Assembly: GCA_964398475.1 (NCBI GenBank) | Contig: CAYNMP010000012.1 | Coordinates: 22,540 to 86,539 of the forward strand | DNA: 64,000 nucleotides | Origin: an uncultured Chitinophagaceae bacterium | Lineage (GTDB): Bacteria > Bacteroidota > Bacteroidia > Chitinophagales > LD1 | Direction of reading: 5' to 3' | In this document: positions 1-64,000 of the stretch, in pieces | Position numbering within the stretch: the stretch's first letter is position 1 | Layout: each line of letters begins with the position of its first letter | The notes under the pieces: model-generated | What the model was told of the DNA's origin: nothing | What the model saw: only the letters and a program-made list of their open reading frames with translations | Databases searched by the model: none | Position numbers and translations under genes: made by a program

Positions 1-356
1 AATTTGTACCAGATGCAAAAACTGAAGATTGGGTATTAGCAGATGCCGGTCAGCGGGTGCAAGTGATCAAAAGAGATGCCGAAGAAGGAGGGGTTTTAGA
101 GTTCGGAACAGAGATTGTTGCTTCAAAAGATGGTAGCATTGCTGCATTACTTGGCGCTTCACCAGGGGCATCAACCGCAGTAAGTATAATGTTGGATGTG
201 CTTTCGAAATGTTACCCAAAAGAAATGAAAAGTGCCGTTTGGCAAAACAAATTAAAGCAGATGATTCCGTCATATGGCAAACACTTATCGGAAGATAAAC
301 AATTGACAAAACAGATAAGAAATTGGTCGCATCAACTGCTCTCCTTAACTGATTAA
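1..356 (+). CDS. mqo: malate:quinone oxidoreductase, C-terminal fragment; the gene starts upstream of the window
   Basis: The frame is open from position 3. The C-terminal sequence ...[33 protein letters not shown]... is characteristic of Mqo proteins. Confidence 0.55.
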
Positions 357-363
357 CTTTTGT

Positions 364-2013
364 ATGAAATACATTTTTTATCATAATAAGAAACTCAACG
401 CAATTGCATTGTTGTTTCTTTTCCAAGTTCAACTCGTAGCGCAAAACGCAATGGATACGCTACCTTGGTATCACAGCACAAGTATATATCAAATCTATCC
501 TCGCTCTTACCAAGACAGTAATGGCGATGGCATTGGTGATATTCAAGGTATTATTAGCAGACTCGATTATATTCAACAGCTTGGCTTCAAAACCATTTGG
601 TGTTCTCCGTTTTATGCTAGTCCGCAAAAAGATTTTGGCTATGACATAGCCGATTACACGATGATTAGTCCGGAATATGGAACGTTAGCCGATGCAGAAC
701 AACTCATCAGCGAAACACATCAACGCGGAATGAAAATTGTTTTTGATATGGTTATGAATCACACTTCCGACCAAAACCAATGGTTTAAGGAATCTGCATC
801 GTCCAAAACAAATCCCAAAGCCGATTGGTATCTATGGACTGACAAACCCAATAATTGGAAAAGTGTAACAGGTGGAAAAGCTTGGCACTATGTTGCTTCG
901 CGCAACCAATATTATTATGCCGCCTTCTTGCCTTTCCAGCCCGATTTGAATTATCGAAATCCGGAAGTAAAAAAAGCCATGTTTGCTATTGTTCGCTTTT
1001 GGCTCAAACGAGGCGTTGATGGATTTCGCTTAGATATGTTTGATGCACTGTATGAAGATGAACAACTTCGGAATAACACACCCTCAAACAAGCGAACAAT
1101 TTGCGATGAAGATAATTCTCGCTTTGCCAAAGAGCTCCGCGGAGTTTGTGAAGAATTTGGAGGACGAATGCTATTGGGTGAAATCTTTGGCTCACACCAA
1201 CATCAACGCGAATTCTTAGGCAAGGAAAAAAATGACGGAATCATGCTTTCCTTCAATTTCGAAATGTTACGCATGCGTTTTTCGCCACACTATTTTTCGA
1301 AATTAATCACAATACTAAACAACGACTTCCCTAAGCCATTCTCTCCGGTATTTACATTCAGTAATCACGACAGAAGAAGAAATTTAAGACGATTAAAAGG
1401 AGATGTAGAAAAATACAAGTTGGTACAATTCATCCAATTTACCACCCGCTCGGTGCCGTGTTTTTATTACGGAGAAGAAATTGGGATGCAGGGGGTGAAA
1501 CGCCCTTATAAATATGCACTCGATCCGTTAGGACAGAAATACAAACACGTTCCTCGATTTTTGTTTGACATGATAAACGAGAGTATAAATCGCGATGAAA
1601 TGCGAACCCCCATGCAGTGGGATACTACTATCAATGCAGGATTCACAAAAGGAGGCAGTACTTGGCTGCCTATCGAAAAAGAATTCAAACGAGTGAACGT
1701 ACAAGCGGCACTGCACGATTCTTCTTCGCTATATTACTCAACACAACAACTGCTTAGATTGCGTAATACATTACAACCTGTAAAAGAAGGGGTTTTAACT
1801 GTATTGCAAAAAAAGCCGTTACCTAAAGGGGTAATTGCCTACACCAGAAGCTTTGGAGAAGAAAAAGTAACAATCTACATCAACTTTTCGAAGCAGCAAA
1901 AAGTGATTTCCACTTCCAATACCACAACGAAAGTTTATTCGATAAAGGGAACTGATACCATTCAAAACAACCAAATTATTTTGAGTAGAAGAAGTGCCAT
2001 TTTGGTAAGATAA
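364..2013 (+). CDS. GH13 alpha-amylase family glycoside hydrolase (alpha-glucosidase / oligo-1,6-glucosidase-like), secreted
   Basis: GH13 region motifs are present: YQIYPRSYQDSNGDGIGD, GFKTIWCSPFY, GYDIADY, KIVFDMVMNHTSDQ and GFRLDM. The N-terminus is hydrophobic and resembles a signal peptide. Confidence 0.8.
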   Translation: MKYIFYHNKKLNAIALLFLFQVQLVAQNAMDTLPWYHSTSIYQIYPRSYQDSNGDGIGDIQGIISRLDYIQQLGFKTIWCSPFYASPQKDFGYDIADYTMISPEYGTLADAEQLISETHQRGMKIVFDMVMNHTSDQNQWFKESASSKTNPKADWYLWTDKPNNWKSVTGGKAWHYVASRNQYYYAAFLPFQPDLNYRNPEVKKAMFAIVRFWLKRGVDGFRLDMFDALYEDEQLRNNTPSNKRTICDEDNSRFAKELRGVCEEFGGRMLLGEIFGSHQHQREFLGKEKNDGIMLSFNFEMLRMRFSPHYFSKLITILNNDFPKPFSPVFTFSNHDRRRNLRRLKGDVEKYKLVQFIQFTTRSVPCFYYGEEIGMQGVKRPYKYALDPLGQKYKHVPRFLFDMINESINRDEMRTPMQWDTTINAGFTKGGSTWLPIEKEFKRVNVQAALHDSSSLYYSTQQLLRLRNTLQPVKEGVLTVLQKKPLPKGVIAYTRSFGEEKVTIYINFSKQQKVISTSNTTTKVYSIKGTDTIQNNQIILSRRSAILVR

Positions 2014-2037
2014 CACTACGTTCTGCCCGGAAATAAT

Positions 2038-3942
2038 TTAATGTTGGATAATTGGCAATTCAACAAACGAAGGATTTGCGTTACTACAACTCACTTGCAG
2101 GGTTGTGGGTTGATGCTCCGGAAAATCAAAATGGCCCTCATCGGCACCAGCAATAGATATGCGAAGTTTGTGGCCTTTCTTCATTAAATAAGCAATAGGC
2201 AATAAATCAAAATTTACATCCATAAATTGGAAAGGGATAATAGCTTGTTGGTCTTCGCTTTTGAACGAATGTTGCGGATACACCGTTTGATATACTGGCT
2301 TTTCCGCTATTTTTCTGAATTGCGGGTTAAACATACCTTCCGTGATATAGGTTACCGAACCATCGGGTGCAACATCTTCCAAATAACAAAACACTGCTCC
2401 ATCTGCTGAATCAAAAGCAATCGACATATTCACCACCGGATATCCGGAAATTTCGAAAGGAATCGTTGTTGGCTCGGCATCAAACGACAATAGCTTTTTG
2501 CATTCTTCTGCGCGATTAGCATAATTGGTAGGACCGTTCATCGACAATGGCGTTACACTATTCCAACGCGATGTATTCCCTGAAGTAGCTGTATAGTCTA
2601 TTGTATAGCTCAACTCACCCGTTTTTACTTTACTTGCTTCAAGTTGTAAATGTTTATCGCCCGAGAAAAAGTAATGTTGCATTTTCGCTTGTTCGCTTGG
2701 CCATTTATTACTTGTACTGAATGACTCCTCCCCTACTTTATAATAACTAAACACGGGCTCGTTTTGAATTCCATTATCGATTCCTTTCAAATGATAATCA
2801 AAGAAGCGCAACATTTCGGTATAAATTTCGAAATCAACTTGTTTCGCTGTAGCAAAAGGACTTACATTATTGCGGGCCCCATGATCCCAAGGCCCCACTA
2901 ACACCTTCACGGTATTGCTTGTATTCAGATATCCATCGAAACAAGACTTCGATAAAGCGCCATCGTACCACCCTCCTATTCGATAAATGGGTGTTTTCGA
3001 CTGTTGTATGGCATTACGGAAAGTATGCACGCTAAAACTCTCGCAACAGGCACCCAAACCTTCCAACGAATCGTTACGGCAAGCAACAAACTCCAAACTT
3101 CCGGAGACATTAAAATTATTTTGGTGAGTAGCAATGGCTTCCTTAAGCATAAGTCGTCTACGATCATGCTGTACAAAATGAATACCTTTTACCAAACGGG
3201 ATTTTTTTCCGAAAATATCGAAATCGTTATTATCCAGCGATTGTGTTGTTTGCCCCCACACCTCTACAAAAGGGCCCTGACAAACACCACCGGGAAAAAG
3301 TACTGTTCCATACAAATCAAAAATAGATGAACGCGGGATGCAAGCTTTTACATGCGGGTTTTGGTTAACGAGCAACATTTCGGCAGTTGTACCTAAGTAG
3401 GAAACACCAGTACTCCCAACATTTTTATCGCTCCATGCCTGCTTAACAATCCAATTCACTACATCATTACCATCGGCAATTTCTTCAGGGCTAAACTCCA
3501 TTTTTCGTTCCCCTTGCGATGCCCCTGTGCCGCGCACATCCACTACAACACAGGCATACCCGAAGGAAGTAAAGAATTCTATTTCCGATTCTTTAACCAC
3601 ACCAAATACGGGGTCTTTCACTAAACTCAACGGAAATTTAGCCCGTATTGATCGAACGTAGCGCGTCAAATAAAGTAGGGTGGGCACTTTCTTTCCTTTT
3701 TCCAATTTCTTAGGCAGATAAATATCGGCTGCCAACATCACGCTATCGCGCATGGGAATATACTTCGAAAAATAATCGTAGCCCTGATAGTCTTTAGTTG
3801 TATAGCCTTGGTATACGCCCAAACGACTTACTTTAGGCACATTCAACGGAGGCGATTTTTTGTGTGCTTGAAGCGTGTGGAATGCAAGAAACAAAAGCAT
3901 ACACAACACTGCATTCCTTCCAGAGGTAGAAATAGTTATCAT
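2038..3942 (-). CDS. CocE/NonD family hydrolase (S15 X-Pro dipeptidyl-peptidase-like)
   Basis: Contains the GVSYLG nucleophile-elbow motif with an alpha/beta-hydrolase fold. The start is placed at an internal ATG (3942, MITISTSGRNAVLCMLLFLAFHTLQA) because it yields a signal peptide. The ORF track extends to 4035. Confidence 0.7.
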   Translation of the reverse strand: MITISTSGRNAVLCMLLFLAFHTLQAHKKSPPLNVPKVSRLGVYQGYTTKDYQGYDYFSKYIPMRDSVMLAADIYLPKKLEKGKKVPTLLYLTRYVRSIRAKFPLSLVKDPVFGVVKESEIEFFTSFGYACVVVDVRGTGASQGERKMEFSPEEIADGNDVVNWIVKQAWSDKNVGSTGVSYLGTTAEMLLVNQNPHVKACIPRSSIFDLYGTVLFPGGVCQGPFVEVWGQTTQSLDNNDFDIFGKKSRLVKGIHFVQHDRRRLMLKEAIATHQNNFNVSGSLEFVACRNDSLEGLGACCESFSVHTFRNAIQQSKTPIYRIGGWYDGALSKSCFDGYLNTSNTVKVLVGPWDHGARNNVSPFATAKQVDFEIYTEMLRFFDYHLKGIDNGIQNEPVFSYYKVGEESFSTSNKWPSEQAKMQHYFFSGDKHLQLEASKVKTGELSYTIDYTATSGNTSRWNSVTPLSMNGPTNYANRAEECKKLLSFDAEPTTIPFEISGYPVVNMSIAFDSADGAVFCYLEDVAPDGSVTYITEGMFNPQFRKIAEKPVYQTVYPQHSFKSEDQQAIIPFQFMDVNFDLLPIAYLMKKGHKLRISIAGADEGHFDFPEHQPTTLQVSCSNANPSFVELPIIQH

Positions 3943-4085
3943 GGTTTTCGAAAATAGGTTGTGCAACATTACTTCTTCAAACCAAACCTGTATGTGTTTT
4001 TCAGTCATCGCAGGCATTTGATTGCCCAATGACAAAAGTGTTTACAAATTTTAAGATTTTTTAAGTGCTTCTTATTTGTGTAGAA

Positions 4086-5957
4086 CTAGTTCAGGATACG
4101 AAACGCTTGATTCTTCGCCCCTCCACCACCGGAGAATATTTTACGCAAATCGTTTTTCTCGTACTCGATTTTTTTCTCCACCACAATCATATTCTTTTGG
4201 TTTTTGGTGACCAAAATCGGAGGACCTGAAAGTTCCACTTCCTTGTTATTTCTGCGCACCAAAAACGTAACCTGCTTATTGTAATTTGTAGCACTGAATT
4301 TTTCCAGCAAACTATTGATATTCTCTTTTGTTACCTTCTTTTTATTAACCGCCAGTAAAACATCGCCTTCCCTAAAGCCTACTTGATCGATAGAAATATT
4401 CGCTAAGAAATATTCTTTAGTGGCTTTGGAATAACGATATACGGCACTTACATACATTTTAGAAGTATCGGTTTTCTGCGACTCGTATTTCCAACCTATG
4501 GAACTCAAATACTCGTTATAGTTGAGGCTGATGGTGTCGCGTACATATTTTTGCAAAAAGTCTTTAATTTCAGGATAAGAATATTTCGCTAGCTCATCCG
4601 TCATTTGTTCATCGCGCATCACATAGTTTTCGCGAGAAGCCGATTGCAAATCAATAAGCAACGATTTTAAACTCATTTTACCTTTGCTCAACTTCATTAA
4701 TTTCAAATCCATCATCATAGCAATGAGTGCCCCTTTAGTATAAAATGATTTATACATTTTCTCGTTACCCTCCAAATAGCAGGTTTTACTGGCATCTGAT
4801 AGGGCATAGTTTTCAGTGTAGTTTACCAAGTTGATTTTGTTGCGAATTTCGTTGATGAATTCCGTTTCAGTAATCAGCTCTTGTTGATATAACATTTGGA
4901 GCGATAGATATTCGGTAAAGCCTTCGTACATCCATAAATTTTCCGACTGACTTTTGGCTCTGAAATTGATTTTACTGGTTACATCGGTTTGCATTTTCAA
5001 CGGACCGAACAAATGCATTAATTCGTGTGCGCAAGTGTAAGACAAGTCGCGTTCAAACTTGTACATATTGTTGGTGATAGGAAAATAAAACACAGCCGAT
5101 TTGGAATGCTCCACTGCACCAAAAGCCTCTTCCGCCTTAAAGGGATCACTTTCCGGTAATACATAATTTAAAATGAAGGTGTATTGTTTTTCCGTAAACC
5201 CTTCACAGTATGCATTTGCAGATTCGCACACCGATTTCAATACTTTTTCGATAGTTAAAGATTGATTGTCTACTCCTTCCGTATAATAGCCGATTTTAAA
5301 TTTTGTTTTCCCGACAATAAAGGTGCGCTCTTTCTCTTTAGAATATAAAATCGGGTTATCGATGAGTTCTAAATATCCTTGCTCTGCTTCAGCAATATCT
5401 ATCGAATCGTTCATGGTAATATCTAATCCGGATATAGTATACAACTGATGCGGCTTCTTAATTTCAACATGAAAAGGAAAATCTTCAAAGCCTTGAATAT
5501 AGCCGGCTAAAGCATGAAAATTCAATAAAAATTGTGTGCCGGGTTTGAAGCTGGTACCAATTTGCGGAAGAATTAAATTGCCATTTTGAAAATGCCATGA
5601 ATCGTGTACGTCATATTCTATTCGGGCTAATTGTCCGTGAATGATAATTTCGTATTCATTCATCGAATAGGGTTCCACCGTTAATACTTCGTTGGCCGTG
5701 TTATAGGCTCGAATATTAGAAAACAGCTTACCCGTTTTTAATTCGGATATGGTTCCCGGAATATTAGAAGGAATAACAAATCGAACTTTTCTAAGCTCGA
5801 TAGGTGGCGTTCGCATAACAATATGAAGCGAATTGTTTTCGCATTCATTTAGATTTAAGTAGAGACTAAATGCATCTTTTGCAGCAAATATTGATGATTG
5901 GAATGAAAAGAGTACTACTAAGAAAAGAATATTTCGAATCAGATGCTGAGAAGGCAT
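4086..5957 (-). CDS. M61 family metallopeptidase with C-terminal PDZ domain, secreted
   Basis: HELMH (HEXXH) zinc motif and a PDZ-like C-terminus (GDVLLAVNKKKV). A signal peptide follows the internal Met at 5957. Confidence 0.65.
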   Translation of the reverse strand: MPSQHLIRNILFLVVLFSFQSSIFAAKDAFSLYLNLNECENNSLHIVMRTPPIELRKVRFVIPSNIPGTISELKTGKLFSNIRAYNTANEVLTVEPYSMNEYEIIIHGQLARIEYDVHDSWHFQNGNLILPQIGTSFKPGTQFLLNFHALAGYIQGFEDFPFHVEIKKPHQLYTISGLDITMNDSIDIAEAEQGYLELIDNPILYSKEKERTFIVGKTKFKIGYYTEGVDNQSLTIEKVLKSVCESANAYCEGFTEKQYTFILNYVLPESDPFKAEEAFGAVEHSKSAVFYFPITNNMYKFERDLSYTCAHELMHLFGPLKMQTDVTSKINFRAKSQSENLWMYEGFTEYLSLQMLYQQELITETEFINEIRNKINLVNYTENYALSDASKTCYLEGNEKMYKSFYTKGALIAMMMDLKLMKLSKGKMSLKSLLIDLQSASRENYVMRDEQMTDELAKYSYPEIKDFLQKYVRDTISLNYNEYLSSIGWKYESQKTDTSKMYVSAVYRYSKATKEYFLANISIDQVGFREGDVLLAVNKKKVTKENINSLLEKFSATNYNKQVTFLVRRNNKEVELSGPPILVTKNQKNMIVVEKKIEYEKNDLRKIFSGGGGAKNQAFRILN

Positions 5958-6101
5958 CAAAAAGAAATATTGAATTTGAATCAATACATTAATTTTACCA
6001 AAACGTTTTAAAAGAGGCATCAAACGAAATTAAGTGCAGATGAAATTAATGTTTTGTTTTTAAAAACGATTTTTTTTAGTTCGTATTGTATATAAATAGC
6101 T

Positions 6102-6830
6102 ATGGAAATTCCGTATTGGATGTCGAGAACCCAGTTAATGCTGGGCGATGAGGATTTAAAAAAACTAATCAACAGTAATGTTTTGGTAGTTGGATTAGGT
6201 GGTGTGGGTGGTATTTGTGCCGAAATGATTGCCCGAACCGGAGTTGGCCGTATGACGATAATTGATGGCGATGTGATAGAAGCGAGCAATAGAAATCGCC
6301 AAATTATAACCCTTGCAAGTGTAGACGGACAAAAGAAAACAGAGGTCATGCGACAGCGTTTGTTAGACATCAACCCGGAAATACAACTGCAAGTGATAGG
6401 CGAGTTTTTTGGAGAAAAGGAGTTTATTCATCTGTTTCACGACAATCAATACGATTTTGTGGTGGATTGTATTGATACACTTACACCGAAAGTTTCATTG
6501 ATACATTATTGCTACAACCATAAAATCAAGTTCATCAGTTCGATGGGGGCAGGAGGAAGATTAGACCCTTCAAAAGTTCAGGTAACCGATATTTCGAAGA
6601 CCTTTAATTGCAAATTGGCCTATAAAGTGCGAAAGCGTTTACATCAAAAAGGAGTTTACAGGGGTATTAAAGCCGTTTTTTCGGCTGAACAGCCCGACTA
6701 TAATAGAGTGCGCGAAGTGGATGGCGGCCCTAAAAAATCGGTAATTGGGACCATTTCCTATTTGCCGGCTATCTTTGGTTGTGTGCTTGCCAGTGAGGTG
6801 ATAAAAGGACTTCTAGGGTATAAAAATTAG
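6102..6830 (+). CDS. tcdA: tRNA threonylcarbamoyladenosine dehydratase (ThiF/MoeB/HesA family, TcdA-like)
   Basis: Rossmann motif VVGLGGVGG, IDGDVIEASNRNRQ, and the TcdA-specific N-terminus. Confidence 0.65.
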   Translation: MEIPYWMSRTQLMLGDEDLKKLINSNVLVVGLGGVGGICAEMIARTGVGRMTIIDGDVIEASNRNRQIITLASVDGQKKTEVMRQRLLDINPEIQLQVIGEFFGEKEFIHLFHDNQYDFVVDCIDTLTPKVSLIHYCYNHKIKFISSMGAGGRLDPSKVQVTDISKTFNCKLAYKVRKRLHQKGVYRGIKAVFSAEQPDYNRVREVDGGPKKSVIGTISYLPAIFGCVLASEVIKGLLGYKN

Positions 6831-6941
6831 AAATAGAAAGTAACTGCATATACCCGTTAGCGGCAAATCGTACATATTTTTTTATATAACATATACATTA
6901 TATTCATTTTTGGCTTACATTCACGAAAAATAAAAACACTT

Positions 6942-8351
6942 ATGAAATCCAAATTTCTATTTCTTTTCGTTCTAACTACCTCGATGATGAGCACTTTTGC
7001 TCAAACACAAATGCCTAATGCAGGTTTTGAAAACTGGACAGGTGGCAACCCAGATGGTTGGGGAAATTCTGATGCGATTATTAAAGGTATTTCTGGCTCA
7101 GATCCGGGTGGAGTAGAAAAAGAAACCAATGCCGGTGATATCTATGTTGGTACAGGTTCTTTACGTTGCAAAACAGATTCAGTAACTATTGCATTACTTG
7201 GGCAAACGGTTTTAGTACCTGGCGTTACGAGCTTAGGAACATTAACATTGAACTTTGCTACACAAAATTTAGATTTAAAAGGAATAGGATATACCGATCG
7301 CCCGGATTCTTTTTCATTCGCTTATAAATATACAAGCGGAACTGCAGCTCCTGATACTGGAGGCGCAATCGTTACATTAACTAAAGCTGTACCTGGACCT
7401 AATGGTCGTTTAGTTGTAGGGAATGCTCAACTTTCAGCAACACCACAAGGCAGTTATATTGTTTTGAAAGGAAAAATCAACTATCAATCTGCATTAGCAC
7501 CGGATACATTGTACATTCAATTACTGTCTAGTGCTAGCTTTGGAGGTGGCGTAAAAGGATCTACACTTTGGGCTGATGATTTGAAATTTTTAGGTTTAGA
7601 CACCGCATTTAAAGCGTATATCCGTCCGTCTAATTTATTTGGACCTCAATCGGTTTGCGCTGGTGATACTGTTCGTTTTGAAACAGATAACATTCCGGGT
7701 TATTCGTATCGTTGGTTAAACAACAATGCAGCTATTCCGGGTGCATCATTTGATAGATTCCCTGCTACAATTTCAGGTGCGTATAGTGTTGAGGTTACCA
7801 ATGGATCTCGTAAAGATACATCAGAGGTTGTAAACGTGATTGTAAATCCTCTTCCATCGGTTACATTAACCGGCAATCCGGATACATTGTGCAAGAATGC
7901 AGGAGCAATTAATTTAGGCGGTGGAGCACCTGCAGGTGGAACATTCTCGGGAACTGGTGTAACCGGTGGTTCATTCAATCCGGCTGCAGCAGGAACAGCA
8001 AATACAGTTATTACTTATGAGTATACAGATAATAATGGATGTACAGCTAGCGCGACAGAAACTATTGTTGTGAAAGTTTGCTCTTCTATTGATAAGATTT
8101 CTGAAGATATACTTTTCAATATGTATCCTAATCCTGCTAGTAGTGTATTGAACATTGAAACGGATCAACAATTGTTCGGAACAACTATTCAAATGTTAGA
8201 TATCACCGGAAAGGTTATCAGTACACAAGCAATAGAAAACAACAAAACTATGTTCAACGTAAGTAATTTCGCTAACGGAAATTATTTCTTCCGTGTAGTG
8301 AACAAACAAAATGAAACTTTAGTGAATGGTAAATTCGCTGTAACTAAATAA
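6942..8351 (+). CDS. T9SS-secreted protein with Ig/PKD-like domains and type-A C-terminal sorting domain
   Basis: Signal peptide and a Cys-containing Ig-like unit. The C-terminal sorting domain reads LFNMYPNPASSVLNIETDQ...GNYFFRVVNKQ. Confidence 0.75.
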   Translation: MKSKFLFLFVLTTSMMSTFAQTQMPNAGFENWTGGNPDGWGNSDAIIKGISGSDPGGVEKETNAGDIYVGTGSLRCKTDSVTIALLGQTVLVPGVTSLGTLTLNFATQNLDLKGIGYTDRPDSFSFAYKYTSGTAAPDTGGAIVTLTKAVPGPNGRLVVGNAQLSATPQGSYIVLKGKINYQSALAPDTLYIQLLSSASFGGGVKGSTLWADDLKFLGLDTAFKAYIRPSNLFGPQSVCAGDTVRFETDNIPGYSYRWLNNNAAIPGASFDRFPATISGAYSVEVTNGSRKDTSEVVNVIVNPLPSVTLTGNPDTLCKNAGAINLGGGAPAGGTFSGTGVTGGSFNPAAAGTANTVITYEYTDNNGCTASATETIVVKVCSSIDKISEDILFNMYPNPASSVLNIETDQQLFGTTIQMLDITGKVISTQAIENNKTMFNVSNFANGNYFFRVVNKQNETLVNGKFAVTK

Positions 8352-8373
8352 TCGTATCACTCGATACTTACAA

Positions 8374-8407
8374 AAAATCCTGTCAACATTATGGCAGGAT
8401 TTTTTGT
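8374..8407 (+). terminator. rho-independent terminator after the 6942-8351 gene
   Basis: Hairpin AATCCTG-N11-CAGGATT followed by TTTTTGTTT. Confidence 0.5.
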
Positions 8408-8490
8408 TTCCGGAATAACAAACTGAAATAATAATACGGTAGAACATTTCCGTTCTGTCTTCATTTTCATATCATTGTAACAACAGATAT

Positions 8491-9246
8491 ATGCGAGCAA
8501 TAATAATAGACGATGAAGTTTTAGCGCAAGAAACACTAAAGCAACTATTGGGCGAAGTTGCTCCAATGTTGGAGGTAGTAGATATTGCTTCAAACGTAGC
8601 AGAAGGCGTAAAATCGATTAACCGGTATAAACCCGACATCGTATTTTCGGATATCGACATGCCCGGCATAACCGGTTTGCAATTACTCGAGTTTTTTAAT
8701 GAAGAAGATATTCAATTCGAATTGATTTATGTTACGAGTTACTCGGAGTTTGCAGTTCGTGCTTTTCAGCTTTCGGCTATTGATTATTTGCTGAAACCGG
8801 TGGAGAAAGAACTGCTTGAAAAGGCGATAAAAAAGGTAGAGAAGAAATTGAATTTCGGACAGAGCGAGCGAAACTTAGCGCTTAAAGCATCGATTGCAAA
8901 CAATACTTTCGAAAAGATTGCATTACCACTTGCCGATGGTGTTGTGTTTGTGGAAATGAAAGACATATTGGTGATGAAAGCCGATAATGTATATACCGAA
9001 GTGGAATTGGCTAACGGCAAAAAAATTGTTGTTTCAAAGCCATTAAAATCTTTTGAAAAATTATTGACAGAACAAATGTCGTTCTTTAGAATACATCGCT
9101 CCTATTTGGTGAATTTGAAAGGCATAAAGCAGTTTATTAAATCGGATGGTGGTACCGCCATTATGGAAAACGAAACACAAGTACCTATTGCCCGCGACAG
9201 AAAAGAAAGCTTTGTGAAAGCATGGGAGAAAATTCGAGTGCGCTAA
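8491..9246 (+). CDS. two-component response regulator, REC + LytTR DNA-binding domain (LytR/AlgR family)
   Basis: The receiver domain has IIIDDE...DIVFSDIDMPGITG...YLLKP. The LytTR C-terminus has FFRIHRSYLVNL. Confidence 0.85.
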   Translation: MRAIIIDDEVLAQETLKQLLGEVAPMLEVVDIASNVAEGVKSINRYKPDIVFSDIDMPGITGLQLLEFFNEEDIQFELIYVTSYSEFAVRAFQLSAIDYLLKPVEKELLEKAIKKVEKKLNFGQSERNLALKASIANNTFEKIALPLADGVVFVEMKDILVMKADNVYTEVELANGKKIVVSKPLKSFEKLLTEQMSFFRIHRSYLVNLKGIKQFIKSDGGTAIMENETQVPIARDRKESFVKAWEKIRVR

Positions 9247-9247
9247 A

Positions 9248-11137
9248 TTATCCTTGTATAATGGACAGCTGAACTTTTGTTCCTATCGCTACATCACTTT
9301 CCATCACATCTATTGTTTCCATTTTCATTTTCTCGAAACCGGCTGTTGTATTGATAATCTTAATGCGATCGTCAATGGATTTAGTGGCAAACGATTGATG
9401 TTGTTTTCGGTCTTTATTGAGTTCTGCGGATGCTTTACGTCCAATGCCATTATCTTCAATTGTGATTTGCATTATAGTTTGCTCGTCATTATCTTCCATA
9501 GTGAATTCAATGTTCAATTTCTGTTTGCCTTGCTTAGTGCGTAAACCATGTTTCAAAGCATTCTCAACAATAGGTTGCAAAATCAACGAAGGAATGCGTT
9601 CGTAAGTAACATCGATGGAATCATCTACCGTTATTGTGAATGAAAAGTTATCGCCTAAAATCAACTTTTCAAGGTGAAAATAGTTACTCAAAAAATCAAT
9701 TTCATCTTCTATAACAATTTCATCGCCCTGACTTTGTTCTAATGTGCTGCGCATCAATCGCGAAAATTTACGCAACGAATCTTGTGCTTCGTCTACTCTC
9801 CCACTCTGCATCAAATTACTTACCGAACCAATGGCATTAAACATAAAATGCGGATTCATCTGGCTTTTGAGCAATCGCAGTTCGCTGTTGAGGTTGTCGA
9901 TTTGCAATTGCTTGAGTTGCGCTTCTTTTTGTTTTGTTTCGAACCGGGTATGGAGTTGGGCATACTCTTTAGATTTTTCAGTTGCATAGATATTTTTTGT
10001 CAATGCTTGATGCTCTATGAGTGCTTTATAAGCATTTGTGTCATCACCACATTGATGGTAAGCGCTATGCAGCAATGCGGTAATGTTTTGCAACAAAACT
10101 TTATCGTCTCGCTCCAAAAACAACTGTTTGTTTTTTTCAAGAATAGTCACTGCCTCTTGCGGATTATTCTGCCTCTGGGCAATATCCGCTAAGTAAAAAT
10201 AAATCTCAGCTTCACTCTTCACCACACTTTTATTGTTTATCAGCGATAAAAGCTCAATCGCCAATATTTTCGCCTCTTCCAAGCGGTTATCATTGATTAA
10301 TACCGGAATTTTTTTACTCGATATATAAAAATCGGAAAGTACATCGTTCAACAATTTAGCTTGTTCAGAGGCAGCTGTATAGGCCTTCTCAGCAGCTGCA
10401 AAATCATTAAGTTGCTCATACATACTTGCCTTAAGACGATAAGCACCTAACAGATTCATGTGTCCGTTTTGTGACTTCTCTAAATCAATAAAGCGATTTA
10501 TATATCCTATACTTGATTCAAAATCTTGCATTTTCCCGGTAATCAATGCTAACGATTGTAAGAAACACGATTGTCTACCAATGTCTTTTATCGCAGTAGA
10601 TTTTTCAAGACCTTCGATTGCCAACAGCAAAACATCGGCATAGTCTGTTCCTGTGCGATATAAAATACTAGTGCGTTGATAAAGAATATCTAAGTTTAAA
10701 TCGTTATAACGCATATCTTCTTCATTGATTTGCGTATCAAGTATTTCTTTGGCGATGTGCAATGAATGTATCGCTTCATCCAATTCAGATCTTCCTAATT
10801 GATACATAGATTTTAAATACCACGCATGAACAAGATCGGCAAACAAACTTGAAGCTAGCGTTAGGGCAATAAGTTCGTCAACACAACTCTCTTCATCCGG
10901 AGTAATTTTCATGGATTGAATTCGTACTTCCGCTAAAACACGTAATGCATTGCACAATGCATCAATAGCGTTAAGTTGCTTACTCAATGCAACCCATTCG
11001 CATGCAATTTCTTCAGCTTCAGGATCGTTGACCTCATATGCAGTTGCTGCTAAAGTCTTTAACAGCAACAAACGCTCAGCAGGTTGTGTTACTTGTAATA
11101 GTCTATTTTTTAAAACATTTATCTCACTTGTAGTCAT
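9248..11137 (-). CDS. cytoplasmic TPR-repeat sensor histidine kinase of the LytS/YehU type (His_kinase PF06580-like + HATPase_c)
   Basis: NPHFMFNAIGSV H-box, IVENALKHG N-box, IEDNGIG G-box. The N-terminal half is helical and TPR-like, and no TM segment was seen. The stop lies 1 bp from the convergent response-regulator stop. Confidence 0.8.
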   Translation of the reverse strand: MTTSEINVLKNRLLQVTQPAERLLLLKTLAATAYEVNDPEAEEIACEWVALSKQLNAIDALCNALRVLAEVRIQSMKITPDEESCVDELIALTLASSLFADLVHAWYLKSMYQLGRSELDEAIHSLHIAKEILDTQINEEDMRYNDLNLDILYQRTSILYRTGTDYADVLLLAIEGLEKSTAIKDIGRQSCFLQSLALITGKMQDFESSIGYINRFIDLEKSQNGHMNLLGAYRLKASMYEQLNDFAAAEKAYTAASEQAKLLNDVLSDFYISSKKIPVLINDNRLEEAKILAIELLSLINNKSVVKSEAEIYFYLADIAQRQNNPQEAVTILEKNKQLFLERDDKVLLQNITALLHSAYHQCGDDTNAYKALIEHQALTKNIYATEKSKEYAQLHTRFETKQKEAQLKQLQIDNLNSELRLLKSQMNPHFMFNAIGSVSNLMQSGRVDEAQDSLRKFSRLMRSTLEQSQGDEIVIEDEIDFLSNYFHLEKLILGDNFSFTITVDDSIDVTYERIPSLILQPIVENALKHGLRTKQGKQKLNIEFTMEDNDEQTIMQITIEDNGIGRKASAELNKDRKQHQSFATKSIDDRIKIINTTAGFEKMKMETIDVMESDVAIGTKVQLSIIQG

Positions 11138-11144
11138 GTTGAAA

Positions 11145-12971
11145 TTAACTTAAGATGTTTATCAAAACACTTGTGCCTGTTGCTCCACCTTCAGCATCCG
11201 TTTTATCAATAAAAGACAGTGTAATTTTCTCGAACTCGGCAGTAGTATTAATGATCTTTATACGCTCATCAATCGACTTTGTAGCAAACGATTGATGTTG
11301 CTTTCGGTCTTTATTGAGTTCTGCGGATGCTTTACGACCAATGCCATTGTCATCGATCAAAATTTGCATTGTAGTTTGCTCGCTATCCTCTTCTAAAGTG
11401 AAAGAAATATTCAATTTGCGTTCCCCTTGCTTTGTTCGTAAACCATGTTTCAAAGCATTCTCAACAATTGGCTGCAAAATCAACGAAGGAATGCGTTCGT
11501 AAGCAACATCGATGGATTCATCTACCATTATTGTGAATGAAAAGTTATCACCTAAAATCAACTTTTCGAGATGTAAATAGTTACTCAAAAAATCAATTTC
11601 ATCTTCTAAGAGTATATCATCGCCTTGGCTTTGTTCCAATGTACTGCGCATCAATCGCGAAAATTTACGCAACGAATCTTGCGCCTCGTCTACTCTCCCA
11701 CTTTGCATCAAATTACTTACCGAACCAATGGCATTAAACATAAAATGCGGATTCATCTGACTTTTGAGCAAACGTAACTCGCTGTTCAAGTTATCGATTT
11801 GTAATTGCTTTACTTGCGCCTCCTTTCGTTCGCTATCGTATTTGGTTTGTAACTCCGACATCGTTTTTGTTCGCTCCTCACCCGTAATTTCTAATCGGAT
11901 ATTATAGAACTTTTCAAAATAAGTATATGCCTTTTCGAAATCTCCGATACACTTATACTGTTCGTGTAATTTCTGATAAACATGCATACGTTCATTTCTA
12001 TCGGCAATGTATAATTCATCGGCTGCTAAAGATTCTAAAAGCGCTAAAGCACCTTGATGATCTTTGGTTTGGGCACAATAATCAGCTTTCAAAAACACAA
12101 ACACATTGTTAGAGCGAGTTGCATTAGCCTCAACGATACTGGGTTCAATATCAGCAATGGATTGGGCAGCCTTAACGGTTTCGCCAAGTTCTAAGTACAT
12201 TCTAATTTTACGGAGCACAACATTAATCACCGCATGAATGTTATGCATCAGACGGGCATAATGTTCCGATTGATTAAATTTCTCTTCTGCCTTTTCGAAA
12301 TTCTTTAACGTATAGTATACATAAGCAACGTAGCCCGAAGCACCTGCAATATTTCCAAAATCGTTTTGCTTAATTGCCAACAATATTAATTCTTCCATAT
12401 AAGCTACCGATTGCTCTTGATTACCTAAAACGGAATTCAGCATAGCTATAGACTGGAGAAAAAGGCAGTGTAATTGATAATCGTTTATTGCTTGTGCTTT
12501 AATTAAACTCTCATGTGCTATGGCAAGTGCTTGCTCGAGTTCCCTTTGTTTTCGGATACTTAATTGAATAAAATTGTAATTGTAGGTAAGTCGTTCTGTG
12601 GTTAGGTCCATTGTTGTATCTTCATACTCGTTGAGTACTGCCGATGCCTTATCACAAAAGAACTCAGACGTATTGAGATCAACAGACAAATAATGTGTTA
12701 TCTTAAAATTATAAGCGACTAAGAGTTCTTTAATCAATAAATTCGCATTCGTAAATTCAATCAATTCATCAAGATAAGTAAGACCTATAGGACTATAATT
12801 CCCAAATTGTTCATTGGCTCTCACCATGAGCGTTAGTGCCTGTGCATATAGGTTTTTATCATTCATTTCGGCAGTTATCTTCAATAACTCTTCTGCCAAT
12901 GCAACAGCCTTGGGTCGATTGTCGTTTAAACAAGCTTCAATCTCTTTCTTTAACGCCACTATATCTGCCAT
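11145..12971 (-). CDS. paralogous TPR-repeat LytS-type histidine kinase (tandem duplicate)
   Basis: The C-terminal roughly 230 aa are almost identical to the kinase at 9248-11137 (KQLQIDNLNSELRLLKSQMNPHFMFNAIGSVSNLMQSGRVDEAQDSLRKF...). The N-terminal TPR region is divergent. A 7-bp gap separates it from the downstream kinase, so they probably form an operon. Confidence 0.8.
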   Translation of the reverse strand: MADIVALKKEIEACLNDNRPKAVALAEELLKITAEMNDKNLYAQALTLMVRANEQFGNYSPIGLTYLDELIEFTNANLLIKELLVAYNFKITHYLSVDLNTSEFFCDKASAVLNEYEDTTMDLTTERLTYNYNFIQLSIRKQRELEQALAIAHESLIKAQAINDYQLHCLFLQSIAMLNSVLGNQEQSVAYMEELILLAIKQNDFGNIAGASGYVAYVYYTLKNFEKAEEKFNQSEHYARLMHNIHAVINVVLRKIRMYLELGETVKAAQSIADIEPSIVEANATRSNNVFVFLKADYCAQTKDHQGALALLESLAADELYIADRNERMHVYQKLHEQYKCIGDFEKAYTYFEKFYNIRLEITGEERTKTMSELQTKYDSERKEAQVKQLQIDNLNSELRLLKSQMNPHFMFNAIGSVSNLMQSGRVDEAQDSLRKFSRLMRSTLEQSQGDDILLEDEIDFLSNYLHLEKLILGDNFSFTIMVDESIDVAYERIPSLILQPIVENALKHGLRTKQGERKLNISFTLEEDSEQTTMQILIDDNGIGRKASAELNKDRKQHQSFATKSIDERIKIINTTAEFEKITLSFIDKTDAEGGATGTSVLINILS

Positions 12972-13085
12972 CGTGTAATTGTATATTTTTAAACTCTGCT
13001 ACATCACCAATTTAAACGCTACGCTTTTCTGCTTTGGTAATATACGATTGTCGGCAAAAATATTGAATCTACATTTACTTAACTT

Positions 13086-13156
13086 ACCATTCACAAGTTG
13101 AAAACAACCATTCACAAGTTTTTAGCCTAAATATAAAGGCTAATCCATCAACTTTG
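13086..13156 (+). promoter_or_regulatory. candidate LytTR operator + promoter (site A): ACCATTCACAAGTT at 13086-13100 and CCATTCACAAGTT at 13108-13120, then CAACTTTG box at 13149-13156
   Basis: Two direct repeats 20 bp apart start to start. A Bacteroidetes-style -7-like box lies 29 bp downstream. The site is in the divergent intergenic region between the kinase operon and the LytTR-only gene. Confidence 0.5.
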
Positions 13157-13162
13157 GGCGCA

Positions 13163-13495
13163 ATGGCGGGAAACAAAATTCAATTGAAAACAGGAAATGA
13201 ACTCATCTTTATAGCGCAAGATGAAATAGTAGCCGTTATGGCGGAGAACATTTATTGTGTATTTCTGCTGAAAGACAATAAAAAGGTAAAAACAGCACTA
13301 TCGTTAAGTGCTGCCATGCAGTTACTCGATGCAAAATATTTTTACAAAATACATCGATCGTATATCATCAACATCAACGCCATTGAAAGAATTGATTTAG
13401 CAACAGCTACAGTTCAACTTCAATATAGTACTGCAACTTTCCCCATTGCCCGTCAGCAGAAAAAGGCATTTCTAGCCTACCTCAAAACCAATTGA
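13163..13495 (+). CDS. standalone LytTR DNA-binding domain protein (no receiver domain)
   Basis: YKIHRSYIININAIERID is a LytTR signature and the protein is only about 110 aa. ATG at 13163 is preferred. The ORF track begins at TTG 13154. Confidence 0.65.
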   Translation: MAGNKIQLKTGNELIFIAQDEIVAVMAENIYCVFLLKDNKKVKTALSLSAAMQLLDAKYFYKIHRSYIININAIERIDLATATVQLQYSTATFPIARQQKKAFLAYLKTN

Positions 13496-13507
13496 ATCAA
13501 TAATCGG

Positions 13508-13577
13508 TCATTCACAAGTTGAAGTTCACCATTCACAAGTTAGAGGAATAAAGCGCGTACATAGTGCAACATATTTG
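13508..13577 (+). promoter_or_regulatory. candidate LytTR operator + promoter (site B): GTCATTCACAAGTT 13508-13520, CCATTCACAAGTT 13529-13541, CATATTTG box 13570-13577
   Basis: Same architecture as site A: 21-bp repeat register, 29 bp to the box, and the box 20 bp from ATG 13597. Confidence 0.5.
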
Positions 13578-13596
13578 CTGCACAAAAATAAACAAC

Positions 13597-14883
13597 ATGA
13601 AAAAAATTTACACTGCTTTAGTTGCATTAGGTTTAGCCATTGGCGCAGATGCTCAGATTCCAACGAATGGATTAATTCACCATTTTAATTTTGATGGCAA
13701 CTTAAGTAATGAAGTAAGTGGCGCAACGCCATTAGTGAGCGATTCGCTTGACTATTGCTTCGACACAAGAGTAAATAACTTACCACCGGCTTATACGAAA
13801 GATCGAAAAGGTAGAGACAATAAAGCGTATCTCTTGCTTTCCATAGAAAAATCGATTTTGGCCACCTGTGGAGGCTCTCCAAAGCAAACAACTACTTTTA
13901 TCAGTAACTCACTAAAAACAAGAGATTCCATTGCGCTGGGAAGCGGAGATAGAGCCATTGCGTTTTGGGCTAAAATGCCGAAAGTTGCAAGTTCGCAGAT
14001 TTTCCGTTTTCACCGAATCAATACAGGACTTGCACCTAAAAGTGCATTTGGGTTAGACATCAAAAACGACAATCCAAGTAACATTACTGCCTATACTTGG
14101 GGAGGAGGTTCAAATGATTATGTATTCAATACACCATTAGATACAAACTGGCACTTCTTTTTAATTACTGTTGAAAATTCAATTCTGTATTTGAACATCG
14201 ATAAAACACTGATTGGCTCAACATCTGTATCGGGATTAAACACAAGTACCGGGCAGTTATTTCTAGGTCAATTCTTTAAACAAGACTCCATTTATATCGA
14301 CAATGTAATGATTTATAACCGTGCTTTAACCACAAATGAAGTAGAGGTGGTATATGCAGATTCGTCAATTGCTTGCGTAAATCCAGATGTAAGCGCTACT
14401 GCACAAAACACAAGTGTAAGCATATCGATTTCAAATGCAGCAAGACCAACTGTTGTAAGCATTAAAGATGGCGATGGAGGAATCCTTCAATCGGACACGA
14501 TTACTTCAGGAAGCGGAACAGGTAACGTTTCTTTCACAAATCTTGCACCCAATACGTTTTACTATTACACGGTAACGAATGCGGATGGATGTTCTTCAAC
14601 TTCATCTTTCACGACAACAAACAATCCAACCGGAGTGAATACACTTTCTTCGAATACACGAGTAACGTTATATCCAAACCCTGCAAATAATGTATTACAT
14701 ATATCGAGTGAAATTACGTTTGAGAAAATTCAAATCACAAACGTAATCGGCAGCATTATCAAAGAGGAGACACTATCAGGCACAAGCATTAACATTAATG
14801 AATTACAGGCAGGTGTTTTTTACTTTGCTAAATTAATCGACAGTAAAGGCGCTATCGCCACAAAGAAATTTATTAAGCAATAA
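13597..14883 (+). CDS. T9SS-secreted protein: LamG/ConA-like lectin domain + Ig-like domain + type-A C-terminal sorting domain
   Basis: Signal peptide MKKIYTALVALGLAIGADAQ. LamG-like stretch (LFLGQFFKQDSIYIDNVMIYNRALTTNEV). Sorting domain VTLYPNPANNVLHISSEI...KKFIKQ. The start is set at the internal ATG. Confidence 0.8.
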   Translation: MKKIYTALVALGLAIGADAQIPTNGLIHHFNFDGNLSNEVSGATPLVSDSLDYCFDTRVNNLPPAYTKDRKGRDNKAYLLLSIEKSILATCGGSPKQTTTFISNSLKTRDSIALGSGDRAIAFWAKMPKVASSQIFRFHRINTGLAPKSAFGLDIKNDNPSNITAYTWGGGSNDYVFNTPLDTNWHFFLITVENSILYLNIDKTLIGSTSVSGLNTSTGQLFLGQFFKQDSIYIDNVMIYNRALTTNEVEVVYADSSIACVNPDVSATAQNTSVSISISNAARPTVVSIKDGDGGILQSDTITSGSGTGNVSFTNLAPNTFYYYTVTNADGCSSTSSFTTTNNPTGVNTLSSNTRVTLYPNPANNVLHISSEITFEKIQITNVIGSIIKEETLSGTSININELQAGVFYFAKLIDSKGAIATKKFIKQ

Positions 14884-14906
14884 TTTTCATGGGTCTGTTT
14901 TGTGTG

Positions 14907-14940
14907 ATCCCGGTGTTGTAATGACATCGGGATTTTTTTT
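14907..14940 (+). terminator. rho-independent terminator (conserved family hairpin)
   Basis: ATCCCGGTG-loop-CATCGGGAT followed by T8. Confidence 0.6.
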
Positions 14941-14953
14941 GCAGAATAAACTA

Positions 14954-15023
14954 CCATTCACAAGTTCAACATTACCATTCACAAGATGCCATAGTAAAGC
15001 CGAGTCGTTCCAATTCATATTTG
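14954..15023 (+). promoter_or_regulatory. candidate LytTR operator + promoter (site C): CCATTCACAAGTT 14954-14966, CCATTCACAAGAT 14975-14987, conserved ATAGTAAAGCCG, CATATTTG box 15016-15023
   Basis: 21-bp repeat register. The box is 29 bp downstream and lies 22 bp before ATG 15045. Confidence 0.55.
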
Positions 15024-15044
15024 CATCAACAAAATATTTACAAC

Positions 15045-16781
15045 ATGAAAAAAATTTACTCAGCCTTAGTAGCATTAGGTTTAGCGTTAGGCGCAAATGC
15101 ACAAACACCGATTTACACGCTTGATTCCACTTTTAATGCCGATGGCATTGCAGGATTTGGTATTGCAGGAAATGCTGAAGCTTCCGGGAACGCTATTCTG
15201 CGGTTATCATTTCAAACACCGTTTGGAATATGGGTGGCAGGGCGAATTAAAACCGCAGGAAATGCCAGTACAAGTTTCTACATAGCTAGATTATTAGATA
15301 ACGGAAATCTTGATACCGGTTTTGGTAGTAATGGAAATTATGGTTATACCGTAAACGCAAACATTAACAGCAACGTTATTGACTTACATAATATTTATGG
15401 AAGTGTGTACGCATCACACAGTGGGTATGGTGGTTTACATGCACCAAGTGCCACGTCTGCAGTAGTGAATAATCAAACCTATAACTTATCCGATAATTAT
15501 ATCATTGCTTCCGACAAATTAAATGACAGTTTAATCGTTCAACTATCTTCCAATAATGAATTACTTTGTTACAAGGTAAATAGTGGTAGTACGTATGCGG
15601 GATACGCTTGGTTTGATGGAGGAAACTACTACGGAAACATGCCAACAACTGTGGATGGGTTATCGCCTGTTGTAAACCAAAAAATGGCCGTTCAAAGTGA
15701 TGGAAAAATATTGGTAGCAGGACTTGCAGGCTCAGGCGGCAGTCATTTATTTATACAACGGTTCAAAAAAAACAGCTTTAGTGTTTTGGATAGCACCTTT
15801 GGTGTAAATGGAGTAGTGAAATACATAACAGGAAATCAAGTTCCGATTAGAGATGTAAGCTGTATGCAAGTTTACCCGAATGGAGATAATAGAATAGTAC
15901 TTGGTTATGGAAATTTTATCTATCGTTTTTCAGCTAATGGCACTAAAGATAATACGTTTAACACCCAACTGACTGACAATGATGAAGTATTTACCCGAAT
16001 AGCATTTTCGCCTTATAATGATGTTGTTGCTATAGCAAAAACAAGTACAGCATCTGCTTTGTATGGATTCAAAAATGATGGTAGTCCGCTAAATTCATTT
16101 CACAAAGGCAAAAACACATACTTAAAAACAGATGCTGATGTCAATTTGAATACAATGGATTTATTGGATGTGAAAATAGATGCCGGAGCAAATATTTATG
16201 TTTCAGGTAGCATGAAAGAAACAAGTACAAGTGATCCAAAAGTTTTGATCATGAAGTTGAAAGCAAGCTTATGTACAGCACCAAGTGTAGCAATTGATGA
16301 AAAAGCTGGTGCAGCTGATTTTGTGATCTTTAATGCAGTAAGACCCACTGTAGTTGTAATTAGAGATGGCGATGGTATTAATGTTGTGAATGACACCATC
16401 AAAACAGGTACAGGTAATGCAAGTGTTTCCTATTCCAACTTAGGACTTAATACAACGTATAGCTATATTGTCGCTAATCCTGATGGTTGTAGTTCAACTG
16501 GAGTATTTACAACGTTAGCATCAAACCCAACAAGTATAAACGATTTGAATAATGATAAACATGTTGTTCTATATCCTAATCCTTCAAAGAGCACATTAAA
16601 TATTTCAAGTGAAATTACATTTGATGCAATAGAAATTTCAAATGTGTTGGGTGCAGTAGTAAAAGCTGAAGTGCTTAACAATAACAGTATCAATATTACT
16701 GAATTACAGCCAGGCGTTTACTTCGCAAAATTAATCAACAGTAAAGGCGCTATCGCTACAAAGAAATTCATCAAAGAATAA
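15045..16781 (+). CDS. T9SS-secreted protein with delta-60-type beta-propeller repeats, Ig-like domain and type-A C-terminal sorting domain
   Basis: Signal peptide MKKIYSALVALGLALGANAQ is nearly identical to that of the 13597 gene. ARLLDNGNLDTGFGSNGNY is a delta-60 repeat signature. Sorting domain VVLYPNPSKSTLNISSEI...KKFIKE. Confidence 0.8.
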   Translation: MKKIYSALVALGLALGANAQTPIYTLDSTFNADGIAGFGIAGNAEASGNAILRLSFQTPFGIWVAGRIKTAGNASTSFYIARLLDNGNLDTGFGSNGNYGYTVNANINSNVIDLHNIYGSVYASHSGYGGLHAPSATSAVVNNQTYNLSDNYIIASDKLNDSLIVQLSSNNELLCYKVNSGSTYAGYAWFDGGNYYGNMPTTVDGLSPVVNQKMAVQSDGKILVAGLAGSGGSHLFIQRFKKNSFSVLDSTFGVNGVVKYITGNQVPIRDVSCMQVYPNGDNRIVLGYGNFIYRFSANGTKDNTFNTQLTDNDEVFTRIAFSPYNDVVAIAKTSTASALYGFKNDGSPLNSFHKGKNTYLKTDADVNLNTMDLLDVKIDAGANIYVSGSMKETSTSDPKVLIMKLKASLCTAPSVAIDEKAGAADFVIFNAVRPTVVVIRDGDGINVVNDTIKTGTGNASVSYSNLGLNTTYSYIVANPDGCSSTGVFTTLASNPTSINDLNNDKHVVLYPNPSKSTLNISSEITFDAIEISNVLGAVVKAEVLNNNSINITELQPGVYFAKLINSKGAIATKKFIKE

Positions 16782-16804
16782 TTTTCATCAGTAGGTTTTG
16801 TGTA

Positions 16805-16838
16805 ATCCCGGAGTTTTAATGACATCGGGATTTTTTTT
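16805..16838 (+). terminator. rho-independent terminator (conserved family hairpin)
   Basis: ATCCCGG...TCGGGAT followed by T8. Confidence 0.55.
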
Positions 16839-16850
16839 GCAAAAAAACTA

Positions 16851-16920
16851 CCATTCACAAGTTCAATATTACCATTCACAAGATGTTATAGTAAAGCCGG
16901 CAGGTTCGGATGCACTTTTG
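16851..16920 (+). promoter_or_regulatory. candidate LytTR operator + promoter (site D): CCATTCACAAGTT 16851-16863, CCATTCACAAGAT 16872-16884, ATAGTAAAGCCG, CACTTTTG box 16913-16920
   Basis: Identical architecture to sites C and E. The leader to ATG 16949 is longer than at the other sites (28 nt from the box). Confidence 0.55.
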
Positions 16921-16948
16921 CATCATTATAAAACACAAAATTATATTT

Positions 16949-19900
16949 ATGAAAAAATCAAACAACTCAAAAAACAAAAGAGCCTGGCAGTTGCTCTTAA
17001 ATCTACTGCTTTTGATTATAACCAATGGTAGCTTTCAATTGGCAAAAGCACAATGTAATCCGACACCCAATGCTGCTTTCATAGCACTATCCAATTACAA
17101 TCCTTGCATAGGCAGTACTATCACAGTACAGGTAAGTGGGATGTATCTACCAAATGCAAACTGGCAAGCAGTTCTTCAATATCCTAACTCATCCATAAAC
17201 ATAACCGGAAATGGGAACTATACTATTCCAATTACTACTGGAGGAAATGTTGTAGTCAGCATTATGAATAACGTAAATGGTTGTCCAACTGTTTATAATT
17301 CTAATGTGCTGACATTTTCAGTTTTGCCGGGAAATAAACCTACAGCACAGTCTGACACAGTTATTCGATTCTGTACAGGGGATAACAAATTTTTATTTGT
17401 AACAGCACCCAACGCAGCTTCTACTTTCCAATGGAAAAAAAATGGAACTGTAGTAGGTACGAATAACGACACATTATTTTTAAACACTATGGCTGCGACT
17501 GATACCGGATCTTACAAATGCTATATAAGCTCATCCACTTGTGGTTCAGATTCTTCAAAAACAATCAAACTAAAATTTGGAAGTATAGAATCTCAATCCG
17601 GAAATCTATCGCTATGCTCAGGCTCACAAGGTTTACTATGGGTGAAAGCTCCATCGGCCAATAATTTTGTTTGGAAATTAAATGGAGTTGCCATTCCAAA
17701 TTCAAATAACGATACCCTTACAATAAATAATTATACAACCGCTCAAGCAGGAACATATACCTGTGAAGCTTCGTTGAATGGCGGTTGTTTGAATACCGCT
17801 AGCTTTACGATCACCACCAATACTAATGTTACACTATTTGATTTTTCGACTGTAATAGCATCCTATCCAATGAGTGGAAATGCCAATAATGCAGTTTCTA
17901 CTTCAAACAACGGTACTGTTAATGCAGGCTGCACATTAACGGCTGATAGAAATGGAAATATTAATCGTGCTTATGACTTCAATGGTACAGCAAATGGCAC
18001 TATCAATATGGGAGACATCACGGCAATGAACGGTGCAAATGTACTTTCCATTAGTGGTTGGTTCAAAAGAACCAATATCAACCGCAATAATGAATTTTAC
18101 AGTAAAGTAATTGATTCCAGCGGGATATATTGCAGAGACTATTTGCAAAGTAATTATACTTACAACACCTTTGGAAACAATACACCAGCCATTAGCCCTA
18201 TAAACACGAATTGGTTTCATTACACTATGACCTTTAGTGGTGGCGCAATGAAAGTATTTGTTAATGGTACTCTAGCTGCTCAATTTTCAAATTTTGCAAA
18301 ACCATCTATTCAGTCGGCCACAGGCTCATCATTTATTTTGGGCGATATTTTGCGTGGTGGTACTACCGCTTATCCTTCTGATAATTTCATAGGACAAATG
18401 GACGAGATTAATATTTTTTCTAAGGAATTGAACCCAGTAGAAATTGCAGCGCTAATGAATGCCCCTCAATTTACGCAGCATCCACAAAATGCTTCACTTT
18501 GTGCGGGAAACAATTTGACACTTTCTGTTCTTGCTGAATCGCCTACTGCATCATTTCAATGGCAGAAAAACGGGGTAGATATTGCAGGTGCAAATCAAGC
18601 TACATTTACAAAAGCCAATATTCAAGCGGCTGATGCAGGTTCTTACACTTGTATAGTATCTGTGGGTTGTAATCGTTCTATCTCAAAGGCAGCTGTGGTT
18701 ACGGTTAGTTCGAATAGCATAACCATAACTTCCCAACCACAAGCACAATCTAAATGTGTTGGTCAATCGGCCTCTTTTACAGTAGCAGCAACAGGAGGCA
18801 CCGGTTATCAATGGAAAAAGAATGGGGCTAACATCAACGGACAAACTGCTGCTACATTAAACTTGAGCAGTGTAGCCGTATCCGATACAGGAACCTATGT
18901 ATGCGAAATCAGCGGTGGTAGTTGTGGTTCGTTAAGTAGCCAATCTGCATACCTAAGTGTATCTGCAATTCCTACTCCAACAATTTCGGGAGCAAGCGCT
19001 GTTTGTTCTGGAAGTGCTATCACGCTTACAGCAAACGGTGGAAACACATACGCATGGAGTAATAGTGGAGGAAATGCAGCATCTGCTACCTTCTCGCCAA
19101 CAACAGCTACTACCTATACCGTAACGGCTAGTTTAGGTGCAGGATGTACGGCTACTGCTACTAAAACCATAACCATCAAACAACCTACTGCAGGAAGTTA
19201 TAGTCAAACGATTTGCTTCGGACAGTCGGTAGTTTTTAACGGCATCTCTCGTGCTCAAAGTGGCGCTTACTTAGATACACTTGTAAACCTTGCCGGTTGC
19301 GATTCGTTCTTAACGTTGAACTTAACGGTTCGTCCGCAGATTACAAAAAGCATTGCGCAAACGGTTTGTTTTGGGGGAAGTACAACTTTCAACGGAGCTA
19401 CATTAACGCAAAGTGGAGTGTTCAAAGATACCTTGACGTCTGTAACCGGATGTGACAGTATCTTAACCTTGACCTTTACTGTTCGTCCGCGTATTGTTAC
19501 ATCTATTACGCAACCCATTTGCAATGGTTCGGCTATTACCTTCAACGGACAAACCATTACTACTGCAGGTACTTACTTAGATACACTAACCAGTGTAAAC
19601 GGTTGTGATAGTTTCATTACCTTAAATGTAACCATTGCACAAGCTACAGCAGCTACAATTAGCCAGAGTGCTTGTGGAAGTTATAGTTTTGGTGGAAACA
19701 CATTAACAGCAAGTGGAACGTACTTAGATACCATTTCAAATACTACAGGTTGTGATTCAGTAATTACATTGAACTTAATCATCAATCAAGCAACGGCATC
19801 AACTAAGAATGATACAATATGTTTTGGAACAACATACGCTTTCGGTTCTCAAACATTGAGTGCAACGGGTACTTACACTAGAACCATTCCAAATGCAGTA

Positions 19901-20395
19901 GGTTGCGATTCGGTGATTACGTTGAATTTGTTTGTTCGTCCGGCAATTAACATAAGCATCACGCAGAGTGGGCTAGATTTAACTGCTACTGCTGGCTTTA
20001 CAGATTATTTTTGGAAGTTGAATGGAGCAAATATTACAGCTGCAAATTTGAATACGTATACTACAATAAGCAATGGAGCATATTCTGTTCAAGTGGTAGA
20101 TGTCAATAACTGTTCAGCAATCTCAAATACAGTGAATGTAAATAGTGTAGGGATCGATGATGTATCAAGTTTGGACTTAACAATCTATCCGAATCCTGTC
20201 AATAATGTGTTACATATTTCGAGTGAAATTGCGTTTGATAAAATTCAAATCACCAACCCAATTGGCGACATCATCAAAGAAGGATTGCTATCAAGCACAA
20301 GTATTAATATTACTGAATTACAAGCAGGTGTTTACTTTGCTAAACTAATTGATAGTAAAGGTACAATCGTCACAAAGAAATTTATCAAGCAATAA
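16949..20395 (+). CDS. large T9SS-secreted adhesin-like protein (about 1149 aa): Ig-like domains, LamG/ConA-like domain, six 57-aa two-cysteine repeats, type-A C-terminal sorting domain
   Basis: Signal peptide MKKSNNSKNKRAWQLLLNLLLLIITNGSFQLAKA. YQWKKNG..GTYTC Ig-like units. A LamG-like region (DEINIFSKELNPVEIAALMN). Sorting domain LTIYPNPVNNVLHISSEI...KKFIKQ. Confidence 0.8.
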   Translation: MKKSNNSKNKRAWQLLLNLLLLIITNGSFQLAKAQCNPTPNAAFIALSNYNPCIGSTITVQVSGMYLPNANWQAVLQYPNSSINITGNGNYTIPITTGGNVVVSIMNNVNGCPTVYNSNVLTFSVLPGNKPTAQSDTVIRFCTGDNKFLFVTAPNAASTFQWKKNGTVVGTNNDTLFLNTMAATDTGSYKCYISSSTCGSDSSKTIKLKFGSIESQSGNLSLCSGSQGLLWVKAPSANNFVWKLNGVAIPNSNNDTLTINNYTTAQAGTYTCEASLNGGCLNTASFTITTNTNVTLFDFSTVIASYPMSGNANNAVSTSNNGTVNAGCTLTADRNGNINRAYDFNGTANGTINMGDITAMNGANVLSISGWFKRTNINRNNEFYSKVIDSSGIYCRDYLQSNYTYNTFGNNTPAISPINTNWFHYTMTFSGGAMKVFVNGTLAAQFSNFAKPSIQSATGSSFILGDILRGGTTAYPSDNFIGQMDEINIFSKELNPVEIAALMNAPQFTQHPQNASLCAGNNLTLSVLAESPTASFQWQKNGVDIAGANQATFTKANIQAADAGSYTCIVSVGCNRSISKAAVVTVSSNSITITSQPQAQSKCVGQSASFTVAATGGTGYQWKKNGANINGQTAATLNLSSVAVSDTGTYVCEISGGSCGSLSSQSAYLSVSAIPTPTISGASAVCSGSAITLTANGGNTYAWSNSGGNAASATFSPTTATTYTVTASLGAGCTATATKTITIKQPTAGSYSQTICFGQSVVFNGISRAQSGAYLDTLVNLAGCDSFLTLNLTVRPQITKSIAQTVCFGGSTTFNGATLTQSGVFKDTLTSVTGCDSILTLTFTVRPRIVTSITQPICNGSAITFNGQTITTAGTYLDTLTSVNGCDSFITLNVTIAQATAATISQSACGSYSFGGNTLTASGTYLDTISNTTGCDSVITLNLIINQATASTKNDTICFGTTYAFGSQTLSATGTYTRTIPNAVGCDSVITLNLFVRPAINISITQSGLDLTATAGFTDYFWKLNGANITAANLNTYTTISNGAYSVQVVDVNNCSAISNTVNVNSVGIDDVSSLDLTIYPNPVNNVLHISSEIAFDKIQITNPIGDIIKEGLLSSTSINITELQAGVYFAKLIDSKGTIVTKKFIKQ
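19181..19950 (+). repeat. array of six 57-aa repeats (C-F-G...G.Y.DTL....GCDS...LNLTV) inside the 16949-20395 gene
   Basis: Period of about 171 bp read from the translation. Each unit has two conserved Cys. I could not assign the unit to any family I know. Confidence 0.6.
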
Positions 20396-20418
20396 TTTTC
20401 ATGAGTCGGTTTTGTGTG

Positions 20419-20456
20419 ATCCCGGTGTTGTAACGACATCGGGATTTTCTTTTCGA
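20419..20456 (+). terminator. rho-independent terminator (conserved family hairpin)
   Basis: GATCCCGGTG...CATCGGGAT followed by TTTTCTTTTC. Confidence 0.5.
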
Positions 20457-20469
20457 CAAACAGACAATA

Positions 20470-20539
20470 CCATTCACAAGTTCAATACTACCACTCACAA
20501 GATGCAATAGTAAAGCCGACCGGTTCGGTTGCACTTTTG
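20470..20539 (+). promoter_or_regulatory. candidate LytTR operator + promoter (site E): CCATTCACAAGTT 20470-20482, CCACTCACAAGAT 20491-20503, ATAGTAAAGCCG, CACTTTTG box 20532-20539
   Basis: Same 21-bp repeat register and 29 bp to the box as the other sites. ATG 20558 lies 19 bp after the box. Confidence 0.55.
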
Positions 20540-20557
20540 CAGCATAAAACAACAATC

Positions 20558-23500
20558 ATGAATAAAATCAAAACAAAGACAAGACATCGCAACCGAGCGC
20601 TAACGGGTTGTATGATGGCGCTGCTATGGCTTTTAGTCCCGAGCAGCATTTTTGCACAACAGTTAGCACCTCAGCACGCCTGGAGTTTTGGCTTAGTTAA
20701 GTCAAACGTAAAAAACGTAAAGACAGACTCACTTGGCAACATTTATATAGCAGGATATTCAGATGTTACTGCAGATTTTGACCCTGGTACAGCTTCAAGT
20801 CCATTGGCAAGTGCAGGTGGGTATATAGCTAAATATACTTCTTCAAAACAACTCATTTGGGTTACTCCAATTGTAGCTACTGCAGTGAATGATTTTGATG
20901 TTTCTTCAAGCGGCTCTGTGGCTGTAGTTGGAAGCAATGGAGGAGCAATTATAAATATTTATAACCCTGCTGGCGGACTGCAATACAGTTATGGACTAGC
21001 CAATTCAGGTAACAATGGAGGAAGCTCAAGTTACGATGTTACTAATTGTATCTTTGATAAAAATGGCAATCTCATTGTTCGTGGAAGGGCGGGGACGAGT
21101 CCTGCACCAGGATTTTCGGGACCGGGTATAGGAGCTGATATTGACCCTGCACCGGGTTTTCAATCCGCTACAACATTAATCAATGCTACAACAGATTGGC
21201 TTATGCGCCTTTCGCCAACGTTTACTTTATTGAGTTATAAATTTATTGGCAGTGGGATTATTGGCTCTAACGATTTTGCAATATCCGGAGACACATTGTA
21301 TTGGGCAACTAGTCATGCAAATACCGCAACGGCTGTAGATTACAATCAAGGAGCATCGCCTGCATTATTAGTACAAGAAGAAAATGCCTTAATTGCTTAT
21401 AGAACTACCAATTTTACACCCATTTGGGGAGGTCCATTTAAAACAGGTGCTCAAAAAATGTTGATTGAGTCAACGCCAACAGGGGAAATTGCTTTACTCT
21501 TTCAAACAAATTACGGTAGAAATGCAACTTATACTTACCCTATAGATGGAAGTTACTATAATACCCTTTCTCCGGCAGGATCTTCACCTCATGGGTATTA
21601 CAATAATTATCTTTTGCATTACAATAAACAAACAGGAGCCTTAAACATTACCAATAAAGCACCTAGATTATTGGTGGACTCAGCCAATTCTTTAGCCAAC
21701 TTATATGTATCAGGATTTAGTGTTGATAAACGAGGAAATTACTTCATATCGGGTAGTGTGGGTGGATATGTAGATTTCCAAAATGGAACAGGACTATATT
21801 CAAGATCAAGTTCGGGTTCTATCGATCCTTACTTTGTAAAATACAAACCTAACCTATCGGTTGATTATGCAGCAATTTTTCCGAATAGCATCAACAGTAA
21901 CGATAATTTCAATGGAATAGCTGCTATAGATACATCAAGTATTGTTGTAGCAGGAAGCTATAGAAATACGCATAATGTAGATAGTCTTAAACTAGCACCT
22001 AATTTACCTTTTAATGTTGCAACAGAAGACAATGTTGTATTGGCAAAATATATGGGCGATCCTTGTAGGATACTGATTACCTCTACAAGCTTAGATACGT
22101 TTTCAGGCTGTAAATACACATTCTCAATCACTGCTAGTTCTCCAACTTCTCCTTTATCTTACCAATGGTTCAAAAACGGAGCATTGTTAACCGGACAAAC
22201 AACAAACACTACGAGTACTACTGGTGTGGGCACCTATCAGTGCCGTGTTTCAAATGCATGTGGTGAGCAGTGGTCTAAAAAATATGTTTTATTAGCATTA
22301 CCTGCAATTACATACAGTAGCACCTATTATTTAGATTCAAATTTGACCGGAACGCCAAATGGAGTAGGCACTGCAATTACTTATGGCGCAGACAGAGCCG
22401 GAAACGCCAATAAAGCTGCTGTTTTTAATGGCACGAGTTCCGTTATAGATATTACAAATCCAACGTTTAATAATGGTATCTCACTTTGGTTTAAAAGAGC
22501 TGATATTACAACGCGCAAATCAATGAGTCTTGTTAGCTACCAAGTAGCCGCACCAGGTGCTTGGAATCCAGTTATGTACTTGGATTCATCAGGCAGACTA
22601 AGTGGATTTGTATATGATGGCACAGCAAATCCACCTATCTATTCATCAGGATTTGTCAATGACACCTTATGGCACCACGCTGCTTGGACGTATGATGCTG
22701 TAGTAGGTCAGCAAAAACTATTCTTAGACGGTGCATTAGTAGGCACAAGAGCATCAAATGCTTTAGCTACAGGAGCTGCCAACATTATAAAAATTGGCAA
22801 TGGCTATATTCAAAGTTATCCCAATCTAACCGGAGCGGGCAATGCGCATTTCTTTAAAGGTTCTATTGATAATGTTTTCCTATCCTCTACAATTAGTAAT
22901 GCTAGAGCGGAAGCAATGAGCAAGAGTCCAGCCTTTTTCAAAATAGATCTTGGGTTGCTTTATACTCCAAAAACTAAAGACGTTTGTAGTGTAACCAATT
23001 TTACATTAAATGCAGGCATCCTAACAAACCCCAATACCGGTAATCAAGTATCCTATACTTGGGTATATGTAGATCAAACTACATCACCTTTCACGTTTAC
23101 AACATTAACAAATAGTGCAACAATATCTGGCGCAACTACACCAAATTTAGTAGTTACCAATGCCAATCCTGCAACATTTAGTTTGGGTTATTTTCGCTTA
23201 ACCATTTCAGATGCGTATTGCTATGTAGATGAAGCAGATATCCGTTTAAATTTAACTACAGGTGTGGGAACTATTACACAACCCGCAAACACTTCTGCAT
23301 GCTTAGGATCAAATGCAATTTTTGTTGCAAAAGCCACAGTAGCTACAGGTTATCAATGGAAGAAAAATGGCGTAAATATCCCAAGCTCAAACAACGACAC
23401 CTTGTTCTTGAACAACATTGTTGCAGGAGATTATACAACATACACTTGTGACATTACAGGTTGTGGAGGTACTGTTGTTACAAGCAATACGGTAACACTT

Positions 23501-26500
23501 TCACAACCAACTGTTGCCATACTAACACAGACTTCAGCATCAAGCAATCCGGCTTGTGTTGGATCGAATACTGTTTTATTTGTAAATGCACAAAATGCAG
23601 TGAGCTATCAATGGAAAAAGGGAGGTGTAAATATATCGAACACGAATAACGATACACTATTCTTAACCAATGTTCAGGCTTCCGATGCCGGTAGTTATAC
23701 TTGTGAAATCACCAGTTGTAGTGGAGGAACAGTTACCTCAAATGCTTTAGCCGTAACGACTACACTTAACTCAACAAGCACAAACTTGATTCACCATTGG
23801 AAGCTTAATTCTAATTTAACGCCTTCTGTTGGAACAATTAATCTTACCCCTGTAAGTACGCTATACAATTACAATGTAGATAGAAACGGAGTTGCGTCAA
23901 ATGGTCTTCAGTTTGCTACTTCAACAACAACCAATGCCTTGGTGTTAAGTACACCCATTACGCAGGATAATATTTCCATTTCATTGTGGTATAATAAAGG
24001 AAACTCAACTACTGTTGAAACACTGATTGGCGACAATGGCACTAACTATGGTGATATGCTTGGCATCAATGCATCGGGCAAATTAGGTTATCAAGTAGGA
24101 GGTTCAGGATTCCAATCATCTGGAGTTACAGTTACAAACGGATGGCATCATTTTGTAGTAACCAAATCGGGTAGTACTATGAAAATGTACATGGATGGCA
24201 CCCAAATCATTTTTGGTGGTGGTTTAGCTACACCTCCAACGATGGGTGTAGGTACATTGATTGGACGAATTGGTAATACTGCACCAATTTATAACACCAA
24301 TATGGCTAAAGGAATCTTTGATGATATTCGAATTTACAGTGCTGTATTGTCTACTTCTGAAGTGAACAACCTATATCAAGCACCGGAAATATTAGGTATT
24401 GGCGTATTTGCTGCGGTATGTGCCGGAGGAACAACATCTACTTCTGTATTGACGAGTGGAAACGCAAACACTACTTATCAATGGCAAAAAGCAGGGGTGA
24501 ATATTCCGGGAGCAAATTCATCTACACTTACGCTTACGAATGTTCAAGCAGGAGATGCAGGAAACTACGCCTGTGTGGTTGGCTCATCGGCAGGATGTGT
24601 AGCCACAACATCCGGAAATGCAACATTAACGTTAGCAACCGGTGGTGTAACGTTTACAACCCAGCCCCAACCACAATCGAAATGTGTTGGTCAGCCTGTA
24701 ACATTCACAGTTGCTGCAACAGGTGGTACAGGTTATCAGTGGAAGAAAAATGGTTCAGCACTTTCCGGTCAAACAAGTGCTACATTAAACATTAGCGCTG
24801 TTGCATTAACCGATACCGGAACTTATACTTGCGATATTACAGGCGGAACTTGCGGGTCAACACCATCGAATGCCGCATACTTAACTGTAAATGCAGTTCC
24901 TTCTGCTTCTATTTCACCAAGTACAGTTAGTATTTGTGCAGGAGTTTCGCAAACGTTGACAGCAAGTGGAAATGGAACATATACATGGAGTAATAGCGGT
25001 GGAAGTACTGCTGCTGCAACCTTTACACCATCAAGTACAACAACATACACAGTTACAGTTTCAGCAGGAATTTGTTCTGCTACTGCATCATCAACCGTTA
25101 CTGTAAACGCTATTCCAACAGCAAGTATCACCCCAACAACCGTTACCATTTGTGCCGGAGATGCTGCTAATTTAACGGCATCAGGTGGAGGAACTTATGC
25201 ATGGAGTAATAGTGGAGGAACTGCTGCTGCGGCTAGTTTCAGTCCAACAACAACTTCAACTTACACAGTTACCGTTACAGCGAACAACTGTTCTGCAACG
25301 ACTTCACGTTTAGTAACGGTGAATGCCTTGCCAACAGCTTCTATAACACCATCTACTGCTGTTGTAGTTTGTGCAGGCTCTCCGGCTACACTTATTGCTG
25401 CCGGTGGAACAAGCTACGCTTGGAGCAATAGTGGAGGCACTGCTGCTGCTGCAACCTTCAGTCCAACAACAACATCAACGTATACTGTAACCGTTACAGC
25501 GAATAACTGTTCGGCTACAGCTTCTAAGCTCGTTACTGTAAATGCCTTACCGTTAGCCACCCTTACCCCTGCTGCTCCTGCTATCTGTGCCGGTGCAAGT
25601 CAAACCCTTACTGCAGGTGGTGGATCGAGCTATGCTTGGAGTGCAGGTCTAGGTTCTGGAACTACTAAATCAGTTAGTCCTACATCTACAACAACTTATA
25701 CCATCACTGCTACAGATGCCAACAACTGTTCGGCTTCTGCCTCAGCAACAGTTTCGGTTACTACTGTGGTAGCTGCTATCAACGGACCAACAACGATCTG
25801 TTCAGGTCTTTCAGCTACACTTACCGCTTCCGGTGGTGGAACTTATGCTTGGAGTAATTCTTTGGGTAGTGCTGCTGCTGTTACCGTTTCGCCAACAACA
25901 GCTACTACTTATACTGTAACTGTTACAAACAATAGCTGTACTGCTACAGCTTCTCAAACCGTGTCGGTACAATCGGCTCCAACGGCTGTGATCAACGGAG
26001 CAAGTTCTGTATGTGCAGGAAGTTCTATTACCCTTACAGCTAATGGTGGAAACACTTACGCATGGAGTAATAGTGGAGGAAATGCAGCATCTGCTACCTT
26101 CTCACCTACTACAACTACTACGTATACCGTAACGGCTAGTTTAGGTGCAGGATGTACTGCTACAGCTACTAAAACCATAACCATCAAACAACCTACTGCA
26201 GGAAGTTACAATCAAACGATTTGTTTTGGTCAGTCGGTGCTGTTTAACGGTATCTCTCGTTCACAAAGTGGCGCTTACTTAGATACCCTTGTAAACCTTG
26301 CCGGTTGCGATTCGTTCTTAACGTTGAACTTAACGGTTCGTCCGCAAATTAGCGGAAGCATTGCGCAAACGGTTTGTTTTGGTGGAAGTACAACTTTCAA
26401 CGGAGCTACATTAACGCAAAGTGGTGTGTTCAAAGATACCTTGACGTCTGTAACCGGATGTGACAGTATATTAACCTTGACCTTTACTGTTCGTCCGCGT

Positions 26501-27400
26501 ATTGCTACTTCTATTACGCAACCCATCTGCAATGGTTCTGCTATTACGTTCAACGGACAAACCATTACTACTGCGGGTACTTACTTAGATACATTAACAA
26601 GTGTAAGTGGTTGCGATAGTTTCATCACCTTGAATGTTACCATTGCACAAGCTACAGCAGCAACTATTAGTAAGAGTGCTTGTGAAAGTTTCAGTTTTGG
26701 TGGAAACACATTAACGGTTAGTGGAACATACTTAGATACCATTTCAAATGTTGCCGGTTGTGATTCAGTAATTACCTTGAACTTAACCATCAACCAAGCA
26801 ACGGCATCATCGATGTTTGATACGATCTGTAATGGCGATAGTTACAGTTTTGGTGCGCAAACACTCAGTCAAAGTGGTGTATACAACAGAACGATTACCA
26901 ATGCAGCCGGTTGTGATTCAGTAATTACATTGAACTTGTTTGTTCGTCCGGCTGTAGCAGTAACCGCTTCTGCATCAGGTTTCAACTTAAGTGCTACTGC
27001 AGGTTTTGTTGCTTATCAATGGAAACTGAATGGTAGTACAATCAGTGGAGCGAATACACAAACGTACACCGCAGTTGCCAACGGAGCATACACTGTAGAA
27101 GTTACGGATGCGAATGGTTGCAAAGGCACTTCAAATGTAGTGAACGTAAATGGTGTAGGAATCGAAGACTTGCGTAATCTTAACTTGACTATCTATCCGA
27201 ATCCGGCTACAGATATTATCACCATTGAAACCGATGAGCAAGTAACAAGAGTTGAACTCTTCAGCGCTATTGGACAAAAAATCAATGTAACCGTCAATAC
27301 TAAACAGCAAATCAACATCAGCGATTTAGCAGCTGGTGCATACAGCTTAATCATTCATACAACAAATGGTTCGATAAAAAAACGTTTCGTGAAAGAATAA
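20558..27400 (+). CDS. giant T9SS-secreted adhesin-like protein (about 2280 aa): SBBP-type beta-propeller repeats, two LamG/ConA-like domains, Ig-like domains, six tandem 73-aa Ig-like repeats, six 57-aa two-cysteine repeats, type-A C-terminal sorting domain
   Basis: Signal peptide MNKIKTKTRHRNRALTGCMMALLWLLVPSSIFAQQ. GNIYIAGYSD..DFDPG repeats. Sorting domain LTIYPNPATDIITIETDEQ...KKRFVKE. The start is set at ATG 20558. The ORF track uses TTG 20537. Confidence 0.8.
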   Translation: MNKIKTKTRHRNRALTGCMMALLWLLVPSSIFAQQLAPQHAWSFGLVKSNVKNVKTDSLGNIYIAGYSDVTADFDPGTASSPLASAGGYIAKYTSSKQLIWVTPIVATAVNDFDVSSSGSVAVVGSNGGAIINIYNPAGGLQYSYGLANSGNNGGSSSYDVTNCIFDKNGNLIVRGRAGTSPAPGFSGPGIGADIDPAPGFQSATTLINATTDWLMRLSPTFTLLSYKFIGSGIIGSNDFAISGDTLYWATSHANTATAVDYNQGASPALLVQEENALIAYRTTNFTPIWGGPFKTGAQKMLIESTPTGEIALLFQTNYGRNATYTYPIDGSYYNTLSPAGSSPHGYYNNYLLHYNKQTGALNITNKAPRLLVDSANSLANLYVSGFSVDKRGNYFISGSVGGYVDFQNGTGLYSRSSSGSIDPYFVKYKPNLSVDYAAIFPNSINSNDNFNGIAAIDTSSIVVAGSYRNTHNVDSLKLAPNLPFNVATEDNVVLAKYMGDPCRILITSTSLDTFSGCKYTFSITASSPTSPLSYQWFKNGALLTGQTTNTTSTTGVGTYQCRVSNACGEQWSKKYVLLALPAITYSSTYYLDSNLTGTPNGVGTAITYGADRAGNANKAAVFNGTSSVIDITNPTFNNGISLWFKRADITTRKSMSLVSYQVAAPGAWNPVMYLDSSGRLSGFVYDGTANPPIYSSGFVNDTLWHHAAWTYDAVVGQQKLFLDGALVGTRASNALATGAANIIKIGNGYIQSYPNLTGAGNAHFFKGSIDNVFLSSTISNARAEAMSKSPAFFKIDLGLLYTPKTKDVCSVTNFTLNAGILTNPNTGNQVSYTWVYVDQTTSPFTFTTLTNSATISGATTPNLVVTNANPATFSLGYFRLTISDAYCYVDEADIRLNLTTGVGTITQPANTSACLGSNAIFVAKATVATGYQWKKNGVNIPSSNNDTLFLNNIVAGDYTTYTCDITGCGGTVVTSNTVTLSQPTVAILTQTSASSNPACVGSNTVLFVNAQNAVSYQWKKGGVNISNTNNDTLFLTNVQASDAGSYTCEITSCSGGTVTSNALAVTTTLNSTSTNLIHHWKLNSNLTPSVGTINLTPVSTLYNYNVDRNGVASNGLQFATSTTTNALVLSTPITQDNISISLWYNKGNSTTVETLIGDNGTNYGDMLGINASGKLGYQVGGSGFQSSGVTVTNGWHHFVVTKSGSTMKMYMDGTQIIFGGGLATPPTMGVGTLIGRIGNTAPIYNTNMAKGIFDDIRIYSAVLSTSEVNNLYQAPEILGIGVFAAVCAGGTTSTSVLTSGNANTTYQWQKAGVNIPGANSSTLTLTNVQAGDAGNYACVVGSSAGCVATTSGNATLTLATGGVTFTTQPQPQSKCVGQPVTFTVAATGGTGYQWKKNGSALSGQTSATLNISAVALTDTGTYTCDITGGTCGSTPSNAAYLTVNAVPSASISPSTVSICAGVSQTLTASGNGTYTWSNSGGSTAAATFTPSSTTTYTVTVSAGICSATASSTVTVNAIPTASITPTTVTICAGDAANLTASGGGTYAWSNSGGTAAAASFSPTTTSTYTVTVTANNCSATTSRLVTVNALPTASITPSTAVVVCAGSPATLIAAGGTSYAWSNSGGTAAAATFSPTTTSTYTVTVTANNCSATASKLVTVNALPLATLTPAAPAICAGASQTLTAGGGSSYAWSAGLGSGTTKSVSPTSTTTYTITATDANNCSASASATVSVTTVVAAINGPTTICSGLSATLTASGGGTYAWSNSLGSAAAVTVSPTTATTYTVTVTNNSCTATASQTVSVQSAPTAVINGASSVCAGSSITLTANGGNTYAWSNSGGNAASATFSPTTTTTYTVTASLGAGCTATATKTITIKQPTAGSYNQTICFGQSVLFNGISRSQSGAYLDTLVNLAGCDSFLTLNLTVRPQISGSIAQTVCFGGSTTFNGATLTQSGVFKDTLTSVTGCDSILTLTFTVRPRIATSITQPICNGSAITFNGQTITTAGTYLDTLTSVSGCDSFITLNVTIAQATAATISKSACESFSFGGNTLTVSGTYLDTISNVAGCDSVITLNLTINQATASSMFDTICNGDSYSFGAQTLSQSGVYNRTITNAAGCDSVITLNLFVRPAVAVTASASGFNLSATAGFVAYQWKLNGSTISGANTQTYTAVANGAYTVEVTDANGCKGTSNVVNVNGVGIEDLRNLNLTIYPNPATDIITIETDEQVTRVELFSAIGQKINVTVNTKQQINISDLAAGAYSLIIHTTNGSIKKRFVKE
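24895..26190 (+). repeat. six tandem repeats of about 219 bp (73 aa) in the giant gene, consensus ..P.ASI.P....CAG....LTASGG.TYAWSNSGG.AAA.FSPTTT.TYTVTVT.N.CSAT.S..V.VN
   Basis: Adjacent copies are near-identical at the nucleotide level, for example 25130-25350 versus 25355-25575. The 16949 paralog has only one such unit. Confidence 0.65.
26188..26950 (+). repeat. array of six 57-aa two-cysteine repeats in the giant gene, part of the block about 95% identical to 19181-19950
   Basis: The translated sequence is almost identical to the array in the 16949 gene. Nucleotide spot checks show 1-4 mismatches per 60 nt. Confidence 0.65.
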
Positions 27401-27422
27401 GATTTTCATTCCGTGTTTTGTT

Positions 27423-27456
27423 TTCCCGCTCTGTTATCAGGGCGGGATTTTTTTTA
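27423..27456 (+). terminator. rho-independent terminator after the giant gene
   Basis: TCCCGCTCTG-ttatc-AGGGCGGGA followed by T8. It is almost the same sequence as the terminator at 30627-30657. Confidence 0.6.
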
Positions 27457-28863
27457 TAAAACTTCACTTCCATATTTCTTCAGTTGTATTTCAACCCATC
27501 TTAAAATAACAATGGAAGAATTTTCAAAATGCTCCTCTAATGATTTATACTCACTTACAACCTTTTTCAACTCCTTCTTAAATTTTAAAGTATTTACTCT
27601 CTGTGCATGAAGTGTAACCAAATTCAGCAACAGGTTTAATAGCGGCTTTTCATTCAGTTGTGCATCGCTTCTAAAACGCATACTTTGCTTAATATTGGTA
27701 AGTTCACGATGGGCATTATCAAAGTCGCCAAGTTGATGATAAACCATAGCATAAACCATTCGATAATAGTAATACTCGTTAGCAGGACGCTTAGTAATAT
27801 CATTTGTAAGTAAATTAAACGCCAAATTTGCTTTATCAATAAATAAATAGGCAATAGCATTAAAATACAAAAAACGGTGCATCAATTTTTCGCTATCAAA
27901 AATAATATGCCGAAATTTTATGTTAAGAGCAATACAAGTTTCATACTCCTCCACCATAATTAGATTTACACAATAGTTAAAAAGCAAATCAACATGCATC
28001 GACTTATCATCTATAAGAGAAACTGCCCGTTGATAGTACTGATGGGCAACCAAAAAATTATGCTGAAGAAAATATGCCAATGCAATTGAAGCCAGTAACG
28101 TTGGCATTTCCAACATTAACTCAGGACGATACTGCTCAATTTTAGGGAGCAACACAATGAGTTCTTCAAGTTTTGAAATTCGTTCGCTATCTTCAACACT
28201 GTAGCTTTCAGCTTTAATCGAATAATACAACAGTATGAGCCTATCCACTTCGTCAGGTTCGTAATGCCGGGAATCTTTACTTAACTGTGGGTATAACGAT
28301 TTTAAAACGCGAGTTGAATGATTAATTAAAATATCATTTTTTGCTGTTTGTTCAAGAGCGAATAAATGATCAACTTCCTTTTTTTGAAATGCAAGATTCT
28401 GTAGCACTTCATACGTTTTTAAGGATACATCTTTGAATTTTATGCCATATTTAATTTTTAGCTGCAAGAGCTCGCTTATCAACGTATAATCTTTGATTAA
28501 CTCAGCTGTTTTGAATTGTTCATCCCAAAGATTCTCAAAATCGATCACATGGCCCATTTCAAGCATACGGTAAAGTATAAAAACAGAGTGCTTATACTTT
28601 TTTAAAGTATCTACTTCAACTATATATTGGGTAATTACTTCGTTTAAAAGCCTGAGCTCATTGCGTAACAAATAGTCTCTTTCTTTGCTATAGGTATCTT
28701 GAAAAGTTAGCTTAAAAAGCTGTGCTTTTTTGTCACTAAAGTCTTGTTTTAACACAGCTTTCCATAACCGCATAAGACTGTCTCTTCCTTTATCTTTCAC
28801 AAGCGAATCAATTGCTACTACATCTTTTGGGCTTAGAAGCTTTATCAGATTATACGTTTTCAT
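27454..28863 (-). CDS. hypothetical all-helical (TPR-like) cytoplasmic protein of 469 aa, embedded in the T9SS cargo island
   Basis: Long ORF with no signal peptide or TM segment, rich in Leu, Lys and Tyr helical sequence. No catalytic motif was recognised. Confidence 0.5.
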   Translation of the reverse strand: MKTYNLIKLLSPKDVVAIDSLVKDKGRDSLMRLWKAVLKQDFSDKKAQLFKLTFQDTYSKERDYLLRNELRLLNEVITQYIVEVDTLKKYKHSVFILYRMLEMGHVIDFENLWDEQFKTAELIKDYTLISELLQLKIKYGIKFKDVSLKTYEVLQNLAFQKKEVDHLFALEQTAKNDILINHSTRVLKSLYPQLSKDSRHYEPDEVDRLILLYYSIKAESYSVEDSERISKLEELIVLLPKIEQYRPELMLEMPTLLASIALAYFLQHNFLVAHQYYQRAVSLIDDKSMHVDLLFNYCVNLIMVEEYETCIALNIKFRHIIFDSEKLMHRFLYFNAIAYLFIDKANLAFNLLTNDITKRPANEYYYYRMVYAMVYHQLGDFDNAHRELTNIKQSMRFRSDAQLNEKPLLNLLLNLVTLHAQRVNTLKFKKELKKVVSEYKSLEEHFENSSIVILRWVEIQLKKYGSEVL

Positions 28864-28978
28864 GAGCTAGCCATATAGTTTTATCCGCAAAATTTCAATC
28901 AAATCCTATCACAAATCAAAACAATTCACATTCACTATCAATAGCATCCCGAATATGTTTGCATTCAAATTACTAAAT

Positions 28979-30619
28979 ATGAAAAAAACATACTTATCTG
29001 TCCTAATTTTATTTTCGGCTCTAATCGTTAATGCCCAAACCTTACTAAAAGAATTTCGATTGGGAGCCAGCGGTTCCGAATTATTATTGGCAAATTATAA
29101 AACTTCGGATAAAATTTACTTCCAATTTGAAAGCTCAGATTTGCGAAAAGGAATAGCGGTATCGGATGGTACTCAAGGAGGCACTAAAGAGCTATTTTCT
29201 GACGACTACTTCTTTATAAGTACGTTTATCGGTTTAACTGGGTCCGACTTGATATTTACAGGAGGCTACTTAAACGACAATATAGGAGAAGGCGTTTACA
29301 AGATAAACGTTCAAACAGGGAATATAACGTTGCTCAAAGACTTCGATCCAACACAAGAATTTCCATCAATTGTATTTGCTTCAAATATTGAATTGACACC
29401 CGGTAAATTTATCTTTATCGGATATGACGATATGCATGCTATTGAACCTTGGATAACAGATGGAACCACTAATGGCACGTATATGATAAAAGATATCAAT
29501 CCAACAGGAAACGCATTGATAAATACAAGCATTGAGAAGTACTTTACGAAAATGAACGGAGTTGTCTACTTTGGTGCAGGAAACGACTCAACGGGTGCAG
29601 AGCTGTGGCGCACAGATGGAACCGCTGCCGGAACATACTTGGTAAAAGATATTTACACGAATAATTCTCAAGGACCAATGTTTGGTAGCAATCCGGCATT
29701 CCTAACTACATTAAACAACAAAGTATTCTTTTCTGCATACGATGATATATATGGAAGAGAACTTTGGGTTACTGATGGAACTGCCGCAGGAACAATTCGG
29801 CTAACAAATTTCTCATCGGCTACTCCGGATGTAAATAACTTGTATGTGTTTGATGGTCTCCTTTACTTTAGTGCGTATGATGGTTCCAATCGAACTGTAT
29901 ATAAATCGGATGGAACTGTTGCAGGCACACAACTTGTACAAGCGACTTCAGCAGGAGGACCAATAAATCCCAGTGCAATCTTTAGTTTCAAAAACAAACT
30001 TTCCATTTTAGCGGAAGATCAAAATGGTGTTCACTCGCTTTATACGTTAAACGGAACAACATTTTCAAGATACAGCTTCCCTGTGAGTGTGAGTGTGTCA
30101 TCCCCTTCAAATTTACTGCTAACGTCAAACTACATTTACTTTCACGGCTACGACAGTTTCGGTGAACTGAAAATTTTTAAATCAACAGAATCATCCATCC
30201 AAAACATTACAACAAACAATGCAATAACTATTTCGAATAAGCCGATGTACTTATCGAATAATTGCTTAATCTTTGCCGCTCAAAACATCTCGAATGGTGA
30301 AGAGTTGTTTAGCATTTGTAATCAGCAAACACAAACAGTTTCAATTGACAAAGCACTTTCAGCATCTCTATTAGTTAGTGTATATCCAAATCCTTCCTTA
30401 GGACAAATAAACATTTCCTTTGAGGATATAACTGCGAATCAAATCGATTATACTATTACCGATGTATTGGGCAATACCGTGAACAAAGGAATAGCTGCAA
30501 TAAACGAGAAGCATACCATTCTCCACTTACCTGAATTCCTATCTAATGGATACTACATACTTAATATTAACACAAAAGCAGGATTGGCTTCAACGTTTAA
30601 AATAGCACTTACCCGATAA
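28979..30619 (+). CDS. T9SS-secreted protein with ELW-x-TDGT-x-x-GT beta-propeller-like repeats and type-A C-terminal sorting domain
   Basis: Signal peptide MKKTYLSVLILFSALIVNAQ. Repeats EPWITDGTTNGTYMIKDIN, ELWRTDGTAAGTYLVKDI, ELWVTDGTAAGTIRL and YKSDGTVAGTQLV. Sorting domain LLVSVYPNPSLGQINISFED... Confidence 0.75.
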   Translation: MKKTYLSVLILFSALIVNAQTLLKEFRLGASGSELLLANYKTSDKIYFQFESSDLRKGIAVSDGTQGGTKELFSDDYFFISTFIGLTGSDLIFTGGYLNDNIGEGVYKINVQTGNITLLKDFDPTQEFPSIVFASNIELTPGKFIFIGYDDMHAIEPWITDGTTNGTYMIKDINPTGNALINTSIEKYFTKMNGVVYFGAGNDSTGAELWRTDGTAAGTYLVKDIYTNNSQGPMFGSNPAFLTTLNNKVFFSAYDDIYGRELWVTDGTAAGTIRLTNFSSATPDVNNLYVFDGLLYFSAYDGSNRTVYKSDGTVAGTQLVQATSAGGPINPSAIFSFKNKLSILAEDQNGVHSLYTLNGTTFSRYSFPVSVSVSSPSNLLLTSNYIYFHGYDSFGELKIFKSTESSIQNITTNNAITISNKPMYLSNNCLIFAAQNISNGEELFSICNQQTQTVSIDKALSASLLVSVYPNPSLGQINISFEDITANQIDYTITDVLGNTVNKGIAAINEKHTILHLPEFLSNGYYILNINTKAGLASTFKIALTR

Positions 30620-30626
30620 ATCCAAA

Positions 30627-30657
30627 TCCCGCTCTGCTATCAGGGCGGGATTTTTTT
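30627..30657 (+). terminator. rho-independent terminator, same hairpin as 27423-27456
   Basis: TCCCGCTCTGCTATCAGGGCGGGA followed by T7. Confidence 0.6.
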
Positions 30658-30787
30658 ATCAAATTACAATGCGGTTAAAACTGAATTCGATACATAAAAA
30701 CCAGGAAAGAAACCAATGTATACGAATAATAACTTTGTCGGTTTGTAAAGCTTGTAGTCTTTCAAACGGTAAGCGTTAAGAAATCTA

Positions 30788-30830
30788 TTTTATAAAAAAT
30801 CCCGCATCAAATATAAATCGATGCGGGATT
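30788..30830 (-). terminator. rho-independent terminator for the flotillin gene (minus strand)
   Basis: AATCCCGCATC-N11-GATGCGGGATT. On the minus strand it is followed by TTTTTTAT. Confidence 0.5.
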
Positions 30831-30853
30831 AATTCTGTCCAAAACGGTAATAG

Positions 30854-33148
30854 CTATATATTGTCTGCCTTCTTGCCTGTCAATTTCTCCAACAACATAA
30901 TCCCCATCATGTTTTCCAAGTTTCCACCACCTGCACCACCACCTGAAATTAAGGTTTCCGGAATCAACTTCATATTGTTTTGCGCAATTTGCTCGATAAT
31001 TTTCAACTGACCGAAGTTATCTTTACCCATTGCATCTACCTGTAGCTTGTATGCTTCTGCGGTTGACTTACCTTTCTCCAAAATAATACCGGCTTCGGCT
31101 TCACCCGTTTTTTGAATGGCTTCTGCATCGGCACCGGCTTTTAACTTAGTAGCTTCAGCTTGTGCTCCGGCTAATACCTTCTGATTTTCAGCATCGGCAT
31201 TGGCTTTCAATTTAGTGGCTTCTGCGTCTCCATCGGCTTTGCGAATCGCTGCATCGGCTAAGTTTTTCGAAATCTCTACTCCCCTTTCTGATTCCACTAC
31301 CTGCTTTTGCATATCGGCTTGTGCAGTAGCATTCTCTAACTTCTTACGCTCTTCTTGCGCTTCCATTTGAGTTTTAAAAGTGGCTCGCTCTTGCGTAGCA
31401 ATCTGACGATCCGTAACGGTTTTTGTTAACTCTTTCGGCAACACCACATCGGCAATCATGGTATCTTTCGATTCGATATGATGAATCTTCAATACATTCT
31501 GAATATGCTCTTTGGCTTTTTGTTGCAACTCCGCTCGTTTCGTATATAAATCCAACGCTTGAACCGCTTGTGCCGCATTTCTAAAATGCGAACTAATAGC
31601 AGGTTCTAACACTTGCGAAATCATATTATCTACTGAACCTAAGTTAGCCACTACTTTCGGAGCATCGGCCATCGCAATGTGAATAATCACACGCACATCC
31701 ATGTTTACATTAAATGCATCGGAAGTTCTGAGCGTAATCGTTTTTAAATTTGCATCAAACTTATGCGAGCTCGATTCATCATCGGCCCAGCTTAATAATA
31801 TTTGTGTGGTTGGTACAATATCTACTTTACAAATCTCTAAGTTCAATGCATGTTTACCCGGCCCTAGCGGATCTTTCCAGATTCCTTTTTTGCCGTTGTC
31901 TACAATTTTCGCATTCACATTCATATCGGAAGTATCTAAGCCCTCATCTCCAACAAAGCCTGTTACAACAGCACATTCACCAATTTTCACTTCTACCATT
32001 TTTTGCTTTTTCACTGAAGCAAACCACGGATTAATCGCATATGCACCGGCACGCAACACCGGAATTTGTAAACCTTTCTGTCCGCCCGCTTTCAAGAACG
32101 CATCGGTGTCTTGATAATTTTGATGCACGTCTAATGGCACTTCATCTGCTGCAATTTTACTGGCATCAGTAATGGGTTTACCTTCTTGAATCGTCACAAT
32201 TCCAACTTCATCCGATTCGAGTTGTACCCATTCAATAGGTTTACTAATTAAAAACAATTTTGTGTTGATACGATACGTTCCCGGCATCAAATGCTGAATC
32301 TGGCGACCTTTCTGTCCTTTCGCGGCAATAAACACCTCTCCTTTTTCAAAGTTGGAATGCCCTTCCACTTTATCAGCCAACAAACGACCGTCTGGAATTT
32401 GATGTCCATCCATAGCTGTAACCAAACAAATATGACCACCCGGCACAACCGTTGCTTTTTGGATATCTACACTGAACAAATCGGTATTGATACGATAGAT
32501 ACCCGGAGTTAATACACTCACTTGCGGACCTTTCTGTCCGGCATTTTTCAAAAATGCATCTCCATCTTGAAAATAGCCACACAGCACCGGTTTCGCAAAA
32601 ATACGACCGGCTTCAATAGGTTGTCCGTCTATGGCTTCTACAACTGCAACTTCATCTTCACCAACAAAAACAGCATTGGTTACTTTCACATTAAATAGGT
32701 GCGGATTGATTCGATGTTCACCCGGAGGAATAATCCCCACTTGCGGCCCCTTTTGCCCTCCGTTCATCAAGAACTTTTCGCCATCTTGATACATATCCGA
32801 TTCAACAGATGTAGCCATGAATTGGCCCTGTGGAATCGACTTACCGGTAATAGCATATACAATACCAATCTGACTATCGCGAATGACCAAATATTTATGC
32901 TTTACGGGCTTAAAAATAAACGGCAACATAAAATGCAAACCCGGACCTAAAATTTTAGCTTGTACACCCACTTCTCCGGATAGGGCAACGGTTCTACCAT
33001 CGGCCATCTCTTTCCCGAGCCACCGCCTTTCTAATGTAGCCAGCTCATCGCCCCCAACATTCACAAAGGAATTATACACAACAAACAAAGCCACTAAGGC
33101 CAACAGAATAAAGGGATAATAAGTCCCTACGAAAGAAAAAATGTCCAT
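30854..33148 (-). CDS. flotillin / SPFH (band-7) family protein, YqiK/FloA-like, with four N-terminal roughly 85-aa repeats
   Basis: N-terminal TM helix. Four GQKG.Q....PG.YRIN..LF repeats. An SPFH domain followed by a Glu/Ala/Lys-rich coiled coil. The flotillin-typical C-terminus reads IEQIAQNNMKLIPETLISGGGAGGG. Confidence 0.7.
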   Translation of the reverse strand: MDIFSFVGTYYPFILLALVALFVVYNSFVNVGGDELATLERRWLGKEMADGRTVALSGEVGVQAKILGPGLHFMLPFIFKPVKHKYLVIRDSQIGIVYAITGKSIPQGQFMATSVESDMYQDGEKFLMNGGQKGPQVGIIPPGEHRINPHLFNVKVTNAVFVGEDEVAVVEAIDGQPIEAGRIFAKPVLCGYFQDGDAFLKNAGQKGPQVSVLTPGIYRINTDLFSVDIQKATVVPGGHICLVTAMDGHQIPDGRLLADKVEGHSNFEKGEVFIAAKGQKGRQIQHLMPGTYRINTKLFLISKPIEWVQLESDEVGIVTIQEGKPITDASKIAADEVPLDVHQNYQDTDAFLKAGGQKGLQIPVLRAGAYAINPWFASVKKQKMVEVKIGECAVVTGFVGDEGLDTSDMNVNAKIVDNGKKGIWKDPLGPGKHALNLEICKVDIVPTTQILLSWADDESSSHKFDANLKTITLRTSDAFNVNMDVRVIIHIAMADAPKVVANLGSVDNMISQVLEPAISSHFRNAAQAVQALDLYTKRAELQQKAKEHIQNVLKIHHIESKDTMIADVVLPKELTKTVTDRQIATQERATFKTQMEAQEERKKLENATAQADMQKQVVESERGVEISKNLADAAIRKADGDAEATKLKANADAENQKVLAGAQAEATKLKAGADAEAIQKTGEAEAGIILEKGKSTAEAYKLQVDAMGKDNFGQLKIIEQIAQNNMKLIPETLISGGGAGGGNLENMMGIMLLEKLTGKKADNI

Positions 33149-33315
33149 AAGAAAATTGAATTATGGGGTTTAGAAAATGGTTTTAATACAAGATTATCCT
33201 TGCGCATGCAAAGGAACAAAAAATGAATAAATTGAAAATAGCATTCCGTCAAAAACGAAAAACGGAGATTGAAATTATATCCAACCTCCGTTTTCTAATC
33301 ATGAAAAAGCAATAA

Positions 33316-33876
33316 TTAACTGCCTAAAAGTCCTTTTTTCAAATCCGCATCTACCGGATCGGCTCCTAACCAAATACCAAATAATGCTTTCTTAAAATCC
33401 ATACCGGTTGTTGTACTCTGGAACTTACCGTTTTTAAATGCTTTCACGCCTTCACCCGGAATGTAAACCAAAGTGAAAATGTCACCTTCTTTTACTTCTT
33501 CCTTTGAAAACGTATTGATAAACGCATCAATGCGCGACTGAATAGCTGTTGTATTGCCTTTAGTAGCTTTCGTAAAACCTTCGCGAATAGACTCCGATAA
33601 GTTACTGCTGCTTACCACCGAAGAGGTAATCTGTAAACGTACCGCCATTTCTTGATCTCCATTCACCAAGGCATCGGCATTGTTACTTTTTGCTGTGGTG
33701 TATAAGCCGGCAACATATACTTTAAAGAATGCCTTTTTACGAATTCCGCCTCCATTCAGCACAAGCTCCGATTTGTCGGTTTTTAATTTAGCGGCTAGTG
33801 TTACATTGTTTAGCGTTAATTGAGCATCGGCATATGTTCCAATGCAGAGTAATGCGATAAGCAATAGATTTTTCAT
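33316..33876 (-). CDS. chalcone isomerase-like family protein (secreted)
   Basis: Signal peptide. FFKVYVAGLY...RLQITSSVV...GIWLGADPVDADLKKGLLG resembles the chalcone isomerase-like fold family. Confidence 0.55.
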   Translation of the reverse strand: MKNLLLIALLCIGTYADAQLTLNNVTLAAKLKTDKSELVLNGGGIRKKAFFKVYVAGLYTTAKSNNADALVNGDQEMAVRLQITSSVVSSSNLSESIREGFTKATKGNTTAIQSRIDAFINTFSKEEVKEGDIFTLVYIPGEGVKAFKNGKFQSTTTGMDFKKALFGIWLGADPVDADLKKGLLGS

Positions 33877-33967
33877 TTGTTTAAATTTTGGTTGAAATAA
33901 ATGTAGAAGATATTTTGAATTGTTGCAAGTATTCTAATTTGCTTTATATTTTTTAAACAAATTATGA

Positions 33968-34450
33968 TTAAGCAAATTGCTGTTTGGTTATACAAATTGG
34001 TTGATGACTCACCAAAAAATTGACTGAATTCGCAATGAAACAAAGTCGATTCGCATTTTCATGCAATGCAATTGCTTTGGGAATCATAAATGATTCTTCA
34101 ACAGTAACAATCGGATGCAATACCACTTCGGAAAAACGACCGCCATTTACTTTGTCTTCCATTAAAGTGCCTGTCGCATTATCTTCATATTCAAGAACCA
34201 CAACACCAGCTTCAGCACATAAGTGCAAATACCAAAGCATGTGACAAGAAGATAAAGACGCAACTAAAAGTTCTTCCGGATTGTATTTGTTTTTGTCGCC
34301 CCGAAAAGCGGGATCGGAAGACGCTAACAACGTTGGCTTATTGTCAACACTTATTGTGTGACTTCGTTCATACGTTGTATAGCCCGTTGTCCCGAAACCA
34401 TTGTTTCCTGTCCATTGTACTAGCACCGTATAATTATGTTGTCCGGACAT
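33968..34450 (-). CDS. OsmC/Ohr family protein
   Basis: LLVASLSSCHMLWYLHLCAEAG carries the two conserved Cys of OsmC-like peroxiredoxins. Confidence 0.65.
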   Translation of the reverse strand: MSGQHNYTVLVQWTGNNGFGTTGYTTYERSHTISVDNKPTLLASSDPAFRGDKNKYNPEELLVASLSSCHMLWYLHLCAEAGVVVLEYEDNATGTLMEDKVNGGRFSEVVLHPIVTVEESFMIPKAIALHENANRLCFIANSVNFLVSHQPICITKQQFA

Positions 34451-34464
34451 ATTCGTATTCTAAT

Positions 34465-37400
34465 TTATCGAATAACCGTAATCGTTCCCCTATAATCTCT
34501 ATCGCTGTAACCATCCATAAAAGTTACATGCAATTGATAAGTATACACTCCCATTCCCACAAAATCACCTTTGAATTTACCATCCCATGAAAAGTCGATG
34601 TCATTCGATTTGTAGATCATTTCTCCCCAACGATTGAACACCATAAACTCAATAAATTTCAACGCTTTTTTATTGCCGAATACTTCATACATATCGTTCA
34701 CCCCATCGGCATTCGGAGTAAAGGCATTCGGTACATATAAAGTATAGTTCTTTGTTACTTGTACAGGGAAAGCGATTTGTTCTGAACATACTTTTCCATG
34801 CGGACTAACCGATGCCGTAACTTGATATTGTAAACTGTTGTAAATGGTAACAGTTGGGTTCGGACAATTCGTGCAACTCAAGCCCGTTGCAGGCGTCCAT
34901 TGATATACGGCAGTGCTGTAGTTTGATGTAACTTCCAATGCTTTTGAATCGCCCAACGTTAGATCCACCGGCAACACCGATGTAGCAACAAGACCAACAG
35001 CAGCAGGCTCTTCCACCGCAGTAGTATAGGCCATGGAACAACCCATCGCATCTGTAATTGTAACGGTATAGGTATTGGCGTTCAAACTTGTTGCATCACC
35101 TGTTTGATTTTGTGTGCCATTAGAAAATGTATAGGTATAGACAGGCGTTCCGCCATTCGCAGTAGCATGAATAGCCCCATTACTTTCGCCAAAACATTTC
35201 ACGGTATCGTTGGCGAATGTGGCCAATATCGCTGCAGGTTGATTTATGGTAAACGCATTGATTTGCTCACAGCTATTCCCATCGGTTACTTTCACATTGT
35301 ATGTTCCCGCAGGTAATAATGTAAATGCACTTCCGGATGCTGGTACATACGTCCCTCCTACTTCAATGCTGAAGATATAATTCGGCACCCCACCATTAGC
35401 AGCAGGTGTAATTGTTCCTTTAGCGTCATTAAAGCAAGGTTCATCTACTACCTGTGCTGTGAGTTGAATGGCTTGTGGTTCAGTCAAAACAACCGTTTCA
35501 ACCACTGAGCAATTCATCGAATCGGTTACCGTTACCTGATAAGTTCCCGCAGCCAATCCGGTTAAAGCACTTGTTGTACCGGCATTCGGTACCCATGCAT
35601 AGGTATACCCTGTAATGGCAGACATACCACCTGTTGCAGTAATAGTAATGCTTCCATCTCCACTCTGATTACAGGTCAAATCTGTTTTGGATGAAGTAAC
35701 ACTTAATACTGTTGGTTCAATAATTGCGAACGATGTAGTCACCGAGCAACCATTGGCATCCGTTCCGGTTACCGTATATGTTCCTTGCGAAAGACTTGTC
35801 GCTGTTGCACCGGAAGTAACAGCAGGCGTCCAACTGTAAGTGTAGCCCGTTGTTCCACCTTGCAGTGTAATAAAGGCTTGTCCGTTATTCGCACCAAAAC
35901 AAGTAATATCTTGTTTTCCCGAAGCTGCAATACTCAAAGCAATAGCAGGTTGTGTAATGGTAGCCGAATTCGCTACCGAACATCCATTCAAATCTGTAAT
36001 CGTTACGTCATAAACGCCTGCATCTAAATTCACAGCCGAATCAACCGTGCTGCTCGCATTCGCACTCCACACATAAGTATAAGGCGATGTTCCGCCACTT
36101 ACTCCATATACAATCTTTCCATCGTTTACACCACCGTTACATTTTTTATTCACGGAATTCACCGTAAACGATAGCGCCTGCACAGCCGGATTTATCGTTA
36201 CCGTATTGGATACCGAACAACCCGAATTATCGGTAATAGTGGTACTGTAATTCCCGGCCGATAAGTTAACGGCACTATCGATTGTGCTAGTTGTATTTGC
36301 ACTCCATGCAAACGTGTAAGGTGCGGTACCTCCCGTAACGGTATACACAATTTTGCCACTCGCTAAACCATTCGTGCAACTCGGATCATCTTTTTGCACT
36401 GTATAGGTTAACGATGAACTAGAGGTTATCGTAACGCTATCGGCATACGAACAGCTTCCTCCATCGGCTACCGTGAAATAGTGTTTCCCTGCCGATAAAT
36501 TCGGACGATTTAAATTCGTGTTGCCATCGCTCCATAAAATAGTATAAGGACTTGTTCCTCCCGCAGGCGTTACCGTTGCCGTTCCTCCTACCGTACACGT
36601 AGCGCCTGTTACAGCCGATGTAGCACTTAATGCTGTGGCAGGTTGTGCAATGGTTACAGGCACTTGCACGGTTTGCGGACAACCCGCCTGACTAATCGTA
36701 GCCGTATAACTTCCCGCACTCAAGCCCGTTACCGCTAAACCTGTTTTACCGCCCGGAGCCCAATTCACGGTATAAGTTCCGCTGCCACCTGTGGCTGAAA
36801 CGGTTGCGGCACCGGTGCTTTGTCCGAAGCATGCCACATCCGTTTTTGAACTCAACGAACCCGCCAAAGCCGCAGGATCAGTCAATGTAAACGTATTCGA
36901 ATTCGTACAACCCGTATTGTCTTGCACCGTAATTGTGTATGTGCCCGCTGCTACATTGCTGATGCTTTGTGTAATAGCCGCATTCGACCAAGTATAGTTT
37001 GTATACACTCCAGAACCACCACTAACCGTAGTGGTTACGCCTCCGTTCGTTCCACCCGAACAAGTAATCGGAGTTACAGTGCCTGCAATAGTAATAGGTG
37101 CAACCGTTACCGGGTAAGATTTTGTAGCCTGACAACCCGATTGGTCGGTAATAATCAAAGTAACCGTATAGGTTCCCGGACCAGGGAAAGTATGTGTTGG
37201 ATTAGCCGTTGTAGCATGTGCCGAAGCATCGCCAAAATCCCAATCCCAACCAATAATTTTGTTTAATGAAGATGTACTCGAATCTTGAAACTGCACCACA
37301 TTGCTGCACACTTTTTTATTGGCACCATTCACAACCACAAAGTTGGGCGTAAAGTTCATGCACACGCGCTGCTCGTTGAATTTCGCACCGGTAGCTCCCG

Positions 37401-38151
37401 TCCAACCCCAATTCACCATTGGATTTCCACCGAAATAAGTGGTAACCACATTAGCCGAAAACGTGTAGGTGAAACGCTGTACTCCATCAAAGTAAACGGT
37501 TAAGTTTTGGGTACCGGGATCCCACACCAAACGCGTAGTATGCCATGCGCCATCTTCTATGTTTTTGTTGGTGGCATTCGCTTGAACCGCAGGCGGATTG
37601 CCTGGCCAGTGATCTATACCGCCATCAATATCCAATGCCACGTGGTCAATCTCGTTGCCCTCGTATTGCGTAATTGCTGAAGGATAGGGTGGGTCAAAAT
37701 TTCCACCATTCGCAAAGGTTTTCGGATTCGAAAAAATATCGTACTCCACTGCCAACGACTGCGATCCATCCGCTGCGTGTGGCAAATACCCAAAACCCAT
37801 ACCGCCACCACCGGCTGCAAGACCCGAAACATTGCGCGTCAACACAAAACCCATTCCATCGGCACCCGAATTTTGATTAAACAAATTGGCCGTGTTCTCG
37901 CTATGCGTACCAAAATAGACCCAAAAATTAAAATCGAAAGACTGACTCAAATCGATTTGATTGTTGTTGTACACAGCACCCGCTTTATTGGCCTGATCGG
38001 GCGTAATTTGATAACAGCCGCAACCGCTGTAGTTCGGATAAGGCGGGGTACCCGTAAAGGCTACAGCCGACCCTTTGATAATAAAAGGGACAGACTGACC
38101 AAACACTAGGTTCGATAACAAAACAAAAGCGAAGAGTAATCCTCTGGGCAT
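34465..38151 (-). CDS. large T9SS (type-B / CHU_C C-terminal sorting domain) adhesin: N-terminal L-type lectin-like domain, PKD-like domain, about 12 SprB-type repeats
   Basis: Signal peptide MPRGLLFAFVLLSNLVFGQS. Repeated C.G..NG...........YTY.WS units match SprB repeats. The C-terminus YVPNAFTPNADGVNDMYEVFG...FNRWGEMIY is the gliding-motility-associated sorting domain. Confidence 0.8.
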   Translation of the reverse strand: MPRGLLFAFVLLSNLVFGQSVPFIIKGSAVAFTGTPPYPNYSGCGCYQITPDQANKAGAVYNNNQIDLSQSFDFNFWVYFGTHSENTANLFNQNSGADGMGFVLTRNVSGLAAGGGGMGFGYLPHAADGSQSLAVEYDIFSNPKTFANGGNFDPPYPSAITQYEGNEIDHVALDIDGGIDHWPGNPPAVQANATNKNIEDGAWHTTRLVWDPGTQNLTVYFDGVQRFTYTFSANVVTTYFGGNPMVNWGWTGATGAKFNEQRVCMNFTPNFVVVNGANKKVCSNVVQFQDSSTSSLNKIIGWDWDFGDASAHATTANPTHTFPGPGTYTVTLIITDQSGCQATKSYPVTVAPITIAGTVTPITCSGGTNGGVTTTVSGGSGVYTNYTWSNAAITQSISNVAAGTYTITVQDNTGCTNSNTFTLTDPAALAGSLSSKTDVACFGQSTGAATVSATGGSGTYTVNWAPGGKTGLAVTGLSAGSYTATISQAGCPQTVQVPVTIAQPATALSATSAVTGATCTVGGTATVTPAGGTSPYTILWSDGNTNLNRPNLSAGKHYFTVADGGSCSYADSVTITSSSSLTYTVQKDDPSCTNGLASGKIVYTVTGGTAPYTFAWSANTTSTIDSAVNLSAGNYSTTITDNSGCSVSNTVTINPAVQALSFTVNSVNKKCNGGVNDGKIVYGVSGGTSPYTYVWSANASSTVDSAVNLDAGVYDVTITDLNGCSVANSATITQPAIALSIAASGKQDITCFGANNGQAFITLQGGTTGYTYSWTPAVTSGATATSLSQGTYTVTGTDANGCSVTTSFAIIEPTVLSVTSSKTDLTCNQSGDGSITITATGGMSAITGYTYAWVPNAGTTSALTGLAAGTYQVTVTDSMNCSVVETVVLTEPQAIQLTAQVVDEPCFNDAKGTITPAANGGVPNYIFSIEVGGTYVPASGSAFTLLPAGTYNVKVTDGNSCEQINAFTINQPAAILATFANDTVKCFGESNGAIHATANGGTPVYTYTFSNGTQNQTGDATSLNANTYTVTITDAMGCSMAYTTAVEEPAAVGLVATSVLPVDLTLGDSKALEVTSNYSTAVYQWTPATGLSCTNCPNPTVTIYNSLQYQVTASVSPHGKVCSEQIAFPVQVTKNYTLYVPNAFTPNADGVNDMYEVFGNKKALKFIEFMVFNRWGEMIYKSNDIDFSWDGKFKGDFVGMGVYTYQLHVTFMDGYSDRDYRGTITVIR

Positions 38152-38446
38152 GGTTATTTTTTAAAGGCGTGAATATAGTTCAAAAGATTGATTTCGGTTA
38201 CACCGGGTTGCTTAGGACTAACATAAATAATGCCACAGTTCATTCCATTGGTTTTAAGGGCGTGTAACCGGCTGTTCGTTGCAATCTTTTCCCGCTAAGA
38301 ATCGGGAAAAGGATTTCCACTGCCATCCGGCACGCGGCATAGTGCATATTTCGAAAAACCACTACAATGCCTATTTTAAAATTGTTTTAATATATTGTAG
38401 CTACATTTCAGTTTACAATTTTATGCAGATAAACACTTAGATTGCT

Positions 38447-39115
38447 ATGACAAAAGAGCCACTCCTTACCTTTCAAAAATTCAACGATAAACAAGCAGCA
38501 TTAGACCTGGCAGCGCTATTGAAAAAAGGCAATATCGCATTTGAGTTAGTGGATAATACTGCCGGTACTGATGTATCATTTGGCAACAAGAATTTAGCGT
38601 ATGCATACAGCATCAAAATCGATGCTAACGACTTTTCTAAAGCCAACGATTTAATACAAAAAAATGTGCAAGTACAAGTTGATGCGGTGGACAAAGATTA
38701 TTTCTTGTTTAACTTTTCTAATCAAGAGCTTGTTGAGGTGATTCAGAAAAAAGACGAATGGGGGCCGTTTAATGTGCTCTTAGCACAAAAAATCATGAAA
38801 GACAGGGGCAACGAAATAAAACCCGAAGAAGTTGAAAAGCTCAACAAACAAAGAATAGACGAACTAACAAAACCCGAAGTCAGCCAAAAATTTTGGATTT
38901 ACGCAGGGTACACCATGGCACTGTTAGGCGGCTTTGTAGGTATACTTATTGGTTGGCACCTATTAACCAATAAAAGAACATTACCCAATGGTAAAACCAT
39001 ATACGACTATACAGCCTCCGACAGGAAACATGGCAACCGCATCGTAATTATTGGTGTAGTATGTTTTGTGATATGGATGTCAATAAGAATAATTAACTTC
39101 TTTATAGCATTATAG
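38447..39115 (+). CDS. hypothetical protein with C-terminal transmembrane helices
   Basis: A soluble N-terminal domain followed by two hydrophobic segments (WIYAGYTMALLGGFVGILIGW and IVIIGVVCFVIWMSI). Confidence 0.5.
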   Translation: MTKEPLLTFQKFNDKQAALDLAALLKKGNIAFELVDNTAGTDVSFGNKNLAYAYSIKIDANDFSKANDLIQKNVQVQVDAVDKDYFLFNFSNQELVEVIQKKDEWGPFNVLLAQKIMKDRGNEIKPEEVEKLNKQRIDELTKPEVSQKFWIYAGYTMALLGGFVGILIGWHLLTNKRTLPNGKTIYDYTASDRKHGNRIVIIGVVCFVIWMSIRIINFFIAL

Positions 39116-39245
39116 AACATATCCGGCAGGAGTGTTTTCATAGGTTTCCGAAAATCAAAGCATATTTACTTTTTTTGTTTGATTCACCGTTTCAGCAAGT
39201 AATATGGTTGGTATTGTTGACAAAAATGAGGATGTTTAAGCAGCC

Positions 39246-39629
39246 TTGCTTTTGCATGTAAAACAGTTAATGTTTGCGTTGCAGGCATCGCAAATAAAGC
39301 ATAAACGGAAACGATCGTTCGCAATGAGAAAATATTCAATTTCAATAGGTATAAGTATTGCAGGCATTTTAGGAATCGTTTACGAGAATTTTAGATTAGC
39401 TGAAATGTACACCCAATCGCGAGGAAAAAACAGAGCGCTTTTTGGTTTGATTGAACTTGCTCAGTATGATGTGAAATTATATCTTGGAATGGCGCTCATG
39501 TTAAGTTTAATTTTTGCCTTTCAAGCCTTTCATAAAAAAGAAAACTATACCCTTTCAATGCTTGCCCTAATTTTAAGTGGCATTGGCCTAATTTTACTGT
39601 TTGTGCGATTTTGGACTTTGCTGGTATAA
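39246..39629 (+). CDS. small hypothetical membrane protein (true start possibly internal Met MRKYSISIGISIAGILG)
   Basis: Three predicted hydrophobic helices. No recognisable domain. Confidence 0.35.
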   Translation: MLLHVKQLMFALQASQIKHKRKRSFAMRKYSISIGISIAGILGIVYENFRLAEMYTQSRGKNRALFGLIELAQYDVKLYLGMALMLSLIFAFQAFHKKENYTLSMLALILSGIGLILLFVRFWTLLV

Positions 39630-39906
39630 AGCTCGAAACAAACAACTACTTAAAACTGAAAAATAATGTTTGCGAACAACATTTTAAACATTGCAGATCA
39701 AGCAGGTTTAAACATTCCTCCATTGGTTGGTGTTCCGCCACCAACCAATACGTTTTACCTAACTTTTGGCAACACTGTTATCACTCTTGCATCGCTTCCA
39801 CTTGTGCTTGTTCCTTGTTTTAACTAAGCACCCATGTGAGTTAAGACATACACTATCAATACCTCAGTCCTAAAAATTCAATTAAGAAGTTTACCTTTAG
39901 TGAGCA

Positions 39907-40650
39907 TTGAATTTGTTTAACGTGAAGAGAATAGAAGTTATTATGCTGGTGGGCATTGTACTGCTCGATTTAGCTACTAAGCTATTGGCCAACTATTTTT
40001 TACCGTATGAAGAATATGTAGCCATCATTAACGACCACTTTTTTTTCTGTTTAAGCTACAATTTAACCCCCAGCAATTTTCATCTAGAGCAGTTAACGCT
40101 GGGCATACCAAATAAAAATTTATACTTTCTCTTAAATATTGGAAATTCATTCATGCTGTTAGGGTATTACCACTACATTAAAAACAAAGCATACCCAAAA
40201 CGATACAAAATTGGAACAGGTTTTTTGCTGTATATAATTAATAATGTTGTCGTAGATATTCTACTCCACCATTGCTCGGATATTGCCATTTCAGTCCCCC
40301 TGTTTAGAATAATTACAATGGCACTTGTTCTGTTTTTTTGGGGTTACTTTTTTTACCACACAACAAACCGGTACGTTCGACTCTTTGAGTTGTTTATTAT
40401 AGGTTGCGGTATTGGTAATGGATTGAGTTTATTTTACCCTCCTTATGGGGTAATTGATTTTGTCTATATTCCTTTTTTATACACAAACAATATCATGGGC
40501 ATTTTTAATGTTGCCGATGTGTTTTGGGCACTTGGTGTTATAGGGCTTATGGTAAGTGGTATTGTATTTCTATTGCATTGGTTATACAAACGATTTACGA
40601 GTAAAAAAAATACACAAAAGGAGATTCCCGTCAACTTTCCTGAGTCTTAA
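39907..40650 (+). CDS. divergent lipoprotein signal peptidase II (LspA/A8)-like membrane protein, unusually long (247 aa)
   Basis: LspA-like blocks in the canonical order: LLDLATK (compare DxxSK), NIGNSF (NxGaaF), GIGNGLSLF...VIDF (GNLFDR...VVDMIDF) and IFNVADVFWALG (FNLAD). Confidence 0.5.
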   Translation: MNLFNVKRIEVIMLVGIVLLDLATKLLANYFLPYEEYVAIINDHFFFCLSYNLTPSNFHLEQLTLGIPNKNLYFLLNIGNSFMLLGYYHYIKNKAYPKRYKIGTGFLLYIINNVVVDILLHHCSDIAISVPLFRIITMALVLFFWGYFFYHTTNRYVRLFELFIIGCGIGNGLSLFYPPYGVIDFVYIPFLYTNNIMGIFNVADVFWALGVIGLMVSGIVFLLHWLYKRFTSKKNTQKEIPVNFPES

Positions 40651-40787
40651 ACAAAGCCATGGGTAGTGGATTACAGACTTTTATATTCGTAGATTGTAAT
40701 AATACCACAAGCAACACACTTGCGGTGACAAAGGATAAGTAAAAAATAAGCGCGAGTGAAAAACACTCGCGCTAGAAGAGAAGGCTG

Positions 40788-41165
40788 TTACTTATTTCCT
40801 TTTACTAAAAACCACCACAAGGCCACGTAAATAGCTTCAGGTTTTGCGCCTTTTATGCTATTGGTAACATCACTCATTTTAGCTATTGTGCTATTGCTTG
40901 AGTTTCGGATATCGTTGCCATCGATTTTAAGCACTGTTGAATTGCTGGAATTACGTATGGTTTTTCCATCGCTGTCTACTCTTCCTACCGTACTGTTCGA
41001 TGCATTGCGAACGGTTTTGCCATCGCTGTCGATTCGTCCAACCGATGAATTGCTTGAATTGCGCAATGTTTTGCCATCGCTGTCCATTTTAAATTGAGCG
41101 GATGCAGTATTGGAGACTACCAAAAATAAGATGGTTGCCAATGTGGCTTTGATTAACTTTTTCAT
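40788..41165 (-). CDS. small secreted protein with four tandem 18-aa repeats (DSDGKT.RNSSNSTVGR.)
   Basis: Signal peptide MKKLIKATLATILFLVVSNTASAQ. The repeats map to 40880-41096. The C-terminus is hydrophobic and Trp-rich. Confidence 0.55.
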   Translation of the reverse strand: MKKLIKATLATILFLVVSNTASAQFKMDSDGKTLRNSSNSSVGRIDSDGKTVRNASNSTVGRVDSDGKTIRNSSNSTVLKIDGNDIRNSSNSTIAKMSDVTNSIKGAKPEAIYVALWWFLVKGNK

Positions 41166-41561
41166 GTTTGATTTATATTTAGAATTCTAAAATACAATAG
41201 TCTTTTTAAAATGTTGGGTTTTCTACAAGGCTATTCATTTATGCTGAAATAAGATTTTTGCGGGAGGGAGGGAGGAGCCACCCCCTACCCCCGCCAGCGG
41301 GGGACAAGGAGAGATTGCTTCTCAAGCGCGGACGCTTGATCGCAATGACGTTTTGAAAATAATTTTGAAGAATAGTAGTATGTCCGCGTGCGGGATTGGA
41401 GTGGAAATCCTTTGTGCCGCTTCATAGCGGGACAAAGATTGGAGCGTAAAGCCCGTTAACACGCCCTAAATAAATTTTAAAATACAAAAAATCAATTTCC
41501 AAAAATGGAGAGGTGTTTTAGGTGGATGACCATAACAATTGTTATAAGCAATATCGTAAAT

Positions 41562-41621
41562 AAAAAATGCTGATGGAACCTGTTTCAGTCTTGACTGGAA
41601 GACCCGGCATCCCGCATCAGC
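41562..41621 (-). terminator. rho-independent terminator of the NdpA-like gene (complex stem)
   Basis: On the minus strand: GCTGATG...(inner hairpin GTCTT/AAGAC)...CATCAGC followed by ATTTTTTATTT. Confidence 0.5.
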
Positions 41622-41640
41622 ACAACAAATGTAAGTTTTT

Positions 41641-42684
41641 TTAATTCTCTTCTTCGTAATAGATTTTGTAGAATTTTCGTCCACTTTCGTCTATGCCCTG
41701 CTCGATGAGCTCGCGGCTGCCATGAATATAGATGTGGAAGTTGCGATCGAGTTTCAACACGCTCTTGAAGACGCGGGCTTGCTTCTTTACGGCCTGTGCG
41801 GAAATTTCGAAACTATCGGCTAGTTCTACTTCGTTTTGCGTGCGATAGTTTTCATCGAATTTGCGAAACGATTGAATCACATTGTTATCGCCAAATACTT
41901 CCTCCTCAAACTGTTGTTTATCGAAGGTTTCGTGCGATTTAAAATAATCCACCGAACGGTTGAGGTAGTCGATTTGCACGGCTTTGGTGACTACAAAATC
42001 TTCGTTGAGTTGTTGTGTTACAAAATGTTTAGCAATGCCCAAAAACTGGTTGGTTTGATGAAACTCGTTGTTGAGCACCATTACACTTAGAAAATCGTCT
42101 TTCCAATATTGCGCCTCGGTGCCTCGGTTGGTATTGTCTACAATCGAGAGCAGATAACCGTTTTCGGCTTCGCTATCAAAGATCAAACAACCTTTATCGA
42201 GCTTGTTAATGTTAATCCCTTCGCGACTTTCGATGATAAAGCCATCGGTATCTTGCTCCACTTCCAAGAAGGTATCTTTGTTTTCGGACTTGAACAAACC
42301 CACTGCATTGTGGCGTTCGCCATTGAGGGAACAGTCTTTAAAATACACCATATAAAACTCACCGCCTTTGATTTTAGGATGTGTGCTTTTGTTGTAGAGT
42401 TGCTTGGCGAGATGTGAGGATTGTTCGTAGAGTGTTTCTGGATTTTCAAATATCTTTTTTACGCAAGCGTACACTTCGTTATATGATAAGTCGATGTCGT
42501 GATGGAAGCGGTACACTTCTTCAGACTTAAACGCATTCAAAAAATATTGACACAATAAAGCCTTGAGTGGCTCGTCACAAATCACTTCGTTGTTGGCGAT
42601 AAAACAAGGTTCATCAGCAATTTTGTTGCCTACTTTATGCACAGCAAAAGCTTGCAATTTGGCTTCAGTAAAAATTAAATTCAT
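41641..42684 (-). CDS. nucleoid-associated protein, NdpA/YejK family (tentative)
   Basis: Size and composition are consistent with NdpA/YejK. The N-terminus MNLIFTEAKLQAFAVHKV resembles the NdpA start, and the pattern is acidic and aromatic-rich. The start is at an internal ATG. The ORF track extends to 42711. Confidence 0.45.
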   Translation of the reverse strand: MNLIFTEAKLQAFAVHKVGNKIADEPCFIANNEVICDEPLKALLCQYFLNAFKSEEVYRFHHDIDLSYNEVYACVKKIFENPETLYEQSSHLAKQLYNKSTHPKIKGGEFYMVYFKDCSLNGERHNAVGLFKSENKDTFLEVEQDTDGFIIESREGININKLDKGCLIFDSEAENGYLLSIVDNTNRGTEAQYWKDDFLSVMVLNNEFHQTNQFLGIAKHFVTQQLNEDFVVTKAVQIDYLNRSVDYFKSHETFDKQQFEEEVFGDNNVIQSFRKFDENYRTQNEVELADSFEISAQAVKKQARVFKSVLKLDRNFHIYIHGSRELIEQGIDESGRKFYKIYYEEEN

Positions 42685-42831
42685 GTGGTGTTTGCTTGAG
42701 CTTGGTGCCAAAAGTATAATGTTTGAGAGATTTATTAGAATTAGGAATAGATACGAATATTAAATGTTACAACGCAAAAAATATGGAGAACGCAACTTTT
42801 TAGGTAGAGGTCTCGTCTAATAGATAAAACC

Positions 42832-43116
42832 ATGCTTATGTTTTCAAAATACATGTTATGCCTAGGTATCGCTGTTACACTTTTCGGTTGTCAAAAAACG
42901 ACTGATAATAAACAATTGATGTATGAAGAGGCTGCAAAACATAAAACTGACTTCAAAAATGTGGCACTTGATAATAGTGTTGATTTTATTTGCAACATGA
43001 ATCTTTCGCTGGGTATAGCGGACACCGCCCATCACAACGGAAAAATCTATGGATTTTGTTCAAAATCGTGTAAGGCGAATTTCGTGGCTACACCTGAAAA
43101 CTATACTACTAAATAG
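42832..43116 (+). CDS. YHS-domain lipoprotein (putative metal-binding)
   Basis: LFGC lipobox. DFICNMNLSL...KIYGFCSKSCKANFVATPENY matches the YHS/TRASH-like pattern. Confidence 0.55.
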   Translation: MLMFSKYMLCLGIAVTLFGCQKTTDNKQLMYEEAAKHKTDFKNVALDNSVDFICNMNLSLGIADTAHHNGKIYGFCSKSCKANFVATPENYTTK

Positions 43117-43271
43117 TTTTGTTTGACGTGAATGATTGATAGCCCTTGAGATGCAAACAATGTGCTTACTGTTACTTATTCTAGTCTATTCAATATGCAT
43201 TGAATAGATTAGGTGTGTTCCATTCTTCAGCAGGTTAAAGATACATCCCCAATTTTCGTTATCATTGATTC

Positions 43272-44990
43272 ATGTTTCGAAAAGCATCTATTCTCGTTTG
43301 TTTGATTGGTTTACTATCGATGGTAAGCATTCGGGTATTGAACACCGATAGAACTACCAAAACATGGGTGAATGTAATTAGTTGGGACGCACTTGCCTAC
43401 TACATGTATATTCCGGGCACGTTCATTTACCACGATATGAAAGAATTGGCGTGGTTCAAAACAATTGATTCGGTATACCACCCCACCCCTACATTCTATC
43501 AAGCGCATTTGCAAGAAAACGGTAATTATGTAATGAAATATTACATGGGTACAGCTATTTTGTGCAGTCCGTTTGTGTTGGTGGCGCATCAACTCTGCCC
43601 AGTGTTCGATTATCCGCAGGACGGATTTTCTGTACCCTATCATATCGCAGTTTGTGTAGCGGCTATTGTGTATGCTTTTCTGGCATTACTGCTGCTTCGA
43701 AAAGTATTGCTGGTGTATTACTCCGAAAAAGTAACGGCTATCAGTTTATTGCTGATGGTGCTAGGCACAAATTACCTGCAATACACGGGTGTTGACAGTG
43801 GAATGACACATGTATACTTGTTTTTTGTGGGCGCAGTGTTGCTTTATGTTACTCACCAATGGTACACACAGCCCAAGAAACATTGGGCTTTTCTAATTGG
43901 CTACTGCATTGGATTTGCGGTTGTGATTCGGCCTACCGATGCGGCCATGCTGCTGGTGCCTTTGTTTTGGGGCGAGTTCTCGAAAGATAGCAGCAGGGCC
44001 AAATGGCAAATGCTAAAAGCGAACATTAAGCATCTTCCATTGGCTATGCTGGGTGGAGTTTTGGCGGTATTACCTCAACTCATCTACTGGAAATATGCCA
44101 CAGGCAGTTGGGTGTATAACGTAGGTTCGAAATGGCATTTTTTGAATCCGCATTGGCGGGTGCTCATTGGCTTTGAAAAAGGTTGGTTTATCTACACTCC
44201 TATTACGCTCTTTTTTGTGATAGGCTTATTCTTTATTCGGAACAAACCTTTTAAACGAGCAGTTACCGTTTTCTTTATTATCAACACTTGGATAATTATT
44301 GCCTGGGCCGATTGGCGGTATGGCGGTACCTATTCGTGCAGAGCTTTGATGCAAAGCTATGCCATTCTTATTTTGCCTATGGCTGCCGCAGTGGAATGGG
44401 CATTAAACAGCAAATGGAAATTCGTTTTCGTTGCTATTTGGACCTACTGTATTGGCGTAAATATTTTCCAACTCTATCAATACAACAAACAAATTATTTT
44501 GTATGATGGTATGAATTGGAAGTATTACGCTGCTGTTTATTTAAACCCCTCGCCTACCCCGCTCGATATGAGTTTGATTGATTCCGAAGATTGGATAGAT
44601 GACGAAACAAACTATTCCCCAAAAACTCTTTTTACACTATTTGATACCGCTATAACGGTTGAACCGGGCAAAAGAGAAATAGCACGCGTTCCGCTTCAAC
44701 ACATACCGGCAAACAGTTATTTAAAAATTACGTTAGAGGGGGTTACACAAGAAGGACTTTGGCAAAGTTATATCGTGTCGAGTGTAGCCATAAAAGACAG
44801 TGCCGATGAACGAAAAATCAGATTATTCAACAACTTGAATAAAGAAAGGGTTGCGACCCGAGTGGCTTATTATCACAAGATTTCGGAGGCAATAGTACAG
44901 AATGTGTTAACCCTTTCGATACAAAGTGAAATGAGACATCATACGAAGATCAATCGGCTGTCGATTGAACTGTTCACCGAAAAGAAGTAA
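43272..44990 (+). CDS. polytopic integral membrane protein, possibly a glycosyltransferase of the GT-C / GT39-like fold
   Basis: At least ten hydrophobic helices in the first 400 aa, followed by a soluble C-terminal domain. This is a weak family call. Confidence 0.3.
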   Translation: MFRKASILVCLIGLLSMVSIRVLNTDRTTKTWVNVISWDALAYYMYIPGTFIYHDMKELAWFKTIDSVYHPTPTFYQAHLQENGNYVMKYYMGTAILCSPFVLVAHQLCPVFDYPQDGFSVPYHIAVCVAAIVYAFLALLLLRKVLLVYYSEKVTAISLLLMVLGTNYLQYTGVDSGMTHVYLFFVGAVLLYVTHQWYTQPKKHWAFLIGYCIGFAVVIRPTDAAMLLVPLFWGEFSKDSSRAKWQMLKANIKHLPLAMLGGVLAVLPQLIYWKYATGSWVYNVGSKWHFLNPHWRVLIGFEKGWFIYTPITLFFVIGLFFIRNKPFKRAVTVFFIINTWIIIAWADWRYGGTYSCRALMQSYAILILPMAAAVEWALNSKWKFVFVAIWTYCIGVNIFQLYQYNKQIILYDGMNWKYYAAVYLNPSPTPLDMSLIDSEDWIDDETNYSPKTLFTLFDTAITVEPGKREIARVPLQHIPANSYLKITLEGVTQEGLWQSYIVSSVAIKDSADERKIRLFNNLNKERVATRVAYYHKISEAIVQNVLTLSIQSEMRHHTKINRLSIELFTEKK

Positions 44991-45053
44991 TACTTAGTTG
45001 AATGTTTAGTGCAGGTGTATTGAAACAACTTAAATTTCGATCAACATAACACC

Positions 45054-47141
45054 ATGAAACCATTTTTTATATTTCTTTTCTGCATTACATCGCTATGGAG
45101 TAATGCCCAAATCAACAAACAAAACATTACCATTTGTCGCGATAGTTTCGGCACTCCGCATATCTTCGGCAACACCGATGCGGAAGCCGCATACGGCTTG
45201 GCTTGGGCGCATTGCGAAGATGATTTTGTTTCCATTCAACATCAGCTTTTGGCTGCCCGAGGGAAACTTGGTGCTGTAGAAGGAAAATCGGGTGTAATTT
45301 TCGATTATGCCTTACATCTTTTTTCCATTGATACGTTTGTTGATGCCCATTACGAAGCGGATATTTCACCCGGTTTCAAAAAGATTCTGGAGGCCTATGC
45401 ACAAGCGGTAAACGATTTTGCAGTTGCTCATCCCAACGAGGTTTTACTCAAATCGGGATTTCCTACATCGCCTAAAGATATTATCAAAGGGTATACCCTA
45501 ACGCTCACCTTAATGGCCGGAACGGGCTTAGCGATTAAAGCGATTAAAGACAATGCCATTGAGCAATATATGTCGCCCAACGAACCGACAGGTTCGAATG
45601 CGATGGTCGTTGCACCATCCAAAACGGAAGACGGTAAAACATGGTTTTTATCGAACTCGCATCAACCGCTTGAGGGCCGATTTGCCTGGTACGAAGCGCA
45701 TGTGAGCAGTAAAGAAGGTTGGGATTGTATGGGTGGTTTATTTGCCGGTGGTGTAGGCATATTTGTGGGCACTAACCAACACCTCAGTTGGACACATACC
45801 GTGAATTACAATAGCTGGGGCGATATCTATTTACTCAAAACTAAGGGCAAAAAATATTTTTTTGAAAACGAATGGCACAAAATGACCAGCCGCAAAGCCA
45901 AATTAAAAGTGAAGCTGGGTGGCATCACGCTTGGTGTAACTAAAATGGTGTACTCGACTGTTTACGGCCCTGTGTTCAAGGCACATGGTAAATCGTATGC
46001 GTTGCGTTTCCCGGCTTATCACAACATAAAAGCGGCTGAAGAATGGTTTAAGATCAACAAAGCGCAAAACATGAATGAATATATGGATGCGTTAAAGATA
46101 GAGGGGATGACGCAGTTTAATGTGCTCTATGCTGACCAAAAGGGAAATATCTTTTATCAAAATAATGGCGATTTGCCGAAACGAAATCCGGCATTGAATT
46201 GGCATTTACCCATTACCTCAACAAGTGCCGCATACCTTTGGAACAGCCTTATTCCATTCGAAGATAGAGTTACAATTATCAATCCATCGTGCGGATTTGT
46301 CTATAACTGTAACCAAACCCCTTTACATGCCACAGGTAACACCTGCAATTGGAACAAGCCTATTTATACGGGTTTGCAGTTGTTCGAATACAATAGGGGC
46401 GAATTGTTTGGCTCCATGCTCAACAGTATTAAAGGCAAGATGAAATGGTCGGAGTTCCTTGACATAAAGTACAACAAAAGCTATAAAGCGGTGGGCTCTT
46501 ATTCGGAACACTTCGACTCGCTCTATAGTTTGAGTGAAAAAAAATATCCGGCATTAGCCGAAGCCATTCAAATGCTGAAGCAATGGAATAAAAGTGGCGA
46601 TGCCGATAGTAAAGCAGCAACTATTGCCATGCTAGTGCACAAACGCTTATCAAAAACATTATCGATGCAGTTTGGATTGCTAATGATTAGACGCGAAAAA
46701 ATCACTGAAAAACAAGCCGCAGAGGCATTACAGTGGACAGTTGCTTTCATGAAAGAAAAGTATGGATCCATTCAAGTGCCGCTAGGAGATGTACAACGCT
46801 TAATTCGCGGTGATGTGAGTTTACCGGCTTCCGGACTTTCGGAAGTGCCTCGTGCCTCGGATGTGGTTTTGTATGATAAGAAAAAGGGGATTTACAGAGT
46901 AGACAAAGGAGATGGTTTTATGCAATTTACTAAATGGGGAATAGACGGGCCGGAGATTTACAGCATCAACCCCTATGGGAGCTCTGCTCGTCCGAACAGC
47001 ATTCATTACACCGACCAAATGGAACTCTTCAACAAAGAGCGACTCAGAACAATGACCCTAAACAAAAACGCCATTTTGAATGAAGCAGTATACACCTATC
47101 ACCCGGGAGAAATCGATTATGTGAAGTTGACGAGTAAGTAA
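45054..47141 (+). CDS. penicillin amidase / acyl-homoserine-lactone acylase family (Ntn-hydrolase, MEROPS S45), secreted
   Basis: Signal peptide. The GSNAMVV motif fits the processed N-terminal Ser nucleophile. The size is about 695 aa. Confidence 0.7.
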
Positions 47142-47235
47142 ATTTTACCATTTCTTACATCTTTTAAGTTCATTTTTTGGGGAAAGCACTGTAAACTCGC
47201 ATTCAAATACTTTTTATTCATTTAAAATAAACACT

Positions 47236-47847
47236 ATGTCATTTACATTACCAGCGTTGCCTTACGATTTCAGCGCCTTAGAACCACACATCGATACTAA
47301 AACCATGGAAATTCATCATGGCAAACACCATCAAGCTTATGTAACTAACTTGAATAACGCCATTGCCGGCACAGAAATGGAAGGCAAATCATTGGAAGAA
47401 TTGATGGCGAACATTTCTAAATACCCGGCTGCTGTGCGTAACAACGGTGGCGGACATTTTAACCATTCTTTGTTCTGGCAAATTTTAGCCCCTAACGCAG
47501 GTGGAGCACCTACCGGCAAATTGGCTGAGGCTATTGATGCAGAATTAGGCGGATTTGAAAAATTCAAAGAAGATTTTACGAAAGCGGCTGTTACACGTTT
47601 CGGTTCAGGCTGGGCTTGGTTATGTGTAAAAGCAGACGGCAAATTGTGCGTTTGTTCTTCGCCAAATCAAGATAATCCGCTAATGGATGTGGCTGAATGT
47701 CCGGGAACGCCTATTTTAGGCTTGGACGTTTGGGAGCATGCTTACTACTTACATTATCAAAACAGAAGACCTGATTATATTACAGCTTTCTTTAACCTAA
47801 TCAATTGGGCTGAAGTAAGTCGAAGATTTGAAGCCGCAACAAAGTAA
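47236..47847 (+). CDS. Fe/Mn superoxide dismutase
   Basis: [32 protein letters not shown] and DVWEHAYYL are textbook Fe/Mn-SOD motifs. Confidence 0.9.
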
Positions 47848-47931
47848 TTTTTGCGCTTTCAAAAACAAAAAAACCATTCTTTATCGGAATGGTTTTTTTA
47901 TTACCTATAATTTCTATTACTTTAAATCGAA

Positions 47932-48792
47932 ATGAAAAAAGCAATTCTACTTTCCGGGATACTTATTTTGGCAATGGGCTGTAAATATTTTGCCAAAAAT
48001 AGAGCAGCACAAGATGAGCGGGTAATTGCTCGAGTGTACGATGAGTTTTTATTCCTCTCTGATGTACAACCGCTCGTACAAGGTGTTTCGCAAGAAGACT
48101 CGGCCAAGCTCATTGCATCCTATGCCGAATCGTGGGTGAAGAAAAAATTACTCTACAAAAAAGCACAGGAATATATTGCCGGTGATGAATCCGGTATTGA
48201 AAAGAAAGTGGAAGCCTATCGGCAATCGTTAACGCTTTACGAATACGAAAAAGAACTCGTGCGTACTAAACTGGATAAGGCAGTAAATGAAGAAGAGATT
48301 AATGCGTACTACGAAAAAAACAAGGGAAATTATGCCTTAGAGAACGATATCTATTTAGTAAATTTTGTATTCATCAATCCTGAATCGGAAGATTTTGAGA
48401 AGATTAAACCGCTATTCTCCAAAAACAGAAACGAAGATGAACAGCGGGCTTTGGAAGGGTATTGCAAAGCCTATTCAAAAGACTACAACATTACTGACGG
48501 GGTTTGGAAAACAGCTAACCGAATGACTATCGATTTCTTAATGGATGATGCGCAAATTGCTTCATTAGGAAAATCAGAGGCCTATCGCGAATTCAAAAAT
48601 AACGACCAAAGTTTTTTTGTTCGTATTGCAGATATTAAACGAAACGGAGATGCCACTCCACTCCCGGCTATCAAAGATCAGATCAAAGAGATGTTGATGA
48701 ACAAGAAAAAAATAGTGCTTATCGATAACATCTACAATAAAATTCTAGAAGACGGATTGAAAAAAGAAAATGTTGAATTGCTTGTAAAATGA
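47932..48792 (+). CDS. hypothetical lipoprotein
   Basis: LAMGC lipobox. Helical and Lys/Glu-rich. First gene of a three-gene overlapping set. Confidence 0.5.
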   Translation: MKKAILLSGILILAMGCKYFAKNRAAQDERVIARVYDEFLFLSDVQPLVQGVSQEDSAKLIASYAESWVKKKLLYKKAQEYIAGDESGIEKKVEAYRQSLTLYEYEKELVRTKLDKAVNEEEINAYYEKNKGNYALENDIYLVNFVFINPESEDFEKIKPLFSKNRNEDEQRALEGYCKAYSKDYNITDGVWKTANRMTIDFLMDDAQIASLGKSEAYREFKNNDQSFFVRIADIKRNGDATPLPAIKDQIKEMLMNKKKIVLIDNIYNKILEDGLKKENVELLVK

Positions 48793-49361
48793 GAACGTTT
48801 CGCTCCTTGATAATGCTATTCACTTTCTTCATTGCCCATTACGGTCATGCGCAAACTGAACAACAATCCATGATTTTAGGGGGCTCTATTGGATTAAATT
48901 TCAACCAGCAAGATTCGTTTCGTACTACTACGTTCAACTTCTCTCCCACCTTCGGATACTTTGTGGTAAAAAACCTGCTAATAGGGGCTTCTATTGGTAT
49001 AGGCACTACATCCGATAATAAAGCCAAAGGCCGAAAAAACCGTTTCTTCTTAAACACAACGTTCATCCCGTTCATTCGCTATTATTTTCTGAAAGAGAAA
49101 TTCAGACCATTCCTCTATGCAAGATTCGGTTACATTAATTCAACATCCCTCATCAACGGGAACTCCGCTAACGTTGATGGAATAACCGGTGGCGGAGGCA
49201 TCGGCTTTGTTTATTTTGCTTCAAAGCGGGTGGGCATCGAGACAACCATTGGGTATACCGGACAAAAATTACAGAAACAAAATTTGAGTTCAACGATAGG
49301 ATTTGGTGTTGGCTTACAATACTATTTTCATCCACGCGTAAAAAACTTACCAAAAACATGA
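48789..49361 (+). CDS. outer-membrane beta-barrel protein (OMP_b-brl-like)
   Basis: Signal peptide. Alternating hydrophobic beta-strands and a C-terminal aromatic residue. Overlaps the upstream gene by 4 bp. Confidence 0.55.
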   Translation: MRTFRSLIMLFTFFIAHYGHAQTEQQSMILGGSIGLNFNQQDSFRTTTFNFSPTFGYFVVKNLLIGASIGIGTTSDNKAKGRKNRFFLNTTFIPFIRYYFLKEKFRPFLYARFGYINSTSLINGNSANVDGITGGGGIGFVYFASKRVGIETTIGYTGQKLQKQNLSSTIGFGVGLQYYFHPRVKNLPKT

Positions 49362-49750
49362 ACAAAGACGTATTAACCGTTTTACAAGAAGACTTTAATG
49401 TATGCAAAAACTTCATTTACAAAGTGACTAAAACACTATTGAATGAAGAAGTTTCGAAGTATCCGATTTTTGTTGCGGTGTTCGAAGACCAAGATATAGA
49501 CTTGGGTATTCCCATTTTACGAAGAGAAGAAATTGGCAGTGCATTTACTTTCAATGCTTCCCATTTGGAAGAGTTTGCCAACAAAGGTTTGGTGTTGGAA
49601 GATAAACAAGCGGCATTCCGAAAAAATTTCAAAGACCCCTTAGAGCAATGCTGTATTTTCATAACTACAGCCGAGGCATCGGGTTTTGTATTTCTTCCGT
49701 ATGAAACTGAAAAAGTGTGGGAACCTGCCAACAGAGAGCAATTGAATTAA
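49358..49750 (+). CDS. hypothetical cytoplasmic protein
   Basis: ORF overlapping the preceding gene by 4 bp. No recognisable domain. Confidence 0.4.
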   Translation: MNKDVLTVLQEDFNVCKNFIYKVTKTLLNEEVSKYPIFVAVFEDQDIDLGIPILRREEIGSAFTFNASHLEEFANKGLVLEDKQAAFRKNFKDPLEQCCIFITTAEASGFVFLPYETEKVWEPANREQLN

Positions 49751-50133
49751 TTCAAAATCTCTGTTGCTTCTAGATTGAATTGCGGAATATTCACTTCAAA
49801 AACCGCATCGGTTAACTTGTTTTGAAAATAATATAGACCGTGCATAATGCCCAACGGTGTGGCTAATACAGCCCCGGAAATATATTCGTGATTTTCTCCC
49901 GGCTTTAAAATAGGCTGACGACCAATAACACCATCCCCTTCAACAACTTCTACTTCCCCAACGCCATTTTGAATAATCCATTTTCTGCGCAACAACTGCA
50001 CCGGAAAATTATTGCTGTTCTTAATGAATACATGATACGTAAACACAAACTGCAGGTATTCCGGCTGAGATTTTTCCGCTAAATAGGTAGCATTAATGCT
50101 TACCTCAACACCTGAAGTTATTTCTGTTATCAT
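49747..50133 (-). CDS. apaG: ApaG (DUF525) protein
   Basis: YHVFIKNSNNFPVQLLRRKWIIQNGVGEVEVVEGDGVIGRQPILKPGE...TPLGIMHGLY matches the ApaG pattern. Confidence 0.7.
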   Translation of the reverse strand: MITEITSGVEVSINATYLAEKSQPEYLQFVFTYHVFIKNSNNFPVQLLRRKWIIQNGVGEVEVVEGDGVIGRQPILKPGENHEYISGAVLATPLGIMHGLYYFQNKLTDAVFEVNIPQFNLEATEILN

Positions 50134-50135
50134 AA

Positions 50136-50750
50136 TTAGTGGTGTACCGCTGGTGAATTACTTTTTAAAAACGCATTGATGCAATTTTTCACATTCATAT
50201 AGGCAATATCGAAATCGGCATTAGGCACTACTTTTTTAAATTTGGGTTCGTATTGCAATTCCTCTTCAGCACGTTTGATACGCTTTTTCAAGGTATCGGC
50301 ACTCTCGGTATTTCTACCTTTCAATCGATTCAACAACACTTCTTTTGAAGCCGGTTTAATGAACACCGTTAAACAATTTTCATCGTATAACTTTTGCAAG
50401 TTCACCGCACCTTTCACATCAATATCAAACACTGCTACTTTTCTATCGCGCCATAATCGCTCCATCTCACTCTTCAATGTACCATAGAATTTACCAGGAT
50501 ACACTTCTTCGTATTCAGCAAATTCGTTATTCTGAATCTTCTGACGAAACTCCGATTCACTAATGAAGTAGTAATCTTTACCATCTACTTCATTGGCACG
50601 TTTCTCGCGTGTGGTGCATGAAATAGAAAACCCGAAATATTTATGCTGTAACAATAACTTTTTTACAATAGTTGTTTTGCCTGCACCTGATGGAGCAGTA
50701 ATTACAACAATTTTCTTTCCGAAATCAACAATATGTGGTGCGTCACTCAT
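50136..50750 (-). CDS. gmk: guanylate kinase
   Basis: P-loop APSGAGKTT. The SCTTR...YYF block matches Gmk. Confidence 0.85.
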   Translation of the reverse strand: MSDAPHIVDFGKKIVVITAPSGAGKTTIVKKLLLQHKYFGFSISCTTREKRANEVDGKDYYFISESEFRQKIQNNEFAEYEEVYPGKFYGTLKSEMERLWRDRKVAVFDIDVKGAVNLQKLYDENCLTVFIKPASKEVLLNRLKGRNTESADTLKKRIKRAEEELQYEPKFKKVVPNADFDIAYMNVKNCINAFLKSNSPAVHH

Positions 50751-50828
50751 AACCTATTCAACAGTTTTTTGCTTTGTTTGAGTAAATATGAAATTTAGAA
50801 TGGAAAACAGAAAACTAAATGCCTGAAA

Positions 50829-51398
50829 TTATTTCTTTTTCCCATTTTTTACAGGAACGACCTCCACCGGTGTGATTTGGTAGGAATTGCACACTACATC
50901 AAATGTGGGCAAATATTTCTCGAAAACATCAATTTTCGCGCTGCCGGTTACAATCACAATATTGCCGTTCACTTTATAGAAATACGACAAAAATTTCAAG
51001 GGCATTGCCCCTTTTGCGTTATCGTAAATAATCCAAACCGGATGCAAGGGGTTATCTTCCGACATCCCACGCGCCTGCAACTTAAAATTCGCCAATCGAT
51101 TCTGCAATTTGCTCACCATCAAATCTACAAACTGATTGGTGGTATAGCCTATAGACGTTTCAATCACCGCATTTACATTTTCTCTAAAATTATCTTGTGG
51201 TGTTTCTTGCTGACTTTCCATGATAAAAGGCACTACATCATTGATATTCTCGGTTACTTCCCATTTCTTAGGACATAACATCGAAAATGAAAATTCCTTA
51301 GATTGATAACGATAATACTCCGATACTGAATCCTTTGGCAAGGCAAAAGCGGAAAATGCAAATGTAAATACAGCAACAAAAAACAGCAAGCGTGTCAT
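50829..51398 (-). CDS. hypothetical secreted protein
   Basis: Signal peptide MTRLLFFVAVFTFAFSAFA. No recognisable domain. Confidence 0.45.
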   Translation of the reverse strand: MTRLLFFVAVFTFAFSAFALPKDSVSEYYRYQSKEFSFSMLCPKKWEVTENINDVVPFIMESQQETPQDNFRENVNAVIETSIGYTTNQFVDLMVSKLQNRLANFKLQARGMSEDNPLHPVWIIYDNAKGAMPLKFLSYFYKVNGNIVIVTGSAKIDVFEKYLPTFDVVCNSYQITPVEVVPVKNGKKK

Positions 51399-52267
51399 AA
51401 AATATTATTGGTTTGTTCTTTTATCTTTTCCAATTCATCTTTCATGCCAACTACGAGTTTTTGAATAGAAAAATCATTCGCTTTGGATCCAATGGTGTTA
51501 ATTTCTCGTCCCATTTCCTGAGTTACAAAATTCAGTTTTCGTCCCAATTGATTATCGTTCCCTTTCAACACCTCGTTAAACAACGATAAGTGCGCCCCTA
51601 AACGTGAAATCTCTTCATTAATATCTAATTTCTCTAGGTAAAAGACCACTTCTTGCTCAAAACGATTGGCATCGATTTTTTCTTTGGAAATAAAATTCTC
51701 CATGCGCTCTAACATCTTCGTGCGGATGTCGCCTAGTCTTCGCTTGTCTTCTTCCACAGCCTGCTGCAATAACGCTGAAATATTATCTACACGCAACTGC
51801 ACATCTTTGGTAATACTTTCTCCTTCTTTTTCGCGGAAGCCTACAATCTGCTGAATCGCTTTATCCATCAATTGTTGACAGAATTTCATTTCGTCTTCAC
51901 TGATTTCTTGTTCAACTGCGGCATGGATTTCAGGCATATGCAAAATAGCTGAAAACAATTGAGACGAATCGGCATTCACTTCATCGGCAGCTGCTTTAAA
52001 TTCGGCATATAATTGCTTAGCCAAAGGAATATTAATGCTCGCGATATCGGCACCGTTTTTTTGCGAAAGCGACAAATCAATTTTCCCACGCATCAACTTC
52101 TCCGCTAACTCGTTTCTGAAATCGCCCTCCAAGGCTCGGTATCGCGAAGGAATTTTGATATTCAAATCCAATCCTTTAGCACTGTTAAGTGATCGAATTT
52201 CCAACACCAATGAGGTGCGGTTAAAAACGCCTTCTGCTTTTCCAAAGCCGGTCATCGAATGTAGCAT
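51395..52267 (-). CDS. yicC: YicC/YloC family stress-induced protein
   Basis: The N-terminus MLHSMTGFGKAEG and the C-terminal DUF1732-like region. The start is set at an internal ATG. The ORF track extends to 52351. Confidence 0.7.
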   Translation of the reverse strand: MLHSMTGFGKAEGVFNRTSLVLEIRSLNSAKGLDLNIKIPSRYRALEGDFRNELAEKLMRGKIDLSLSQKNGADIASINIPLAKQLYAEFKAAADEVNADSSQLFSAILHMPEIHAAVEQEISEDEMKFCQQLMDKAIQQIVGFREKEGESITKDVQLRVDNISALLQQAVEEDKRRLGDIRTKMLERMENFISKEKIDANRFEQEVVFYLEKLDINEEISRLGAHLSLFNEVLKGNDNQLGRKLNFVTQEMGREINTIGSKANDFSIQKLVVGMKDELEKIKEQTNNIL

Positions 52268-52478
52268 AATTGATTGTTTAGCTGATTTTTGAAAGCCAAT
52301 ATTAGTCAATATCGGGCGAAAATGAATAGGCGGAATCGCATTTCCACACATTCGACTAAAAATGTTCGTTCAAACAGGTCGCAAACGGAATATTTATGCA
52401 CATTTTAGGGCAATTCGGTTTTGCGGTTTTAAATTCAAATAATAAGTCTATTTTTATCCGTTATCAACTGATCAAAAA

Positions 52479-54275
52479 ATGGAGAAAAAGTTATTGCTAG
52501 AGGTGAAGAACCTTGTGACCGAATTCAAAACGGATGACGGATATGTGAAAGCGGTGAATGATGTGAGTTTTACCCTATATCGAGGTGAAACCATCGGTAT
52601 TGTGGGCGAATCGGGTTCAGGGAAATCGGTAACCTCGTTGTCGATTATGCGATTAATCCCCAATCCACCGGGCCGAATCGCTTCGGGTCAAATTATCTAC
52701 CACACTAAAGACGGCAAGCAAATCGATCTTACAAAATTGTCGGAAGAAGACATGCGAAAATACCGTGGAAACGAGATTTCGATGATTTTCCAAGAGCCCA
52801 TGACGTCCTTGAACCCGGTATTTACCTGCGGTGATCAAGTTGCTGAGGCCATTATGTTGCACCAGAAAAAAACGAAAAAAGAAGCGAATGAAATTACGCT
52901 GAAAATGTTTGAAAAGGTGAAATTACCTAATCCGCAGCGGGTATTGGATGCTTATCCGCATCAACTTTCGGGCGGACAAAAACAACGGGTAATGATTGCC
53001 ATGGCGATGTCGTGTAACCCAAATATTTTGATTGCCGATGAGCCTACAACGGCTTTGGATGTTACCGTTCAAGCTACTATCCTCGATTTGATGAATCAAT
53101 TGCGTAACGAAATTGAATCATCTGTTATATTCATCACGCACGACTTAGGCGTAATTGCTGAAATTGCCGACCGTGTAATTGTAATGTACAAAGGAAAAAT
53201 TGTGGAGCAAGGTGCTGTTTTGGATATCTTCAGCGACCCGAAACATCCATACACTAAGAGTTTGTTGGCTTGTCGTCCGCCATTAAAAATCAGATTACGC
53301 AAACTACCTACAGTGGTCGATTTTATGCGTGAAGAAAACGGACAAATTATTGAATTGCCTACTTCTGTTAGCGAAGCCATTAATGCACAAGTGATTTCAA
53401 AAGCAGAAACAGATGCCCGTAGAGAGCGTTTGTTAACGGGTAAAACGTTGTTAGAAGTTAAGAACTTGAAAACGTGGTTCCCATCTAAGAAAAATTTCTT
53501 TGGTAAAACTACCGATTGGGTGAAGGCCGTTGATGATGTATCGTTCAATGTGCAAGAAGGTGAAACCTTAGGATTGGTGGGCGAATCGGGTTGCGGTAAA
53601 ACAACATTGGGTAGAACCATTTTACGTTTAGCACCTGCAGAAAGTGGTGAGATTTTGTTCGAAGGCAAAAACTTGCTCGACATGAACGCAAGCGATTTGA
53701 AAGATATGCGCAGACATATGCAAATTATCTTCCAAGATCCTTATTCTTCGTTGAATCCGCGCATGACAATTGGCAACGCTATCCAAGAACCGATGAGCGT
53801 TCACGGGATTTACGAAAACGAAAAAGTGAGAAAAGAAAAGGTGATTGAATTACTTGAAAAAGTAAACATGAAACCGGAACAATATAGCCGTTATCCGCAT
53901 GAATTCTCGGGTGGACAACGTCAGCGTATTTGTATTGCTCGTGCTTTGGCCTTGAATCCGCGCTTCATTATTTGCGATGAATCGGTTTCGGCACTAGACG
54001 TATCGGTGCAAGCACAAGTATTGAACTTGTTGATTCACTTGCGTGAAGAATTCAAATTTACGTACATCTTCATCTCACACGATTTATCGGTAGTGAAATT
54101 CATGAGTGATAGAATGGTGGTGATGAACAAAGGAAAAATTGAAGAAATGGGTGCTGCGGATGAGATTTACAACAACCCGCAGCAAGACTATACCAAACGT
54201 TTGATTAATGCCATTCCGAAAGGAGAATTGGAACATATTCGTCAGCGTATTACGAATCTACAACCTTCAATATAA
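52479..54275 (+). CDS. ABC transporter ATP-binding protein with two fused ATPase cassettes, peptide/nickel (Dpp/Opp, YejF-like) type
   Basis: Two Walker A motifs (GESGSGKS and GESGCGKT) and two LSGGQ signatures (LSGGQKQR and FSGGQRQR). The Opp-type C-terminal extension motif KHPYTKSLL is present. Confidence 0.8.
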   Translation: MEKKLLLEVKNLVTEFKTDDGYVKAVNDVSFTLYRGETIGIVGESGSGKSVTSLSIMRLIPNPPGRIASGQIIYHTKDGKQIDLTKLSEEDMRKYRGNEISMIFQEPMTSLNPVFTCGDQVAEAIMLHQKKTKKEANEITLKMFEKVKLPNPQRVLDAYPHQLSGGQKQRVMIAMAMSCNPNILIADEPTTALDVTVQATILDLMNQLRNEIESSVIFITHDLGVIAEIADRVIVMYKGKIVEQGAVLDIFSDPKHPYTKSLLACRPPLKIRLRKLPTVVDFMREENGQIIELPTSVSEAINAQVISKAETDARRERLLTGKTLLEVKNLKTWFPSKKNFFGKTTDWVKAVDDVSFNVQEGETLGLVGESGCGKTTLGRTILRLAPAESGEILFEGKNLLDMNASDLKDMRRHMQIIFQDPYSSLNPRMTIGNAIQEPMSVHGIYENEKVRKEKVIELLEKVNMKPEQYSRYPHEFSGGQRQRICIARALALNPRFIICDESVSALDVSVQAQVLNLLIHLREEFKFTYIFISHDLSVVKFMSDRMVVMNKGKIEEMGAADEIYNNPQQDYTKRLINAIPKGELEHIRQRITNLQPSI

Positions 54276-54279
54276 TTAG

Positions 54280-55887
54280 GTGAAACAAAACGTAGACATC
54301 ATTGTAGTTGAATCGGATTTGACGCAGGTCGAAGAAATCAAACGATTTCTGAAACCGGGCTCAGAATCGTTTCAATTTGCGCTGAAACAAATCAGCAGCA
54401 TCGATGATATCTACAAAGTACAAACCGATAGCAACATTGGCGCTATTTTGGTGAATGCCGAATTGGTAAAAGACAGTAGCGACTTCGATAAGTTCAACAC
54501 CTTCATGAAGCTACAGCAAATTCCGGTGGTATTATTTTCGAATGCCATGGATGCTGAAGTGAAGCAAAAAGCGGTGCAATTGAATGCTTCTGATTTTGTG
54601 TTGAATAACAAATTGAATTTGTTTCATCTGCCAAAAACATTGGAAAGTGCATTAAAGTTAAGTCAGCAGAAACAAGCGCCAATAAGCGGTTCCGCAAACT
54701 ATAATCTTTTCGACAATATTCAGCAACCTGTAATTGTTTTCGAAGGCGAAAAACCTATTTATTACAATAGCAAAGCCCTTCATTTATTGAATGAAGAATC
54801 GCTAACGCAACTCAAACAGTTTCTGGGCTTATCGCTCAAATCGTTTGAATTAACGCTCAAAGGCCACGAATACACCGTTCAAAAAACGGATAAAGACGGC
54901 AAAGTCATTTTGTTCATCAATCCAACTTCCGAAACCGGAATGGATATGTTGGTGGGCATGTCGAAAATTGTAGACCATGCGCCATTCTTGATTTTCAAGA
55001 ACGATCATTTGATTTTCTTTAACGAGAAAGCAAATCATACGTTGTTAGATGTGGAACTGTATTCTTCTTTCGACCAATTGTTTTCGTTAAATACAGATGC
55101 CACACATCCACTTATCATCCACCGTTCATCGAAAGTGAGTTTTGGTTTCAATATCGAAAGCATGACTATTGCAGGCAAAGACTATCAATTATTGATGTTG
55201 CACGATGCAAAAACAGAAAAACGAGCCGAAAATTTCCCGATGGGCAAATTCATCAACGCGTTCTCGCACGACTTGAAAGAGCCGGTGCGTACCAGTTTGA
55301 GCTATATTCAATTGTTAGAACGTAAAGTCAATAAAGAAGGAGCCGAATATGTGTCGATAATTGCTACGGAAATGAAACGCATGGACAACCTTTTACAGAA
55401 CATGAAAATGGCCATGTCATCGGATGATGAACCATTGAAACTGAGCATGGTGAATGTGCGTTCGTTACTAGAATCTGTGTTCAAGCAGTTGAAAAAGGAG
55501 ATTGATGCTGCCGATGCGATGATTGATTTATCGACTATGCCGGAAGTGCAAGCCGATGAACGAAAACTTTCGGTGGTGTTCACGCACTTGATTGAAAATG
55601 CTATGAAATTCAGAAAAAAAGACAAACGATGTTTTATTGAAATATTAGTAGAAACGAAGCCTACAGAAACCATTTTTTGTGTGAAAGACAATGGTATAGG
55701 CATCGACCAAAAGTACCACCAAGAGATATTTCAGCCATTCTACCGCTTGATTAGCTTTGATGAGAATCCAGCCAACGGATTAGGCTTATATATCTGCAAA
55801 TCGATTATTGAACAACACCGTGGCAAAATTTGGGTGGAATCTCGAGAAGGTTTTGGCACCAGTGCATTCTTCACAATACCGCGTTAA
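54280..55887 (+). CDS. sensor histidine kinase with N-terminal receiver-like domain (HisKA + HATPase_c)
   Basis: H-box FSHDLKEPV, N-box HLIENAMKF and G-box DNGIGID. The N-terminal 120 aa are REC-like, but the usual phospho-Asp position appears to be Asn (AILVNAEL). Confidence 0.7.
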   Translation: MKQNVDIIVVESDLTQVEEIKRFLKPGSESFQFALKQISSIDDIYKVQTDSNIGAILVNAELVKDSSDFDKFNTFMKLQQIPVVLFSNAMDAEVKQKAVQLNASDFVLNNKLNLFHLPKTLESALKLSQQKQAPISGSANYNLFDNIQQPVIVFEGEKPIYYNSKALHLLNEESLTQLKQFLGLSLKSFELTLKGHEYTVQKTDKDGKVILFINPTSETGMDMLVGMSKIVDHAPFLIFKNDHLIFFNEKANHTLLDVELYSSFDQLFSLNTDATHPLIIHRSSKVSFGFNIESMTIAGKDYQLLMLHDAKTEKRAENFPMGKFINAFSHDLKEPVRTSLSYIQLLERKVNKEGAEYVSIIATEMKRMDNLLQNMKMAMSSDDEPLKLSMVNVRSLLESVFKQLKKEIDAADAMIDLSTMPEVQADERKLSVVFTHLIENAMKFRKKDKRCFIEILVETKPTETIFCVKDNGIGIDQKYHQEIFQPFYRLISFDENPANGLGLYICKSIIEQHRGKIWVESREGFGTSAFFTIPR

Positions 55888-55929
55888 ACTGCGCTCTTTT
55901 TTTACTTTTGCGGCTCATTCGAGCAAATT

Positions 55930-57525
55930 ATGGGATTTACAGAAGAACTATACAGACGAAAAACATTCGGCATTATTTCGCACCCCGATGCGGGAAAAAC
56001 AACGCTGACCGAGAAGTTATTGCTTTTTGGAGGAGCAATTCAAACCGCGGGTGCCGTGAAATCGAATAAAATCAAAAAGTCGACCACCTCCGACTTTATG
56101 GAAATCGAGAAACAAAGAGGAATCTCGGTGGCCACTTCGGTGATGAGTTTTGAATACCGTGATAAACTGATCAACATTTTGGATACTCCGGGTCACAAAG
56201 ACTTTGCGGAAGATACCTACAGAACATTAACCGCTGTGGATTCCGTAATTATGGTGGTGGATTCCGTGAAAGGTGTGGAGGAACAAACCCGTAAATTGAT
56301 GGAGGTGTGTTCGATGCGTAAAACACCGGTGATTGTGTTCATCAACAAACTCGACCGTGAGGGGCAAGATCCTTTCGAGTTGTTAGAAGAAATCGAAAAA
56401 GAGTTGAAGATTAAAACGCGTCCTTTATCGTGGCCAATTAACAGAGGTTCATTGTTTAAAGGAGTTTACAATTTGCATCGCAAAAACATCAACTTGTTTA
56501 AACCGTCTACACAAAAAGTATCGGATGAAATTCTAACACTCAATGATATTAACGACAGCGAGTTAGAAAAAATTGTAGGGGAGCGCGATGCCGCTAAACT
56601 CAGAGAAGATGTTGAATTGATTGAAGGTGTCTTTGACCCGTTTTCAATTGAAGATTATTTAGCGGGTGATGTTGCACCGGTATTTTTTGGTTCGGCCGTA
56701 AATAATTTTGGTGTACAAGAATTGCTCGATACCTTTCTAGAAATAGCGCCAACACCGAGAGGTAGAGAAACCGATAAGCGTTTCATTGAACCAACCGAAC
56801 AAAAAATGGTGGGTTTTATTTTTAAAATTCACGCGAACATCGACCCTAAACACCGCGATCGTATTGCCTTTATGCGTATCGTTTCCGGAAAGTTTGAAAA
56901 AGGAAAATACTTCCATCATTGCCGTATCAATAAAGATTTCCGTTTCGCTACACCGGTAACGTTTTTAGCGTCTGATAAAAACATTATTGATGAAGCCTAT
57001 CCTGGCGATGTTGTAGGCTTATATGATACCGGAAATTTCAAAATCGGAGATGTGATGACGGAAGGTGAAGACTTCCAAATTCGCGGCATTCCGAGCTTCT
57101 CTCCAGAGATTTTCAAAGAGTTGATTAACACCGACCCAATGAAATCGAAACAATTGGAAAAAGGAATTACACAGCTTACAGACGAAGGTGTGGCGCAGTT
57201 ATTCACACAGCAACCTGGCAATCGAAAATATGTTGGAACAGTTGGAGAACTTCAGTTCGAGGTCATTCAATATCGTTTGCAATATGAGTATGGTGCATCG
57301 TGCCGTTTCCAACCCATTAACCTCACAAAGGCGTGCTGGTTGCGTTCATCCAACAAGCAAAAACTGGAAGATTTCATTCGATTCAAACACACGAATATTG
57401 TGCATGATAAAGACGACAATATCGTTTATCTTGCACCGAACGATTGGTTCTTGAATATGGAGATTAGTAATAATCCGGATATCGAATTCCATTTCAATTC
57501 CGAATTCAAAACAGAAAGAGCTTAA
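55930..57525 (+). CDS. prfC: peptide chain release factor 3
   Basis: [29 protein letters not shown]...DTPGH and the overall RF3 GTPase layout. Confidence 0.9.
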
Positions 57526-57534
57526 CAATATCTT

Positions 57535-58518
57535 ATGCAAGAACAAACCACATTACGCACGCAGAAAATTGTTGTGGTTGTTGCCATTGTATTGTTTGGT
57601 TTAAAACTTGCAGCTTACTTATTCACCCATTCTGTTGCAGTTCTAACAGATGCGTTAGAGAGCACCGTGAATATTATTGCAGCTTTCATCGGTTTATACA
57701 GTATTTATTTGGCTTCGTTGCCCAGAGATAAAAATCACCCCTACGGCCACGGCAAAGTTGAATTTCTATCGGCTGCCATTGAAGGCGCATTGATTATTTT
57801 TGCCGGATTAGTCATCGTATATAAATCCATTGAGCAACTCTTTCACCCGGAAGCCTTACATAGCTTGGATATTGGAATGATCCTTATTGGCATTACCGCT
57901 TTGGTAAACTATGGTGTTGGAACGTATTGCGTAAAGAAAGGAGAAAAAGAAAAATCAATTGCCCTTGTGGCAAGTGGTAAACATTTGCTTACCGATACGT
58001 ATTACACATTGGGTGTTATTGGAGCATTAGTGGTTATTTATTTCACGCATTGGATGTGGTTCGATGCCTCAGTATCGTTAATTTTCGCTTGCATTACGAT
58101 TTATATGGGTTATAAAATTGTACGTGAATCAATTTCAGGCATAATGGATGAAGCCGATGTAGCCTTATTGGAATCGTTAGCAGCCTTTCTAGAAGCCAAT
58201 AGAATTCCGAATTGGATGGATTTGCATAATGTTCGTGTGATTAAATACGGAGGCAGTTTGCATATCGATTGTCACCTTACATTACCATGGTATTTGAATG
58301 TACACGAAGCGCATGCTGAGCACGAAAAACTCACCGACTTGATTCGCAATCAATTTGGCGACAGCATTGAATTCTTTATTCATGTGGATGGCTGTATGCC
58401 TTTCTGCTGTGAGATTTGCAACAAGCAAGATTGTAACGAAAGAAAGTCACCCTTTAAACAAAGAGTGACTTGGACCGTTGAAAACATTATGAACAACGAA
58501 AAGCACAGACTTCAATAA
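57535..58518 (+). CDS. cation diffusion facilitator (CDF) family metal transporter
   Basis: Six TM helices, the H-D pair (LTDTYY) in the helices, and a C-terminal cytoplasmic domain with a His/Cys-rich tail. Confidence 0.75.
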   Translation: MQEQTTLRTQKIVVVVAIVLFGLKLAAYLFTHSVAVLTDALESTVNIIAAFIGLYSIYLASLPRDKNHPYGHGKVEFLSAAIEGALIIFAGLVIVYKSIEQLFHPEALHSLDIGMILIGITALVNYGVGTYCVKKGEKEKSIALVASGKHLLTDTYYTLGVIGALVVIYFTHWMWFDASVSLIFACITIYMGYKIVRESISGIMDEADVALLESLAAFLEANRIPNWMDLHNVRVIKYGGSLHIDCHLTLPWYLNVHEAHAEHEKLTDLIRNQFGDSIEFFIHVDGCMPFCCEICNKQDCNERKSPFKQRVTWTVENIMNNEKHRLQ

Positions 58519-59334
58519 CTATTGGGTTTGAAACTTTATCGGTACACTCATTCTCACTTTTACATTTTTTCCGGATTGTTTGCCGGGTTTGAATTTCGGT
58601 AATTGTGCTACTACTTCTTCTGAAGAACTTTTAAATCCTCTTGATGAAGAACGAACAGCAGCCACATTTACGACTTGACCATTCTCGTCTACAACAAAAC
58701 TTACGATGGCAGATCCGCTAATGCCTTCCTCGCGTTCACGAGCCGGATATTCCAAGTTGACTTTAATGAATCGTAACAAAGCCTCTTCTCCTCCAGGAAA
58801 TTCGGGCATTTCTTCTGCAAATGAAAGGATAGTTGGAGGTATTATAACTTCTGGTTTAGCAGCCACCACAACATTGATGGGACCTGCTCCGCCAACTTCT
58901 CCGGTTGGGACTCCAATTGGTCCATTTGATGGAGCATCGTTTGTATTCATAGCCAATAGCTCATCATTTGTTGTATCCCTATCTTCTGCTGTGTTATCCG
59001 TTACAACCATCGGTGCCATAGCATCAGAAGGAGGAGGTGTACCTTTGGGTGGCATGGATTGTAACTTTTCTACAATCACATCCGGAACAATAAAATCAAT
59101 GTCCGATAAAGTGATCGGCCCGGATGCTTTAATCGTTTGATGTGCCGGAAAGAAATATTTATACCCTTTAATACTCACCGGTACTATAACTAATAATAAG
59201 ATAGAGGAAAAAAGTGCAATGGCAATATTTTTCTCATACTCCATGCGCAATTGGTAAGCTCCGTATTCCTTGTTACGGTTGTCGAAAATAATATTCAAAT
59301 ATTTTTTTTCGAAGAGAACATTACGTGTTTCCAT
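58519..59334 (-). CDS. tonB: energy transducer TonB
   Basis: N-terminal TM anchor, a Pro-rich spacer (PPKGTPPPSD), and the C-terminal TonB domain (EEMPEFPGGEEALLRFI...YPAREREEGISG). Confidence 0.75.
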   Translation of the reverse strand: METRNVLFEKKYLNIIFDNRNKEYGAYQLRMEYEKNIAIALFSSILLLVIVPVSIKGYKYFFPAHQTIKASGPITLSDIDFIVPDVIVEKLQSMPPKGTPPPSDAMAPMVVTDNTAEDRDTTNDELLAMNTNDAPSNGPIGVPTGEVGGAGPINVVVAAKPEVIIPPTILSFAEEMPEFPGGEEALLRFIKVNLEYPAREREEGISGSAIVSFVVDENGQVVNVAAVRSSSRGFKSSSEEVVAQLPKFKPGKQSGKNVKVRMSVPIKFQTQ

Positions 59335-59461
59335 AATTAATGATTTTATAAGGAAACGCGATAAGTGCTATTTTTACATAAAAAACATTGTCAAAGAATT
59401 GTCACAAAAAAAAGCTGCACTAAAAAATCAGTGCAGCTCCTTATATAATTTGAAGTAAGAT

Positions 59462-60157
59462 TTACTTCTTAATAATCATTTTAAATCCTGTACCGTGAAT
59501 GTTTAATACTTCTACGTTTGGATCTTCTTTTAAATATTTACGCAATTTAGCTATGTAAACATCCATACTTCTTCCGGCAAAATAACTATCAGTTCCCCAA
59601 ACGGCATTCAAGGCTACTTCACGCTCCAACACTCTGTCGATATGTAAAGCCAACATTTTTAACAACTCCGACTCTTTAGTAGTTAATTTCACAGCATTTC
59701 CGGCCAATGTTAATGTACGGTTAGTGTTATTGAAATCGAACTTCCCAATTTTGAATTCGTTTACATCACTTACTTCTGTTTTTGGCAAACGTTTGAAAAT
59801 GTTATCCATTCTCAACAATAACTCCTCCATGCTGAAAGGCTTAGTGATATAATCATCGGCACCTATTTTCAATCCTTCAATAGCATCCTCTTTCAACGAT
59901 TTTGCGGTAAGGAAAACAATAGGCACTTGTCCGTTGATTCTACGCACATCTTTTGCCAGTGTAAAACCATCCTTTTTAGGCATCATAACATCGAAAAGAC
60001 ACATATCGTACTTTCCGTTTTTAAACTCGACTAATCCCTCTTCACCGTTACGTTTCAAGGTAACATCGTAGTTTTTTATTTCTAAAGAATCGAGCAATAA
60101 GTTGCCGAGATTTGTATCGTCTTCAACCAAGAGAATTTTTTTCTTAGACATATTCAT
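59462..60157 (-). CDS. OmpR-family two-component response regulator
   Basis: REC motifs (KILLVEDD, DMCLFDVMMP, LTAK) and a winged-helix C-terminus. Confidence 0.85.
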   Translation of the reverse strand: MNMSKKKILLVEDDTNLGNLLLDSLEIKNYDVTLKRNGEEGLVEFKNGKYDMCLFDVMMPKKDGFTLAKDVRRINGQVPIVFLTAKSLKEDAIEGLKIGADDYITKPFSMEELLLRMDNIFKRLPKTEVSDVNEFKIGKFDFNNTNRTLTLAGNAVKLTTKESELLKMLALHIDRVLEREVALNAVWGTDSYFAGRSMDVYIAKLRKYLKEDPNVEVLNIHGTGFKMIIKK

Positions 60158-60249
60158 ATATTTTTTTCAATTGTTAAATTAACAACATTTGAAGAGCAAA
60201 GTTTAGTTTAAAACGCGGAATTTGGATTCCTTAACAGATTAAATCTTAC

Positions 60250-61833
60250 TTAAAGTGAATGTTCGAAAGGCAAAAACACCTCAAACCGACTGCCTTTACC
60301 TAGCTCACTACTCACATTGATTGTTCCGTGATGAGCATCAACAATAATTTTCACATAACTTAGTCCTAAACCAAAGCCTTTCACATTATGAATATTACCG
60401 GTAGGTACACGGTAAAACTTCTCAAAAATCATTTTTTGGTTCTCTTTAGATATACCTATACCGTTATCTTGAACAGCAATGGTAATTCCTTTAGCATTAC
60501 TTGTAGTCGACACTTTAATTTCAGGAGCATCGTCTCGTCTGTATTTCAATGCATTTTCGATGATATTGTAAACACCATTCGTTAAGTGGAATTTATCGCC
60601 TTGAATGTCCCATTTTGCAGCATTGAAATCGTGTGATATTGTTCCCCCCTCGTTTTCCACTCTAAACTGAAGAGAAGAAACAATATCTTCCAACAAATCG
60701 TGCATGTCAATCTTCTCGATTTTTAATGTGAAGTCGCCACGATCGAAGCGAGCTGCCTGTAACACATTTTCAATATGCCCACTTAAACGTTTGTTCTCCT
60801 CTTCAATCATATCGGCATAGCGTCTGATACGTGTAGAGTTATTAATTACCTCATCGTCTTTCAACATCTGACTGGCTAAAGAAATGGTAGCCACGGGGGT
60901 TTTAAACTCGTGCGTCATGTTATTAATGAAATCGTTTTTCAATTGATCGATTTTCTTCTGACGGAAGATAATGAAGAACGAAGCGCCAAATGAAGTGAGG
61001 ATGATAAGAATAAAAGCCAAGGTAGTGGCAATCATCAGCCACATCGATTGTAAGATATAATTTGTTTTATGCGGAAAGCTCACCACCAACAAACCCGAAT
61101 TACGATAAAAATCGTTGGCATAAAGTGGTATTGAATAATACTGTTCCACATCGGCTTTGGAAATATTCTTCAAGGTGCCAACAATGGGTTCTGTGGAGAA
61201 ATCATCAAACAAAGCAAACTTGTAATCGAGGTCTACGCCCGAATTTTTCAATTCATTCGCTAATACTTTATTCAGCAAAAGAGTATCAATTCGCTCGCTA
61301 AGGCATTTATCATCGAGCATAAACTTCACCGCCAATTCCTCAAAAAAGCGATTATACTTCACAAATTGCTGTTCGATAACTCTACGTTCACGCTCCTTGG
61401 GGTCGCTCAAGTGCGTTACATCTAACGCTTGCTTTTGAATCTGCTCTGCTTTTTCTTGCAAATAGGTAACCGAACCAAAAAACTTAGAAACAAAGGCCCC
61501 TGTGGTATCGCTAAAGCCAAACTTCATGGCATTTTGCCCGATAGAATCGATCAGCATGAAGTTTTCATTAATCTGTCGCATCGATTGCATAGTGTCGTAC
61601 ATCTTCGACACTGTTTTCTGGAAGTTAGGAATACCGGCACTTTTAAAATAGTTCTCGGCTTCATCTAGCTCCAGTTTGTGGGTGGTGTTGCTCATGGCCA
61701 ACGAAACTTCTTGATCAAAACGTTCTTCGCGCAGTTTGTAACTTTGTTTCACCCAATTCACCTGGATAACAACCAGGCCCAATAGGGCAACACAAATAGA
61801 AATAAGGATAAAATTGATGTAGCGTGGATTCAT
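60250..61833 (-). CDS. membrane sensor histidine kinase (partner of the 59462-60157 response regulator)
   Basis: Two TM segments flank a periplasmic domain. H-box MTHEFKTPV, N-box IIENALKY and G-box DNGIGI are present. Confidence 0.8.
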   Translation of the reverse strand: MNPRYINFILISICVALLGLVVIQVNWVKQSYKLREERFDQEVSLAMSNTTHKLELDEAENYFKSAGIPNFQKTVSKMYDTMQSMRQINENFMLIDSIGQNAMKFGFSDTTGAFVSKFFGSVTYLQEKAEQIQKQALDVTHLSDPKERERRVIEQQFVKYNRFFEELAVKFMLDDKCLSERIDTLLLNKVLANELKNSGVDLDYKFALFDDFSTEPIVGTLKNISKADVEQYYSIPLYANDFYRNSGLLVVSFPHKTNYILQSMWLMIATTLAFILIILTSFGASFFIIFRQKKIDQLKNDFINNMTHEFKTPVATISLASQMLKDDEVINNSTRIRRYADMIEEENKRLSGHIENVLQAARFDRGDFTLKIEKIDMHDLLEDIVSSLQFRVENEGGTISHDFNAAKWDIQGDKFHLTNGVYNIIENALKYRRDDAPEIKVSTTSNAKGITIAVQDNGIGISKENQKMIFEKFYRVPTGNIHNVKGFGLGLSYVKIIVDAHHGTINVSSELGKGSRFEVFLPFEHSL

Positions 61834-61902
61834 AATAATCGAAAATAAAGGTAATTCGCGAATGGACTACAAAAAGTGGCCTTGTTGTGAAAAATTAATA
61901 GA

Positions 61903-62901
61903 CTATATCCCCAACCTCGCAATCGGCTCTACTGTTTGATCACAAAAATCCTTTTCTAAAAACTTATAATAACCGGCAATAGCAATCATCCCGGCATTAT
62001 CGGTACAATATTGAAAGGCGGGGATATGCACCTGCCATCCCTTAGATTCTCCCAGTTTTTGCAAAGCACTTCGCAACCCGGAATTAGCCGAAACACCACC
62101 GGCTAGGGTAATGGTAGTGATGCCGTGCAGCTCAGCAGCCTTGGTAATCTTCTTCATCAACACGGCAATAATGGTATGTTGAATAGAAGCACAGATATCA
62201 TCGATATTGTTGACTACAAAATCCGGCTCTTCCACTATGTGATCGCGCACAAAGTAGAGCACAGCTGTTTTCAAGCCACTAAAGCTGAAATTCAAGCCTT
62301 CCACTTTCCCTTCCGGAAATTTAAAACGCAACGGATTGCCTTGTTGCGCGTGCTTATCTACCAAAGGTCCTCCGGGGTATGGTAAACCCAATATCTTAGC
62401 TGTTTTATCAAAAGCTTCACCGGCTGCATCGTCAATGGTTTCGCCAATCACCCGCATTTTGTTGGGCGATTCTACTAACACAATTTGCGTATGTCCGCCC
62501 GAAACTGTTAAACACAAATGCGGAAAAGCCGGCTCGGCATCGATAAAATTAGCCATTACGTGTGCCTGCATGTGGTTCACCGAAATTAAAGGGATATCCA
62601 GCACCAATGCCATGGCTTTAGCGAAAGAAACGCCTACCATTAAGGCCCCAATTAAACCCGGACCTTGTGTAAACGCAATCCCGTCTATCTCCTTTTTATG
62701 AATTTTTGCATGTTTTATAGCCGCATCCACTACAAACAATATATTCTTCAAATGCTCTCGTGACGCCAATTCCGGCACTACCCCACCCCATTCGATATGA
62801 ATCGCTTGCGAAGTAGTGATGTTGGCAAGAATTTTGCCATCTTTGCAAATGGCGGCTGAAGTATCATCACAAGATGATTCGATGGCTAATAGTACAGGCA
62901 T
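61903..62901 (-). CDS. tsaD: tRNA N6-adenosine threonylcarbamoyltransferase TsaD (Kae1/Gcp)
   Basis: N-terminus MPVLLAIESSCDDTSAAI, the HMQAH metal motif, and SGGV.AN. Confidence 0.85.
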   Translation of the reverse strand: MPVLLAIESSCDDTSAAICKDGKILANITTSQAIHIEWGGVVPELASREHLKNILFVVDAAIKHAKIHKKEIDGIAFTQGPGLIGALMVGVSFAKAMALVLDIPLISVNHMQAHVMANFIDAEPAFPHLCLTVSGGHTQIVLVESPNKMRVIGETIDDAAGEAFDKTAKILGLPYPGGPLVDKHAQQGNPLRFKFPEGKVEGLNFSFSGLKTAVLYFVRDHIVEEPDFVVNNIDDICASIQHTIIAVLMKKITKAAELHGITTITLAGGVSANSGLRSALQKLGESKGWQVHIPAFQYCTDNAGMIAIAGYYKFLEKDFCDQTVEPIARLGI

Positions 62902-62940
62902 TATTTGCCAAATTTAATATTTTGCATCAGGAAAAAAGGG

Positions 62941-64000
62941 TTGAAAAAAGTTATAACGATATTAGGAGTGTTTTTACTGGTGATTCTGCTTACGGGCGGG
63001 CTCCTTTCTTTCCTTGTGCGTTACCCTACCGTGCAAAACTATTTGGTGCAAAAAGCCACCACCATACTCAGCGAACGAACCAATGCAGTAGTGAAGATAG
63101 GATCCTTTGGCTGGAATATGTTCGAAGATATCAGCCTTAACGATTTTTACTTAGGAAAGAAAAACGGAGATACCTTAATTGCTGTTTCAACTCTGTTCGT
63201 AGATTTAGATAACTGGAGCCTACTCAACAAAAAAGTAGCCGTAAACGCCATTAACCTCAAAAACGGGAGAGTAAATCTAACGATTAATGAAGACGGCTCC
63301 CTTGATTTAGCTAAACTTTTTGCTTCAGCAAATCAATCCACTGTCGATACCACAAAACCTTCATTGCCTTTCAATTGGTATACCTCGCTTAAAAAGTTGA
63401 CCACCAGCAACATTATTTTCAACCTGAAGAACAATAAAGATAAGTCTACCGTTTTCAGCAGTATTGAAGAATTCACACTTACCCTTAATACAATAGATAT
63501 CGGCAAAAAGAAAATCGAACTCAACCATTTACAAATCAACAACCCCATCGTTCGCTTTATTCAATTCGATACTACTGCGAAAAAGATAGATACTGTTCCG
63601 TTTACTTTTCTCCCGAAAGGTTGGTACCTCTCATGGAATAGCATCGATATCAACAAAGGAAGTTTCGCATTCGACAAGACCTTTAAACCTATTGTCGACA
63701 ATCGTATCGACTTCAATCACTTGCTCACGAGCAATATTCATTTAAGTACCGATAAAGGTTTTGTGAACAGCGATAGTGTTGCCACAAAAATTCTAGCCCT
63801 GCGTATCAACGAAAAATGCGGCATTAAAATCGTTGAATCGAAGGGCGATTTATTAGCCTCTTTGCGCGAAGTACATTACACCGATTTTCTAGTAAAAACA
63901 GAAAACTCTGAACTGAAAGACCAACTGGTATTGCGTTACAACTCGTTCAGCGACTTCAAAGAGTTTATCGAAAAGGTGAATATGCAAGCTAATTTGCATC
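62941..64000 (+). CDS. TamB/AsmA-family translocation-and-assembly-module protein, N-terminal part; continues beyond the window
   Basis: Not in the ORF track because no stop occurs before position 64000. Read manually. Likely TTG start (LKKVITILGVFLLVILLTGGLLSF). The N-terminal TM anchor is followed by KIGSFGWNMFEDISLNDFYL, which resembles the TamB N-terminus. Confidence 0.45.
   Translation, partial: MKKVITILGVFLLVILLTGGLLSFLVRYPTVQNYLVQKATTILSERTNAVVKIGSFGWNMFEDISLNDFYLGKKNGDTLIAVSTLFVDLDNWSLLNKKVAVNAINLKNGRVNLTINEDGSLDLAKLFASANQSTVDTTKPSLPFNWYTSLKKLTTSNIIFNLKNNKDKSTVFSSIEEFTLTLNTIDIGKKKIELNHLQINNPIVRFIQFDTTAKKIDTVPFTFLPKGWYLSWNSIDINKGSFAFDKTFKPIVDNRIDFNHLLTSNIHLSTDKGFVNSDSVATKILALRINEKCGIKIVESKGDLLASLREVHYTDFLVKTENSELKDQLVLRYNSFSDFKEFIEKVNMQANLH

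Follow-up and report, generated by a model that had tools for sequence, protein, structure and literature searches.

Tandem cytoplasmic TPR-sensor histidine kinases with similar transmitter cores next to a single REC-LytTR regulator in an uncultured Chitinophagales bacterium

The locus and its two kinases

The DNA analysed, hereafter the window, comprises 64 kb and comes from an uncultured Chitinophagales bacterium of activated sludge or a membrane bioreactor (wastewater). Two open reading frames for histidine kinases, K1 and K2, were found in tandem where a previous sequence-only reading had placed them (Table 1). K2 is the upstream gene and is followed by a spacer of 7 nt (TTTCAAC, as read from the sequence) and by K1. 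The same order and spacing was found in three further independent assemblies (L005, L006 and L013), and the 90% clusters of K1 (n = 34 members) and K2 (n = 33) are located on common contigs, which rules out an assembly artefact as the source of the pair.

Table 1 Features of the kinase locus and its surroundings in the 64-kb window
Feature	Position	Strand	Basis or remark
Response regulator, REC + LytTR	8491-9246	+	Pfam REC E 6e-21, LytTR E 1.5e-17
K1, soluble TPR-sensor histidine kinase, PF06580 (LytS/YehU-type) class, 629 aa	9248-11137	-	ORF, Pfam
Shared transmitter-core DNA block, K1 copy	9327-9933	-	blastn 87.6%, 607 bp
K1 tract of gene conversion (core nt 55-400), spanning the entire PF06580 domain and the N-box	9528-9873	-	quartet sites
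N1, sensor half of K1, TPR superhelix, rare deep lineage	9934-11137	-	
K2, soluble TPR-sensor histidine kinase, PF06580 (LytS/YehU-type) class, 608 aa	11145-12971	-	ORF, Pfam
Shared transmitter-core DNA block, K2 copy	11224-11830	-	blastn 87.6%, 607 bp
Matching tract in K2	11425-11770	-	quartet sites
N2, sensor half of K2	11831-12971	-	orthologous to single-kinase sensors of sister lineages and outgroups
Candidate operator, divergent intergenic region between K2 and LytTR-only gene	13086-13118	+	ACCATTCAC-12 bp-ACCATTCAC
Stand-alone LytTR protein of 113 aa, receiver domain lacking, gene divergent from K2	13154-13495	+	Pfam LytTR E 2e-16
Candidate operator upstream of cargo gene at 13564	13507-13539	+	
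Putative regulon: run of four T9SS cargo genes, LamG or Ig repeats + Por_Secre_tail	13564-27400	+	Pfam
Cargo gene	13564-14883	+	preceded by operator
Candidate operator upstream of cargo gene at 15021	14953-14985	+	
Cargo gene	15021-16781	+	preceded by operator
Candidate operator upstream of cargo gene at 16910	16850-16882	+	
Cargo gene	16910-20395	+	preceded by operator
Candidate operator upstream of giant cargo gene at 20537	20469-20501	+	
Giant cargo gene	20537-27400	+	preceded by operator

Both kinases matched the Pfam family PF06580 (His_kinase; cut-off 25.2 bits), K1 with residues 419-498 (E 1.8e-21, 76.6 bits) and K2 with residues 398-477 (E 5.7e-21, 75.0 bits); the HATPase_c match of K1 was weak (20.3 bits, under the Pfam cut-off of 26.4). 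His430 of the NPHF motif, N526, DNGIG562-566 and G619 do not vary among the 15 aligned family members, K1 and K2 included. An AlphaFold (AF2) model of K1, with a mean pLDDT of 81 and about 90 across the TPR region, places TPR hairpins at residues 3-362 (19 helices), followed by a long helix (366-444) that carries His430 and then by the ATPase. Single-sequence Pfam TPR matches of K1 and K2 were mostly sub-threshold, the family profile matched the TPR sensor 6mfv (a STAND TPR sensor) with an E-value of 5.5e-8, and Foldseek aligned the sensor with consensus TPR proteins and with the TPR domain of LGN (TM 0.71-0.79).

A transmembrane (TM) segment was found in neither kinase, in agreement with the sequence-only reading: the maximal Kyte-Doolittle 19-residue means were 1.57 (K1) and 1.04 (K2), both maxima fall within TPR helices, and the AlphaFold model contains no membrane helix. 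The same reading had called this unusual for LytS-type kinases, but the missing TM segment turned out to be shared by an entire small clade of kinases of the Chitinophagales type. No 5TM-Lyt match in Pfam and no NCBIfam match was obtained for K1 or K2. An assignment to LytS, BtsS or YpdA proper was ruled out by the lack of a polytopic 5TM-Lyt sensor and of any hydrophobic segment, and by the soluble AF2 model.

Membrane-anchored kinases with TPRs and PF06580 (for example P0017 and P0020-P0025) are common in Bacteroidota and have the same order of TPR, coiled coil, His_kinase and ATPase as K1 and K2; the core of P0017 is 63% identical to that of K1 and the junction motif F.YE(T/S)E.KEA is common to both. 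Unlike K1 and K2, these relatives have a single TM helix that precedes the His by about 45-60 residues; a hydrophobic N-terminal segment is additionally present at the start of P0017, P0025 and P0063. Judging from the hydropathy positions, their TPRs probably lie outside the cytoplasm, and the K1/K2 clade is, by this comparison, one that has lost the TM segment.

Regulator and candidate operators

The gene of the response regulator is convergent with K1, and in the sequence 1 nt separates their stop codons. Its product scored 75.1 bits for REC and 64.1 bits for LytTR, both over the cut-off. That a single LytTR regulator stands next to the pair, as had been noted before, was borne out: no other response regulator was found within the 64-kb window, and in 11 of 11 related loci (L001-L010, L013) the REC-LytTR gene converges on the kinase gene and abuts it; each of the nine related loci that were searched yielded a full-length REC-LytTR match adjoining the kinase. 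Because of the conserved adjacency in the 11 loci and the lack of a second regulator in the window, K1 and K2 most likely both phosphorylate this regulator, but the partner may also sit elsewhere in the genome, beyond the 64 kb. Being convergent, kinases and regulator are not co-transcribed, which counts against the common circuit preferred here.

K1, K2 and the regulator resemble LytS-LytR, BtsS-BtsR (YehU-YehT) and YpdA-YpdB in PF06580 with the NPHF His motif, in the GHKL ATPase and in the REC-LytTR partner, and the best NCBIfam similarity of the regulator was to BtsR and LytR, under their cut-offs. LytS, BtsS and YpdA, in contrast, have a polytopic 5TM-Lyt sensor and a co-directional regulator, whereas the locus described here has cytoplasmic TPRs, two kinases and a convergent regulator.

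The half-site ACCATTCAC was found 11 times, with 1.46 occurrences expected, and 0 of 100 shuffles reached 11. All but one of the 11 form five pairs with a spacer of 12 bp and a period of 21 bp, each upstream of a gene on the + strand. About 30 nt past the operator at 14953-14985 lies CATATTTG, a sequence similar to the -7 box of Bacteroidota; the true ATG of the cargo gene annotated at 15021 is likely at 15046. The same paired site is present upstream of a cargo gene in outgroup modules, the cores of which are only 48-62% identical. Published LytTR sites, with the consensus ACCACTTAC-12 bp-ACCACTTAC, agree with the operators found here in geometry and in the leading ACC (PMC6193735, Tables 2-3). 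From these sequence features, the regulator most likely binds the five candidate operators, and the REC-less LytTR gene and the four T9SS cargo genes downstream of them likely make up its regulon. The operators of AgrA, ComE, PlnC, HdrR and BrsR likewise consist of two 9-bp direct repeats that are 12 bp apart and lie just upstream of the promoter; their targets are bacteriocin, competence and virulence genes, whereas here T9SS cargo genes with a -7-type promoter are found in a Bacteroidota host.

The stand-alone LytTR protein is 27% identical to the LytTR domain of the regulator; its gene is present in the species group and lacking in the outgroup modules. It belongs to the circuit, and in this species group it could bind the operators instead of the regulator. 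A LytTR without receiver, 113 residues long, whose gene is preceded by a paired direct-repeat site, is reminiscent of HdrRM and BrsRM. Those systems have a co-transcribed membrane inhibitor, whereas here the LytTR gene is followed by a gene for T9SS cargo that has an operator to itself, and a classical kinase/regulator set is present. A LytTR regulatory system of the HdrRM type was ruled out, since the gene following the stand-alone LytTR gene encodes T9SS cargo and not a membrane inhibitor.

Identity step, sensor lineages and conversion of the cores

Identity between K1 and K2, computed per window of 30 residues, was not uniform: it amounted to 10-37% in alignment columns 1-390 (DNA about 40%) but to 87-100% from column about 415 on, with a dip to 67% at columns 541-570 and about 50% at the extreme C-terminus. 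The N-terminal TPR halves are indeed little alike (23% amino acid identity over about 380-400 residues), as the sequence-only reading had it, yet they are homologous and run colinearly (BLASTP over 374 aa, E about 4e-17). Its claim that the C-terminal 230 residues are nearly identical holds for the sharp rise, but the last 229 residues are 82% identical and the final 27 diverge; their codons (9248-9326 vs 11145-11223) have a DNA identity of only about 50%. Similarly, the DNA at 9250-9990 and 11150-11880, also described as nearly identical, does contain a homologous block, which is however narrower and less conserved (Table 1), and the spurious antisense ORFs at 9417-9605 and 11314-11502 are equal in length and register but not identical, with 50 of 62 residues matching. 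Core residues 1-69, which correspond to K1 residues 404-472 and thus to most of the modelled helix 366-444 and its partner helix 448-469, differ at a single position (L/V). In core nt 0-210, encoding the His-bearing helices, the proteins are 100% identical at a dS of 0.71 in the window, which indicates purifying selection as much as homogenisation.

The two sensors differ in their relatives. N2 is 78-87% identical to the single kinases of L003, L004 and L001 and 50-53% to those of the outgroups L007, L008 and P0011. The nearest non-orthologous relative of N1 is P0121, the kinase of a single-kinase module in another organism, with 29-31% identity, and N1 is carried by one 90% cluster only among 5.8e9 clusters; N1 is, on this evidence, from a deep, rare lineage distinct from that of N2. 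The core of P0121 is only 48.6% identical to that of K1. At each of the 42 fixed diagnostic sites the K1 core agrees with the single kinase of L003, and the outgroups mostly show the K1 state there; dS between the K1 core and the L003 kinase is 0.585, with 0.55 for the neighbouring N2 and 0.60 for the regulator, whereas the K2 core is separated from the L003 kinase by a dS of 1.30. By these measures the single kinase of the sister lineages has its orthologue in the K1 core, and the C-terminal part of K2 is the more derived copy. The sister lineages L003, L004, L001 and L002 and all outgroups have one kinase each. The description of K1 and K2 as tandem paralogues fits in that their sensors are homologous and the genes adjacent, but they are not a simple duplicate, since N1 is of a deep lineage and the K1 core orthologous to the single kinases. 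Comparison of the window with L005 gave a dS of 0.20 and a dN of 0.028 for N1 and of 0.24 and 0.025 for N2, indicating that both sensors are under purifying selection.

Quartet site patterns were determined at informative sites of K1 and K2 from the window and from L005. In core nt 55-400, 19 sites grouped by genome and 1 by gene, versus 2 by genome and 53 by gene outside this tract (Fisher p 1.4e-14), and the sites grouping by genome stand in contiguous runs. In core nt 210-420, K1 and K2 of L005 are 93.3% identical, whereas the orthologue pairs reach 84.3% and 87.6%, and dS was 0.24-0.37 for paralogues within a genome versus 0.68-0.75 for the orthologues of window and L005. Among 12 K1 alleles at least four distinct K2-type tracts with differing end points were present, whereas 14 K2 alleles were uniform. 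The concerted evolution of the cores that the sequence-only reading had suggested is directly supported by these comparisons, which show ongoing gene conversion between the tandem cores, biased from K2 to K1. The K1 of the window itself is unconverted, the least converted of the allele types; therefore, homogenisation is a property of the population and not of the window sequence. The mosaic alleles are from metagenome assemblies and the exact runs shared by the paralogues reach 56-122 nt, so that some alleles could be assembly chimeras; the one-way pattern, with K1 converted and K2 not, and the recurrence of the same mosaic across independent assemblies (P0001/P0150 and P0142/P0153) argue against this.

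A proposed many-to-one module and its alternatives

We propose, with a probability of roughly 0.7 for the model as a whole, that the locus encodes a many-to-one module of two TPR kinases, one REC-LytTR regulator and an operator-defined regulon, with cores kept alike by conversion. K1 and K2 would be co-transcribed cytoplasmic kinases, each with a different superhelical sensor of 8-9 TPRs that one continuous helix joins to a dimerisation domain with the His and to an ATPase, both almost the same in the two kinases. Phosphate would be passed from K1 and from K2 to the single convergent regulator, which would bind the five operators and activate the REC-less LytTR gene and the four genes for T9SS surface proteins with LamG/Ig repeats. 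The mosaic similarity would have three causes: halves of differing history with a junction between KEAQ(L/V) and KQLQIDNL of a coiled-coil motif, strong purifying selection on the His-bearing helices, and recurrent conversion between the tandem cores, mostly from K2 to K1, by which both sensors would stay wired to the same regulator. We infer that the regulator activates rather than represses its targets and that two intracellular signals are integrated.

The probable signals are peptides or proteins that bind in the TPR groove. With its predicted 8-9 repeats the sensor is similar in size and curvature to RRNPP/Rap and LGN-type (LGN/Pins) TPR receptors (Foldseek TM 0.64-0.76); N1 matched Rap proteins and, at TM 0.71-0.76, the TPR domain of LGN/Pins. 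Rap and LGN-type receptors bind extended peptides in their concave groove, but they share only 11-14% sequence identity with the sensor and have another output domain.

Among the alternatives, a module acting mainly as a K1/K2 heterodimer, that is, one kinase with two different TPR arms, and not as two parallel homodimers, is unlikely, though more probable than the others. The nearly identical core residues 1-69, the 7-nt gene spacing, which makes co-translation probable, and the conversion tracts spanning the whole PF06580 domain would all suit it, but the coiled-coil segment just upstream of the core (K1 366-403) is unlike between N1 and N2, and the single-kinase relatives are presumed to be homodimers. 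Rather improbable is a circuit in which one kinase signals and the other is redundant, decaying or mainly a phosphatase or antagonist, with no activation by two signals. K2 of one strain, L006, carries a 1-nt insertion, which suggests that K2 may be dispensable, the single-kinase lineages run on one kinase and the C-terminal part of K2 is more derived; however, the catalytic residues are invariant in both kinases, dN/dS is low across strains in both sensors and both cores, and both genes are intact and full length on about 33 independent contigs. Likeness of the cores through purifying selection only, imposed by the shared regulator and catalysis and without exchange of DNA, would suffice for core nt 0-210, but the lower dS of paralogues than of orthologues in core nt 210-420, the contiguous runs of sites grouping by genome and the patchwork tracts in the alleles make it very improbable as a full account. 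A plain recent tandem duplication, with fast-diverging sensors and cores alike from youth without gene conversion, would explain adjacent, same-strand genes that are colinear over their full length with homologous sensors, but it is largely refuted and the least probable of all, since the N-terminal DNA is only about 40% identical at a core dS of 0.58, N1 is nearer to P0121 (166 bits) than to N2 (about 73 bits), N2 shares 50% identity with outgroup sensors and 23% with N1, and core nt 55-400 groups by genome, with K2 tracts of differing ends in K1 alleles.

Many-to-one networks of several kinases are known from KinA-E, which feed Spo0F, and from LuxN, LuxQ and CqsS, which feed LuxU; their genes are dispersed and their transmitters diverged. 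The proposed module is like them in that differing input domains converge on one receiver, and unlike them in that tandem transmitters would be kept similar by gene conversion. Paralogous two-component systems are usually discussed in terms of divergence of the kinase-regulator interface for insulation; here the opposite force is apparent in natural populations. Recombination that keeps the transmitters of adjacent kinases alike while their sensors are far apart would offer a simple genetic route to a new input on an existing output. With its single regulator, its canonical operator and its five target promoters of T9SS cargo, the module would be a tractable system, suited to finding what cytoplasmic TPR sensors detect and how wastewater Chitinophagales regulate their T9SS surface proteins.

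A wider reading, which we hold only tentatively and consider somewhat unlikely, is that tandem LytS-type arrays of Bacteroidota are a plug-in sensor system in which the core serves as wiring and as recombination handle and heterodimers are possible. If so, the core would allow sensors of unrelated lineages to be inserted or deleted and the transmitters to be made alike again, heterodimers formed through the identical dimerisation helices could compute on two inputs, and the window would have been caught in the act, with gain of the sensor N1, single-kinase relatives and one-way tracts still segregating in the population.

Divergent sensors on similar cores were also found in unrelated Bacteroidota (Spirosomataceae and Aquimarina), and this recurrence may point to a general way of building multi-input circuits in the phylum. 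In the loci L032, L034 and L046, tandem same-strand LytS-type kinases have cores with 82-97% and sensors with 10-40% identity; kinases of separate modules within these loci are 42-49% identical.

Soluble TPR kinases with divergent sensors and similar cores

The two adjacent kinases K1 and K2 are encoded on the same strand with a spacing of 7 nt. Both matched PF06580 (His_kinase) in Pfam far over the threshold, the HATPase_c match in K1 was weak and several TPR matches in both proteins were all below the threshold; a search of NCBIfam gave neither of them a name. In a protein alignment with codon back-translation the first ~390 columns are only 10–37% identical (DNA ~40%), and past the motif KEAQ(L/V)KQLQIDNL windows of 30 residues are 87–100% identical with one dip to 67%, before identity falls again at the extreme C-terminus. 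Identity is, therefore, not uniform along the genes but rises in a sharp step after ~390 columns. The sequence-only reading had described near-identical cores behind different sensors; the step was confirmed, but the identity is lower than claimed, since the common DNA (9327-9933 versus 11224-11830) is 87.6% identical over 607 bp (blastn) and the final 27 codons are just ~50% identical. Likewise, the spurious antisense ORFs said to be identical agree in length and register but not in sequence (50 of 62 residues match). In nt 0-210 of this 607-bp core, the K1 and K2 proteins differ at one L/V position despite a dS of 0.71 in the window; the similarity of the His-bearing helices thus has a second, separate cause in purifying selection.

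Coordinates of the kinase pair, its surroundings and the comparable tandem arrays
Sequence	Feature	Position	Strand	Remark
Window	REC-LytTR response regulator	8491-9246	+	convergent with K1
Window	K1	9248-11137	-	ORF, 629 aa
Window	K2	11145-12971	-	ORF, 608 aa
Window	paired repeat ACCATTCAC-12 bp-ACCATTCAC	13086-13118	+	upstream of a + strand gene
Window	stand-alone LytTR protein without receiver domain	13154-13495	+	113 aa, divergent from K2
Window	paired repeat ACCATTCAC-12 bp-ACCATTCAC	13507-13539	+	upstream of a + strand gene
Window	paired repeat ACCATTCAC-12 bp-ACCATTCAC	14953-14985	+	upstream of a + strand gene
Window	paired repeat ACCATTCAC-12 bp-ACCATTCAC	16850-16882	+	upstream of a + strand gene
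Window	paired repeat ACCATTCAC-12 bp-ACCATTCAC	20469-20501	+	upstream of a + strand gene
L032 (Spirosomataceae MAG)	tandem kinases	6819-10648		sensors 10-30% identity, C-terminal part 96.9%, dS 0.30
L034 (Spirosomataceae MAG)	tandem kinases	447-4564		C-terminal part 88.8% identity
L046 (Aquimarina atlantica)	four consecutive kinases	7335-13111		core 82-92% identity

A hydrophobic segment was found in neither K1 nor K2, the maximal 19-residue Kyte-Doolittle means being 1.57 and 1.04, respectively, which bears out the earlier claim that both kinases lack a TM segment. K1 was modelled with AlphaFold from an alignment of 15 family sequences (mean pLDDT 81). Residues 3-362 were modelled as a superhelix of 19 helices. 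His430 lies on the 79-residue helix that comes next (366-444), behind which are a second helix (448-469) and the ATPase, of alpha/beta fold. According to Foldseek the N-terminal part resembles the TPR domains of LGN/Pins, consensus TPR proteins, Rap proteins and a STAND TPR sensor, and a profile search with the kinase family agreed with this placement. The nearest kinases outside the clade have a TM helix 45-60 residues ahead of the His. Therefore, the soluble form is a derived trait, which is confined to a small clade of kinases.

The closest genome is the MAG ‘Chitinophagales bacterium MAG_MBR_H125.23’ (L013, about 92–94% DNA identity), which has the same arrangement K2-7 nt-K1, as have L006 (about 95%) and L005 (about 92%). 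The 90% clusters of K1 and K2 comprise 34 and 33 members on common contigs, annotated just as ‘histidine kinase’ or ‘TPR repeat protein’. In L006 (9685-11512), one inserted nucleotide at gene nt 333 splits the K2 call into two ORFs of 116 and 503 aa, reflecting either a sequencing error or the beginning of K2 loss. A single kinase, in which a K2-type sensor is joined to a K1-type core and tail, is present in L003 and L004 (about 82–85% identity, same flanking genes) as well as in L001 and L002. A single soluble TPR kinase is likewise present in each of the outgroups L007, L008 and L009 and in the N1-like L010; its gene converges with one for a REC-LytTR protein and diverges from one for T9SS cargo.

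Gene conversion and the composite history of K1

Concerted evolution of the transmitter cores, as put forward from the sequence alone, is largely supported by quartet sites and allele tracts. In quartets of the window and L005, 19 informative sites within core nt 55-400 grouped the paralogues of one genome and 1 grouped the orthologues, compared with 2 and 53 outside of this region (Fisher p 1.4e-14). The same outcome was obtained with L006 and L013 against L005, the paralogues being alike at 18 and 14 sites overall; when the window, L006 and L013 were compared with one another, four-sequence site patterns gave no conversion signal. In core nt 210-420, dS amounted to 0.24–0.37 between paralogues of the same genome and to 0.68–0.75 between the orthologues of the window and L005. 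Among 12 K1 and 14 K2 protein alleles, those of K1 contained uninterrupted tracts of K2 type, bounded by at least four distinct pairs of end points, and K2 was uniform; conversion is, therefore, recurrent, and its bias is from K2 to K1. In none of these alleles did it reach the tail or the first diagnostic position, and K1 of the window is of the unconverted type. The mosaic alleles derive from metagenome assemblies, and exact runs common to the paralogues reach 56–122 nt; assembly chimerism as their source was judged unlikely since chimeras would be expected in both directions and the same mosaics were obtained from independent assemblies. Several K1 calls on long contigs (protein clusters P0145, P0151 and P0155) end at residue 475-478, inside the common core, and probably mark assembler breaks at the K1/K2 repeat.

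The sensor halves N1 (of K1) and N2 (of K2) are colinear homologues with 23% identity, and the outgroup sensors are 50–53% identical to N2 and 25–27% to N1. When N1 was searched exhaustively with HMMER against 1.8e9 cluster representatives, a single protein scored below E 1e-10, P0121, the lone kinase of module L010, which is 29–31% identical to N1; among 5.8e9 clusters, a word-indexed search located N1 in the K1 cluster alone. The core of K1, however, is just 48.6% identical to that of P0121 but 92% identical to that of the single kinase of L003. The sensor and core trees are, therefore, incongruent and, judged from these comparisons, K1 is chimeric, with its junction at the coiled-coil motif; this origin, like the role of purifying selection, had been overlooked before.

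At core sites fixed between K1 and K2, the outgroups have mostly the K1 state and the L003 kinase has it at 42 of 42, also within the 12 nt with which the homology begins. The dS between the K1 core and the L003 kinase is 0.585, equal to the values of the neighbouring N2 (0.55) and regulator (0.60), and the K2 core gives 1.30. From the diagnostic sites and dS values it follows that the pieces orthologous to the single kinase are the K1 core with its tail and the K2 sensor, and that the extra material is the contiguous block between them, comprising K2 core and tail, spacer and N1. A donor gene with N1 and a K2-type tail was found neither by HMMER (1.8e9 cluster representatives) nor in the 5.8e9-cluster search, the only hits of the two being K1's own cluster and P0121, a distant relative. 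As candidate histories, the block may have arisen by insertion through recombination in the core, and the single kinases of L003 and L001 may represent the ancestral state, for which the single kinase of the outgroups and the consistent K1 states of L003 speak. Alternatively, an older kinase pair may have lost one member by deletion in L003 and L001; this is favoured by the dS of the K2 core, which predates the split of the window and L003, and by the L001 kinase, which has K2-type states at the 5' end of the core and elsewhere.

Regulator, putative operators and cargo genes

The stop codons of K1 and the regulator gene are separated by 1 nt (9244-9250). In all related loci (L001-L010, L013) the kinase and regulator genes lie at most 5 nt apart or overlap by up to 6 nt, so that the 3' transcript ends must overlap antisense, leaving no space for a terminator. 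Scanning 8300-13700 for sigma-70 promoters and terminators yielded no more sites than shuffled sequence did, the sigma-70 model being unsuited to Bacteroidota promoters. The LytTR-only gene, itself preceded by an operator-type repeat, is confined to the species group (window, L001, L003-L006 and L013) and missing from the outgroup modules. Downstream, four consecutive T9SS cargo genes extend to 27400; their products combine LamG or Ig repeats with a sorting domain at the C-terminus.

A blastn self-comparison revealed a short paired direct repeat in five copies, all on the + strand and each ahead of the LytTR-only gene or one of the four cargo genes. In all, 11 half-sites were observed versus 1.46 expected, a number attained in 0 of 100 shuffles. 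No paired repeat was found ahead of the cargo gene at 6942 or ahead of the regulator gene. A lone half-site at 37325-37335 has a single mismatch and lacks a second copy 21 bp away; it is probably a chance match. At the 15021 gene, ~30 nt lie between the operator end and CATATTTG, which we take to resemble the Bacteroidota -7 box, and the real ATG is probably at 15046. The repeats agree in geometry, and even in the leading ACC, with published LytTR operators (PMC6193735, Tables 2 and 3). All outgroup modules (L007-L010) have a paired ACC(A/G)TTCAC-type site ahead of the cargo gene, which indicates that module and operator are conserved. Since the REC-LytTR regulator is the sole LytTR protein in these modules, it is the likeliest binder of the predicted operators. 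The 3' ends of successive cargo genes, taken with the operator-bearing intergenic regions that follow (14671-15028, 16570-16935 and 20178-20568), have 77–88% mutual identity; tandem duplication of units with their own operator seems to be how the array expanded.

N1 and N2 are each under purifying selection. In the circuit we propose, two cytoplasmic TPR sensors would govern near-identical transmitters, both of which probably phosphorylate the single REC-LytTR regulator; the earlier view of one shared regulator largely stands, with phosphotransfer itself being what we infer, but had overlooked the second LytTR protein, the operators and the regulon. The regulator would probably bind the five operators and activate the cargo genes and the REC-less LytTR gene, whose product may feed back as co-activator or competitor of the regulator. 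K1/K2 heterodimers are possible because the dimerisation helices are identical.

Recurrence in Bacteroidota

A literature search of incomplete coverage returned no account of these kinases as a family, of T9SS cargo controlled by LytTR proteins, of tandem kinases that undergo gene conversion or of tandem kinases with divergent sensors and similar cores. In a survey of 80 loci from species-representative genomes (92 loci in all), this last pattern was repeated by tandem, same-strand, TM-bearing LytS-type kinases in L032, L034 and L046, whose sensors are 10–40% and transmitter halves 82–97% identical and which adjoin one LytTR regulator. Kinases in separate modules of the same loci, each with its own regulator, are 42–49% identical. 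The pattern, overlooked by the sequence-only reading, is recurrent in the phylum, and in L032 and L034 the junction is the same coiled-coil motif, F.YE(T/S)E.KEA.

Follow-up and report, generated by a model that had tools for sequence, protein, structure and literature searches.

In the agr (AgrA, P2/P3), com (ComE) and pln (PlnC/PlnD) systems of Gram-positive bacteria, LytTR response regulators act on several operons through paired 9-bp direct repeats with a spacer of 12-13 bp. These systems combine membrane peptide-sensing kinases with quorum-sensing outputs, and in pln two regulators of opposite effect use common sites. The closest named system to the locus described here is the BlpH/BlpR/BlpS (+GSP) bacteriocin regulon of Streptococcus gallolyticus, where BlpR shares its binding motif with the 108-aa LytTR-only protein BlpS, its antagonist (PMC8545106). 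Known LytTR sites, for example ACCACTTAC-12-ACCACTTAC, are 9-bp repeats with a 12-bp spacer that end 4-11 bp 5' of the -35 element (PMC6193735).

We analysed a 64-kb stretch of DNA, referred to as the window. With a probability of about 0.72, the segment under study makes up the target portion of a LytTR-type two-component regulon, closest to BlpRH/BlpS, in a member of the Bacteroidota, probably of the Chitinophagales; its array of secreted cargo genes would have arisen by duplication and recombination. As in Blp, one locus holds histidine kinase genes, a REC-LytTR response regulator and a LytTR-only protein of ~108-110 aa, and several separate transcription units carry the same motif just 5' of their promoters. 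Both LytTR proteins of Blp bind one site, the small one as negative feedback, whereas binding here is predicted. The two systems also differ in phylum (Bacteroidota here, Firmicutes for Blp) and in sensing, with two paralogous cytoplasmic TPR kinases of the PF06580 type here in place of one 5-TM peptide receptor, and neither a pheromone gene nor an ABC exporter was identified. In place of bacteriocins, the targets here are large surface proteins of the T9SS, and the LytTR-only gene has a separate box promoter instead of being co-transcribed with the two-component genes. Like the agr, com and pln systems, the locus has paired 9-bp repeats before several units, but its kinases are soluble.

The response regulator (8491-9246, + strand, 251 aa) has REC and LytTR domains (Pfam Response_reg 6e-21, LytTR 1.5e-17), and its best NCBIfam matches are of the BtsR/LytR type. 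Its orthologs, at 56-86% identity, always adjoin a TPR-His_kinase gene and the same boxes. Two cytoplasmic TPR + His_kinase sensor kinases are encoded on the - strand: HK1 (9248-11137, 629 aa; His_kinase PF06580 1.8e-21, with TPR matches) and its paralog HK2 (11145-12971, 608 aa). Their C-terminal ~240 aa are ~92% identical, while the sensor parts share ~25-30%. No transmembrane segment was found in either kinase, the peak 19-aa hydropathy mean of HK1 being 1.57. The related loci L007, L021 and L024 each have one HK2-type kinase at the corresponding position. The LytTR-only regulator (13163-13495, + strand, 110 aa) is without a receiver domain (Pfam LytTR 1.9e-16) and matches the AgrA C-terminal domain 3BS1 (E 7e-4). 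It is 27% identical to the LytTR domain of the response regulator, and both domains have Y, R and R at the positions aligned with the AgrA base contacts. Just 10 protein clusters were found for it, each at least 58% identical to the query.

The putative operator is a direct-repeat pair, ACCATTCAC-N12-ACCATTCAC, with a 21-bp period. Matches to CCATTCACAAG with at most one mismatch occur 11 times in the window against 1.5 expected by chance, and 10 of the 11 fall in five pairs with the 21-nt period. A PWM scan of the window returned these five pairs alone, every one on the + strand; 10 shuffles gave no pair. A scan of genome and metagenome collections with the box pair gave no further related loci. 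Four pairs precede the cargo genes, at 13506-13539, 14952-14985, 16849-16882 and 20468-20501 (the last with second box CCACTCACAAG), and the fifth (13085-13118) precedes the LytTR-only gene. The kinase operon and this first pair share the divergent region 12972-13162; there is no box ahead of the response regulator gene. All five promoters, predicted from motifs, have the Bacteroidota -7 element CAnnTTTG, without a canonical -33 TTTG. These elements lie at 13149-13156 (CAACTTTG), 13570-13577 (CATATTTG), 15016-15023, 16913-16920 (CACTTTTG) and 20532-20539, which ends the + strand promoter units 13085-13156, 13506-13577, 14952-15023, 16849-16920 and 20468-20539. From the start of the second box to the G of the -7 TTTG is exactly 48 nt in 5/5 promoters, and the box centres lie ~47 and ~68 nt 5' of the inferred start site. 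Across 16 aligned promoter units from 6 genomes, nearly all columns without variation belong to the boxes and the TTTG. The ATG of the LytTR-only gene is 7 nt past its -7 element, a geometry repeated in L007 and L024, and its mRNA is probably leaderless.

The geometry of the pairs equals that of known LytTR sites, and we infer that they are the site of a LytTR-type regulator. Since five box-to-promoter geometries are identical, co-regulation of the five units is strongly implied. The first-pass annotation had rightly placed a common operator and promoter before the four cargo genes. It missed that the operator is a LytTR-type direct repeat, that a fifth copy lies before the LytTR gene, and that there is a link to a response regulator and two kinases. 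The fifth copy changes how the operator is interpreted.

The cargo array consists of four neighbouring + strand genes for T9SS type-A cargo, with ATGs at 13597, 15045, 16949 and 20558 as annotated (g1-g4). Every gene comes with a separate promoter and hairpin terminator, in the layout box, promoter, (signal peptide), passenger, C-terminal sorting domain (CTD), terminator, and all four match Por_Secre_tail (Pfam) and TIGR04183 above cut-off. The g1 product (13597-14883, 428 aa) has a signal peptide, LamG, an FN3-like module and a family-A CTD. In g2 (15045-16781, 578 aa), a g1-like signal peptide is followed by a DUF5122/delta-60 beta-propeller, an FN3-like module and a family-A CTD. The g3 product (16949-20395, 1148 aa) carries Ig-like and LamG domains, five Cys repeats of 49-51 aa and a family-A CTD. 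The longest, g4 (20558-27400, 2280 aa), has SBBP propeller repeats, Ig-like domains, two LamG, Ig_7 units, five Cys repeats and a distinct CTD of its own. The module types had been named correctly, except that the Cys repeats have this 49-51-aa period, in 5 copies, rather than 57 aa. The four products are presumed to be adhesins or surface binders, a guess from domain types alone (lectin-like, Ig-like, beta-propeller and Cys-repeat modules).

The sorting domains of g1, g2 and g3 are 56-78% identical at the protein level, compared to 16-35% for pairs with g4 or with the other T9SS cargo in the window (6942-8351 and 28955-30619). Because these values are well over those of the other pairs, the near-identity that had been claimed for the three tails goes beyond generic T9SS likeness. 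The signal peptides of g1 and g2 are near-identical, as described (MKKIYTALVALGLAIGADAQ, MKKIYSALVALGLALGANAQ). The passengers had also been called unrelated, which is an overstatement: g1 and g2 have their last 170 aa in common at 55%, 546 aa are common to g3 and g4 at 69% and another 645 aa at 40%, and LamG is present in g1, g3 and g4. By these alignments, most of g3 is paralogous to g4, and the gene is a mosaic that joins a g4-like body to a g1-like CTD. A 712-nt stretch of g3 (18989-19700, + strand) is 91.7% identical to 25997-26708 in g4 and has a sharp 5' boundary; 43 of its 59 differences are at third codon positions and no adenine-biased mismatches were found in it. This is, on the pattern of identity, a recombination or conversion tract.

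The same hairpin, ATCCCGGTG..CATCGGGAT followed by a T-run, stands 3' of g1, g2 and g3, so the claim of one terminator in three of the four genes was accurate. In g1 (14906-14940) it has a 13-bp stem and T8 (-22.1 kcal/mol, z -4.7). The g2 copy (16804-16838) has a mismatch-weakened stem (-13.3 kcal/mol, z -2.1) and that of g3 (20418-20454) an interrupted T-run (-24.0 kcal/mol, z -4.3). The g4 terminator (27424-27455) has a different stem of analogous design, 10 bp + T8 (-18.9 kcal/mol, z -5.3); all four are on the + strand. In L020, the ortholog of the g2-terminator segment is 97% identical to the g1-terminator segment. The intergenic units of the array are 79-88% identical, the 140 nt upstream of g2, g3 and g4 79-81%, and the 70 nt past the stop codons of g1, g2 and g3 81-87%. 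For random 140-nt pairs the mean is 52%, with no pair above 62%. This likeness exceeds the functional motifs and therefore points to duplication. Together with the repeated-unit build, it agrees with the cassette duplication and shuffling suggested at first pass.

Exchange among T9SS cargo has a precedent in Porphyromonas gingivalis, where rgpA, kgp and hagA exchange long near-identical adhesin/C-terminal segments by recombination or gene conversion. These three lie at scattered genomic positions and, to our knowledge, have no common box-promoter-terminator frame and form no tandem array under one LytTR box, unlike the array here. The presence, absence and rearrangement predicted for relatives were seen. 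L019 is without g2, and the crossover there is clean and falls within the shared terminator: a single switch at 14918-14941 (the g1 terminator) is consistent with 122 of 131 informative sites. The gene is also absent from L005 and L007 and present in L020, L025 and L024. L007 has a g1-like gene followed by g4, with g2 and g3 missing, and the g3 gene of L005 has a Cys-repeat region and a CTD of the g4 type. Swaps of CTDs between otherwise orthologous bodies are seen in related metagenomic loci. Cargo DNA that is 92-97% identical lies beside regulators that are just 29-56% identical. In the comparison of the window with L024, synonymous sites are saturated in the regulators, and dS is 0.03-0.15 in the g2 3' half, the intergenic unit and the g3 5' end. 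As these mosaic patterns were read from metagenome assemblies, they could include chimeric joins at repeats. Against that caveat, L024 carries an allele of its own in the cargo segment (96.6% identical to the window, 94.6% to L020), and identity within g2 changes gradually, with no step.

Another possible but unlikely explanation of the regulation is that the five promoters are all activated primarily by the LytTR-only protein (13163-13495), in a self-amplifying loop as in HdrR/BrsR, and that the response regulator and kinases control something else or act solely upstream of that protein. Its gene bears a box pair, the hallmark autoregulation of LytTR regulatory systems (PMC6193735), and heads the cargo array in the window, L004, L005, L007, L019, L020, L024 and L025. 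The HdrRM and BrsRM systems of Streptococcus mutans likewise have a LytTR-only regulator with paired direct repeats in its own promoter, 9-bp repeats with a 12-bp spacer ending ~8-10 bp 5' of the -35/-33 region (PMC6193735), and the box here begins with 9 nt, ACCATTCAC, that resemble their ACCACTTAC. However, the co-transcribed membrane inhibitor gene that defines those systems is missing downstream of the regulator: the next gene encodes secreted LamG cargo, and no hydrophobic segment was found in the checked regulator, kinase and TPR proteins around the array. A full two-component system adjoins here, and the targets differ. The boxes also persist where the LytTR-only protein has diverged or was not seen. 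It is down to 29-58% identity with the boxes unchanged (29-30% in L024). In L021/L022 and L023, with regulators 65-66% identical, the regulator-kinase pair alone was seen and the same boxes are kept before other genes; these are few metagenomic contigs, and the genomes they come from could carry a LytTR-only gene at another site. This persistence across a few contigs makes the response regulator the candidate primary binder.

The first-pass annotation had further suggested a possible system for diversifying co-regulated surface adhesins. Co-regulation is strongly implied; dedicated, programmed diversification, with cassettes shuffled at high frequency within a population by a shufflon, DGR or silent-cassette mechanism, is very improbable. 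Common flanks around differing bodies, close relatives that differ in gene content and CTD, and cargo DNA far more alike between lineages than the adjoining regulators would all fit it. In Mycoplasma vlp/vsa, tandem genes that are near-identical in their 5' regulatory and signal-peptide parts and diverge in their exposed parts do vary, via phase-variable promoters or site-specific inversion. Nothing like either is present here. Over the 64 kb of the window there is no recombinase, invertase, reverse transcriptase, transposase or DGR, and inverted repeats in the region are short and imperfect at most, with none meaningful or invertible. There are no silent promoterless copies, as every copy has a promoter, signal peptide, CTD and terminator, and the g3/g4 mismatches fall mostly at third codon positions without adenine bias. 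By dN/dS, below 0.35 throughout and 0.10-0.22 for cargo orthologs, the latter are under purifying selection. The g1-g2-g3-g4 order is also stable in independent four-gene assemblies (L020, L025 and the shorter window-identical contigs L001 and L002). The least probable reading, which we consider next to negligible, is that the genes are not specifically related and simply share generic T9SS-substrate, promoter and terminator features of Bacteroidota. The YPNP motif and beta-sandwich pattern are indeed common to all T9SS type-A CTDs, and the g4 CTD and signal peptide are merely generically similar to those of g1-g3. It is refuted by the CTD identities of g1-g3, the non-coding identities far over background, and the restriction of the box pairs to these five promoters in the window.

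In the regulon reading, HK1 and HK2, with near-identical kinase cores and different sensor domains, would phosphorylate the single REC-LytTR response regulator, which would bind the box pairs and switch on five independent transcription units, the LytTR-only protein and the four T9SS cargo genes. The box-controlled LytTR-only protein would most likely act back on these boxes, either competing as BlpS does or amplifying as HdrR does. The cargo genes would stem from tandem duplication of the whole box-to-terminator unit. The shared units would then be substrates for ordinary homologous recombination, leading to gene loss and gain and CTD swaps and moving cargo DNA between diverged lineages. By sequence comparison, the array is a case of recombination-driven modular evolution, not a programmed diversifier: in related genomes, whole genes and export tails appear to be gained, lost and swapped at the shared pieces via ordinary recombination.

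The four plus-strand ORFs of the array start at 13597, 15045, 16949 and 20558, in agreement with the first-pass annotation. The first gene (g1, 13597-14883) encodes 428 aa with a LamG domain, an FN3-like module and a C-terminal type IX secretion (T9SS) sorting domain (CTD). The second (g2, 15045-16781; 578 aa) carries a DUF5122/delta-60 beta-propeller, an FN3-like module and a CTD, and the third (g3, 16949-20395; 1148 aa) carries at least four Ig-like domains, LamG, Cys repeats and a CTD. The fourth (g4, 20558-27400) is the longest at 2280 aa, with SBBP repeats, Ig-like domains, two LamG domains, Ig_7 units, Cys repeats and a CTD. All four proteins matched Por_Secre_tail at 40-47 bits (Pfam cut-off 27) and TIGR04183 at 35-46 bits (NCBIfam cut-off 23), with the domain reaching the last residue, and are classed by their CTDs as predicted T9SS type-A cargo. 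Their N-termini, judged by eye, have a basic stretch, then a hydrophobic stretch and then an A-x-A/Q site. Seven CTD-bearing proteins, six of type A and one of CHU_C type B, were found in the 64-kb window and, therefore, the source genome very likely has a T9SS.

The passenger domains had been described as unrelated modules, which the alignments bear out only in part. The final 170 aa of g1 and g2 are 55% identical, and g3 and g4 align extensively, over 546 aa at 69% and another 645 aa at 40%. These two genes also have in common a 712-nt tract (18989-19700 and 25997-26708) of 91.7% nucleotide identity, with a sharp 5' edge and a decaying 3' edge. The Cys repeats, previously given as 57 aa, have a period of 49-51 aa and occur in five copies in both g3 and g4; this period was taken from motif spacing, and the copies are too diverged for detection by Tandem Repeats Finder. 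By these comparisons, g3 of the window reads as a mosaic, a g4-like body joined to a g1-like CTD.

The common frame around these passengers held up better. Over their last ~78 residues (the family-A CTD), g1, g2 and g3 share 56-78% identity, while all pairs with the g4 CTD or with the two flanking type-A cargo proteins are only 16-35% identical. The flanking genes (6942-8351 and 28955-30619, both plus strand) lie outside the regulon, show generic CTD similarity only and served as the internal baseline, so the family-A resemblance is not merely that of T9SS substrates in general. Identity is 79-81% for the 140 nt 5' of g2, g3 and g4, and 81-87% for the 70 nt 3' of the g1, g2 and g3 stop codons, compared with a mean of 52% and a maximum of 62% for random pairs of 140-nt windows. 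The shared frame exceeds both chance and generic similarity. The signal peptides of g1 and g2 are near-identical, as had been reported, differing at 3 of 20 positions. The common hairpin terminator was also found 3' of g1, g2 and g3, as GATCCCGGTGTTGTAATGACATCGGGATT followed by a T-run, with energies of -22.1 kcal/mol for g1, -24.0 kcal/mol for g3 and -13.3 kcal/mol for g2, in which the stem is weakened. The g2 terminator was missed in the computational scan because of its large loop. g4 ends in a different stem of like design (-18.9 kcal/mol). In public gene calls, the g2-g3 intergenic unit is crossed by a 70-aa ORF (window 16819-17031, equivalent to 5090-5302 of the related locus L001) that spans the terminator, boxes and promoter; this ORF is almost certainly spurious. 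A BLAST search of the plasmid collection with the cargo region gave no match, and a protein search with the 81-aa family-A CTD alone returned three short fragments only, one of which led to the related locus L025.

The motif CCATTCACAAG, allowing at most one mismatch, occurs 11 times in the 64 kb against 1.5 expected. Ten of the 11 matches pair up at a 21-nt period, giving five plus-strand pairs, and a position-weight scan for pairs recovered these five and no others in the window, and none in ten shuffles. One pair lies 5' of each of g1 to g4, confirming that they have the same operator. The fifth pair (13085-13118), absent from the first-pass annotation, lies 5' of a 110-aa ORF (13163-13495) encoding a bare LytTR DNA-binding domain (Pfam, 1.9e-16), hereafter the LytTR-only gene. 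In the window scan, no boxes were found 5' of the response regulator gene or the flanking T9SS genes. The pairs have the format ACCATTCAC-N12-ACCATTCAC. The sites bound by HdrR, BrsR and related proteins are 9-bp repeats separated by 12 bp, and their end lies 4-11 bp upstream of the -35 element, for example ACCACTTAC-12-ACCACTTAC (PMC6193735). Set against Tables 2 and 3 of PMC6193735, the box pairs have the exact format of characterised LytTR sites and are thus candidate sites of this class.

Measured to the G of a conserved CAnnTTTG, the putative -7 element, the second box starts exactly 48 nt and ends 37 nt before this G in every one of the five units, which places the box ~8-9 nt upstream of the putative -33 region. 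Bacteroidota promoters have a -7 element TAnnTTTG and a -33 element TTTG. At the putative -33 position, the units carry a conserved (A/G)TAAAG rather than TTTG, as would be expected for an activator-dependent promoter. A sigma-70 promoter scan gave 30 sites against 43 expected; this model is uninformative for Bacteroidota. The LytTR-only mRNA is probably leaderless or nearly so, since the ATG follows TTTG by 4-6 nt in three diverged genomes: 6 nt in the window (13149-13165) and in L007 (9990-10003), and 4 nt in L024 (12908-12920), the latter two being related metagenomic loci. L024 also has three consecutive boxes, CACCATTCAAAAAG, TACCACTCACAAG and TACCATTTACAAG, between its kinase gene and the LytTR-only promoter (12683-12800), followed by a short hairpin and a T-run. 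They may belong to a further small transcription unit or to a divergent promoter of the kinase gene. A box-pair scan of genome and metagenome contig collections gave only unrelated matches (21-22-nt tandem repeats and one Prevotella contig), and tblastn found no LytTR, response-regulator or cargo homolog on any of them.

The likely regulators adjoin the array. A REC-LytTR response regulator gene (8491-9246) lies upstream of the LytTR-only gene and the cargo, so that two LytTR proteins are encoded within 5 kb; the LytTR-only protein also matches the AgrA C-terminal domain 3BS1 (E 7e-4). Two paralogous kinase genes (9248-11137 and 11145-12971, both minus strand) each encode a PF06580 His_kinase core preceded by a TPR-like N-terminal region. 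A hydrophobic segment is lacking in both kinases (highest 19-aa hydropathy means 1.57 and 1.04) and, therefore, both are predicted to be cytoplasmic sensors. The last ~240 residues of the two kinases are ~92% identical, with 607 nt of kinase-core DNA (9327-9933 and 11224-11830) at 87-88%, while their TPR sensor parts are only ~25-30% identical. Near-identical cores with diverged sensor parts suggest two inputs converging on one response regulator. A single kinase occupies the equivalent position in L007, L021 and L024, and the tandem kinases look like a sensor-domain duplication feeding one response regulator. The grouping of kinase, REC-LytTR and LytTR-only genes in one locus is conserved in L004, L007, L019, L020 and L024; L025 has both kinases and the LytTR-only gene, and its contig ends before the regulator position. 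The nearest named homologs of the response regulator are in Chitinophagales metagenome-assembled genomes.

Comparison of the related loci favours the response regulator, rather than the LytTR-only protein, as the putative reader of the boxes. L021/L022 and L023, reached through regulator homologs of 65-66% identity, keep the adjacent TPR kinase and have boxes with the same pairing, period and distance to TTTG as the window. In these loci, other genes follow the boxes (for a 130-aa T9SS mini-protein, and a 150-aa ORF), and no LytTR-only gene was seen on the L021, L022 and L023 contigs. L024, with a regulator of 56% identity, retains both the boxes and the gene order (regulator, kinase, LytTR-only, cargo), and its LytTR-only protein is only 29-30% identical to that of the window. 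The LytTR domain of the response regulator is more conserved than the LytTR-only domain. The two domains have in common a Y (N-[IV]-Y motif), an R (HRSY) and an R (PI[AS]R), which align with AgrA H169, N201 and R233. These AgrA residues are the base-contacting ones, and since the two domains agree at these positions, it is plausible that both proteins recognise the same site, where the LytTR-only protein may compete with the regulator.

Among characterised systems, BlpH/BlpR/BlpS of Streptococcus gallolyticus appears closest in design. BlpS is a 108-aa LytTR-only protein that binds the same motif as the response regulator BlpR and acts in negative feedback (PMC8545106). Like that system, the locus here combines a histidine kinase, a REC-LytTR regulator and a LytTR-only protein. 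It differs in that its kinases are soluble TPR proteins without a transmembrane segment, whereas the Blp kinase is a membrane peptide sensor, and in that its predicted targets are T9SS surface proteins; neither a gene for a small peptide nor a dedicated exporter could be recognised nearby. An HdrRM-type system would account for a LytTR-only gene with autoregulatory-type repeats upstream (the boxes at 13085-13118). However, its co-transcribed transmembrane inhibitor gene is absent directly 3' of the LytTR-only gene, where g1, a secreted LamG cargo gene with its own box promoter, is found instead. The inhibitor gene is likewise absent from this position in all related loci, and no transmembrane segment was predicted in the neighbouring regulator, kinase and TPR proteins scanned. 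Since this defining gene is missing, HdrRM is the poorer fit, and we regard the region as a likely LytTR-box regulon closest in design to BlpRH/BlpS.

Related loci, obtained by exact-protein look-ups, differ in cargo content, in line with the presence and absence of modules that the first-pass annotation had proposed to look for. L020 (96% nucleotide identity to the window) and L025 (a frameshifted assembly with window-like gene order) carry g1-g2-g3-g4, and L019 (92%) lacks g2 and carries g1-g3-g4. L005 and L006 (~80-83%) have a g1-like gene and then one g3-like gene with a g4-type Cys-repeat region and CTD. L007 (one kinase, regulator 86% identical in protein) has a g1-like gene and then g4, and L024 has a g2-like and then a g3-like gene. 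For the g2 loss in L019, 122 of 131 informative sites fit a single switch between window positions 14918 and 14941, a 23-nt interval within the identical 3' half of the shared terminator. This breakpoint has the character of a footprint of homologous recombination between two unit copies. The CTDs also appear to have been exchanged between otherwise orthologous bodies: the L005 g1 CTD is only 30% identical to that of window g1, the L007 g4 has 92% nucleotide identity across 7 kb but only 34% identity in its terminal CTD, and the L005 g3 carries a g4-type CTD at 86%. Downstream of the array, the window has a convergent gene (27454-28863, minus strand) for a 469-aa cytoplasmic protein with a weak TPR match only and no NCBIfam match, and the downstream genes in L007 and L005 differ from it. 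Those 3' of the shortened L005 array (7747-12144) include an exosortase (EpsH) gene, a PID_CTERM protein and a very large fn3 protein, a different sorting system adjoining the T9SS array.

Divergence along the loci indicates that the exchange of cargo segments between lineages probably postdates the divergence of the surrounding genome. When the window is compared with L024, synonymous sites of the regulators are saturated and protein identity is 56% for the regulator, 35% for the kinase and 29% for the LytTR-only protein. Over the 3' half of g2, the intergenic unit and the opening 750 nt of g3, by contrast, dS is 0.03-0.15 and protein identity 98-99%, and identity climbs gradually along g2. 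The 5' part of window g3 is 96.6% identical to L024 and only 79% to the otherwise closer L019. For L007, dS is 0.28 in g4 compared with 0.99 in the regulator and 0.80 in the kinase, and the LytTR-only protein is only 57% identical. For L019, dS is 0.09-0.29 in the kinase, LytTR-only and cargo genes and 0.42-0.59 in flanking housekeeping genes, with the left flank at about twice the regulon (3163-13000 against 13163-25380), suggesting that the regulon region was exchanged more recently than the left flank. These mosaic identities rest on metagenome assemblies, in which chimeric joins are possible; against a chimera, the L024 segment is identical to no sampled window-like strain, and identity changes either gradually or at places away from repeats.

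For the intergenic units, strong concerted evolution within a genome was rejected, since orthologous units are 97-100% identical and paralogous ones 76-88%. The terminator segment of the second intergenic unit of L020 is an exception, at 97% to the first and 89% to the second unit of the window, and hints at occasional conversion only. The array had also been proposed as a system for diversifying surface adhesins. As a programmed mechanism, this is not borne out: no recombinase, transposase or reverse transcriptase is encoded in the 64-kb window, where the other genes are ordinary chromosomal ones (amylase, peptidases, ThiF, RF3, TsaD, guanylate kinase, superoxide dismutase and others), and the only inverted repeats in the region are short, imperfect and not significant. 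Invertible promoters were ruled out by the lack of flanking inverted repeats. A diversity-generating retroelement does not account for the g3/g4 repeat, as there is no reverse transcriptase and the tract differences, 43 of 59 of which are at third codon positions, show no adenine bias. There are no silent cassettes, every copy being a complete, expressible gene. Gene-wide positive selection was also rejected, as all orthologous dN/dS values are at most 0.31: 0.10-0.22 for cargo, 0.09-0.14 for kinases and 0.31 for the LytTR-only gene, with the flanks more constrained at 0.02-0.05. What remains of the original proposal is a duplicated, probably co-regulated and recombining cassette-like family.

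Further along the window are two Flavo-1 RNAs above the Rfam gathering score, at 38261-38343 (minus strand, 59.4 bits) and 41378-41462 (plus strand, 51.7 bits). The first is directly upstream of a gene (34465-38151, minus strand) for a protein of 1228 aa that combines a lectin domain, PKD and SprB repeats with a CHU_C (T9SS type B) tail. The type-A and CHU_C tails, the SprB repeats and the two Flavo-1 RNAs are the basis for assignment to Bacteroidota.

The mechanism is not new in kind, since it apparently combines a LytTR regulon with homologous recombination between paralogs arranged in tandem. Few signalling proteins of Bacteroidota are more numerous than LytTR response regulators and PF06580 kinases; to our knowledge, almost none of these has a known binding site or regulon. 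Judged by title and abstract, none of the papers found to mention both LytTR and type IX secretion describes a LytTR regulator that controls T9SS cargo. The locus offers a crisp candidate operator, in which ACCATTCAC-N12-ACCATTCAC keeps a fixed distance to the -7 element, together with a small predicted regulon of T9SS surface proteins and a natural three-regulator design (two soluble TPR kinases with a response regulator and a LytTR-only protein).

In L021 (12679-13186) and also in L022, boxes precede the gene for the 130-aa protein, in a genome whose response regulator is 65% identical. This protein has a signal peptide, a Cys-containing segment of ~35-40 aa and a T9SS CTD. To see in it a small LytTR-controlled exported peptide, perhaps a signal or a toxin, is pure speculation. 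A further speculation is that the circuit serves Bacteroidota in sensing a peptide or cell density, and this T9SS-exported mini-protein, with the same boxes before its gene, could be the signal. We also consider it unlikely, though worth stating, that the frame of box, promoter, signal peptide, CTD and terminator is a plug-and-play docking site for adhesin cassettes. Cassettes from quite distant Chitinophagales lineages would then recombine into the array through the shared frame, and would be wired at once into the local TPR-kinase/LytTR regulon and T9SS export. The array is a clean natural example of frame recombination, with a breakpoint mapped to a 23-nt terminator interval, and its shared regulatory and secretion frames would let surface-protein genes be deleted, fused, re-tailed and swapped across lineages.
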